Below, in pieces: positions 1-32,000 of a DNA stretch of 32,000 bases. The stretch lies in assembly GCF_003367075.2 (NCBI RefSeq), contig NZ_CP065936.1, positions 120,001 to 152,000 of the forward strand, given 5' to 3'. Each line of letters opens with the position of its first letter. Positions within the stretch are counted from its first letter, which is position 1. The notes beneath the pieces were generated by a model that worked only from the letters and a program-made list of their open reading frames with translations, had not been told where the DNA came from and ran no database searches. The position numbers and the translations under genes are program-made. Origin of the DNA: Cylindrospermopsis raciborskii Cr2010 (GTDB taxonomy: Bacteria > Cyanobacteriota > Cyanobacteriia > Cyanobacteriales > Nostocaceae).

Positions 1-2
1 CG

Positions 3-3000
3 GTGGCTTTGCAATATCGCATTGGAACAACGGGTAATTTCACGAATATTCCTAGCGGTTATGTTGCTGATGCCAGTTCTGGTCCTAGCTTCGCAAATTT
101 GGTGACACCTGTTAGCGCTATTTTGCCCACAGAAGCAGAAAACCAAGCTCAATTACAGGTAAGGATTATCACCACAAATGCTCTAGGCAACGATGAATGG
201 ATTGGTATTGATAATATAAATATTGTGGGCACGCCACAAACTGCTTCGGCATCGGGAATAACCCTTACCCAGTCGGGCAACTCTACCGATCTAGCTGAAG
301 GTGGTGGGACTGATACTTACTCTGTGGTGCTGAATAGTCAACCCACCGCGAATGTGACAATCGCCATTAATGCAGGTCCACAACTCACTACTAATATTAC
401 CAGTCTCACGTTTACGCCACAAGACTGGAATGTTGCCCAAATTGTCACAGTAGCAGCGATTAATGATGCTACCTTTGAGGGTAATCACACGGGTACATTG
501 ACCCATGCGGTAACAAGTGCGGATACTAATTACAATAGTTTATCTGTTGCCAATGTTACTGCTAATATTACTGATAATGAGGCAGAAACCGCGCCTACGA
601 TTCAGATTCGCATTACTGAATATATGTATTCAGGGGCAAATGGTGAATTTGTTGAATTAACCAATATTGGCAATACAACGGTCGACCTTACGGACTGGAG
701 CTATGACGACAATTCGCGAATTCCCGGTTCCTTCTCATTAAGCGGTTTTGGCACTGTCCAGGCTGGGGAATCGGTAATCTTTACGGAAGCAACTAATACC
801 AGTGACTTCCGCACGGCTTGGGGATTAGCGCCGTCGGTAAAAGTGATTGCAGGTTCCAATCAAGGGTTGGGGCGTGCTGATGAGATCAATATCTACAATC
901 AGAATAATCAACGGGTTGATCGCCTGACCTATGACGATGGCACGATCAGTGGTTCTGTCCGCACCCAAAATGTCAGCGCTTGGACAGGTGTAACAAATTT
1001 GGGGCTGAATGATGCGACCAAGTGGCAACTCTCTACTGTCGCTGATGCTCAAGGTTCGGTGACATCCACAGGCGGAGATATTGGTAATCCTGGACGCTAT
1101 GCAATCGGCACTGTGCCAAGCATCGTCTTGACCCAAACCGGTGGCAACACTAGCATTATGGAAGGTGGCGCAACTGATACCTATACTCTCGCCCTAACTA
1201 CCACCCCAACTGCTCCGGTAAATATCAATGTTACCGTCACCGATGGGCAGACTTTGGTTAGTACGGATGGTGTAAATTTTGCAACCACAGCAATTTTTGC
1301 TTTAACGGATAGCATTGCTAAAACAATTACGGTGCGAGCTGTTGATGACAGCATTTTTGAATTCAAGCCCCATACTGGTGCGATCGCCCATACAGTGACT
1401 AGCAATGATTCTACTTATAACAGTCTTACTATTCCTAACCTCAATATCAGCATTGGGGATAACGATACTGCTCCTAATCTACCCGCAATCAGGATTACGG
1501 AATATCAATACGATGGCAATGGCAGTGAATTTTTTGAGTTGACTAATATTGGGAACACGGCCATCGATTTGACAGGATGGAGCTATGACGATGACTCAAG
1601 AATTGCTGGTACTGTTTCACTTAGTGACTTTGGCATCCTGCAGGCGGGGGAATCGGTCATTATTACGGAAGCTGGAGCGGAGATTTTTCGTGCTGATTGG
1701 GGACTTGCACCAACAGTGAAAATCATCGGTGGCTTAACCGTTAACCTCGGGCGCGAAGATGAAATCAATATCTTCAACAATAATGGAATCCTTGTCGATA
1801 GCTTGATCTATGGTGACAGCACCAGATTCCCCGGTACAGGGCGCACCCAAAATGTCAGCGCTTGGACAGCGGCGGCCAATTTGGGCAAGAACGATATTAC
1901 CCAATGGGCTTTGTCAACGGTTGGCGATGGTCTAAATTCTTATAACTCCCTGAGTGGTGGTACGGGTAACCCCAGTAGTTATAGCAGTGCGTCTGTGCCA
2001 AGTCCCGCAATATTAATAGCGCAGTCAGGTGGCAATACTGCCATTACGGAGGGTGTTTCAACTGATACCTACACAGTGGTACTCAGAAGCCAACCCACCG
2101 CCAATGTTACGGTTGATGTGGTGGCTAGTTCCCAATTGAATGTAACTAATACTTCCCTCACTTTTACCCCTGCCAATTGGAATGTGGCACAAACGGTGAC
2201 AGTGACTGGGGTTGACGATAATTTGTTTGAAGATGCACATACGGGTGCAATCAGCCATAGTGCCACTAGTACGGATACGCGCTACAACCGTATTACTATT
2301 CCCTCGGTGAATGTGAACATTACTGATAATGATGTGGCGGTGGGCGCAGTTCCTTCAATTACCGAAAATACCACTTCACCTTTGATCAGTTTAGCGACCA
2401 CGGGGATAGGCGTATTGAGTGGGGTGATTGGTGATCCCACAGACCCCGCGAGTACCTTGGGCATTGACTTTGCGATCGCTGATGCAGATACGTCTTTAAA
2501 TAATCTTACTGTGACAGTAAGTAGCAGCAATCAAACGGTTGTCACCAATGGCAATTTGGTTTTGAGTGGCACAGACATAACCCGCAACCTCAAGATCACG
2601 CCTACGGGTGTGGGCTTTTCCGATATCACCTTGACAGTCAATGATGGCAATAATGTTGTCACTTACAAAATCAATTACGCGGCTTCCCAAGGTTCTGTTA
2701 GCCCCAATACTACTCGCTTCCATACAGGCACCAGTGATGCTTCCACAGCGATCGCCATTGACGATCAATATATGTTGGTTGGAGATGACGAAGATCAACG
2801 CATTCGCCTCTACGATCGCACTAAATCGGGCGCACCAATTACCAGCTTCGATTTTGGTTCTGTGACGGGATTAACCTCAGAGGTGGATCTGGAAGGTTCG
2901 GTGAAAATTGGCAACAGGATTTACTGGATCGGTTCCCATGGTAATAACTCCAGCAATCAAGATGCTCCCAATCGTGAACGCCTGTTTGCCACCACCATCA

Positions 3001-6000
3001 CAGGTACGGGGGTGAATACCACCCTCACCTTTGCGGGATACTATCAATTTTTAGAAGATGACCTCATCGCTTGGGACAATAGCAATGGTCATGGATTGGG
3101 GGTAGGCTTCCTTGGACTTGGTGCAAGTGCAGCTTCGGGTGTATCTGTAAGCGTTGTCAATGGTTTCAATATCGAAGGTTTGACCACTTCTCCCGATGGC
3201 AATAGCCTATATGTGGCATTCCGCACACCGCTAGAACCCACTGGCGATCGCACCAAAGCCTTAATCGTTCCCGTTACCAACTTGGGCACCATTCTCAATA
3301 CCAATGGCGGTACTACAGGATCCGCCACCTTTGGCGCACCAATTCAGCTAGACCTGGGCGGACGCGGCATTCGCAGCATTGAACGCAACAGCACAGGGCA
3401 GTATGTGATCATTGCAGGAGCTGTGGGCGCATCCACAAATAGCGCTCCCAATGATTTCCGTCTTTACACATGGACAGGCAACCCTACAGACAAACCCCTA
3501 TTGCGAGCCACGGATCTCACGGCCCTGGATAGCAATGGCAGTTTTGAGGGCATTGTCACCGTTCCTGAGAACCTCACTGGTGATAGCAAGATTCAACTAT
3601 TGGTGGATAATGGGGACACCTTTTGGTATGGCAACAGCACTGCTTCCAAGAATTTGAACCAAGACAACTGGCAGAAATTCCGCACTGAAGTGGTGACCTT
3701 GGGACCGATCAAGATCCACCAAATCCAAGGTAACGCTGTCAGTCAAACTTCCGCCGGTGGCCGCGCTGATATTAGTCCACTCAATGGTCAGACAGTAACA
3801 ATCGAAGCAATCGTAGTAGGTGACTTCCAGGCTGGTGATACAGACACTAAGCGGAACTTGAACGGCTTTTACGTTCAGGAAGAAGATGCTGATGGAGATG
3901 GGAATGTACTTACGTCTGAAGGTATTTTTGTATTTGACGGCTCTAATCCTAGTGTAGCAGTCAGTCGGGGAGACAAGGTTAAAATCACAGGAACGATTAG
4001 CGAGTTCTTTGGGGAAACCCAACTTACTCCCACAACAGTTACCATCATCAGTTCTGGCAATACCCTGCCCACAGCGGCAAATATTACCCTACCCACTCCT
4101 ACCACTAGCCTCAGCCAAGGGGGAACGCCTCAGCCAGATTTGGAAGCCTTTGAAGGGATGTTAGTTAAGTTCACGAACACCCTGACGGTGACGGAGATGT
4201 TTAACCTCGATCGCTTTAACGAGATCAAGTTAGCTCAAGGCGATCGCCCCCAACAGTTCACCCAGTTTAATAACCCGGATGTAGCGGGCTATGCAGCACA
4301 CCGGGTGGAGGTTGGTTCCCGCACCATCACTTATGATGATGGGTTAAGTGTTCAAAATGCTCTGATTGGGAATCTGGATGGCTTTGGTCCTATATTTAAC
4401 ACTGCTAGTAATATCCGCATGGGGGATAGAATTACAGATTTATCTGGTGTTCTTAGCTATCAGTGGGCCGGTAATGCTGCCAGTGGTGCAACCTGGCGGG
4501 TAAGATCTACTCAGGATGGTCAGAATAGGTTTACTAAGGTAAATGATCGTCCTGTAACTCCTAAGACAGTGGGTGGTTCTATTAAAGTTACGGGTTTTAA
4601 TGTCCTTAATTACTTCAAAACAATTGATCTGCCTGGTGTGAATACGGTGATTGGTCAAGATCCTCGTGGTGCGGACAGCATGGATGAGTTTAATCGCCAA
4701 ACGGACAAACTAGTTACTGCCCTACTAGCTATCAATGCGGATGTTTTAGGTTTAGCGGAACTGGAAAATGACTTTTTGGCGGGTTCTAGTGGGAATGGGA
4801 TTGAGTACCTCACAAATCAGCTTAATGCAAAAGCTGGCGCTGGAACCTATGCCTGGGTGAATCCAGGAACTCAGTTTGTGGGCAGTGATGCGATCGCGGT
4901 GGGACTGATCTACAAACCTATGGCGGTGAGTCTGTTAGGGGATGTAGCTATTCTGAATAGTTCTGAATTTATGGATCCTAACAACACAGGGCAGGATCGT
5001 AACCGTCCTGCAGTAGCACAAACCTTCCAAGATTTAGCAACTAACGAAAAATTTACGGTAGTAGTAAATCACCTAAAGTCTAAAGGCGCTTCTGAACTAA
5101 CAGACATCAACTCTCCAGACTACGATCAAAACGATGGTCAGGGCTTCTGGAACAATACCCGGACTAAAGCAATCCAGGCGCTAGTGGACTGGCTCAACAC
5201 CAATCCTACCAAGGTGAATGACTCAGATTATCTGCTCCTTGGTGACTTTAACGCCTATGCTCAGGAAGATCCGGTGAAAGTGCTAAAAAATGCTGGCTAT
5301 ATCGACCTGGCCTCCGCATTTCATCAAGGGACTACCGCATCCTACGTGTTTGATGGTCAAACCGGTACTCTGGACTATGCCTTTGCCAGTGCAAGCCTAG
5401 CACAGCAGGTAACAGGAGCAACAGAGTGGGCGATCAACAGTGATGAGGCCGATGGGATAGACTATAACCTTGACTTCGGAAGAGATGCTGCTATTTTTGA
5501 TGGTACCACCCCTTACCGATCCTCCGATCATGACCCGGTTATTGTGGGACTTAATCTGGTCTCCTCTGTTAACGAACCTCCTCTAATTATCAGTGGAACC
5601 TCTGGCCCAGACAATTTAAAAGCAGGAGTGAACTTTGCTGGTGTAAACCAAATCATATTTACTGGAGCAGGTTCTGATATGGTAGATATTCCCATTGGCG
5701 GAGCCAAGCCCAGTCTAGGTTCCAATAGCATCTTCACTGGCAGTGGTGCAGATACAATCTCTGTGGCTGATGGAGATCGGGCCTTTGGTGGTAGTGGGCA
5801 TGACCAGTTTGATGCCACAGAAGCCACTGGCTACCGGATCTCTGGTGGTGTGGGGAATGACATCTTCTCCCTCGGTGTTAATGGTCGTGCCATCGGTGGT
5901 GATGGTGATGACCGGTTCTTCGTGGGTGAAGGTGGAGGTAATATAATCTCCGGTGGTGCTGGTGCGGATCAGTTTTGGATTCTCACTGATGACCCTACCA

Positions 6001-6200
6001 AATTAAAAGCATCTAACACGATTGTTGACTACACCATCGGTACGGATGTAATAGGCATTGCCAACCAGGTGGCCGACTCTGTGGATGATCTAACCTTGAG
6101 TGGTAGTAATATCAGCGTAAATGGTGTGTTAATTGCCACCCTCAACGGGGTGAACGCTGCAAGTGCAACCTTCGTTTTTGGCAGTCCCTTGGCCAGCTAG
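3..6200 (+). CDS. Large secreted multidomain nuclease, ExeM/NucH-like. The N-terminus lies outside the window. Domains: Calx-beta-like x3, lamin-tail (LTD) x2, phytase-like/propeller-like region, OB-like region, EEP nuclease domain, RTX-like C-terminal module.
   Basis: A 2065-codon ORF is open to the window edge. EEP motifs seen: GFNVLNYF, LGLAELEN, VVVNHLKSKG, LLLGDFNAY, SSDHDPV. The LTD signature IRITEYxY..EF(V/F)ELTNIGNT..DLT(D/G)WSYDD occurs twice. RTX nonapeptides seen: GGSGHDQFD, GGVGNDIFS, GGDGDDRFF, GGAGADQFW. Reverse-strand ORFs inside it are short and low-complexity. Confidence 0.75.
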   Translation: MALQYRIGTTGNFTNIPSGYVADASSGPSFANLVTPVSAILPTEAENQAQLQVRIITTNALGNDEWIGIDNINIVGTPQTASASGITLTQSGNSTDLAEGGGTDTYSVVLNSQPTANVTIAINAGPQLTTNITSLTFTPQDWNVAQIVTVAAINDATFEGNHTGTLTHAVTSADTNYNSLSVANVTANITDNEAETAPTIQIRITEYMYSGANGEFVELTNIGNTTVDLTDWSYDDNSRIPGSFSLSGFGTVQAGESVIFTEATNTSDFRTAWGLAPSVKVIAGSNQGLGRADEINIYNQNNQRVDRLTYDDGTISGSVRTQNVSAWTGVTNLGLNDATKWQLSTVADAQGSVTSTGGDIGNPGRYAIGTVPSIVLTQTGGNTSIMEGGATDTYTLALTTTPTAPVNINVTVTDGQTLVSTDGVNFATTAIFALTDSIAKTITVRAVDDSIFEFKPHTGAIAHTVTSNDSTYNSLTIPNLNISIGDNDTAPNLPAIRITEYQYDGNGSEFFELTNIGNTAIDLTGWSYDDDSRIAGTVSLSDFGILQAGESVIITEAGAEIFRADWGLAPTVKIIGGLTVNLGREDEINIFNNNGILVDSLIYGDSTRFPGTGRTQNVSAWTAAANLGKNDITQWALSTVGDGLNSYNSLSGGTGNPSSYSSASVPSPAILIAQSGGNTAITEGVSTDTYTVVLRSQPTANVTVDVVASSQLNVTNTSLTFTPANWNVAQTVTVTGVDDNLFEDAHTGAISHSATSTDTRYNRITIPSVNVNITDNDVAVGAVPSITENTTSPLISLATTGIGVLSGVIGDPTDPASTLGIDFAIADADTSLNNLTVTVSSSNQTVVTNGNLVLSGTDITRNLKITPTGVGFSDITLTVNDGNNVVTYKINYAASQGSVSPNTTRFHTGTSDASTAIAIDDQYMLVGDDEDQRIRLYDRTKSGAPITSFDFGSVTGLTSEVDLEGSVKIGNRIYWIGSHGNNSSNQDAPNRERLFATTITGTGVNTTLTFAGYYQFLEDDLIAWDNSNGHGLGVGFLGLGASAASGVSVSVVNGFNIEGLTTSPDGNSLYVAFRTPLEPTGDRTKALIVPVTNLGTILNTNGGTTGSATFGAPIQLDLGGRGIRSIERNSTGQYVIIAGAVGASTNSAPNDFRLYTWTGNPTDKPLLRATDLTALDSNGSFEGIVTVPENLTGDSKIQLLVDNGDTFWYGNSTASKNLNQDNWQKFRTEVVTLGPIKIHQIQGNAVSQTSAGGRADISPLNGQTVTIEAIVVGDFQAGDTDTKRNLNGFYVQEEDADGDGNVLTSEGIFVFDGSNPSVAVSRGDKVKITGTISEFFGETQLTPTTVTIISSGNTLPTAANITLPTPTTSLSQGGTPQPDLEAFEGMLVKFTNTLTVTEMFNLDRFNEIKLAQGDRPQQFTQFNNPDVAGYAAHRVEVGSRTITYDDGLSVQNALIGNLDGFGPIFNTASNIRMGDRITDLSGVLSYQWAGNAASGATWRVRSTQDGQNRFTKVNDRPVTPKTVGGSIKVTGFNVLNYFKTIDLPGVNTVIGQDPRGADSMDEFNRQTDKLVTALLAINADVLGLAELENDFLAGSSGNGIEYLTNQLNAKAGAGTYAWVNPGTQFVGSDAIAVGLIYKPMAVSLLGDVAILNSSEFMDPNNTGQDRNRPAVAQTFQDLATNEKFTVVVNHLKSKGASELTDINSPDYDQNDGQGFWNNTRTKAIQALVDWLNTNPTKVNDSDYLLLGDFNAYAQEDPVKVLKNAGYIDLASAFHQGTTASYVFDGQTGTLDYAFASASLAQQVTGATEWAINSDEADGIDYNLDFGRDAAIFDGTTPYRSSDHDPVIVGLNLVSSVNEPPLIISGTSGPDNLKAGVNFAGVNQIIFTGAGSDMVDIPIGGAKPSLGSNSIFTGSGADTISVADGDRAFGGSGHDQFDATEATGYRISGGVGNDIFSLGVNGRAIGGDGDDRFFVGEGGGNIISGGAGADQFWILTDDPTKLKASNTIVDYTIGTDVIGIANQVADSVDDLTLSGSNISVNGVLIATLNGVNAASATFVFGSPLAS
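255..2333 (+). repeat. Intragenic domain repeats. Calx-beta-like module x3 (about 255-584, 1122-1464, 2010-2333), interleaved with LTD x2 (about 606-1104, 1491-1985).
   Basis: Recurrent peptide blocks: (I)xLTQSGGNT..EGG.TDTY.V.L.SQPTANVT...FTP..WNVAQ.VTV...DD..FE..HTG...H..TS.D..YN......N..I.DN(E/D). Also IRITEY.Y.G...EF.ELTN...DLT.WSYDD.SRI.G...LS.FG..QAGESVI.TEA...F...WGLAP.VK.I. Confidence 0.6.
4581..5558 (+). other. Endonuclease/exonuclease/phosphatase (EEP) catalytic domain of the nuclease ORF.
   Basis: Runs from IKVTGFNVLNYF to SSDHDPVIVGLNL and carries the ordered EEP motifs listed for the parent CDS. Confidence 0.7.
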
Positions 6201-6288
6201 TAGAGATTAAATTGGCCTGAGCTTTTGTGTTTTTGTGGTGAATTTATACCACAAAGACACAGATTATTGAAGAAATACTTTAACTTAA
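5715..6288 (+). repeat. Copy A of the shared 3' module (RTX-like C-terminal coding region plus about 90 bp downstream).
   Basis: Collinear with 8639-9212 at a constant offset of 2924 with no indels. I count roughly 25-30 mismatches by eye. There is a 210-bp run (5870-6079) with none. Confidence 0.9.
6226..6261 (+). other. Conserved RNA hairpin 26 nt after the nuclease stop codon (14-bp stem, 8-nt loop, no U-tract).
   Basis: TGTGTTTTTGTGGT / GAATTTAT / ACCACAAAGACACA. All 14 positions pair, one as a G-U wobble. A paralogous copy lies at 9150-9185. Confidence 0.55.
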
Positions 6289-6308
6289 CCCTAACCATAC
6301 CTTAAACA
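6279..6308 (+). promoter_or_regulatory. Candidate Pho box (SphR/PhoB-type): three 8-bp direct repeats at 11-bp spacing, upstream of the PhoX-like gene.
   Basis: TTTAACTT (6279), CCTAACCA (6290), CTTAAACA (6301). Each matches 6 of 8 positions of the published cyanobacterial consensus CTTAACCT, with 3-bp linkers. A TAGAGT -10-like hexamer lies at 6329-6334, and the ATG is 120 nt downstream. Confidence 0.4.
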
Positions 6309-6427
6309 AATTATCTGTATTTATCCTGTAGAGTTACCAAAGAAGTTTTACCCTCTCAGGAATATCTTTAACTAGATCCTGGGAAAACTGAGATTTCACC
6401 GTAGATTCACAGCAAATAAGGAAAGAT

Positions 6428-9124
6428 ATGGCAACTGATATAACAAAAATTCTCATTGGCGAAACCACGGCCCTAATTCCCCAGGCCGGCGCCTCCACTG
6501 CACCTGAACATTTACTCGATGGTGGTAGCGGTGATACTGACTTCCCTTATGGAAAGTTCAAAGCGATGGCAACCGTGGGTGAAATTGATCCCAAAACCGG
6601 GCATGTATTAACAGGTTGGCCCGATGGTCAAGCAGCCTGGCTACTGGATGAAGACACTATCCGCGTTGCCTACCAGTCTGAGTCGTACGCCACCTTCGTC
6701 AAAGAAACCTATGGGTGGAAAATGGATAGTGGTGTGAGCTTTACCGGTTCCCACGTCCACGTCATCGACTACAATCGGGCTGCTTTTGCTGACTTCCTCA
6801 ACAACAACAGTCCCGCCAGCAAGATGTTTGAAGGAGCAGGACATCTATTTAATACCGTATATAACGTTTTTGGTGAAATTGTAGATGGCAAGAATGCTGA
6901 TCCTAAAGATTTGAGTGCAAAGTGGGGCAACCAAACGGGGGCAGATGGAACCCTTTACGAGTTTGACGAAAGATATCGCCTAACTCAAGGTGACTGGTTC
7001 TTCCACTCCTTCTGCGGTGCTTATTACGAGGAAGCGAACAAGTATGGTAACGGTATTGGCTTTGCCGATGATGTGTGGCTGATGGGTGAAGAGTGGAACA
7101 TTGGTCAGATGTATAGCAGTCGTGGTGGAGATAAATTCTTCACTGACAACACCATGGGTTTGGCTTCCATGGTAGTGGATATTGCCAATAAAACTGCTTA
7201 CACTGTCCCAGTTTTAGGACAGTCTGGCTACGAGAAAATACTGCCCATCAACTCCGGTCATAAGGACTATGTTGTTCTGGTTATGTCCGGTTATAACCTG
7301 GAGGTTGAACCCGCGCCTCTGAAGATCTATATTGGCAAGAAGAATGTGGATGCGGCGGGCAAGGCGATGAATTACAACACAGCTTCTGCTCGCGACGCCT
7401 TTCTGGGTCGCAATGGTTTACTCTTCGGTCAGCTCTATGGTATGGCTGCCACCAATGATACCTATGCAGACCTGGGCATTGCCAACGTAGACGCGGATAC
7501 TGAAATGCTGAATGCCTACACCGCTGATGCAGATGCTCCTGATACTTTCAAAGTGCGTTACTACCCCACGAAATATCGCTGGGATGGCTTCGACACCCCT
7601 GAAAATGCTGGTAAAACAGAGGTCTACCGGTGGCTGCAAGATGGTGACACTGTAGGTGGTGTGAAGGAAGCAAATGAGCAACCAGAAGGTTATACCTTCT
7701 TCAATGGTGACAGCAAAGTTGAGCACCCAGCAGTAGATCCAGATATCACCCAGTCTCGCTACGTGATCAACCTAACGGATGCCCGTTCTATTTTGGGTAT
7801 TGACTTTAACAACATCGTTACTGATCTGACCAACGATGCTGACGGTAACGGCTTACCGGATTACCTGTCCGCAGATGTAACTCGAGTCCTGGCAGGTGTG
7901 GATGGTGCTCTCGTCTTAGAAACCAATGGTAAAGGGGCAGCTCCTACGGGTCCAAACAACCCCGCTAGCTCTTTAACCCATGCAATTCATGTGGAACAGG
8001 GCAAGGCCTACGCAGATCAACCTGATGGTCTCCAGTGGGTCAAAACTTCTGATGGTGACTACCTCATCCTAGATGAAGATTCGGGTAACGATTACGGCGA
8101 GCGGAAGTACGTTCTGCCCATTGATTCCGAGACGTTACAATTGACAGATCCTGGTACAGGTTACTTCCTGGCTTCCGCTGGCGGTTCTCTTAACCCCCGT
8201 GCTAAGGACAAGGTTGCTGCCATCCCTGGCACCTTCTCAAGAGCTACAGGCGCTGAGTTTTCCGGTACTTGGAATGTCACCCACTTAGTAGCCAAGAAGG
8301 AAGACGGCAGTTTCTACACCCAGGAAGAACTTGATGGAACTGGTGCTCAAAGAATCATTGGTAGTTTGCCATTGGAAGAGCAGACCTTTATCGGTGTGGT
8401 GCAGCAAGGTGGGGAATCGGGCGGCATTCTGGCAGAACGCAAAGCAGACCAAGGTGGTCAAATTTTCATGTTCAACATTACGGAACCCCTTGAGTTCGTC
8501 AAGCCCCTGATTACTGGCACTCCCAATGCTGACACAATCCAAGCTGGGGTTGGGGAATTTACCGGAGTCAATAGTCTGGTGTTTACAGGTGCTGGCAAGG
8601 ATGAAGTGGATATCCCCATAGGGGGAGCTAAACTCTACCTAGGTTCCAATAGCATTTTCACTGGCAGTGGTGCGGATACAATCTCTGTGGCTGATGAAGA
8701 CCGGGCCTTTGGTGGTAGTGGGGATGACGAGTTTGATGCTACAGAAGCCACTGGCTACCGGATCTCTGGTGGTGTGGGGAATGACATCTTCTACCTCGGT
8801 GTTAATGGTCGTGCCATCGGTGGTGATGGTGATGACCGGTTCTTCGTGGGTGAAGGTGGAGGTAATATAATCTCCGGTGGTGCTGGTGCGGATCAGTTTT
8901 GGATTCTCACTGATGACCCTACCAAATTAAAAGCATCTAACACGATTGTTGACTACACCATCGGTACGGATGTAATAGGCATTGCCAACCAGGTGGCCGA
9001 CTCCGTGGATGACCTGACCTTGAGTGGTAGTAATATCAGCTTAAATGGTGTGTTAATTGCTACCCTTAACGGGGTGAATGCTGCAAGTGCAACCTTCGTT
9101 TTTGGCAATCCTTTGGCCAGCTAG
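6428..9124 (+). CDS. Secreted PhoX-like (DUF839-type beta-propeller) phosphatase candidate with an RTX-like C-terminal module.
   Basis: 898-aa ORF with the SD-like AAGGAAAG upstream of the ATG and no N-terminal signal peptide. PhoX-reminiscent blocks: GWPDGQAAW...VAYQSE, HSFCGAYYEE...GEEW, QSGYEKI, PDGLQWV..DGDYLILDEDSG, GAEFSGTW, VVQQGGESGG. The C-terminal 190 aa is shared with both neighbouring genes. Confidence 0.5.
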   Translation: MATDITKILIGETTALIPQAGASTAPEHLLDGGSGDTDFPYGKFKAMATVGEIDPKTGHVLTGWPDGQAAWLLDEDTIRVAYQSESYATFVKETYGWKMDSGVSFTGSHVHVIDYNRAAFADFLNNNSPASKMFEGAGHLFNTVYNVFGEIVDGKNADPKDLSAKWGNQTGADGTLYEFDERYRLTQGDWFFHSFCGAYYEEANKYGNGIGFADDVWLMGEEWNIGQMYSSRGGDKFFTDNTMGLASMVVDIANKTAYTVPVLGQSGYEKILPINSGHKDYVVLVMSGYNLEVEPAPLKIYIGKKNVDAAGKAMNYNTASARDAFLGRNGLLFGQLYGMAATNDTYADLGIANVDADTEMLNAYTADADAPDTFKVRYYPTKYRWDGFDTPENAGKTEVYRWLQDGDTVGGVKEANEQPEGYTFFNGDSKVEHPAVDPDITQSRYVINLTDARSILGIDFNNIVTDLTNDADGNGLPDYLSADVTRVLAGVDGALVLETNGKGAAPTGPNNPASSLTHAIHVEQGKAYADQPDGLQWVKTSDGDYLILDEDSGNDYGERKYVLPIDSETLQLTDPGTGYFLASAGGSLNPRAKDKVAAIPGTFSRATGAEFSGTWNVTHLVAKKEDGSFYTQEELDGTGAQRIIGSLPLEEQTFIGVVQQGGESGGILAERKADQGGQIFMFNITEPLEFVKPLITGTPNADTIQAGVGEFTGVNSLVFTGAGKDEVDIPIGGAKLYLGSNSIFTGSGADTISVADEDRAFGGSGDDEFDATEATGYRISGGVGNDIFYLGVNGRAIGGDGDDRFFVGEGGGNIISGGAGADQFWILTDDPTKLKASNTIVDYTIGTDVIGIANQVADSVDDLTLSGSNISLNGVLIATLNGVNAASATFVFGNPLAS

Positions 9125-9212
9125 TAGGGATTAAATTGGTCTAAGCTTTTGTGTCTTTGTGGTGAATTTATACCATGGAGACACAGATTACTTGTGAAAT
9201 ACTTTAACTTAA
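8639..9212 (+). repeat. Copy B of the shared 3' module.
   Basis: See copy A. Identity continues past the stop codon (9122-9124), through the hairpin, to the motif AAATACTTTAACTTAA. Confidence 0.9.
9150..9185 (+). other. Second copy of the conserved RNA hairpin, after the PhoX-like gene.
   Basis: TGTGTCTTTGTGGT / GAATTTAT / ACCATGGAGACACA. The four substitutions relative to copy A all preserve pairing in the plus-sense RNA (one U-G becomes C-G; three Watson-Crick pairs become G-U wobbles). Confidence 0.55.
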
Positions 9213-9231
9213 TTAACCTATTCTTAAATTC

Positions 9232-11616
9232 ATGAGCAAATTTCGCGTTAATCCCTATCTGCAAAATCCCTCTTCCAATGGGGTTTCTGTCACTTGGTTT
9301 ACTACAGAAGATGTGGACGGTACTCTTACAGTGACTGGCCCAGGTTTGACCAGTCCTTTAGTGTTAACCAGTAATCCCACCTTTGAACCCGTACTCGCCT
9401 ACACCACTGCGGAGCAAAATCAGACCATCACGGGGTTGGCAAATAGTTGGTTAATCGACAACAATAATTACAAGCACAGAATAAATTTAGACGGATTAGA
9501 TTCAAATCAGACTTATAGTTACACCGTCGCCCAAGGGGGTGCTACCTTTACTTCTACCTTTAAAACTGCTCCCCTTGCTACAGAATGGTCTAGTATTCGC
9601 TTCATTGCCATGTCCGACAGTGAAACAGAACCCCGTGGGCGAATCACCTATCGGGAGTGGCAACCAGGTTTATTGGCGGAGGGTTCTGAGCGTCCTAGCT
9701 TAACGGGTAGTCAGTGGGCTACCACCTTTGGCACCTCTGGTTCTGGCGCTGCCCAAACCTTGCGCTATGCGCTGACGGAAACTAAGGGGTATCAAGAGAA
9801 CTTGAATATTGTCAACAGTAGAAACCCGGACTTTTTACTCATGCCTGGAGACCTGGTACAAGGGGGTGGCTACCAACCAGGTTGGGATGAATTTTTCCGT
9901 CACAACGCCGGGGAGTTTGATAGTGGGCTGTCTAAGTACGCCATTTTACCCGCCCTGGGGAACTGGGAAAATTTTGGCGCTCTCAACGGGGGGTATGGTA
10001 CGGATGCTGATGGCCGTTTTGGACCAAAGTTTGGGCGAGATAAGTACCATGTTTACTTTGATAGTCCGGAAAATGGAACTCCAACTCACCGGGACAACTA
10101 CTACCGGGTAGACTATGGTCCTGTGACTATCCTCACTCTAGATAGCTCTAATGGGGAACCGGATGATCGCCGCAGTAACTATGGTGGTTCGGGTCAGCCA
10201 CCTAAGGTCACTGGTACTACTTTTACTGATCCGGGAAAAGACACCCAGGATAATTATACCCGTCAACAGTACGAAAGCTTTGGCGGTACTGATCTGGCAG
10301 ACTTTAACCCCGGTAGTACTCAGTGGAACTGGGTAGAGGCCCAACTTCAAGATGCGCGCGCTAATGGTCAAATCATTTTTGTACAGTTTCACCATGTTCC
10401 CTATAGTAGTGGCGAGCATGGACAACCTATGAATCATGACTTATCCACTGGTCAGGGCGGTACACCTCTACGCCAATATCAAGGAATGTTTGAAACCTAT
10501 GGTGTTGCTGCTGTTCTCTCTGGTCATAGTGAGATGTTTGAGCGTAGTTTTGTCGATCAAAATGCAGATGGCACTGGGGTCACTTACTACGATGTTGGTG
10601 TGTCCGGTGATGGATTACGGGGTGAAAAGCGCACGGGATCTGGGGTGAGTACTCCTTTGCTTAGTTATAATGAGTACAGTCAGTGGACTGCCGATCAAAG
10701 TGAAGCGGAGGTTTGGAAAGTGATTGATGGTGTGCCTCAACTCGTGGACGGAGGCAAACATTATGGTCATTTGGAGGTAAATATTGAACCTTTCACTCCT
10801 ATAGCAGGAATCACTGCCAAAATTGAGTTTACGCCGGTCTACAGTTTCCCCATTCTGGATGCAACCTATAACCTTGTGGCAACTGAGCGCCGCGTTTATG
10901 ATGATCCGGTGGTTATGCTGGTCACGGATGAAGGATCGGTGATTAATATTCCTTTAACTCCTGAGGCTACTGTGGCGGTCTTAGAAGCTAAGCTAGTCAC
11001 TACTACACCAGGATCTGATATGGTCATTGCTAATGCCCCCAATAGTCAGGCAGATGGTATCAATGACCTGATCTTGACCGGAGCTGGAAATGATGAGGTG
11101 GATACTACTTTGTCTTTGCCCCTAACTCTGAAGGGACAAAATCGTATTTTTACGGGGAGTGGTAGTGATATAATAACGGTAAATGATCAGGATCGGGGTT
11201 TTGGCGGCAGTGGTAATGATGTATTTTATGCCACAGATGCCAGTGGCTACCGGATCTCTGGTGGTGTGGGTAATGATATCTTCTACCTCGGTGTTAATGG
11301 TCGTGCCATCGGTGGTGAAGGTGATGACCGGTTCTTCGTGGGTGAAGGTGGAGGTAATATAATCTCTGGTGGTGCTGGTGCGGATCAGTTTTGGATTCTC
11401 ACTGATGACCCTACCAAGTTAAAAGCATCTAACACGATTGTTGACTACACCATCGGTACGGATGTAATAGGCATTACTAACCAGGTTGCCAACTCTAAGG
11501 GTGACCTCACCTTCAGTGGTAGTGATATCAGCCTAAATGGTGTGTTAATTGCTACTCTTAACGGAGTGAATGCTGCAGGTGCAACCTTCGTTTTTGCCAA
11601 TCCTTTGGCCAGCTAG
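9232..11616 (+). CDS. Secreted purple-acid-phosphatase-like metallophosphoesterase with an RTX-like C-terminal module.
   Basis: 794-aa ORF. PAP-type N-terminus (NPYLQNPSSNGVSVTWFT). Calcineurin-like motif order: FIAMSDSE, PGDLVQGG, LGNWEN, VQFHHVPYSS, LSGHSEMFERS. No signal peptide. Shared C-terminal module. Confidence 0.65.
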   Translation: MSKFRVNPYLQNPSSNGVSVTWFTTEDVDGTLTVTGPGLTSPLVLTSNPTFEPVLAYTTAEQNQTITGLANSWLIDNNNYKHRINLDGLDSNQTYSYTVAQGGATFTSTFKTAPLATEWSSIRFIAMSDSETEPRGRITYREWQPGLLAEGSERPSLTGSQWATTFGTSGSGAAQTLRYALTETKGYQENLNIVNSRNPDFLLMPGDLVQGGGYQPGWDEFFRHNAGEFDSGLSKYAILPALGNWENFGALNGGYGTDADGRFGPKFGRDKYHVYFDSPENGTPTHRDNYYRVDYGPVTILTLDSSNGEPDDRRSNYGGSGQPPKVTGTTFTDPGKDTQDNYTRQQYESFGGTDLADFNPGSTQWNWVEAQLQDARANGQIIFVQFHHVPYSSGEHGQPMNHDLSTGQGGTPLRQYQGMFETYGVAAVLSGHSEMFERSFVDQNADGTGVTYYDVGVSGDGLRGEKRTGSGVSTPLLSYNEYSQWTADQSEAEVWKVIDGVPQLVDGGKHYGHLEVNIEPFTPIAGITAKIEFTPVYSFPILDATYNLVATERRVYDDPVVMLVTDEGSVINIPLTPEATVAVLEAKLVTTTPGSDMVIANAPNSQADGINDLILTGAGNDEVDTTLSLPLTLKGQNRIFTGSGSDIITVNDQDRGFGGSGNDVFYATDASGYRISGGVGNDIFYLGVNGRAIGGEGDDRFFVGEGGGNIISGGAGADQFWILTDDPTKLKASNTIVDYTIGTDVIGITNQVANSKGDLTFSGSDISLNGVLIATLNGVNAAGATFVFANPLAS

Positions 11617-11628
11617 TAAAGATTACCG
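11244..11628 (+). repeat. Copy C of the shared 3' module (shorter; similarity ends about 12 bp after the stop codon).
   Basis: Offset 5416 from copy A. Only a handful of mismatches across 11286-11470. Amino-acid similarity extends upstream to about 11050. The downstream hairpin and TTAA motifs are absent. Confidence 0.85.
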
Positions 11629-11646
11629 AAAAAGTGATTTTTACAA

Positions 11647-11670
11647 CCCCCGATAAATCGGGGGTCTTTT
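11647..11670 (+). terminator. Rho-independent terminator closing the three-gene secreted-enzyme cluster.
   Basis: CCCCCGA-TAAA-TCGGGGG followed by TCTTTT, 30 nt after the stop codon. It is the only canonical terminator I see in 1-11700. Confidence 0.75.
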
Positions 11671-11699
11671 GCTGAAATTAAGTTAATTGAAAATGGTGT

Positions 11700-12476
11700 T
11701 TATTTCAGTAAATTTTGAAATTCCCTGTTATACTTAACTTGAATAAAGTCATTATCTGCTTTTGCTAGTTCAGTATATTTTTGACGTTCCATCTTAATAG
11801 CTTTGGCTAAAGACTTCACAGCTAAGTCTGTCTGCTTCTGTAAGGCATAATTACAAGCCTTATTATAATATGCGGCGGCGAAATTCGGATTGATGCTAAT
11901 TGCTTGATTATAGGATGCCAAACCTTCCTGGTAGCGTCTTAGTTTTGTCAGGGCAATTCCCTTGTTTATCCATGCCTCAAATTTATTTGGCTCAATCACT
12001 ATAGACTCGTTATATGACCTTATTGCCTCTTCGTAACGACCTAATGCTGATAGGGCATTTCCTCGATTATACCAGGCTTCATTTTTGTTAGGGCGGAGGG
12101 CGATCGCCTGATTATAAGATCTCAATGCTTCTTCGTATTGTTTTAGCGATAATAGAGCATTTCCCCTATTTACCCATGATGGTACACTATCCTTTTGAAT
12201 TTCAATTACCCGGTTATAGAGCTGAAGTGCTTCTTCGTAGCGTCCCCTATCTAAGAAACCATTGCCCTGACTCAATAGATTTGAGACTTTTTGACTATCC
12301 TGAACCTGGGCCATTAGCCGTGCTACGTTATTTTCCTGAACAATTTGTTTTGTATATTCCGTAGAAGATTGGGCTGCATCAGCACAGCTGCTTACTAGGA
12401 AACCAATCAACCCAGATGTAATCAAGCGTCGAAAAATAAACATACTACAACTACGCAAAATATCATCTCCTAGCAT
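11700..12476 (-). CDS. TPR-repeat lipoprotein.
   Basis: Six to seven consecutive 34-aa TPR units (pattern W.N.G.AL..L..YEEAL.SYN.AI...P). The N-terminus has the lipobox-like LVSSC. An alternative start is the ATG at 12443 (MFIFRRL...). Confidence 0.75.
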   Translation of the reverse strand: MLGDDILRSCSMFIFRRLITSGLIGFLVSSCADAAQSSTEYTKQIVQENNVARLMAQVQDSQKVSNLLSQGNGFLDRGRYEEALQLYNRVIEIQKDSVPSWVNRGNALLSLKQYEEALRSYNQAIALRPNKNEAWYNRGNALSALGRYEEAIRSYNESIVIEPNKFEAWINKGIALTKLRRYQEGLASYNQAISINPNFAAAYYNKACNYALQKQTDLAVKSLAKAIKMERQKYTELAKADNDFIQVKYNREFQNLLK

Positions 12477-12597
12477 AATTTTATGATTGTTTAATCAGCC
12501 AATGAGGTATCTAAATCAACCATAATAGGACTAATTATCTTTTATTTTCCCCGTTGAAAAATAAAGATTTCAACAACTCTAGTAAAAAAAGACTAAG

Positions 12598-12631
12598 AAT
12601 ACACTAAAAACAATATCATTTTTAGTGTATT
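12598..12631. promoter_or_regulatory. Perfect 13-bp inverted repeat in the divergent TPR/por intergenic region.
   Basis: AATACACTAAAAA - CAATATCA - TTTTTAGTGTATT. On the minus strand a T7 run (12590-12584) follows 7 nt after the stem. Confidence 0.35.
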
Positions 12632-12698
12632 TAGTCAAGGATTTTACAGGAATGATCGGAAATTATGGTTTGGAAGCTCAGTCCCCATATAGGAAGGC

Positions 12699-12727
12699 TT
12701 TACATTTGAGGCACTTCTTGCTACAAT
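12699..12727 (+). promoter_or_regulatory. Putative sigma70-type promoter of por.
   Basis: TTTACA (12699-12704), a 17-nt spacer, then TACAAT (12722-12727). It lies about 95 nt upstream of the por ATG. Confidence 0.45.
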
Positions 12728-12730
12728 TAA

Positions 12731-13783
<1,053 letters not shown>

Positions 13784-13865
13784 GGAGACGGGGGAATGGG
13801 GCTATCTACTATTTAGTATCTCCTATATATTTACTATTTAATGTTTTCTGAGGTTTGAGCAAGTA

Positions 13866-15254
13866 ATGAGTGTGGAGTCTAATTCTAATTCAACTTCTAA
13901 TTTAAGTCCTGATTCTCACAGTTTATCAGGTAACCATTTGCTAGATCATCAATTACACCCAGATGATTTTGATGGTAAAGCGGGTGAAAATACACTGGCT
14001 TCAGAACGTTTCTTTGCTCAACAAGCCCTAACTGCTATTTCCTTCTTACAATCCCCGAAATATACCAATTTTCTCAAAAAATCTACCTCTATTTTCTCCC
14101 ACAACACTACCCTGACCTCCGGTGCTAATTCTCAAGATTTTATCTTTACCCTCCTGGCGATCGCCTTGACTATTATCAGTGCGACTATTAATAATAGTTT
14201 TCTGGGTGTTATCAGCACCATATTGAATATTTTCCTATGCTTAAAACTACTTTTACCCTGGTTGAGAGCAATTATTAAAGAGTGGGTTTCTCCACAAGAT
14301 CAGAAGATTTTTTTAGGTTTTGTCGCCCTTACCTTTGCCATTATTGGCAGCTTAAAATTCTTGGGTTTAGGTAATGTTCTCATCAAGGAAACTCAGAAAA
14401 TTAATTGGGATACTTTAGGAAGTATAGCAGATTGGTTTGGAGCTTTGGGTCAAATTTTTATAGCTATAATTGCCGTTTATGTGGCCTGGAGACAATATAT
14501 AATTTCCAAAGATCTAACTATTCAACAAAATCTACTCACAGTTCAGCAAAATATTATTACCCAACAACAAACCATAGATTCCTACTTTCAAGGAATTTCT
14601 GACTTAGTCTTAGATGAGGAAGGACTATTAGAAGATTGGCCCCAAGAAAGAGCGATCGCTGAAGGGCGCACCTCTGCAATTCTTAGTAGTGTAGATGCTA
14701 GTGGAAAAGCCAAAATACTCAGATTTCTTTCTCGCTCTAAACTCCTCACTCCTTTACAACGTGACCGTCGTCTAGGTAGACCCATTCTTGATGGTATGGG
14801 TGGTTATGCTGAAGACAGATTATATGGAACCCGGGTTATAGATTTAGGAGTAATGTTAGCGGGTTCTGATTTATCAAATACTGATTTACGCTGGACAGAC
14901 TTAACGGAAGTGAATTTAGTTCATGCTAACCTAAGTGGTTGCGATTTAGTCAAAGCTAACCTATCTCGTGCTATACTATACGAGGCAAATATTAACCAAG
15001 CAGATTTAAATGGTATACGTTTGTTTTATGGGTCAGCAGAGCAAGCTTCACCTCGCAGTCGTACTGAACCTCCTAACTATCAAACAGGGGAGCATACAGG
15101 AGCAGTGGTAGAGAACGTGGATTTTACTGATGTACAAAGAATGTCAGAATCAACTCGTTACTATTGTTGTGCTTGGTGTGGAGAGAAATCCAGAACTACC
15201 ATACCTGGTGGTTGTGAAGGAATACCAAATAAATTGGCAAGAAATGAAATTTGA
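13866..15254 (+). CDS. Membrane protein with a C-terminal pentapeptide-repeat domain and a Cys-rich tail.
   Basis: Several hydrophobic helices in residues about 95-210. Pentapeptide repeats: DLSNTDLRWTDLTEVNLVHANLSGCDLVKANLSRAILYEANINQADLNG. C-terminal YYCCAWCGEKSRTTIPGGCEG. Confidence 0.7.
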   Translation: MSVESNSNSTSNLSPDSHSLSGNHLLDHQLHPDDFDGKAGENTLASERFFAQQALTAISFLQSPKYTNFLKKSTSIFSHNTTLTSGANSQDFIFTLLAIALTIISATINNSFLGVISTILNIFLCLKLLLPWLRAIIKEWVSPQDQKIFLGFVALTFAIIGSLKFLGLGNVLIKETQKINWDTLGSIADWFGALGQIFIAIIAVYVAWRQYIISKDLTIQQNLLTVQQNIITQQQTIDSYFQGISDLVLDEEGLLEDWPQERAIAEGRTSAILSSVDASGKAKILRFLSRSKLLTPLQRDRRLGRPILDGMGGYAEDRLYGTRVIDLGVMLAGSDLSNTDLRWTDLTEVNLVHANLSGCDLVKANLSRAILYEANINQADLNGIRLFYGSAEQASPRSRTEPPNYQTGEHTGAVVENVDFTDVQRMSESTRYYCCAWCGEKSRTTIPGGCEGIPNKLARNEI

Positions 15255-15291
15255 TGTATCTTAATATCTTGAATCTTTTTGATTGATAATT

Positions 15292-16239
15292 ATGAGTGAT
15301 AGAATGCGTGCTATTGTAGTTGACCCTAATATACCCGGGCGCTTAACAATAAAAGAAGTTCCCGTACCCACACCCACTGCGAATGAAGCTTTGATTAGAG
15401 TTGCATCAACTTCATTAAATCGCGGTGAACTCAGACGTGCTAGTACAGCTACTCCTGGTTGGCGTCCTGGTTGGGATTTAGCTGGTACTGTAGAAAAATC
15501 CGCTGCTGATGGTTCTGGTCCTGCTGTGGGAACACGGGTAGTAGGTTATGTTCCCAGTGGTGCATGGGGAGAGTTAGTCCCAGTACCCACCCATTCTCTG
15601 TCCGAATTACCACACTTTGTATCATTTACTCAAGCTGCTACCCTACCGATAGCAGGTCTAACAGCTTACCATATCATGAAAAAAGGTGGTTTTCTACTGA
15701 ATAAATCCGTGTTAATTACTGGTGCATCTGGTGGAGTTGGTAACTTTGCCATTCAGCTGGCTCGATTAAGCGGAGCAAAAGTAGTTGCACATCTACGACA
15801 ATCTAAATATGAATCTGTAGTCAAACAAGCGGGAGCTCGTCACGTGGTCATTGGTGAGGATATTTCATCTGCTCAAGTATACGGACCCTATCACTTGATT
15901 GTAGATTCTGTAGGTGGTAATATTCTTGGTCAAGCTCTCAATTTTCTGGACTCTAATGGAACAGCTGTGGTATTTGGAGCTACTGGGGGAAGGGAAGTAA
16001 CCTTTAACGCAGGCAATCTTTATGCTCTTGGTGGTGCGAGTATATATGGGTTAATAGTATTTCATGAATTGAAACAAGAACCAGCGGCTATAGGGTTAAA
16101 ATGGTTGTTGGAGCTAGTGGAATCTGCCCAATTACGTCCCCATATTGAGATAGAAGCGTCATGGAACGAAGTTGCCAACATAGCACAAAAGTTGATGGAA
16201 AGAAGTTTTCCTGGTAAAGCAGTTTTGCATATTTTATGA
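15292..16239 (+). CDS. Zinc-type alcohol dehydrogenase / quinone oxidoreductase family (MDR superfamily) protein.
   Basis: MRAIVV...LIRVASTSLNRGE, the Rossmann motif LITGASGGVGNFAIQLA and the tail FPGKAVL. ATG at 15292 is preferred over TTG at 15283. Confidence 0.7.
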   Translation: MSDRMRAIVVDPNIPGRLTIKEVPVPTPTANEALIRVASTSLNRGELRRASTATPGWRPGWDLAGTVEKSAADGSGPAVGTRVVGYVPSGAWGELVPVPTHSLSELPHFVSFTQAATLPIAGLTAYHIMKKGGFLLNKSVLITGASGGVGNFAIQLARLSGAKVVAHLRQSKYESVVKQAGARHVVIGEDISSAQVYGPYHLIVDSVGGNILGQALNFLDSNGTAVVFGATGGREVTFNAGNLYALGGASIYGLIVFHELKQEPAAIGLKWLLELVESAQLRPHIEIEASWNEVANIAQKLMERSFPGKAVLHIL

Positions 16240-16292
16240 GCCCACTTACTGCTAATCTAATATCAATTAGTTGGTTTGTTATCCATCCGTTT
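16240..16292 (-). pseudogene. Decayed 5' fragment of a sixth coiled-coil unit. It abuts the oxidoreductase stop codon and supplies the aberrant C-terminus of unit 1.
   Basis: GCCCACTTACTGCTAATCTAATATCAATTAGTTGGTTT..GTTATCCATCCGTT aligns to the N-terminal coding part of the intact units (GCGCTCACAGCTAATCTAATATCAATCAGTTGGTTTTCTATGTTATCTATCCGTT). The ATGAGTAA junction and about 25 nt are deleted. Confidence 0.6.
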
Positions 16293-16539
16293 GTGGTGGA
16301 AGATTTTGCAGAATATCTAAAATGCGGCGGTTTTCAGTTTGTAAACCCCTCACATCCAGTTGTATTTCTCTTACTTCTGATTGTATCTCTCTCATTTCTG
16401 TAACCACACTATCAAAGTTACGCTGCAGTACTTCAAAATTACGCTGATGTATAGCCACTGTTTCTAGAAGTGCGCTCACAGCTAATCTAATATCAATCAG
16501 TTGGTTTTCTATGTTATCTATCCGTTCTTGATTACTCAT
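16279..16539 (-). CDS. Coiled-coil mini-protein, array unit 1 (86 aa, two 21-bp repeats, divergent tail PPQTDG).
   Basis: ATG-initiated ORF that tiles exactly with its neighbours. N-terminal module MSNQERIDNIENQLIDIRLAVSALLETVAIHQRNFE; C-terminal module RGLQTENRRILDILQNLPP. Confidence 0.65.
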   Translation of the reverse strand: MSNQERIDNIENQLIDIRLAVSALLETVAIHQRNFEVLQRNFDSVVTEMREIQSEVREIQLDVRGLQTENRRILDILQNLPPQTDG

Positions 16540-16858
16540 AACTTCCCCCGGGTGGAAGATTTTGGAGAATATCTAAAATGCGACGATTTTCAGTTTGCAA
16601 ACCCCTCACATCCAGTTGTATTTCTCTTACTTCTGATTGCATCTCCCTAATTTCTGATTGCATTTCTCTAGTGTCTGATCGCATTTCTCTAATTTCTAAC
16701 TGTATCTCTCTCATTTCTGTAACCATACTGTCAAAGTTACGCTGCATTACTTCAAAATTACGCTGATGTATAGCCACTGTTTCTAGAAGTGCGCTCACAG
16801 CTAGTCTAATATCAATCAGTTGGTTTTCCATGCTATCCATCCGTTCTTGATTACTCAT
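16532..16858 (-). CDS. Coiled-coil mini-protein, array unit 2 (108 aa, five 21-bp repeats).
   Basis: Same N- and C-terminal modules. Its stop overlaps the next ATG by 8 nt (ATGAGTAA). Confidence 0.7.
   Translation of the reverse strand: MSNQERMDSMENQLIDIRLAVSALLETVAIHQRNFEVMQRNFDSMVTEMREIQLEIREMRSDTREMQSEIREMQSEVREIQLDVRGLQTENRRILDILQNLPPGGSYE
16609..16713 (-). repeat. Five in-frame copies of the 21-bp repeat in unit 2.
   Basis: Copies start at 16609, 16630, 16651, 16672 and 16693. Other tracts: unit 1 at 16353-16394 (2 copies), unit 3 at 16928-16969 (2), unit 4 at 17184-17246 (3). Confidence 0.9.
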
Positions 16859-17114
16859 AATTTCCCCCAGGTGGAAGATTTTGGAGAATATCTAAAATGC
16901 GACGATTTTCAGTTTGTAAACCCCTCACATCTAGTTGTATTTCTCTTACTTCTGATTGCATCTCTCTAATTTCTATAACCACACTGTCAAAGTTACGCTG
17001 CATTACTTCAAAATTACGCTGATGTATAGCCACTGTTTCTAGAAGTGCGCTCACAGCTAGTCTAATATCAATCAGTTGGTTTTCCATGCTATCCATCCGT
17101 TCTTGATTACTCAT
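16851..17114 (-). CDS. Coiled-coil mini-protein, array unit 3 (87 aa, two 21-bp repeats).
   Basis: Same modules, with 8-nt overlaps on both sides. Confidence 0.7.
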   Translation of the reverse strand: MSNQERMDSMENQLIDIRLAVSALLETVAIHQRNFEVMQRNFDSVVIEIREMQSEVREIQLDVRGLQTENRRILDILQNLPPGGNYE

Positions 17115-17391
17115 AATTTCCCCCAGGTGGAAGATTTTGGAGAATATCTAAAATGCGACGATTTTCAGTTTGTAAACCCCTCACATCTAGTTGTATTTCT
17201 CTTACTTCTGATTGCATCTCTCTAATTTCTGATTGCATCTCTCTCATTTCTATAACCACACTGTCGAAGTTACGCTGCATCACCTCAAAGTTGCGCTGAT
17301 GTATAGCCACTGTTTCTAGAAGTGCGCTCACAGCTAATCTAATATCAATCAGTTGGTTTTCCATGCTATCCATCCGTTCTTGATTACTCAT
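17107..17391 (-). CDS. Coiled-coil mini-protein, array unit 4 (94 aa, three 21-bp repeats).
   Basis: Same modules, with 8-nt overlaps on both sides. Confidence 0.7.
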   Translation of the reverse strand: MSNQERMDSMENQLIDIRLAVSALLETVAIHQRNFEVMQRNFDSVVIEMREMQSEIREMQSEVREIQLDVRGLQTENRRILDILQNLPPGGNYE

Positions 17392-17731
17392 AATTTCCCC
17401 CAGGTGGAAGATTTTGGAGAATATCTAAAATGCGACGATTTTCAGTTTGTAAACCCCTCACATCTAGTTGTATTTCTCTTACTTCTGATTGCATCTCTCT
17501 GATTTCTGATTGCATCTCCCTAATTTCTAACTGGATCTCTCTCATTTCTGATTGCATTTCTCTAATTTCTGATTGCATCTGTCTCATTTCTACAACCACA
17601 TTGTCAAAGTTACGCTGCATCACCTCAAAGTTGCGCTGATATATAACAGATGTTTCTAGAAGTGCGCTCACAGCTAATCTAATATCAATCAGTTGGTTTT
17701 CCATGTTATCTATCCGTTCTTGATTGCTCAT
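17384..17731 (-). CDS. Coiled-coil mini-protein, array unit 5 (115 aa, six 21-bp repeats). First cistron of the array.
   Basis: Same modules. It is the most divergent N-terminus (TSVIYQ, DNVVVEMRQ). Confidence 0.7.
   Translation of the reverse strand: MSNQERIDNMENQLIDIRLAVSALLETSVIYQRNFEVMQRNFDNVVVEMRQMQSEIREMQSEMREIQLEIREMQSEIREMQSEVREIQLDVRGLQTENRRILDILQNLPPGGNYE
17461..17586 (-). repeat. Six in-frame copies of the 21-bp repeat in unit 5 (plus-strand consensus TTTCTGATTGCATCTCTCTAA, encoding the heptad (I/M)REMQSE).
   Basis: Copies start at 17461, 17482, 17503, 17524, 17545 and 17566. Confidence 0.9.
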
Positions 17732-17812
17732 AAAAAACTAAAACTAGCTAAATTCTGTTCTTGGTTCAGGATTTTTGGGCGATCGCAAAATATATTAACA
17801 ATCTAACATTAG

Positions 17813-18412
17813 TTAACTTCTTAAACTTCCTGCTTGACAGTCTCGTAACCACAATTTAACAGCTTGCGCAATAACTCCATTACTACTATTTCTAGGTGGG
17901 GATATAACTGATTTTAATGGATATTCACCTGCTTGGCTAAACATCATTACCAATCGCCAACCTGATGGAGTTTTGGTCACAAATAACCAGTGGAACTGTT
18001 GTAACTCTATTGATTTTTCCTTGCTATATTGTCGTTCTAACGTAGTAAAAAATAGCTGTTCCACACCTTTGGATACATAACTGGAATCCGTATTAATATT
18101 AGGATTTAAAGGTAAAGATTTAAACTCAGATCTCCCCGCTACCATAACATAGGGATAAAGGTCAACACCTAGACCAAGACGACGAGAACGTTGGGTCACC
18201 CGATTGGCATAACTAGGTAAATCAAGCATTAACTGAGTAGTTAAATTTTCCCAACTCTGTTGAGAACAAGAAGTGGTAAATTTGGTTTTGGATGGGTAGT
18301 TTATGGGTTCATAAGCAGTATTTTTAGCGTAGGTAGGAGATAAAAAAACAAATAGGCAGTAATAAAAGGAATAAGGTAGGAAAAATAGTCTATTCACAAT
18401 CACAACACCCAA
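17813..18412 (-). CDS. Hypothetical exported protein. The start is uncertain (TTG or GTG, with no in-frame ATG near the N-terminus).
   Basis: 199-codon ORF with a hydrophobic N-terminus ending ...SPTYA/KN (signal-peptide-like). I recognise no motif. Confidence 0.45.
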   Translation of the reverse strand: MGVVIVNRLFFLPYSFYYCLFVFLSPTYAKNTAYEPINYPSKTKFTTSCSQQSWENLTTQLMLDLPSYANRVTQRSRRLGLGVDLYPYVMVAGRSEFKSLPLNPNINTDSSYVSKGVEQLFFTTLERQYSKEKSIELQQFHWLFVTKTPSGWRLVMMFSQAGEYPLKSVISPPRNSSNGVIAQAVKLWLRDCQAGSLRS

Positions 18413-18454
18413 TAATCATAAATCATCAATGGTTAGTGGTTAGTCATTAAGCTC

Positions 18455-18503
18455 CTCCGGTTTAGAAAACCGGGGATTTCTCAAAAGTTCATAGATGAAC
18501 TTT
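18455..18503 (-). terminator. Two adjacent hairpins just downstream of pyrF (possible terminator region, no clear U-tract).
   Basis: AAAGTTCAT-AG-ATGAACTTT (18484-18503) and CCTCCGGTTT-AGA-AAACCGGGG (18455-18475). Confidence 0.3.
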
Positions 18504-18504
18504 C

Positions 18505-19236
18505 TCAGCTAGTAGATGATAGATTTTGAATTGAACCTAGTTCCTCACATATCTTTGCCCAGGCGCTCAACGGATCAGTAGCAGCAGTGATAGGTCTGCC
18601 AATTACTAAATAATCAGCACCAGATTGTAAAGCTTGCACGGGAGACAAAGAACGTTTTTGGTCATCCTTATTGGCCCACACTGGGCGCACTCCAGGACAA
18701 ACCAACAAAAAATCTGGTCGACAACTTTCCCGCAGTTGTGCTACCTCCTGGGGAGAACAAACTACCCCATCTAAACCAGCATTTTCAGCCAAGAGTGCCA
18801 TTTGTAATGCGAATTCAGGCAATTCCAAGGGAATTTTTAAGTCAAAAGCTAAATCTCGTGCTGAAATGCTAGTCAACAAGGTAATGGCAATTAATTTTGG
18901 TGGTGCTGCACCACTAGCTCCCTGGAACAATGCGTCCATCGCCCCCATAAGACAATCCTTACCACAAGTTGCGTGAATTGTCAACAAATCCACCCCATAA
19001 GTACCAGCAACACGACAAGCACTCCCTACTGTGTTAGGAATGTCGTGAAACTTTAAATCTAGGAAAACTCGCTTCTGGCGGGATTTTAAAACATCCAGAA
19101 TCCTCGGACCAACGCTGGTAAATAATTCTAAACCAACCTTCCAAAAGGACACGTCTGGTAGCAATTCTATTAATGCGATCGCCTGATCTAAAGTTGGCAC
19201 ATCTAAGGGAACAATAATCCGTTCACTGGCAATCAT
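18505..19236 (-). CDS. pyrF: Orotidine-5'-phosphate decarboxylase.
   Basis: Motifs [52 protein letters not shown]. Confidence 0.9.
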
Positions 19237-19269
19237 GGACTTTTACTTGTGATTTATGAGGATGGATAA

Positions 19270-20466
19270 CTATGGAACAATACGAACAAAGTTCTTTTTA
19301 CCTACTTGTAAAACTTTACCAGATAAATCTCCGGGACCAAAAAAGGTCAAATCCACATCGGTAATCTTTTCACTGTCCAAGCGCACACCACCTTCTTGAA
19401 TTTTTCTTTTACCTTCCCCTGTGCTTTTGCACAAACCAGAAGCCGAGAGAATATGAGCTAATTTGGCAGGGAATTGAGTGATATTAGCCAAAGAAAACTC
19501 CGGTAATACGCCTTCCTTCCCCTTACTTTTTGCCGCCTCCTGGGCCTGATTAGCCTGGATTTCACCATGATATTGGCGGACAATTTCCCAAGCTAAGAAC
19601 TGTTGGCGGTCTCGTGGATTATCTGGCAAGGTGTCTAAAGGTAAATCCGTCAGTAATTCAAAATACTGAGTCAGCAGATGATCCGGAACACCTTGTAGTT
19701 TCTGGTACTTTTGGGAGGGATGTTCCGACAACCCCACATAATTGCCCAGGGACTTAGACATTTTTTGAATACCATCAGTTCCAATTAAAATGGGCAATAG
19801 TAAACCAAACTGAGGACGTAAACCAAAATGCCGTTGTAAATCCCGACCTACTGCAATGTTAAATTTCTGATCAGTACCGCCCAATTCTACATCAGATTTA
19901 ATAGCCACCGAATCAAAACCCTGCATCAAAGGATAGAGGAACTCATGAAGAAAAATAGGATTCTCTTTTTTATAACGTTCGGCAAAACCCTCCTTAGCCA
20001 ACATCTGACCCACTGTCATGGTTGACAGCAACTCTAATATTTTGGCTAAATCCAAACCGGAAAGCCATTGAGAATTATAATGTACCTCTAATCTCCCAGG
20101 TGTGTCAAAATCTAAAATTGGTCTTACCTGTTCAAGATAGGTTTGGGCATTTTGTGACACATCCTCTTCTGTCAGTTGACGACGCACATCTGACTTACCT
20201 GTTGGGTCGCCAATTCTAGCAGTAAAATCACCAATAATCAAAACCGCAGTATGACCAGCATCTTGAAAGGCCCGCAGTTTTCTAACTGGGATGCTATGAC
20301 CCAGATGAATATCCGCACCGGTAGGATCAATACCCAATTTAATTCGCAAAGGATGGTCAGCATTTAATAAACGCTTTTCCAAACTTTCAGTTTCACTATC
20401 AGTATCATGGGATTGGGGAAAAATTTCCGCCACACCACGATACAACCAGGAGAAATCTTTAGCCAT
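19270..20466 (-). CDS. tyrS: Tyrosyl-tRNA synthetase.
   Basis: [13 protein letters not shown] (HIGH motif), KMSKS, and a C-terminal S4-like domain ([15 protein letters not shown]). It lies 33 nt upstream of pyrF, so the two are probably co-transcribed. Confidence 0.9.
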
Positions 20467-20574
20467 ATAAAGTCATTTTCTATTGTGCCAAACTACTATA
20501 ATTGCAAAAAATTAACCTCTTTTTTCCATTTCATCAATTACATTTAAATTTATTAGTGAGGAAGTAAAATCGCT

Positions 20575-22497
20575 GTGTCTTCTAGAACTTTTACAAACAA
20601 AAACTCCCAAGAGCAGGTTTCGCCTGGCTTTGAATTTTTTAAAGGAGTAGGTCAAGTAGCTGGTGCAACTCTACTATCTGTTACTTTGCTATCCAGCTCT
20701 ATTATAGCCGGATCCCTGGTGGGACTGGCTATTAGTTTCCGCAATTTACCAGATGTTAGACAGTTACGCAGTTTCTCTCCTACAGAAACCACCTTCATAT
20801 ATGATATTAAAGGTAAGCTTTTAGCCAGTATTCATGGTGAAGCTAACCGTCAAGTTGTCCCCCTAGACAGGATTTCCCCTAATCTTAAACGTGCCGTACT
20901 TGCTAGTGAAGATGGTCACTTTTACGGTCACCATGGGATTAATCCCTCCGGTGTGGGAAGGGCCCTGGTAGTTAACTTAGTAGCTGGTGGAGTAAAAGAA
21001 GGTGGCTCTACCATCACCATGCAGCTGGTTAAAAACCTGTTTTTGTCCCATAAACGAGCATTTACTCGTAAACTAGCAGAAGCAGTCTTAGCCATTCGTC
21101 TAGAACAAATTCTAGAGAAAAATGAAATTTTGGAAATGTACCTCAATCAGGTGTATTGGGGTCACAACAACTATGGTGCCCAAACAGCAGCTCGTACCTA
21201 TTTTAACAAATCCGCAGAATTTTTAACCTTGGGCGAGTCAGCAATGATGGCTGGCTTAATTCAAGCTCCGGAAGAATTTAGTCCTTTTGTAAGCATGAAA
21301 AAGGCTAAACAAAAACAAAGAGAAGTTTTGGGTAGAATGCGTGAACTGGATTGGATTACCTCTAAAGAATATGACCAGGCAATTAATGAGAAAATTACAT
21401 TAGGTCGAATTAGATCTTTTCAAGGTAGTGCTCTACCCTATATTAGCAACACTGTGGCCCAGGAACTCTCCAGAAGGTTCGGTCGAGATGCACTGCTTAA
21501 AGGGGGTATGCGTGTGCAAACTACCGTTGATGCTAAGTTTCAAATCATGGCAGAATCCACTGTAAGTAGATGGCACCAGGATTTACTTGGCAAGGGACTG
21601 CGGAAAAACCAAATTGCTTTAGTTGCTATAGATCCACGCACACACTTTGTCAAAGCTTTAGTTGGTGGCGTAGATGCTAAAGCAAGTGAGTTCAATCGTG
21701 CAACTCAAGCTCAGAGACAACCTGGGTCTTCTTTTAAACCTTTTGTTTACTATGCCGCCTTTGCTACGGGTAAGTATACACCGGATAGCACCATATTGGA
21801 TGCTCCTGTGAGTTATCGAGATGGCAATGGTTGGTACTATCCCAGAAACTATGATGGTGGTTTTAGCGGTGCAATGTCTATTCGCACCGCTTTAGCCCAG
21901 TCCCGTAACATACCTGTAATTAAACTTGGTAAAAGCATAGGCATGAATAAGGTGGTGGAAACCTGTCGGACTTTGGGTATTATGAGTCCTATGGAGCCAG
22001 TAACATCCTTACCTCTTGGTGCAATTGGGGTTACACCACTAGAAATGGCCAGTGCCTACGCTACCTTTGCTAATTATGGATGGCAGTCTCCAGCCACAGT
22101 AATAGTACGCATTACTGATAGTAGCGGTAATGTTATATTAGATAATACACCCAAACCTCAGAGAGTTCTGGATTCTTGGGCATCAGCAGCTACCATAGAC
22201 ATTATGCAGTCAGTAGTGACCAGCGGTACAGGTAAAGGAGCAGCATTGGGTAGGCCATCAGCAGGGAAAACAGGAACAACATCCTCAGAAAAAGACATTT
22301 GGTATGTGGGTACGGTGCCACAACTGACAACAGCAGTGTGGGTGGGAAGGGATGATAACCTGCAATTATCCAGTGGTGCGACTGGTGGTGGAATGGTTGC
22401 CCCTATCTGGCGTGATTTTATGGTGCAAGCCCTAGAAAACGTGCCAGTGGAGAATTTTAAATCACCTTCCCAGTTTCCCCGTCCCAAGTCAAATTAG
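20575..22497 (+). CDS. Class A penicillin-binding protein (bifunctional transglycosylase/transpeptidase, PBP1-type).
   Basis: GT51 motifs EDGHFYGHHGINP, GGSTITMQLVKN, RKLAEAVLAIRLE. Transpeptidase motifs SSFKP (SxxK), SRN, KTGTT. An N-terminal TM helix. GTG start with GAGGAAG upstream. Confidence 0.85.
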   Translation: MSSRTFTNKNSQEQVSPGFEFFKGVGQVAGATLLSVTLLSSSIIAGSLVGLAISFRNLPDVRQLRSFSPTETTFIYDIKGKLLASIHGEANRQVVPLDRISPNLKRAVLASEDGHFYGHHGINPSGVGRALVVNLVAGGVKEGGSTITMQLVKNLFLSHKRAFTRKLAEAVLAIRLEQILEKNEILEMYLNQVYWGHNNYGAQTAARTYFNKSAEFLTLGESAMMAGLIQAPEEFSPFVSMKKAKQKQREVLGRMRELDWITSKEYDQAINEKITLGRIRSFQGSALPYISNTVAQELSRRFGRDALLKGGMRVQTTVDAKFQIMAESTVSRWHQDLLGKGLRKNQIALVAIDPRTHFVKALVGGVDAKASEFNRATQAQRQPGSSFKPFVYYAAFATGKYTPDSTILDAPVSYRDGNGWYYPRNYDGGFSGAMSIRTALAQSRNIPVIKLGKSIGMNKVVETCRTLGIMSPMEPVTSLPLGAIGVTPLEMASAYATFANYGWQSPATVIVRITDSSGNVILDNTPKPQRVLDSWASAATIDIMQSVVTSGTGKGAALGRPSAGKTGTTSSEKDIWYVGTVPQLTTAVWVGRDDNLQLSSGATGGGMVAPIWRDFMVQALENVPVENFKSPSQFPRPKSN

Positions 22498-22521
22498 GAG
22501 GAATTGTTAACTATTGACAAT

Positions 22522-22845
22522 CTACACCTGTTTTTCTAGCTCGGTTTTCATGCGCTCCAGAGTCAGATGCATTTGCTCGAACATTTGCTGTGGGGTCACA
22601 CCAAATTGATTGAGCTGGGTTTTTAGTTGCTCTACTGTCATTTGTGCCATGAAATCCTCTGATAACTCGAACCGCTTCATAAAGACGCGGTAACGGTCCA
22701 TCATGTTTTCCATTTGTTCAATAAACAGCTTTTTGCCTTCACGGTCAAATTTGCCGTAGTTATTACCAAGCTGAATTAGTGCCTGATAATCTTCAAATAG
22801 CTGCTTGGCCTCTTGTTGCACTATCTCAGAGTCAAAGAATCCCAT
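22522..22845 (-). CDS. Conserved small cyanobacterial protein (possibly the DUF1825 family).
   Basis: MGFFDSEIVQQEAKQLFEDYQ... helical, 107 aa from the ATG at 22845 (the track ORF begins at an upstream TTG at 22860). The family assignment is from memory only. Confidence 0.5.
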   Translation of the reverse strand: MGFFDSEIVQQEAKQLFEDYQALIQLGNNYGKFDREGKKLFIEQMENMMDRYRVFMKRFELSEDFMAQMTVEQLKTQLNQFGVTPQQMFEQMHLTLERMKTELEKQV

Positions 22846-22965
22846 TTTACTTGTATTCAACTGAGCGAATGTATGTGGTAGCTGGAAGTTTTTTCTATCT
22901 TAACCTACATTTTAGCCTACAAGAATGGGCTTGATGGAAAGTAAAAATCCAAAATCTACAATTTC

Positions 22966-23373
22966 CTAGGGGATAACCAGAACTGGACAGGGTGAGAGGT
23001 TGATGACCCTTGTGGTCACACTGTCATTGACACCTTCTTGGGTAAGACCTAAACCTCGACAACCCATTACAATCAAATTTGCTCCTACTTCATCTGCTAC
23101 ATCACAAATTGTAAAAGCTGCTTTCCCCTGCTTTTCTAGCACTTCTGGATTAATACCATGGTTAAAAAATAAACTCTGGGCTTCCTGTAAAAGTCCGGCA
23201 ACCAACTCCGGAGATGCCATTGCTGTGTCATTCGTTTCCTCCAATGATACTTCTTCCACTACTGATAGAATTACTAGGCGGCTATTATACTGTTGGACAA
23301 TATTAACAACTATGTCCACAGCTTCTCGCGCTTCTCGACTGCCATCAATGGGAAATAGAACAGTTTTAAACAT
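22966..23373 (-). CDS. Universal stress protein (UspA family).
   Basis: ILFPIDGS..., LVILSV, VMGCRGLG....GSVTTRVINLSPCPVLVI pattern. Confidence 0.8.
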   Translation of the reverse strand: MFKTVLFPIDGSREAREAVDIVVNIVQQYNSRLVILSVVEEVSLEETNDTAMASPELVAGLLQEAQSLFFNHGINPEVLEKQGKAAFTICDVADEVGANLIVMGCRGLGLTQEGVNDSVTTRVINLSPCPVLVIP

Positions 23374-23461
23374 AAATTATCTCCATGCCCCTTAGTCCGG
23401 TAAAATCTGGATTGTGATACTTTCAAAACAATAACAAAAACAGAATCAGGAGAGTTTGGCC

Positions 23462-24664
23462 ATGTCAAAAAAAAGTTTAGCAAGTTTATCTGCTGCCGAT
23501 ATTTCTGACAAACGTGCCTTGGTACGAGTTGATTTTAACGTACCCGTGGATGATCAGGGGAATATTACTGATGACACTCGCATTCGGGCCGCCCTCCCTA
23601 CCATTCAAGATTTAATCAGCAAGGGAGCTAAGGTGATTTTAGCCAGCCACTTTGGTCGCCCCAAGGGTGTGGATGAGAAGTTACGTCTCACTCCCGTTGC
23701 CAAACGTCTTTCTGAACTTTTGGGACAAGAGGTGATCAAAACTGATGACTGTATTGGTGATGATGTCACCGCCCAGGTAGCAGCTTTAGAAAAAGGACAA
23801 GTGCTATTGCTAGAAAATGTCCGCTTCTATAAAGAAGAGGAAAACAATGATCCAGAATTTGCCCGCCAATTAGCCGCTAATGCTGATTTCTATGTTAATG
23901 ATGCTTTTGGTACTGCTCACCGGGCCCATGCTTCCACTGAAGGTGTAACTAAGTATTTAAGTCCTTCCGTGGCTGGTTATTTGGTCGAAAAAGAGTTACA
24001 ATACCTGCAGGGTGCTATTGAAGTTCCTCAACGTCCTTTGGTAGCCATTATTGGTGGGTCTAAGGTTTCTAGTAAAATCGGTGTCATTGAAACCCTGTTA
24101 GAAAAGTGCGATAAATTGATTATTGGCGGAGGGATGATTTTTACCTTCTACAAAGCGCGGGGACTAAATGTGGGCAAGTCCTTAGTAGAACAGGACAAAT
24201 TGGGACTGGCCAGTTCTCTAGAGAAAAAAGCAGCGGAACGTGGTGTGACTTTGTTGTTACCTACGGATATTGTCGCAGCTGATAAATTCGGACCCGATGC
24301 TGATGCTGTCACTGTTTCCATTGACCATATCCCCGATGACCGTATGGGTTTAGATATTGGACCTGACTCGGTTAAAGTTTTTCAAGCAGCTCTAGCTGAT
24401 TGCAAAACCGTTATCTGGAATGGACCTATGGGCGTGTTTGAATTTGACAAGTTTGCTGTCGGTACTGAAGCGATCGCCCAGACTTTAGCAGAAATTAGTA
24501 AAACTGGCGCCACAACAATTATTGGTGGTGGTGACTCTGTAGCTGCTGTAGAAAAAGTAGGTTTAGCTGACCAAATGAGCCACATTTCCACTGGTGGCGG
24601 TGCTAGTTTAGAATTATTAGAAGGTAAGGTTCTACCCGGTATTGCAGCTTTGGATGAAGCCTAA
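23462..24664 (+). CDS. pgk: Phosphoglycerate kinase.
   Basis: [89 protein letters not shown]. The ATG at 23462 is preceded by AGGAGAG. Confidence 0.95.
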
Positions 24665-24693
24665 TCATCAGCTTAGCTAACTAATTAGGTTTA

Positions 24694-24719
24694 AGCTTCC
24701 CCGTTTATCCGGGGAAGCT
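24694..24719. terminator. GC-rich hairpin between the convergent pgk and patU-like genes (candidate bidirectional terminator, no U-tract).
   Basis: AGCTTCCCCG - TTTATC - CGGGGAAGCT. Confidence 0.45.
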
Positions 24720-24736
24720 AAATAAATTCTCTTAAA

Positions 24737-25513
24737 CTACACGGTCACATTAATTGCCAATAACAAAGGCTGAGTTTCCGCTTGTGGGAATTCAACTGCT
24801 AGGATATAGGTTTGGTTGGCACGGGGAAAGTTTAATTCTAAACTGGCTTTGTGACCTTCCTTAGAGAAGGTAGTTACGGATGTGCCATTCCCCTGAATTG
24901 TGAAACTTCCTGGAGTTGGTAACTCACCATAAACACGTAACTTCATCGTGGCACCCAAGGAAAGCAATTGTGCTTGAATAGTTAGAGTACCACCGTAACT
25001 TTCCCACTGTTGCTCTACGACTGGGTTAGAAAGGGAAATAGATAAAGTTAGACTTTCTAACAATTGTTTAGCAGCTATCAGCGACAAAGCCATTTGTTGA
25101 CGCGGTTGCAATTTAGAATAGTCTTTGTCAATACTAGGTAGGGTTTCCAAGGTGCTTACGGATCTGTAGGAACTTCTGAGTACTAATCCAGCTAAGTCGC
25201 TAATTAAATGATCCTCATCTGGAAACATATCTGACACGGCCTGTATCAATTTAGGTCCCAATGGGATACAGGATGTCACTAGTGATTGACACCTGTCCAC
25301 TAAGTGTTGAAAAACCTTATCCGGTAACGGAATTGGTAGACGGAGTTGAGATTGCTGTGCCAACCACCCCCAGGCGGGAACTAAAGCAATCCCGATATCT
25401 TCGACAAATTCTGGATACTCTACTAACTGACTTTCCCAAGGAAATAAAGGTGGGCGGTTTTGGATTTCGAGTTGTAATCGCCGCTTAAGGACGACTTGAA
25501 AACGTTCTTGCAC
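24737..25513 (-). CDS. patU: PatU-like protein (unsplit form), immediately downstream of the hetZ-like gene.
   Basis: 258-aa ORF with a GTG start and AGGAG 11 nt upstream. N-terminal RRLQLEIQNRPPLFPWES motif. The position downstream of hetZ matches the published hetZ-patU5-patU3 order in Anabaena PCC 7120. The call rests on synteny and memory, not on an alignment. Confidence 0.5.
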   Translation of the reverse strand: MQERFQVVLKRRLQLEIQNRPPLFPWESQLVEYPEFVEDIGIALVPAWGWLAQQSQLRLPIPLPDKVFQHLVDRCQSLVTSCIPLGPKLIQAVSDMFPDEDHLISDLAGLVLRSSYRSVSTLETLPSIDKDYSKLQPRQQMALSLIAAKQLLESLTLSISLSNPVVEQQWESYGGTLTIQAQLLSLGATMKLRVYGELPTPGSFTIQGNGTSVTTFSKEGHKASLELNFPRANQTYILAVEFPQAETQPLLLAINVTV

Positions 25514-25709
25514 AGTAGGAATTTCTCCTAATTGAAAAGGTTGGGGTTCTCCCCTTAATGATGGCTTACTACTTTACTAAGTAGCAACTTTTTCACAGAG
25601 GGTCTTCTACCCGATAAATTCTCCCACACTCCACTGAGAGATTCTTGCCGCTTTGACAAAATTTGCCAAAAAGTGACTTTGATACCAGTATCGTATGAGT
25701 TGTAAGTCC

Positions 25710-26906
25710 TTATTCATAAGCAGATGGAGTGGATCCGGACAATGAATTGCGAATTTCCCATGCTTTTTCTAAAATTTTGAACCACCGTTTTTGCAGCTGG
25801 GCCACAGATAATCCCAAGTTTTTAGCTATTGTTTGGTCAGACTCTCCTTGATGTTTTAAATCTAATAAATATCTATCTTTTTCATCTAAATTGCGTATAT
25901 ATAATTCCCACTCATGGGGTGTTAGACCTAAGTTGGTTGGCAGTGACGCTTCTAGCCATTCATGCACTAATTCCCAGCGATGCAAAAGAGAAAATCGCAT
26001 TAGATGATACTTGAATCGTTGCTGCAAGTAATCTCGTTGGCGTGGAGTTAGGCCCAAAACTGATTCAATCTCCTGGGCTGAAAAGTCCTGAAGTCGCAAT
26101 GAAAAATACTCCGCACAGTCTAGTTGCTGTTTTTGCTCTAAATAATTCATTAATTCAGTAATCACCACGGAGCGCAAACTACCTTCTTCAATTTCTGGCT
26201 CTGGTTGTGTAGCTATAGCAGCCCGCAATTGGGTTAATATAGGCTCGTCCCACGAACGATCAGATTCACCACCACTTGCTTGGGTAGCTTGTTCAATATC
26301 AACACTAGTTTCTAGAGGTTGCTGTTGGGAGAAGGTCTGTGCCCTTAAAATTATTAATTGTTGCTGGCGTCCGGGTAATGGAATCCGACGTTTGGCATAC
26401 CGTTCGGTAAATGCCATATATTCTGCTAACTCTAGGAGAGTTTGAGGACGATAGTCAGGTGGTTGCTGATTCTCGCGGCGAAAGGCGTTTAGAGACTCCA
26501 AATAAAAACCTTGCAGGAAGTCCTCTATAGCAATCATTCTCCCCTGATAGCTCAATTGCCTTTGGGGTAAGTTAATATATCTATATACGATTGAACTTAA
26601 CACACTGTGTAGTTCTACCCTACCTCTATGAGATCCTAATTGGTAATACCGCAAGCACTGTTGCAGTCTATATCGGGCCAAGGTGGTGGCAGAGCTTTCT
26701 ATTTCGCCGGAGGATTGAATGCGTTTGCTTTCGTTGCAAATTCTCATTACTTCACTGGCAATTCGCACTGCTATATTGCGACAGTTTTTTTCTGTCGATT
26801 TGGTGCACTGCTGGAGTTCCCTCAGAAGAAATTCAAATATTACTTCTATCACCTCCACTCCAATAGATCGATCCTCCTTATTAATTGATGTTACCGTTGA
26901 ATTCAT
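25710..26906 (-). CDS. hetZ: HetZ-like heterocyst-differentiation regulator (or HetZ-related paralogue).
   Basis: 398 aa, as I recall close to the length of HetZ in Anabaena PCC 7120. C-terminal HTH-like SDQTIAKNLGLSVAQLQKRWFKILEKAW. The central YRYINLPQRQLSYQGR...EDFLQGFY block is recalled as HetZ-family. A patU-like gene follows it. Confidence 0.6.
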   Translation of the reverse strand: MNSTVTSINKEDRSIGVEVIEVIFEFLLRELQQCTKSTEKNCRNIAVRIASEVMRICNESKRIQSSGEIESSATTLARYRLQQCLRYYQLGSHRGRVELHSVLSSIVYRYINLPQRQLSYQGRMIAIEDFLQGFYLESLNAFRRENQQPPDYRPQTLLELAEYMAFTERYAKRRIPLPGRQQQLIILRAQTFSQQQPLETSVDIEQATQASGGESDRSWDEPILTQLRAAIATQPEPEIEEGSLRSVVITELMNYLEQKQQLDCAEYFSLRLQDFSAQEIESVLGLTPRQRDYLQQRFKYHLMRFSLLHRWELVHEWLEASLPTNLGLTPHEWELYIRNLDEKDRYLLDLKHQGESDQTIAKNLGLSVAQLQKRWFKILEKAWEIRNSLSGSTPSAYE

Positions 26907-26925
26907 ACTCGTAACTTTAAAAATT

Positions 26926-27393
26926 ATGACAAATTTAGAAAAACAAATTCAATTACTGATTCAGAATGCGCCGAAAGATGGCATAACACCAAAACTTGTG
27001 GCGACCATCGCGCCAGTTTTAAGGGTGGCTGCGAAAAATCTTCGACACCCGCGATACTACATCCTTCAAAATTCTGAAGGATCTTGGGTTTCAACTACAC
27101 TGTGCAACAAAGCCAATCCAGAATTAGAAAAGCAGGTAATTTACGCCTTTCCTAGACTAAACGATGCTATTCGCTCTTCACACATAGAAATTAAACCCCA
27201 GGTAGTAGCTAAACCCATACCTATAATTGATATTTTATTTCAACTGTTGGCAATAACACCAGTAGATAGCATAGTTTTTATGGAAACCCCTGGAACTAAC
27301 ACCAACGCTGTGGAAGTAAGACGTGCAGATCTGGAAAATATGATTCAACAGACCCTACAGCAACACTTACCCCCCCCCACAAACATAGCCTGA
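26926..27393 (+). CDS. Hypothetical protein (155 aa) divergent from the hetZ-like gene.
   Basis: The ATG at 26926 is the first start that does not overlap hetZ. The sequence looks protein-like and is not low-complexity. I recognise no motif. Confidence 0.5.
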   Translation: MTNLEKQIQLLIQNAPKDGITPKLVATIAPVLRVAAKNLRHPRYYILQNSEGSWVSTTLCNKANPELEKQVIYAFPRLNDAIRSSHIEIKPQVVAKPIPIIDILFQLLAITPVDSIVFMETPGTNTNAVEVRRADLENMIQQTLQQHLPPPTNIA

Positions 27394-27481
27394 TGAATGG
27401 TAAAATTGAGAGCTGGGTAGGCAGCTCGCGGCCACCATAAGAACGGGGAATCCCAGTCTCCCAGCTAAAATCCAAACTTGC

Positions 27482-28453
27482 TTAGTATAGACGACTTAGT
27501 ACGTAATCCGTCATGTTAATTAATGCTTGCTTTGATTCAGAGGGTCCTAGGTCTGCAATATGTTGCTTTGCTAGATTGGCGTGGTGATTCGCTAATTCTC
27601 TAGCTCTGGGTATCCCTTGACTATCAGAAATCAACTTCACAGCTTGCTCTAAATCCCCCTCTTGAGCAAACTCTCTTTCAATTAGTACTTCCAGAGACGG
27701 TTGCTCCTCCAGGGCAAATAAAACCGGTGCAGTTAGATTACCACTTTTGAGATCCGATGCAGCTGGTTTACCCAAAGTATCCATAGAACCAGTGAAATCT
27801 AAAATATCATCTACTATTTGAAAGGCTAAACCTAAATCCTTACCGTAATTATATAGGTTGTTAGCACTTTCTGAAGATACGTTACTCAAAATTCCAGCGG
27901 CTTTAGCACTGTTGGCAATCAATGAAGCCGTTTTGTAATAACTCTTTTTTAGGTAAGTTTCTATCGACAGATTAGTATCAAAGCGATTTAGCCCTTGCTG
28001 AATCTCTCCAGCCGCTAAATCCATGATTACTTCTGAAAGCAGTTTCACTACCTCTAGGTTATCTAGATTGGCCAAGTACCAGGAAGATTGGGCAAATAGA
28101 AAATCTCCAGCTAACACTGCAATGCGATTGCCAAACAAACTATGAACTGTAGGCACTCCTCTACGTATATCTGATTCATCCACTACATCATCATGAACTA
28201 AACTGGCTGTATGAATCATCTCTGTAATTTCAGCCAATCGTCTGTGACCTAGGGAGATGTCTTCTTCTAGCGTTGTAGCCCGCGATATTAATAAAACAAT
28301 GGCTGGTCTGATACGCTTACCCCCAGCACCGAATAAATGTTCAGCTGCTGCATAGAGAATGGGGTGGCGATTTCCAACTAGCTGTGTCAGGTTATCTGCT
28401 AGTATTCGCAGGTCTGCTTCCACAGGGGTAAACAGGAAGGTGGCTGGGGTCAT
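27482..28453 (-). CDS. sds: All-trans polyprenyl-diphosphate synthase, most likely solanesyl-diphosphate synthase.
   Basis: First and second Asp-rich motifs LVHDDVVDESDIRRG and FQIVDDILDF. GKRIRPAIVLL. 323 aa, which is typical of the cyanobacterial plastoquinone-9 side-chain synthase. Confidence 0.8.
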   Translation of the reverse strand: MTPATFLFTPVEADLRILADNLTQLVGNRHPILYAAAEHLFGAGGKRIRPAIVLLISRATTLEEDISLGHRRLAEITEMIHTASLVHDDVVDESDIRRGVPTVHSLFGNRIAVLAGDFLFAQSSWYLANLDNLEVVKLLSEVIMDLAAGEIQQGLNRFDTNLSIETYLKKSYYKTASLIANSAKAAGILSNVSSESANNLYNYGKDLGLAFQIVDDILDFTGSMDTLGKPAASDLKSGNLTAPVLFALEEQPSLEVLIEREFAQEGDLEQAVKLISDSQGIPRARELANHHANLAKQHIADLGPSESKQALINMTDYVLSRLY

Positions 28454-29062
28454 GGATGGGCGGACTCTGACTTTAGTTACGAAAGTTTACATATTCTTTA
28501 CTCATTTTAAGATAAACCATCAAGGCCGCAAAGTTATCGGTTAATAGTTGACCACAATTGTTACTTTTCCTGGCTTTTTGTATCCCTGGTTACCATTTGC
28601 TTTTAGTTGTTTAAAGTTAAAACTCGATGAAATTAAACTTGGTTAACCATATTTTATCTCTTTTATTAGCTTAAAAACTTATATATCTGTGTAAAGTTGG
28701 TAAAAATTCAAACTAGACTTGCAAGTAGGGCTTGACGCAGGTGACTATGGTCATAACTGAAAAATAAACTCAAAATTTTGCACAAATTTTATTTCCTCAT
28801 GTTAGACTAAAATCTAGAAATTTTAAATTTTTGAGCTATTCACTTCCGAGAAGAAATTCCTCATCAGTAGGTAATTCTGCTCATGGCGTATGTGAGTACA
28901 AAATAAATTGTTGTCCGCGAAATCAGGAAGTTTATTCCGACAATTTTGATGTGGGAAAAATACTTTCCCACGTAGATAGTGTGGTTTCAGCTGGGCTAAT
29001 AGGCTCTGTAGTTAGTAACGGTTCTAACTTTATGTTTTTTTGGGGGTTGGGATGGTTTAAAA

Positions 29063-29242
29063 ATGAATTATGAGAATGTGCCTATGATGATATTTATTTT
29101 AGCTTCCGGATACTTGTTAATTGTCTATTTGTTGTTAGCTCTGGCTAAACGAAGCACCGGGAGTTTGTCTCGCACAGAAAGAGTTCCCGGACAACATCAA
29201 AAGCAAGCAAAGCTCGACAAAAAGGTTGCTGAACTTGGTTAA
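29063..29242 (+). CDS. Possible small single-pass membrane protein (59 aa; not in the supplied ORF track).
   Basis: MNYENVPMMIFILASGYLLIVYLLLALAKRSTGSLSRTERVPGQHQKQAKLDKKVAELG: one hydrophobic helix followed by a basic tail (positive-inside). No clear SD. The ORF has no support beyond being open. Confidence 0.3.
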   Translation: MNYENVPMMIFILASGYLLIVYLLLALAKRSTGSLSRTERVPGQHQKQAKLDKKVAELG

Positions 29243-29282
29243 TATTATAGTTGTAGCCAGAACACCTACTTAGTGGTTCTGA

Positions 29283-30056
<774 letters not shown>

Positions 30057-30122
30057 AATTCAGAAGATAGGGCCTGCGTCATAGCAAGCCCAAATTGAGT
30101 AATAGGATTCATGGATACCCAA

Positions 30123-31205
30123 TCAAGAGTTACTATGAACCCGTGGAATTAAAGTAGAGGACATAAATAAAACAATAGCGGATGCGGAAGCAAAAATTAC
30201 AGGTAAAGTCATAGCTTGTATAGACATAGCTAAAATATTAAAGAACAAGGTTAATGACCATAATATCAAGCTAGCGCGTCGTTGAGAAAAACCCCAAGCC
30301 AATAGACGATGATGTAAATGATCCTTACCAGGAGTACTGAGAGGGTTTTTTCCTGCTAGGAGGCGTTTAATAAAAACCTGGGTAGTATCTAAAACTGGCA
30401 ACATCAAAAACAAAACCGTTGGTATAAGAGAATAAATGGTACTTTCCTGTAATTTACCTAATATACTTGTAGCAGCTAGCACATAACCTAAAAAATAGGC
30501 TCCAGCATCACCCATAATAATGCGGGAGGGGTAAAAGTTGTGGCGTAAAAAGCCAAGAGCTGCCCCCGACAGTGCAGCCAATACCAGAGTTGCTGCGGCT
30601 CGATTATCAAACTGGGCAGAGACCCCCAACAAACTCATGGCAGTAATAAAACTAATGCCACCAGCTAAACCATCCATACCGTCCATGAGATTAACGGCAT
30701 TGGTAATGCCAACTATCCATAAAACAGTGAGAGCTGTAGACAAAAAGGAATCAATAGGAGTACCAAACATCACCTTGATACTCATACCATTAGCCACCAA
30801 TAACAGGGCAGTAATAATTTGTGTCCATAACCGAATAAATGGAGGCAGACCAAACTGGTCGTCTATAAACCCAACCAAAACAAGAATAGATCCACCCAAA
30901 AGAATTGTGAGAACCTGGGCTAAAACCCCCTGGAGTTCGATAGGTCGGAAAAGACTGGCAAAGACCACAGCAGCAATTACGCCGGCATAGATAGCCAGGC
31001 CTCCCGCATTGGGTAAAGGTTCCCGATTGAGTCGTCGGGCATTAGGTTGGTCAGCCCAACCGACCCGGAGGGCAAATTGACGAACAGTGGGAATTGAACC
31101 CCAGGTTATGAGCCAAGCCAAAATAAAAGTAAATACCACTGCTAACCAGCCGGTGCCACTAGGGTTAGCAATACCAAGAGCCTTAAGAGAGTTGTCTATA
31201 TTCAT
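30123..31205 (-). CDS. Glycosyltransferase family 4 polyprenyl-phosphate sugar-1-phosphate transferase (WecA/Rfe-like).
   Basis: About 10 TM helices. GFIDDQFGL, NAVNLMDGMDGLAGG, IIMGDAGAYFLGY, DHLHHRLL. Confidence 0.75.
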   Translation of the reverse strand: MNIDNSLKALGIANPSGTGWLAVVFTFILAWLITWGSIPTVRQFALRVGWADQPNARRLNREPLPNAGGLAIYAGVIAAVVFASLFRPIELQGVLAQVLTILLGGSILVLVGFIDDQFGLPPFIRLWTQIITALLLVANGMSIKVMFGTPIDSFLSTALTVLWIVGITNAVNLMDGMDGLAGGISFITAMSLLGVSAQFDNRAAATLVLAALSGAALGFLRHNFYPSRIIMGDAGAYFLGYVLAATSILGKLQESTIYSLIPTVLFLMLPVLDTTQVFIKRLLAGKNPLSTPGKDHLHHRLLAWGFSQRRASLILWSLTLFFNILAMSIQAMTLPVIFASASAIVLFMSSTLIPRVHSNS

Positions 31206-31375
31206 TTCCCCCCATAACCATAACCATTAGTTTGCCAGACCAGTACCAACTGTAATAGTATAGCCTTAGCCAAAACGCTCAGGACAAAGTTGATCGGTAA
31301 AAGTGAGTGCCAGATAGGCGTTCTGGCTTACCTCCCACAGCTGCACCCATTTTTGGTAACTATTTGCTAAATTGA

Positions 31376-32000
<625 letters not shown>

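Follow-up and report, generated by a model that had tools for sequence, protein, structure and literature searches.

Gene conversion homogenises the RTX-like C-terminal modules of tandem phosphate-releasing enzyme genes in Cylindrospermopsis raciborskii

The window, that is, the whole 32-kb stretch of DNA from the bloom-forming cyanobacterium C. raciborskii analysed here, holds three of the four genes (Z, A, B and C) of a tandem array encoding enzymes that free phosphate bound in organic matter (Table 1). Gene A is present with its 3' 6.2 kb, its start lying upstream of the window, and the complete gene in locus L010 encodes 2198 aa. Directly upstream of the window, gene Z encodes a 5'-nucleotidase. 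The module-coding 3' ends of A, B and C, all on the forward strand, share a C-terminal module of ~190 aa and were recovered in a repeat search as a three-copy direct repeat with spacings of 2924 and 2492 nt. Since a further copy is carried by Z, the initial annotation was right that unrelated enzymes share a common module of this size, but the copy number is four rather than three.

Table 1 Features of the array, in window coordinates.
Feature	Coordinates	Strand	Product length	Description
Gene A	3..6200	+		Extracellular nuclease of the ExeM/NucH family (NCBIfam NF033681, E=6.5e-174) carrying two lamin-tail domains; Pfam LTD, Exo_endo_phos
Module copy A	5631..6197	+	189 aa	Homogenised over ~5720-6200; core 5870-6079 identical to B; PF00353, PF08548
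Post-stop RNA hairpin (predicted)	6224..6263	+		17-bp stem without U-tract; -21.8 kcal/mol, z = -7.0
Pho-box-like element	6279..6308	+		TTTAACTT-n3-CCTAACCA-n3-CTTAAACA; three 8-bp repeats, 11-bp phase
Gene B	6428..9124	+	898 aa	~690-aa catalytic part (PhoX-like predicted beta-propeller), then module
Module copy B	8555..9121	+	189 aa	AF2 pLDDT 91; fold and profile match RTX type I secretion substrates
Post-stop hairpin copy after B (predicted)	9148..9187	+		-22 kcal/mol, z = -5.0
Degenerate Pho-box-like copy	9203..9230	+		2-bp deletion breaks phasing; abuts ATG of C; below scan criterion
Gene C	9232..11616	+	794 aa	Purple-acid-phosphatase-type metallophosphoesterase and module; Pfam Metallophos, Pur_ac_phosph_N; protein identical to one of C. 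raciborskii Cr2010
Module copy C	11047..11613	+		Homogenised over ~11244-11616; first third gene-specific
Canonical intrinsic terminator	11646..11665	+		GC stem and T run; ends the array

For the catalytic part of B, the Pfam search returned no family, PhoX included, and the PDB sequence search returned no match. When its AF2 model (pLDDT 83) was compared by Foldseek, the best match was PhoX from Pseudomonas fluorescens (PDB 3zwu, E=2.5e-11; also 4a9v), with the next match six orders weaker (1e-5); the identity is 11-12% and the TM-score 0.39-0.46. B also sits, like PhoX, in a phosphate-scavenging gene context, but unlike PhoX it has neither a twin-arginine signal nor the corresponding Pfam and PDB sequence matches. 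The label "PhoX-like" in the initial annotation is thus sustained by predicted fold and not by Pfam. Because B orthologues in distant cyanobacterial orders already bear a homologous module, the fusion of enzyme and module is old.

The module was assigned to the RTX group by Pfam and NCBIfam matches, the Pfam score being 24.1 against a threshold of 23. Its profile matched the serralysin-family protease 6ixx in the PDB (E=7e-7) along the repeats and on into the DFxxGxDxI motif that follows them, and it also matched CyaA (E=7e-7). The top Foldseek matches were all type I secretion substrates, with low TM-scores of 0.35-0.45, and serralysins, family I.3 lipases and the CyaA RTX domain were among the profile and fold matches. 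Judged by profile and predicted fold, the module consists of an RTX beta-roll of serralysin type and a cap, an arrangement shared with type I secretion substrates. It resembles the RTX domain of serralysins and family I.3 lipases (AprA, PrtC, LipA, PML) in its Gly/Asp-rich beta-roll repeats, in the post-repeat ivDFxxGxDxI motif and capping domain, and in its C-terminal position on an enzyme without an N-terminal signal peptide. Unlike in those proteins, the enzymes that carry the module are phosphatases and nucleases, no transporter genes adjoin the array, and only alternate nonapeptides are canonical (GGxGxDxUx / xGxxGxxUx). The 18-residue period, already recognised in the initial annotation, arises because only every second nonapeptide is canonical, and it fits the strand spacing of the AF2 model. 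Related cyanobacterial modules finish with hydrophobic residues preceded by an acidic or polar one (DFVFA, NFAFV), whereas the last residues here are FVFGNPLAS. The extreme C-terminus varies among copies and strains (GNPLAS, FVFG*, ANPPANLP), which makes it uncertain that it acts as a signal.

None of the four proteins has an apparent N-terminal signal peptide or twin-arginine motif, which extends to Z, A, B and C what had first been noted for ORF2 and ORF3. The window contains no ABC, MFP or TolC-type genes, as was also seen initially, and no type I secretion genes lie within 10 kb of the array in any C. raciborskii strain examined. In the picocyanobacterial contigs L040 and L044, HlyB/CyaB-type ABC and HlyD genes are located 1-7 kb from module-bearing enzymes, the enzyme in L040 being a B orthologue (56% identity), and in L034 an ABC gene is likewise found near such enzymes. 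HlyD and toxin-ABC genes have been suggested to vary between strains (genome note, PMC5658482). In Synechocystis under phosphate limitation, PhoB induces the type I secretion gene slr1651 together with the RTX protein sll0721, which dominates the exoproteome (PMC11126600). Homology and gene context support a putative role of the module as an export tag, in keeping with the initial proposal of a type I secretion signal. Specifically, the beta-roll (canonical GGxGxD turns alternating with degenerate ones), the capping domain and the hydrophobic C-terminus would direct the protein, without being cleaved off, to a type I secretion system whose genes lie in another part of the genome. The module would fold outside the cell on Ca2+ binding and may also hold the enzymes at the cell surface.

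We consider it unlikely that the module serves chiefly to stabilise the enzyme or to anchor it to the cell surface or S-layer in a Ca2+-dependent manner, with export by vesicles or an unrecognised signal. RTX domains are used by cyanobacterial S-layer and surface proteins (PMC3034196), and the variable extreme C-terminus and the lack of type I secretion genes near the array in C. raciborskii are also in its favour. However, the proteins closest to the module in sequence and fold are genuine substrates of type I secretion, the N-terminus offers no other signal, and the linkage of HlyB/HlyD genes to module-bearing enzymes in picocyanobacteria points to secretion, which can moreover coexist with anchoring.

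In an ungapped comparison anchored on the stop codon, A and B differ at 53 positions in 574 collinear nt, of which only 17 fall within 5720-6200. The longest difference-free run is exactly 210 nt (5870-6079 = 8794-9003; permutation P = 8e-4 given those 17 differences). Upstream of ~5660, identity between the two drops from 93-100% to at most 40%. Copy C differs from A and B at 7 positions of the 210-nt core; its identity is 95-98% over 11256-11440 and lower, at 62-78%, in the initial part of the module. The tract boundaries are not equal among pairs, lying at ~5720 for A/B and at the equivalent of ~5828 for C. These values agree with the initial description of a 574-bp collinear segment with a 210-bp identical stretch, few core differences in C and a sharp drop in identity upstream, which however has to be corrected in two respects: homogenisation spares the first third of the module, and the repeat reaches into the 3' flank. 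Similarity between A and B runs ~100 nt beyond the stop codon, with 88% in the first 60 nt, while the 3' flank of C is unrelated (27%). The flank alignment places the hairpin after A in a type common to the Z, A and B flanks.

The Pho-box-like element lies 120 nt upstream of B, within the segment of 3' flank that A and B have in common. Using the consensus from PMC11126600, it was the only match in the 32 kb on both strands, against an expectation of 0.01. A second Pho-box-like site lies upstream of Z, and the degenerate copy before C probably came with the repeat as a relic. Because Pho-box-like sites precede Z and B, we suggest that the array may comprise two phosphate-starvation-induced units, Z-A and B-C.

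Synonymous divergence, which the initial annotation had proposed as a check, separates the parts of the module. Between paralogues within a genome, dS is 0.02-0.17 in the core and 0.16-0.35 in the 3' third, whereas the orthologue pairs Cr_C/Pro_C and Cr_Z/Pro_Z show dS of 1.2-1.8 or saturation in every third. In the 5' third, dS between within-genome paralogues ranges from 0.7 to saturated, and C and Z are each closer to their own Prochlorotrichaceae orthologue than to each other within the genome; the proximal third still follows each gene's own ancestry. A Prochlorotrichaceae MAG shows the same pattern, as does Sphaerospermopsis, whose three copies are 90-91% identical at the DNA level and sharply bounded.

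Among near-identical strains, the modules are 10-50 times more divergent than the catalytic parts, at 35 versus 1.7 differences per kb for A (GIHE2018/G7), 28 versus 0.5 for B (GIHE2018/window) and 38.6 versus 3.9 for C (GIHE2018/G7). Strain G7 has A-type sequence in place of the tail of C and of at least 130 nt of its non-coding 3' flank, and C of other strains carries Z-type and B-type patches at the protein level. At 53 of the 93 polymorphic module sites both alleles are present in paralogues (null 8.5%, P = 1e-32), a SNP-level result that could be inflated by short-read polishing, which can shift variants between repeats, unlike the G7 tract and the between-species dS. The distal two thirds of the module are thus kept near-identical by repeated non-reciprocal recombination, that is, gene conversion, between the tandem copies. 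That strains differ by patches copied between paralogues strongly supports that conversion is ongoing, as the initial annotation had held, in agreement with the low paralogue dS and the A-to-C replacement in G7. For Z, A and B, conversion also spans the ~100 nt of 3' flank with the hairpin. Elsewhere in a C. raciborskii genome, a phytase-like protein carries a divergent module (55-58% amino acid identity) that is not homogenised; homogenisation is therefore a local phenomenon that does not have to reflect selection for a match to the transporter.

Recent shuffling or duplication, in which the module was lately pasted onto four genes from one source with no continuing exchange, would also give high identity with abrupt boundaries. 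It is very improbable, being contradicted by the old, gene-specific first third (C and Z nearer the Prochlorotrichaceae orthologues), by the presence of the module on B orthologues in distant orders, by boundaries that vary with the pair and by the paralogue-derived patches that distinguish strains. Repeats are known to be prone to cross-mapping, and short-read drafts make up many of the strain genomes, so that collapse or cross-correction of ~500-nt repeats might have created false identity and false mosaics. We regard such an assembly or polishing artefact as extremely improbable: diagnostic differences between copies are kept in every assembly, two independent CS-505 assemblies are concordant for the Z and A modules, and the GIHE-type B allele was found again in an independent metagenome scaffold. 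In addition, the pattern appears in G7 and GIHE-G1, ~4 Mb records that are apparently complete chromosomes, and is repeated in unrelated genomes. In favour of purifying selection alone, through codon usage, mRNA structure or transporter recognition without recombination, the module is clearly constrained at the protein level (dN 0.14-0.20 between genomes). This explanation nevertheless has next to no chance of being correct, as the synonymous sites of the module are identical within genomes and saturated between them, the non-coding flank is also similar, the same species holds the divergent phytase-like module, and a dozen or more changes cluster in 35 nt between strains otherwise ~99.9% identical.

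Concerted evolution of bacterial paralogues by intrachromosomal gene conversion is known from tuf, rRNA operons and cyanobacterial psbA. The array shares with these within-genome synonymous identity, mosaic tracts and paralogue-derived polymorphism. Unlike in those cases, only a domain-coding segment and its 3' flank are homogenised, across four catalytically unrelated genes, and such homogenisation of domain tails is seen, independently, in three or more lineages of cyanobacteria. Our literature search found no published description of tail homogenisation of this kind, the sole related match being Legionella rtxA, whose internal repeats are reportedly homogenised. The phoA-nucH genes of Synechocystis are a phosphate-scavenging cluster of the Pho regulon. 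As in cyanobacterial Pho regulon clusters, nuclease and phosphatase genes are adjacent here, with triple TTAA-core repeats in 11-bp phase upstream, and in Synechocystis, too, phosphate limitation is tied to RTX proteins and type I secretion (PMC11126600). Unlike in those clusters, regulation here is predicted from sequence, the gene set is another one, and one Pho-box-like site lies within the repeated 3' flank.

As a whole, the array is best explained, and in our judgement probably so, by homogenised RTX tails on the Z, A, B and C enzymes, which would be exported by type I secretion and expressed from putative Pho units. It represents a clear new case of processes that are already known, and not a system of a new kind.

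The array comprises four genes whose products end in the same RTX tail of about 190 aa. Gene A encodes an ExeM/NucH-family extracellular nuclease (NCBIfam NF033681, E = 6.5e-174) with two lamin-tail domains, gene C encodes a metallophosphoesterase with a purple-acid-phosphatase N-domain (Pfam), and the best database match of gene B is a C. raciborskii "calcium-binding protein". The C protein is identical to its counterpart in strain Cr2010. Directly 5' of the window equivalent in the GIHE 2018 locus lies a further gene, Z, whose product of 1418 aa contains a choice-of-anchor-I domain and a 5'-nucleotidase C-terminal domain, followed by the module. Since Z ends in the same module and precedes A, the array is Z-A-B-C, and it is bordered by GUN4 upstream and a TPR gene downstream. 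Besides its lamin-tail domains, A has three internal repeats of a segment of ~100 aa, with the pattern …GGxTDTYxVxLxSQPTAxVTV…NWNVAQxVTV…DDxxFExxHTGxxxH…. A protein consisting mostly of tandem MQSEIRE/IQLEIRE heptad-like repeats is the product of a small ORF of the window, and in other strains short ORFs were called on the same strand just upstream of its equivalent. Directly 3' of C, insertion sequences are present in G7 (DDE_3 transposase fragments) and in GIHE-G1 (an IS1 transposase and a Cas12f1/TnpB-like ORF), and in both strains the 3' end of C is altered too.

Coordinates of genes and sequence features (window positions unless prefixed; L010, L012, L014 and L015 are the loci of strains GIHE 2018, G7, CS-505 and GIHE-G1)
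Feature	Position	Strand	Remark
Gene Z	L010:1-3094; L012:5662-9918		
Gene A	3-6200	+	open at the 5' edge of the window; full gene 2198 aa
Gene B	6428-9124	+	ORF, 898 aa
Gene C	9232-11616	+	ORF, 794 aa
Internal repeats of A	3-4000		
Catalytic region of B	6428-8560		~700 aa
A/B run without difference	5870-6079 = 8794-9003		210 nt
End of B, window and GIHE 2018	9106-9124; L010:12679-12697		
B of CS-505	L014:16825-19521		nonsense codon
Post-stop hairpins	6224-6263; 9148-9187; L010:3113-3141		12-17-bp stem, no U-tract
Terminator after C	11646-11665		
Pho-box-like triple repeat	6279-6308		TTTAACTT-n3-CCTAACCA-n3-CTTAAACA
Small repeat-rich ORF	17384-17731	-	
Transposase fragments, G7	L012:22126-22736		
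IS1 transposase and Cas12f1/TnpB-like ORF, GIHE-G1	L015:15229-17357		

The isolated module scored 24.1 bits (E = 3.5e-5) against PF00353, barely above the cutoff of 23, and 21.7 bits against PF08548, the serralysin C-terminal domain (cutoff 20.7). When a profile built from 36 module sequences was searched against the PDB, it matched the serralysin-family protease 6ixx from the repeats through the post-repeat motif (E = 7e-7; ntivDFqiGtDviGi in the module, dtlmDFqtGlDkIdL in 6ixx), as well as the CyaA RTX domain (E = 7e-7). The AF2 model (pLDDT 91) showed short strands every ~9 residues. All seven of its Foldseek matches at E <= 1e-3, and most of the top 30, were type I secretion substrates, including family I.3 lipase, serralysin, PrtC, AprA, CyaA and the AlgE R-modules, with modest TM-scores. 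The module is thereby predicted to fold as a parallel beta-roll with a C-terminal cap. Its 18-residue repeat period, described in the initial annotation, is seen in the sequence and arises because canonical GGxGxDxUx turns, of which there are four, alternate with degenerate xGxxGxxUx turns; Ca2+ sites would probably occupy the roll along one edge only. The C-terminal region shares homology with the serralysin tail, and its last 5-8 residues vary. A crude hydropathy check of the N-terminal 40 aa of all four proteins revealed no hydrophobic h-region or RR motif, in line with the claim that B and C have no N-terminal signal peptide.

A repeat search of the window returned a three-copy direct repeat at the ends of A, B and C, and the copies were compared after anchoring at their stop codons. 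The reported collinearity of A and B over 574 nt was confirmed, with 53 differences, only 17 of them within 5720-6200, and the 210-nt run without difference proved exact; a clean run of this length among 17 differences has a permutation P of 8e-4. A/B identity is at least 92% from ~5720 to the stop and collapses upstream of ~5660, which bears out the sharp drop described upstream of the module. Likewise, C was said to be close to A and B in the core, and it has 7 differing sites in these 210 nt; C departs from them in the module's first third and directly after its stop. The three annotated copies are thus all real, but a fourth copy is present on Z, and the similarity reaches into the 3' flanks. 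The core of the Z module is C-like, with a 168-nt run identical to C, and the similarity among A, B and Z continues beyond the stop codon. In addition, the 5' boundary of the A/B tract differs from that of C, and 3' variants are common to B and C against A. By these comparisons, the tracts are discrete and mosaic, with boundaries independent of functional limits.

A scan of species-representative genomes detected module copies in two other cyanobacteria. In Sphaerospermopsis aphanizomenoides, the carriers are a phytase, a GDPD protein and a 732-aa protein, and in a Prochlorotrichaceae MAG two of the genes are orthologues of C and Z by upstream sequence. For each third of the module, dS and dN were obtained by codon-based Nei-Gojobori comparison. 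The C and Z orthologue pairs between C. raciborskii and the MAG showed a dS of 1.2-1.8 or saturation in every third, with dN of 0.15-0.20, whereas dS between paralogues of one genome was 0.02-0.17 for the core and 0.16-0.35 for the 3' third. The 5' third is far apart in the paralogues C and Z, with an identity of 0.52 (dN 0.54), and there each shares 0.68-0.72 with its own orthologue. The modules were therefore on these genes before the lineages split, and the low within-genome and high orthologue dS indicates that the distal two thirds have since been homogenised inside each genome. This pattern of core dS was found in three lineages. The Sphaerospermopsis modules have a core dS of 0.02-0.09 and sharp boundaries, one module pair of the Prochlorotrichaceae MAG is identical in the 3' third, and a metagenomic contig (L023) carries three tandem module genes with 78-80% DNA identity. 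A homologous module is also present on the B orthologues of Crocosphaera and Halothece (62-64% identity over 98% of the length), so the fusion is old. Phosphorus enzymes that carry the module (phytase, GDPD, C orthologues) are clustered in twos or threes in Sphaerospermopsis scaffold18 (L003/L004), the Prochlorotrichaceae MAG (L002) and L023, where the three are in tandem, and in each cluster the module sequence is genome-specific.

At the DNA level, we compared five C. raciborskii strains: that of the window, GIHE 2018, G7, CS-505 and GIHE-G1. Between close strains, the SNP density of the module was 10-50 times that of the catalytic parts. In differences per kb, the catalytic part and the module had 1.7 and 35 for A and 3.9 and 38.6 for C (both GIHE 2018 vs G7), and 0.5 and 28 for B (GIHE 2018 vs the window). 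Both alleles were found in another paralogue at 53 of the 93 module (gene, site) polymorphisms, compared with 8.5% under the null of independent mutation (binomial P = 1e-32). At 5855 and 5861, for example, A of the window has the B-like G and C, and A of GIHE 2018 has T and T, as in C and Z. The window B terminates in GNPLAS-stop, as do A and C, and the terminus FVFG-stop was found in B of GIHE 2018, GIHE-G1 and G7 (DNA), CHAB3438 (protein) and an independent metagenome scaffold; the two ends differ at 12 or more positions in 35 nt, and ~9 SNPs separate the window from GIHE 2018 in the remaining 9.1 kb of the region. A-type sequence makes up the final ~150 nt of C in G7 and at least 130 nt of its 3' flank, including a hairpin and a Pho-box-like segment that are missing from C of other strains. 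At the protein level, a Z-type patch occurs in C of a MAG, C of GIHE-G1 ends in FVFG-stop, and A has either GHDQFD or the B-type GDDEFD. Two assemblies of CS-505 are in agreement on the modules of Z and A. B of CS-505 contains a nonsense codon at position 190 in both assemblies, and with the FVFG ending B is five residues shorter in several strains; B may be dispensable or decaying in some strains, with its module still in exchange.

Elsewhere in a C. raciborskii genome (a 3.86-Mb contig), the phytase-like protein P0133 has a module that shares only 55-58% identity with those of the array; this module is collinear with the tail of the Sphaerospermopsis GDPD protein and has not been homogenised with the array. 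This divergence implies that homogenisation is local to the tandem array, and such locality is more in keeping with recombination between direct repeats that lie close together than with selection for a single sequence. Selection alone, recent shuffling and an assembly artefact were each weighed as explanations and rejected. The near-zero within-genome dS of the core, the polymorphism for paralogue alleles and the A-type tail of C in G7 argue for the ongoing gene conversion proposed initially, for which the support is as good as sequences can give. Neither an RTX C-terminal secretion domain nor concerted evolution by conversion is new in itself; the new element is their combination, in which homogenisation is limited to one domain of otherwise unrelated enzymes, recurs in several cyanobacterial lineages and extends into the regulatory flank. 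Literature searches returned no specific earlier account of the locus, or of conversion among RTX tails in cyanobacteria.

The catalytic region of B belongs to a large family with good conservation: of the candidates scored, 605 proteins matched at E <= 1e-5, most of them cyanobacterial, and the region also occurs in Akkermansiaceae proteins of ~1550 aa. Pfam gave no match to B residues 1-710 at E <= 0.01, and so none to PhoX/DUF839, and a PDB sequence search with the catalytic part, alone and as a profile, returned no enzyme relative. With the AF2 model (pLDDT 83), the best Foldseek match was PhoX 3zwu (E = 2.5e-11, probability 1.0, TM 0.39/0.46), the next family following at 1e-5, and B is predicted to adopt a six-bladed propeller fold like that of 3zwu. 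Because the match is one of fold and not of sequence, the original label "PhoX-like" is fair for the predicted fold, but B is not a PhoX member by sequence. Orthologues of B adjoin PhoA-type phosphatase or GDPD/phytase genes. Among the many residues that are invariant in the family is Cys196 of the motif HSFCG, which offers a tentative lead.

The flanks after Z, A and B contain a hairpin with a 17-bp stem (~-22 kcal/mol, z -4.7 to -7.0); the copy after Z has a shorter loop, and the arms of the A and B copies differ in ways that preserve pairing. The hairpin may serve in processing, stabilisation or partial termination. C is followed instead by a canonical terminator. An Rfam scan of the whole window gave no family. 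A dispersed repeat was rejected as the identity of the hairpin: in the window, the arm motif occurs only at the two hairpins and in one match with two mismatches at 24245. An exact-pattern search for the arm in the fetched loci gave no match. The triple repeat between A and B fits the cyanobacterial Pho-box pattern, that is, at least three tandem 8-bp repeats PyTTAAPyPy(T/A) in 11-bp phase upstream of a gene. Its repeats have 0, 1 and 1 mismatches, and it is the sole match in 32 kb, where 0.01 would be expected, making it a candidate SphR/PhoB site. Across the 26.6-kb G7 locus, a search allowing up to 3 mismatches gave Pho-box matches only upstream of these two genes, Z and B. The site before B sits within the flank common to A and B, and the one preceding C has degenerated and lies directly against the ATG. 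It is conceivable, though we think it improbable, that the repeated unit at the gene ends acts as a portable cassette of export tail, RNA hairpin and Pho-box promoter, copied to neighbour genes by conversion. Such copying would keep all substrates compatible with a single, co-evolving type I transporter, and it would also rewire both 3' processing and phosphate-starvation control downstream. If so, C of G7, with its A tail, hairpin and Pho-box-like flank, would be an example, and recombination would recruit enzymes to the starvation secretome and keep them coordinated.

As stated in the initial annotation, our scan found no ABC, MFP or TolC gene in the window, and none was found within 10 kb of the array in the five C. 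raciborskii strains. No ABC signature was detected in the flanks of the species-representative genome loci, or in those of the B orthologues in Halothece and a MAG. Module-bearing enzymes lie 1-7 kb from transporter genes in metagenomic (picocyanobacterial) contigs. A 918-aa B orthologue (56% identity over 872 aa) on L040 is near an ABC exporter of ~1000 aa, with ABC_membrane and ABC_tran domains, and an HlyD-family protein; a GDPD/phytase-like enzyme on L044 is near a similar ABC protein with a cNMP-binding N-terminal domain and HlyD; and a PhoA-type phosphatase on L034 is near an ABC gene. A transporter gene is present on 3 of ~14 good loci of at least 10 kb, compared with well under one by chance as a rough, uncomputed estimate. 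The L044 ABC protein groups with Cyanobium and Synechococcus proteins named HlyB/CyaB-type by several sources, and when used as a query its best 120 matches included only picocyanobacterial proteins, none from C. raciborskii. Published work supports the link: under phosphate limitation, the exoproteome of Synechocystis is dominated by an RTX protein, and both this protein and a type I secretion gene are induced by PhoB (PMC11126600). Exoprotein secretion in Anabaena requires the TolC-like HgdD, a component of type I secretion (PMC4390845). HlyD and toxin-ABC genes are annotated in strain CYRF (PMC5658482). From these observations we infer that a type I export tag of Z, A, B and C is the best-supported function of the module.

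C. raciborskii is an invasive, toxic bloom-former whose success has been linked to phosphorus scavenging. The locus resembles a compact set of secreted hydrolases for nucleotides, nucleic acids and phosphoesters, probably induced by phosphate starvation. Because module-tail alleles are not orthologous between strains, they will mislead phylogenies and SNP typing. The module is also a candidate native export tag for tests in cyanobacterial biotechnology. Finally, the homogenised tail provides a natural experiment on the RTX C-terminal domain, in which the first third follows gene history, and the core, cap and 3' flank are exchanged as a unit.

Follow-up and report, generated by a model that had tools for sequence, protein, structure and literature searches.

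In the window, which is the whole 32,000-nt stretch of Cylindrospermopsis raciborskii Cr2010 DNA analysed here, one small gene has undergone a clade-specific tandem amplification, present as five intact copies and a decayed sixth. Sequence comparison shows this gene to belong to what appears to be an unnamed and undescribed family confined to cyanobacteria. The locus displays unusual dynamics in a new family, and is not a new kind of system. The ORF list contains five tiled ORFs of 115, 94, 87, 108 and 86 aa on the minus strand from 17731 to 16279 (Table 1), exactly the lengths given in the original prediction, which also correctly described them as lacking intergenic DNA: adjacent copies overlap by 8 nt, and the ATG of the next gene sits within the ..Y-E-stop of the preceding gene. 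The N-terminal module, (I/M)REMQSE heptads and conserved tail that it quoted are likewise present. Because Tandem Repeats Finder identified repeat units with periods of 256, 277 and 319 nt, matching at 90-95% and scoring 1099-1356, the repetition of the array is not due to chance; 21-nt sub-repeats were also called inside the array units. The products, of 86-115 residues, are acidic (pI about 4.6) and Cys-free, and a signal peptide is absent from all five.

Table 1. Features of the array and its immediate neighbours, with positions in the window.
Feature	Position	Strand	Description
Copy 1	17384..17731	-	115 aa, 'Y-type' first gene: ETSVIYQRNFE, DNVVVEMRQMQSE (ORF list)
Copy 2	17107..17391	-	94 aa (other strains: 101 aa)
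Copy 3	16851..17114	-	87 aa, shortest complete copy
Copy 4	16532..16858	-	108 aa; distinctive heptad run MREIQLE IREMRSD TREMQSE IREMQSE
Copy 5	16279..16539	-	86 aa (other strains: 93 aa)
Sixth-copy remnant	16245..16293	-	Fused to last ORF (read from sequence)
21-bp in-frame tandem repeats, copy 1	17468..17591	-	(I/M)RE(M/I)QSE heptads (Tandem Repeats Finder)
Equivalent 21-bp repeat runs, other copies	17191-17251, 16935-16974, 16616-16719, 16360-16400	-	Tandem Repeats Finder
Junction 9-mer TATGAGTAA	17384..17392	-	Copy 2 start codon over copy 1 stop codon
Identical TATGAGTAA junctions	17107-17115, 16851-16859, 16532-16540	-	Sequence reading
GGGGG, Shine-Dalgarno-like	17397..17401	-	Gly-Gly codons of PPGGNYE tail, 5 nt upstream of next ATG
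Candidate promoter-like site	17789..17816	-	TTAACT-16 nt-TATATT, in gap upstream of copy 1
ADH_zinc_N oxidoreductase	15283-16239	+	Array neighbour
Hypothetical protein	17813-18412		199 aa, hydrophobic N-terminus; array neighbour

The individual copies are distinguishable. Copy 1, with 6 heptad units separating NFD from VRGLQ, is a distinct subtype in which TSVIYQ replaces TVAIHQ, and this subtype opens every related array and is the sole gene in R. brookii D9. A protein identical to that of copy 3 (P0001) is encoded on 7 contigs, all but one of them longer than 1 Mb; C. curvispora keeps the same copy 4, and copy 5 is identical to P0018 (C6N34_000585, C. raciborskii Cr2010). The five copies originally counted all stand, but the decayed sixth had been overlooked. 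In this remnant, N-module codons (..ACGGATGGATAACAAACCAACTAATTGATATTAGATTAGC) are joined straight to the 3' flank AGTAAGTGGGCTCATA. C. raciborskii, C. curvispora and R. curvata all have this remnant, and R. brookii D9 lacks it. The tail of copy 5 reads PPQTDG, not PPGGNYE, because a deletion of about 25 nt fused this copy to the decayed sixth.

Directly repeated, near-identical ORFs that are reproducible in independent assemblies and under purifying selection identify the segment as a tandem amplification. We considered that the repeat might instead be non-functional or artefactual, whether produced in assembly, made up of decaying pseudogenes, non-coding, or coding on the antisense strand, since antisense ORFs of 41-69 aa exist, the sixth copy is decayed and copy 4 is frameshifted in assembly JAZGLX01. 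However, the same five-gene array is found at the same locus in other, independent C. raciborskii assemblies (VHLJ01, CP195152, CP073250 and CP091284), and so it persists rather than collapsing. Substitutions among copies 2-4 are also almost all synonymous, with synonymous/non-synonymous differences of 6/0 (copies 2 and 3), 8/1 (2 and 4) and 2/1 (3 and 4). A substitution-class strand test did not separate the strands, as the wobble-coincident antisense frame scored no worse than the sense frame, and the antisense frames of homologues were examined for stop codons instead: stops interrupt these frames in at least 88 of 91 family genes, leaving no more than 3 open. Different cyanobacterial orders retain the reading frame and the motifs. 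All copies are under purifying selection, and an artefactual or non-functional origin is essentially refuted.

Copy number at this locus differs between close relatives, with four copies in C. curvispora (CP060822), two in R. curvata (AP018317) and one each in R. brookii D9 and a D9-like MAG, and most other cyanobacteria have a single copy of the gene. We considered the single copy of D9 as the ancestral state and downgraded this reading, as the D9 gene resembles copy 1 in the derived TSVIY patch, a derived stretch of 5 nt being common to both. This suggests that D9 represents secondary reduction rather than the ancestral condition and, because the patch is shared, there were probably two or more subtypes before the split. 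The single gene of D9 has the 9-mer TATGAGTAA at its start and again at its end. Because the single-copy allele has the 9-mer at both ends, unequal recombination at TATGAGTAA would explain the overlaps between copies, as it would expand or contract the array and automatically yield the 8-nt start/stop overlap. The 9-nt identity of start and stop would thus allow array expansion and the creation of overlapping genes in a single step.

Translational coupling would fit this overlapping arrangement. In each tail, the Gly-Gly codons would give the next copy a GGGGG Shine-Dalgarno-like site, which may pair with the anti-SD CCUCC, and internal copies may therefore be translated by coupling. The site recurs ahead of copies 3, 4 and 5, and is missing in the single-copy allele of D9, the tail of which is PPDKYE. 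Copy 1 has its own upstream gap of 81 nt, in which no Shine-Dalgarno-like sequence was found, and the candidate promoter-like site there is weak and not above chance, as shuffled sequence has more such sites than the region itself.

Two motifs are near-invariant across the family, HQRNFE, with its His at heptad 'd', and RGLQTENRRILD, with its Asn at heptad 'a'. All five copies in the window carry RGLQTENRRILD, while HQRNFE is present in copies 2-5 and takes the form YQRNFE in copy 1. The spacing between the motifs is 19+7n residues in 193 of 201 family proteins (96%), in which it is 19, 26, 33, 40, 47, 54 or 61 residues, and therefore the length of these proteins changes in whole heptads. This occurs by gain or loss of the 21-bp in-frame repeats, so that a DNA mechanism for the evolution of protein length is visible within the genes themselves. 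Searches returned 127 and 184 homologues, with listed matches of 56-135 aa, and the family comprises 440 cluster representatives at 50% identity. With one genome taken per species there were 132 confirmed loci, of which 80 were retained, every one of them cyanobacterial. Members are stand-alone proteins of less than about 150 aa, predicted to form a single helix, and found only in cyanobacteria; the sole domain fusion found was P0343, with a GIY-YIG domain. Neither the two homologue searches nor the cluster look-up gave a named or model-organism family member, and the names of homologues in their sources were 'hypothetical' or automatic mislabels ('chromosome segregation ATPase', 'MlaD').

For each product, a single coiled-coil alpha-helix without interruption is predicted, in agreement with the coiled-coil nature originally proposed. 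AF2 models copy 3 as a single helix over residues 3-78 (pLDDT 93.5) and copy 1 as a single helix over residues 3-106 (pLDDT 94.2). The heptad register is unbroken, with hydrophobic residues at 56 of 63 'a' positions and 59 of 63 'd' positions, compared with 10-15 of 58-63 at the other positions. We propose that the proteins form in-register parallel homo-oligomers, most likely dimers, in which the register would be fixed by layers of buried Asn and His, such that copies of different length self-pair. The staggered hetero-oligomers suggested earlier appear unlikely, as the invariant Asn at 'a' would be mismatched in out-of-register pairing. The resulting rods, of roughly 11-15 nm in steps of 1 nm, may act as adaptors or spacers that dock a putative partner via the invariant C-terminal motif, and amplification would provide both higher dosage and several lengths at once. 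It is the conservation of the motifs that points to such a role, and only this, because no conserved neighbour or domain fusion indicates the partner. On balance we lean slightly towards this proposal of in-register parallel rods of quantised length serving as adaptors or spacers.

The lengths present in each array bear on how far this proposal can be taken. Motif spacings in copies 1-5 of the window are 61, 40, 33, 54 and 33 residues, and as copies 3 and 5 have coiled coils of equal length in this strain there are four distinct lengths, not five. The idea of a graded length series, as originally put forward, is weakened because two copies vary in length between strains (94/101 and 86/93 aa), close relatives have from 1 to 5 copies and the gene is mostly single-copy elsewhere. 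Close relatives differ in copy number and in these two lengths, and a precise set of lengths is therefore not required. A much stronger version of the proposal is that the array is a deliberately maintained set of orthogonal, register-locked homodimers, a ruler kit with lengths in arithmetic series. The N-terminal module would bind one structure and the RGLQTENRRILD end a partner, which the rods would place at distances from that structure graded in steps of about 1 nm. Rod length and copy number would then be tuned via the 21-bp repeats and TATGAGTAA, and the first copy (Y-type) would differ in function from the later ones (H-type). We regard this version as decidedly improbable.

The array may alternatively be a matter of dosage alone, amplification serving to make more of an abundant structural protein that self-assembles into ZapB-like bundles or filaments, with the different lengths being neutral by-products of unstable 21-bp repeats. 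The copies are near-identical and under purifying selection, and the numbers of copies and heptads drift from strain to strain and from species to species, all of which would be expected from dosage. Cyanobacteria also offer a precedent in gvpA, a small structural gene that occurs in tandem near-identical copies, the number of which varies between strains and is usually read as dosage amplification. However, gvpA copies are of equal length and separated by spacers, while the genes of this array overlap by 8 nt at the recombination 9-mer and have unequal numbers of heptads. The polar motifs, being invariant, point to a specific interface rather than generic bundling. In three independent assemblies, moreover, the spacings 33, 40, 47, 54 and 61 each occur once among the five copies, and other multi-copy arrays are likewise mostly unequal in length, which does not favour neutral drift. 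We therefore consider dosage alone an unlikely, although credible, explanation. Dosage and a spacer or adaptor role are compatible with each other and not mutually exclusive.

If the rods are length-defined adaptors, the question becomes what they space in cyanobacterial cells, and why several lengths are present in a bloom-forming, toxin-producing genus. Even if they are not, the numbers of copies and heptads make the locus a useful strain marker, and short-read assembly and annotation are liable to go wrong there.

That the proteins match no recognised family, as first suggested, was borne out by searches of Pfam, NCBIfam, PADLOC and PHROGs with the five proteins and 27 family members, which gave only sub-threshold coiled-coil noise. 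The weak PHROG matches, phrog_8196 and phrog_6986, align to the C-terminal motif and are both of unknown function. A profile search of the PDB gave reovirus sigma-1 coiled coil as its best match (E 0.0045), which is noise, and literature searched on the motifs, on Cylindrospermopsis coiled coils and on DUF6887 contained nothing relevant. An undescribed family of about 440 clusters at 50% identity, with two strikingly invariant motifs, is thus without a family, structure or paper in the libraries searched.

Several small or helical protein families were compared with the array proteins and rejected. SlyX (PF04102) is likewise a small coiled-coil protein (about 70 aa) of unknown function, and aligned weakly and below threshold to residues 4-57 in 10 of the 27 family members, but at 14.0-17.2 bits (E 0.008-0.08) against a cut-off of 30 bits it scores no better than other coiled-coil noise (CENP-F, KxDL, EzrA and others). 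FtsB/DivIC (PF04977) reached 16.2 bits against a cut-off of 28.9, and the polar N-terminus MSNQERMD of the array proteins has no hydrophobic segment. Proteins of the SMC/EzrA/Rad50 type gave 13-21 bits against cut-offs of 39-729, with only coiled-coil segments aligning. ZapB (PF06005), a Z-ring-associated protein of E. coli that bundles and binds ZapA/FtsZ, resembles the array proteins in being cytoplasmic, of about 80-115 aa and essentially one coiled-coil helix with no other domain, TM segment or signal peptide. However, ZapB is a gammaproteobacterial, single-copy antiparallel dimer, which is not known to show heptad-number polymorphism and has neither HQRNFE nor RGLQTENRRILD, and it was absent from the matches to copies 2, 3 and 5 at E<=10 and from the top families of the 27 members.

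Braun's lipoprotein Lpp is periplasmic, with a signal peptide and lipobox Cys, and an Lpp-type periplasmic ruler was rejected as no copy contains Cys and the N-terminus is acidic and polar. The array proteins, quantised in heptads, do resemble Lpp and Omp-alpha as small coiled-coil rods in which length in heptads could set a distance, although in contrast to Lpp-type rulers such distance-setting is hypothetical here. Coiled coils as spacers and rulers, including Omp-alpha, have been reviewed (PMC5082667). Strain-dependent variation in the number of tandem heptads, and hence in protein length, is also known from the poly-psi domain of NeuO from the CUS-3 prophage, in which the copy number of RLKTQDS heptads varies via short DNA repeats (PMC3046976). 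In NeuO the heptads are an N-terminal appendage of an enzyme whose activity scales with heptad number and whose expression is phase-variable (PMC3046976). Unlike NeuO, the heptads of the array are internal to a stand-alone helix, and their 21-nt in-frame units cannot shift the reading frame.

The array lies between an oxidoreductase gene and a gene for a hypothetical protein with a hydrophobic N-terminus, as originally noted, and pyrF, tyrS and a penicillin-binding protein gene are located further out. No mobile-element genes were present within about 5 kb of the array, an Rfam search of 14000-20000 gave no RNA family, and the 199-aa hypothetical protein upstream has no RHH or HTH domain. The family loci have no neighbour gene common to all clades, synteny being seen only within clades. 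The Cylindrospermopsis copies are flanked by the 199-aa hypothetical and the oxidoreductase, the Nostoc copies adjoin one conserved gene of 351-391 aa, which we take to be mnmA, and the Microcoleus copies are downstream of a gene of 561-603 aa, presumably ilvD.

The housekeeping context without mobile hallmarks that was first described therefore holds at this locus, but does not extend to distant members of the family, which are often in two-gene cassettes behind DNA-binding genes. In such distant subfamilies the gene closely follows, or overlaps by 4 nt, small upstream genes with RHH_5 (E 2e-11), HTH_26 (about 1e-12), RHH_1 (4e-5) or DUF6887 (about 1e-16) domains. The family could accordingly have been the downstream part of small mobile toxin-antitoxin-like or phage-type cassettes, comprising a DNA-binding protein and a coiled-coil effector, from which the array would descend in domesticated or orphaned form. 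The GIY-YIG nuclease-domain fusion P0343 sits in a phage-like contig, the A. azotica copy lies among Uma2, HicAB and an AAA_15/DUF3226 pair, and the family is patchily distributed in diverse genomic contexts, all as might be expected of such an origin. However, no such DNA-binding partner is present at this locus or at most loci of the close subfamily, the array is syntenic and stable within its clade, and the family had no match in PADLOC, in 72,556 plasmids or in 50,697 phage genomes, and a single match in 2.9 million viral contigs. We consider a cassette ancestry improbable. Likeness to type II toxin-antitoxin bicistrons is confined to some distant members behind RHH, HTH or DUF6887 genes, and a type II toxin-antitoxin or defence cassette at this locus was rejected, with no DNA-binding partner, no known toxin family and only noise from PADLOC. 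The upstream partners of the distant members (RHH, Cro/C1-type HTH and DUF6887) appear to be mixed and matched.

In Cylindrospermopsis raciborskii Cr2010 a gene for a single-helix coiled-coil protein has been amplified into an array that is clade-specific, recurs in other assemblies and is under selection; the gene comes from a cyanobacterial family not described before, in which length changes by heptad quanta. The five minus-strand ORFs of the original prediction are present in the ORF listing with the sequences quoted for them, but that description missed a sixth-copy remnant and the distinct subtype of copy 1. Adjacent ORFs overlap by 8 nt, and every junction has the sequence TATGAGTAA, so that each ..Tyr-Glu-stop contains the start codon (ATG) of the gene that follows. 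Tandem Repeats Finder detected gene-length repeats with periods of 256, 277 and 319 nt (90-95% matches, scores 1099-1356) and 21-nt sub-repeats encoding (I/M)RE(M/I)QSE heptads. At internal junctions the Gly-Gly codons in the PPGGNYE tail provide a GGGGG run 5 nt before the ATG, which may serve coupled translation in the manner of a Shine-Dalgarno site; this run is absent from the PPDKYE tail of the single-copy allele of R. brookii D9. A deletion of ~25 nt has removed the junction between copy 5 and the sixth copy, and copy 5 therefore ends in PPQTDG, not PPGGNYE. The 199-aa upstream neighbour matched nothing in Pfam, PADLOC or PHROGs and, within the loci examined, is confined to the Cylindrospermopsis/Raphidiopsis clade; its gene follows tyrS and pyrF and shares the strand of the array, from which 81 nt separate it, so that co-transcription is possible.

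Coordinates of the array and of other features, in the window or in loci retrieved from other genomes (L numbers)
Feature	Location	Strand	Description
Copy 1	17731-17384	minus	ORF, 115 aa; Y-type
Copy 2	17391-17107	minus	ORF, 94 aa
Copy 3	17114-16851	minus	ORF, 87 aa
Copy 4	16858-16532	minus	ORF, 108 aa
Copy 5	16539-16279	minus	ORF, 86 aa; identical to C6N34_000585 of strain Cr2010
Sixth-copy remnant	~16293-16245	minus	Downstream of copy 5; N-module codons kept; joined directly to 3' flank AGTAAGTGGGCTCATA
Promoter-like candidate site	17816-17789		Sites of this kind not enriched in the region
Upstream neighbour	17813-18412	minus	199-aa hypothetical, hydrophobic N-terminus
Lamin-tail/Exo_endo_phos ORF	3-6200	plus	Partial, >2065 aa
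898-aa ORF	6428-9124	plus	No match in Pfam search
Metallophosphoesterase-like ORF	9232-11616	plus	794 aa
Other Y-type genes	L001 8001-8345; L092 2682-3008; L093 3001-3285		
Split copy 4, JAZGLX010000001.1	L082 4257-4858		
Nostoc linckia NIES-25 gene	L076 7974-8219		
Cassette loci	L050, L055, L062, L064, L072, L080, L079, L049, L091		Around locus coordinate 8000 or elsewhere
P0343 gene	L098 610-1293; L099 1169-1852		GIY-YIG fusion, 227 aa
Altericista sp. CCNU0014 pair	L097 5637-6291		CsoR-type gene and family gene

In the non-repeat modules (45 N-terminal and 25 C-terminal codons), synonymous/non-synonymous differences numbered 6/0 between copies 2 and 3, 8/1 between 2 and 4, 2/1 between 3 and 4 and 10/4 between 2 and 5, and between copy 1 and the other copies there were ~7-8 non-synonymous and 3-11 synonymous differences. 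In a per-frame substitution test the sense frame and the wobble-coincident antisense frame were indistinguishable. Homologues nevertheless keep the reading frame: the sense frame, invariant residues included, is conserved across cyanobacterial orders, and the antisense frames are each stop-free in at most 3 of 91 family genes from other genomes. On this sequence evidence the array copies are translated genes, and pseudogene or artefact readings are essentially excluded.

The array did not collapse to a single copy in other C. raciborskii assemblies. Five genes flanked as in the window occur in VHLJ01, CP195152, CP073250 and CP091284: on one side lie tyrS, pyrF and a gene for a 194-199-aa hypothetical protein, on the other the genes for an ADH_zinc_N oxidoreductase and for a pentapeptide-repeat protein. 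An assembly artefact is thereby essentially excluded. Copy lengths are 115-94-87-108-86 aa in CP091284, as in the window, and 115-101-87-108-93 aa in the other three; copies 1, 3 and 4 are constant among strains, and copies 2 and 5 vary by one heptad each. At the same locus C. curvispora CP060822 has four copies (94-101-108-93 aa), R. curvata AP018317 two (108-93 aa), and R. brookii D9 (114 aa) and a D9-like metagenome contig (100 aa from the family Met) one each; D9-like proteins from other metagenomes have 93, 100 or 107 aa counted in the same way. The locus is thus dynamic in copy number (1-5) as well as in heptad number. In JAZGLX010000001.1, copy 4 is split in two (36 and 66 aa) and copy 5 has a late start, reflecting either an assembly or sequencing error in the repeat or pseudogenisation in one strain.

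In the D9 allele TATGAGTAA stands at the start, in the context tttttt-TATGAGTAA-tcaagaacgg, and again at the end, in the context gataaa-TATGAGTAA-gtgggctcat, and tcaagaacgg also follows TATGAGTAA at every array junction. Unequal recombination at this 9-mer would expand and contract the array, and would automatically generate the 8-nt overlap. In flanking genes the D9 lineage is ~5% from all array-bearing genomes. The D9 gene and copy 1 of every array share a derived 5-nt patch (TSVIY), whereas later copies keep the family-typical TVAIH, suggesting that the two subtypes probably predate the split between D9 and the arrays. The single copy of D9 may be a secondary reduction, with one deletion between AGTAA microhomologies being sufficient to give the allele. 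In full, copy 1 has ETSVIYQRNFE as against ETVAIHQRNFE; Tyr thus replaces the otherwise nearly invariant core His31 in the first gene of each array and in the sole D9 gene, which also share DNVVVEMRQ. This Y-type, the most variable in heptad number (93-115 aa), is by its sequence a conserved paralogue distinct from the later H-type copies. In Calothrix and related genomes, three ORFs of 130-135 aa (P0021, P0024 and P0025) carry a degenerate extra N-module fused in frame before a complete gene, and are tandem-duplication relics analogous to the sixth-copy remnant.

As originally predicted, the proteins belong to no recognised family, with searches of Pfam, NCBIfam, PADLOC, PHROGs and PDB profiles returning only sub-threshold coiled-coil noise. 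Weak matches to phrog_8196 (E 0.001) and phrog_6986 (E 2e-4), both families of unknown function, fall on the invariant C-terminal motif and not on the heptad run (residues ~61-78 of the 87-aa copy, 73-106 of the 115-aa copy). Homologue searches gave 127 and 184 proteins, those among the matches listed being of 56-135 aa and all 'hypothetical' or automatically mislabelled. When bacterial and archaeal species were scanned with one genome each, 132 loci were confirmed, of which 80 were retained; all of these come from cyanobacteria, among them Nostocales, Microcoleus and other Oscillatoriales, Leptolyngbyaceae, Thermosynechococcaceae, Acaryochloridaceae, Chroococcidiopsidaceae and Gloeobacterales. 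In an exhaustive profile search, 440 cluster representatives reached E<=1e-3. The family is defined by RGLQTENRRILD near the C-terminus (R71 nearly invariant, the others invariant) with HQRNFE upstream. These motifs are 19, 26, 33, 40, 47, 54 or 61 residues apart in 193 of 201 proteins, the other eight mostly having a +4 offset that resembles a coiled-coil stutter, so that evolutionary changes in length across the family come in whole heptads. In a second subfamily (N-terminus MTTERWTDE...) the total lengths are 82, 89, 96, 103 and 110 aa. Most genomes have a single copy; several Microcoleus and Nostocales genomes have arrays of 2-4 copies with ordinary spacers of ~55-430 nt and mostly unequal lengths (in L094, for example, 86, 100, 93 and 107 aa when counted from the family Met). 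No conserved neighbour was found across clades. A literature search on the family found nothing, which fits the lack of model cyanobacteria among its matches. In Nostoc linckia NIES-25 the N-terminal half is replaced by another tandem heptad-like repeat (ELHRLAI/ELRRLAI), which in Nostoc ATCC 43529 (L010) also makes up an ORF upstream of the family copy; a repeat element may have inserted there.

In distant subfamilies the family gene often overlaps a small upstream gene by 4 nt (ATGA) or lies close behind it, in what looks like a mix-and-match two-gene cassette. The upstream partners match RHH_5 (E 2e-11), Cro/C1-type HTH_26 (E ~1e-12), RHH_1 (E 4e-5; the sole viral-contig match) or DUF6887 (E ~1e-16), on which our literature search found no papers. 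Only one domain fusion was found among family members: in P0343 a family module of the ERWTD type, ending in RGLQTENRRILEHL, is fused to a GIY-YIG nuclease domain (PF01541, E 5.6e-8), and the gene lies behind an HTH_3 gene on a phage-like contig. With such arrangements, a toxin-antitoxin-like or regulatory role becomes a possible alternative for some of the family, and the Cylindrospermopsis array could be a domesticated component of such a cassette; however, its locus has no cassette partner, and plasmid and phage collections gave no match. In Altericista sp. CCNU0014 a gene for a CsoR-type metal-sensing repressor (PF02583) precedes the family gene on the same strand at a distance of 23 nt, a single case that is noteworthy given the conserved core His.

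AlphaFold2, run with the family alignment on two copies, predicted a single continuous helix in each (residues 3-78 of the 87-aa copy, pLDDT 93.5; residues 3-106 of the 115-aa copy, pLDDT 94.2) followed by a short disordered tail. One unbroken heptad register runs from Met7 to Leu80, with hydrophobic residues at 56/63 'a' and 59/63 'd' positions and at 10-15 of 58-63 elsewhere. The array proteins are acidic (pI 4.6-4.7), lack a signal peptide or transmembrane segment, as noted earlier, and also lack Cys. Their conserved polar core residues are a nearly invariant His31 at 'd' and an invariant Asn70 at 'a'. GCN4 likewise has an Asn at a coiled-coil 'a' position, and from established coiled-coil rules we infer parallel, in-register homo-oligomers, probably dimers; pairing of unequal-length copies would mismatch one polar layer. 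Such register-locked rods, of ~11-15 nm, would dock a partner via the invariant C-terminal motif, with amplification supplying dosage and several lengths. Pure dosage amplification of a self-assembling protein is a rival explanation. In three independent assemblies the spacings 33, 40, 47, 54 and 61 each occur once among the five copies, a full set that is suggestive but not statistically compelling, and that is broken by strain Cr2010.

Small stand-alone coiled-coil proteins and tandem paralogue arrays are already known in kind, with gvpA-type arrays the nearest genomic precedent, but this family is real, previously undescribed and unusual in gene architecture. ZapB, SlyX, FtsB/DivIC and Lpp are similar small coiled coils, but the array family fails the membership test for each. 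The nearest precedent for repeat-encoded variable heptads is the NeuO poly-psi domain (PMC3046976), and the nearest functional concept is that of coiled-coil spacers and rulers (PMC5082667).

Elsewhere in the window, three plus-strand ORFs, the first with lamin-tail and Exo_endo_phos domains and the third with a sub-threshold match to a purple-acid-phosphatase N-domain, may form a secreted nuclease/phosphatase (phosphate-scavenging) cluster.
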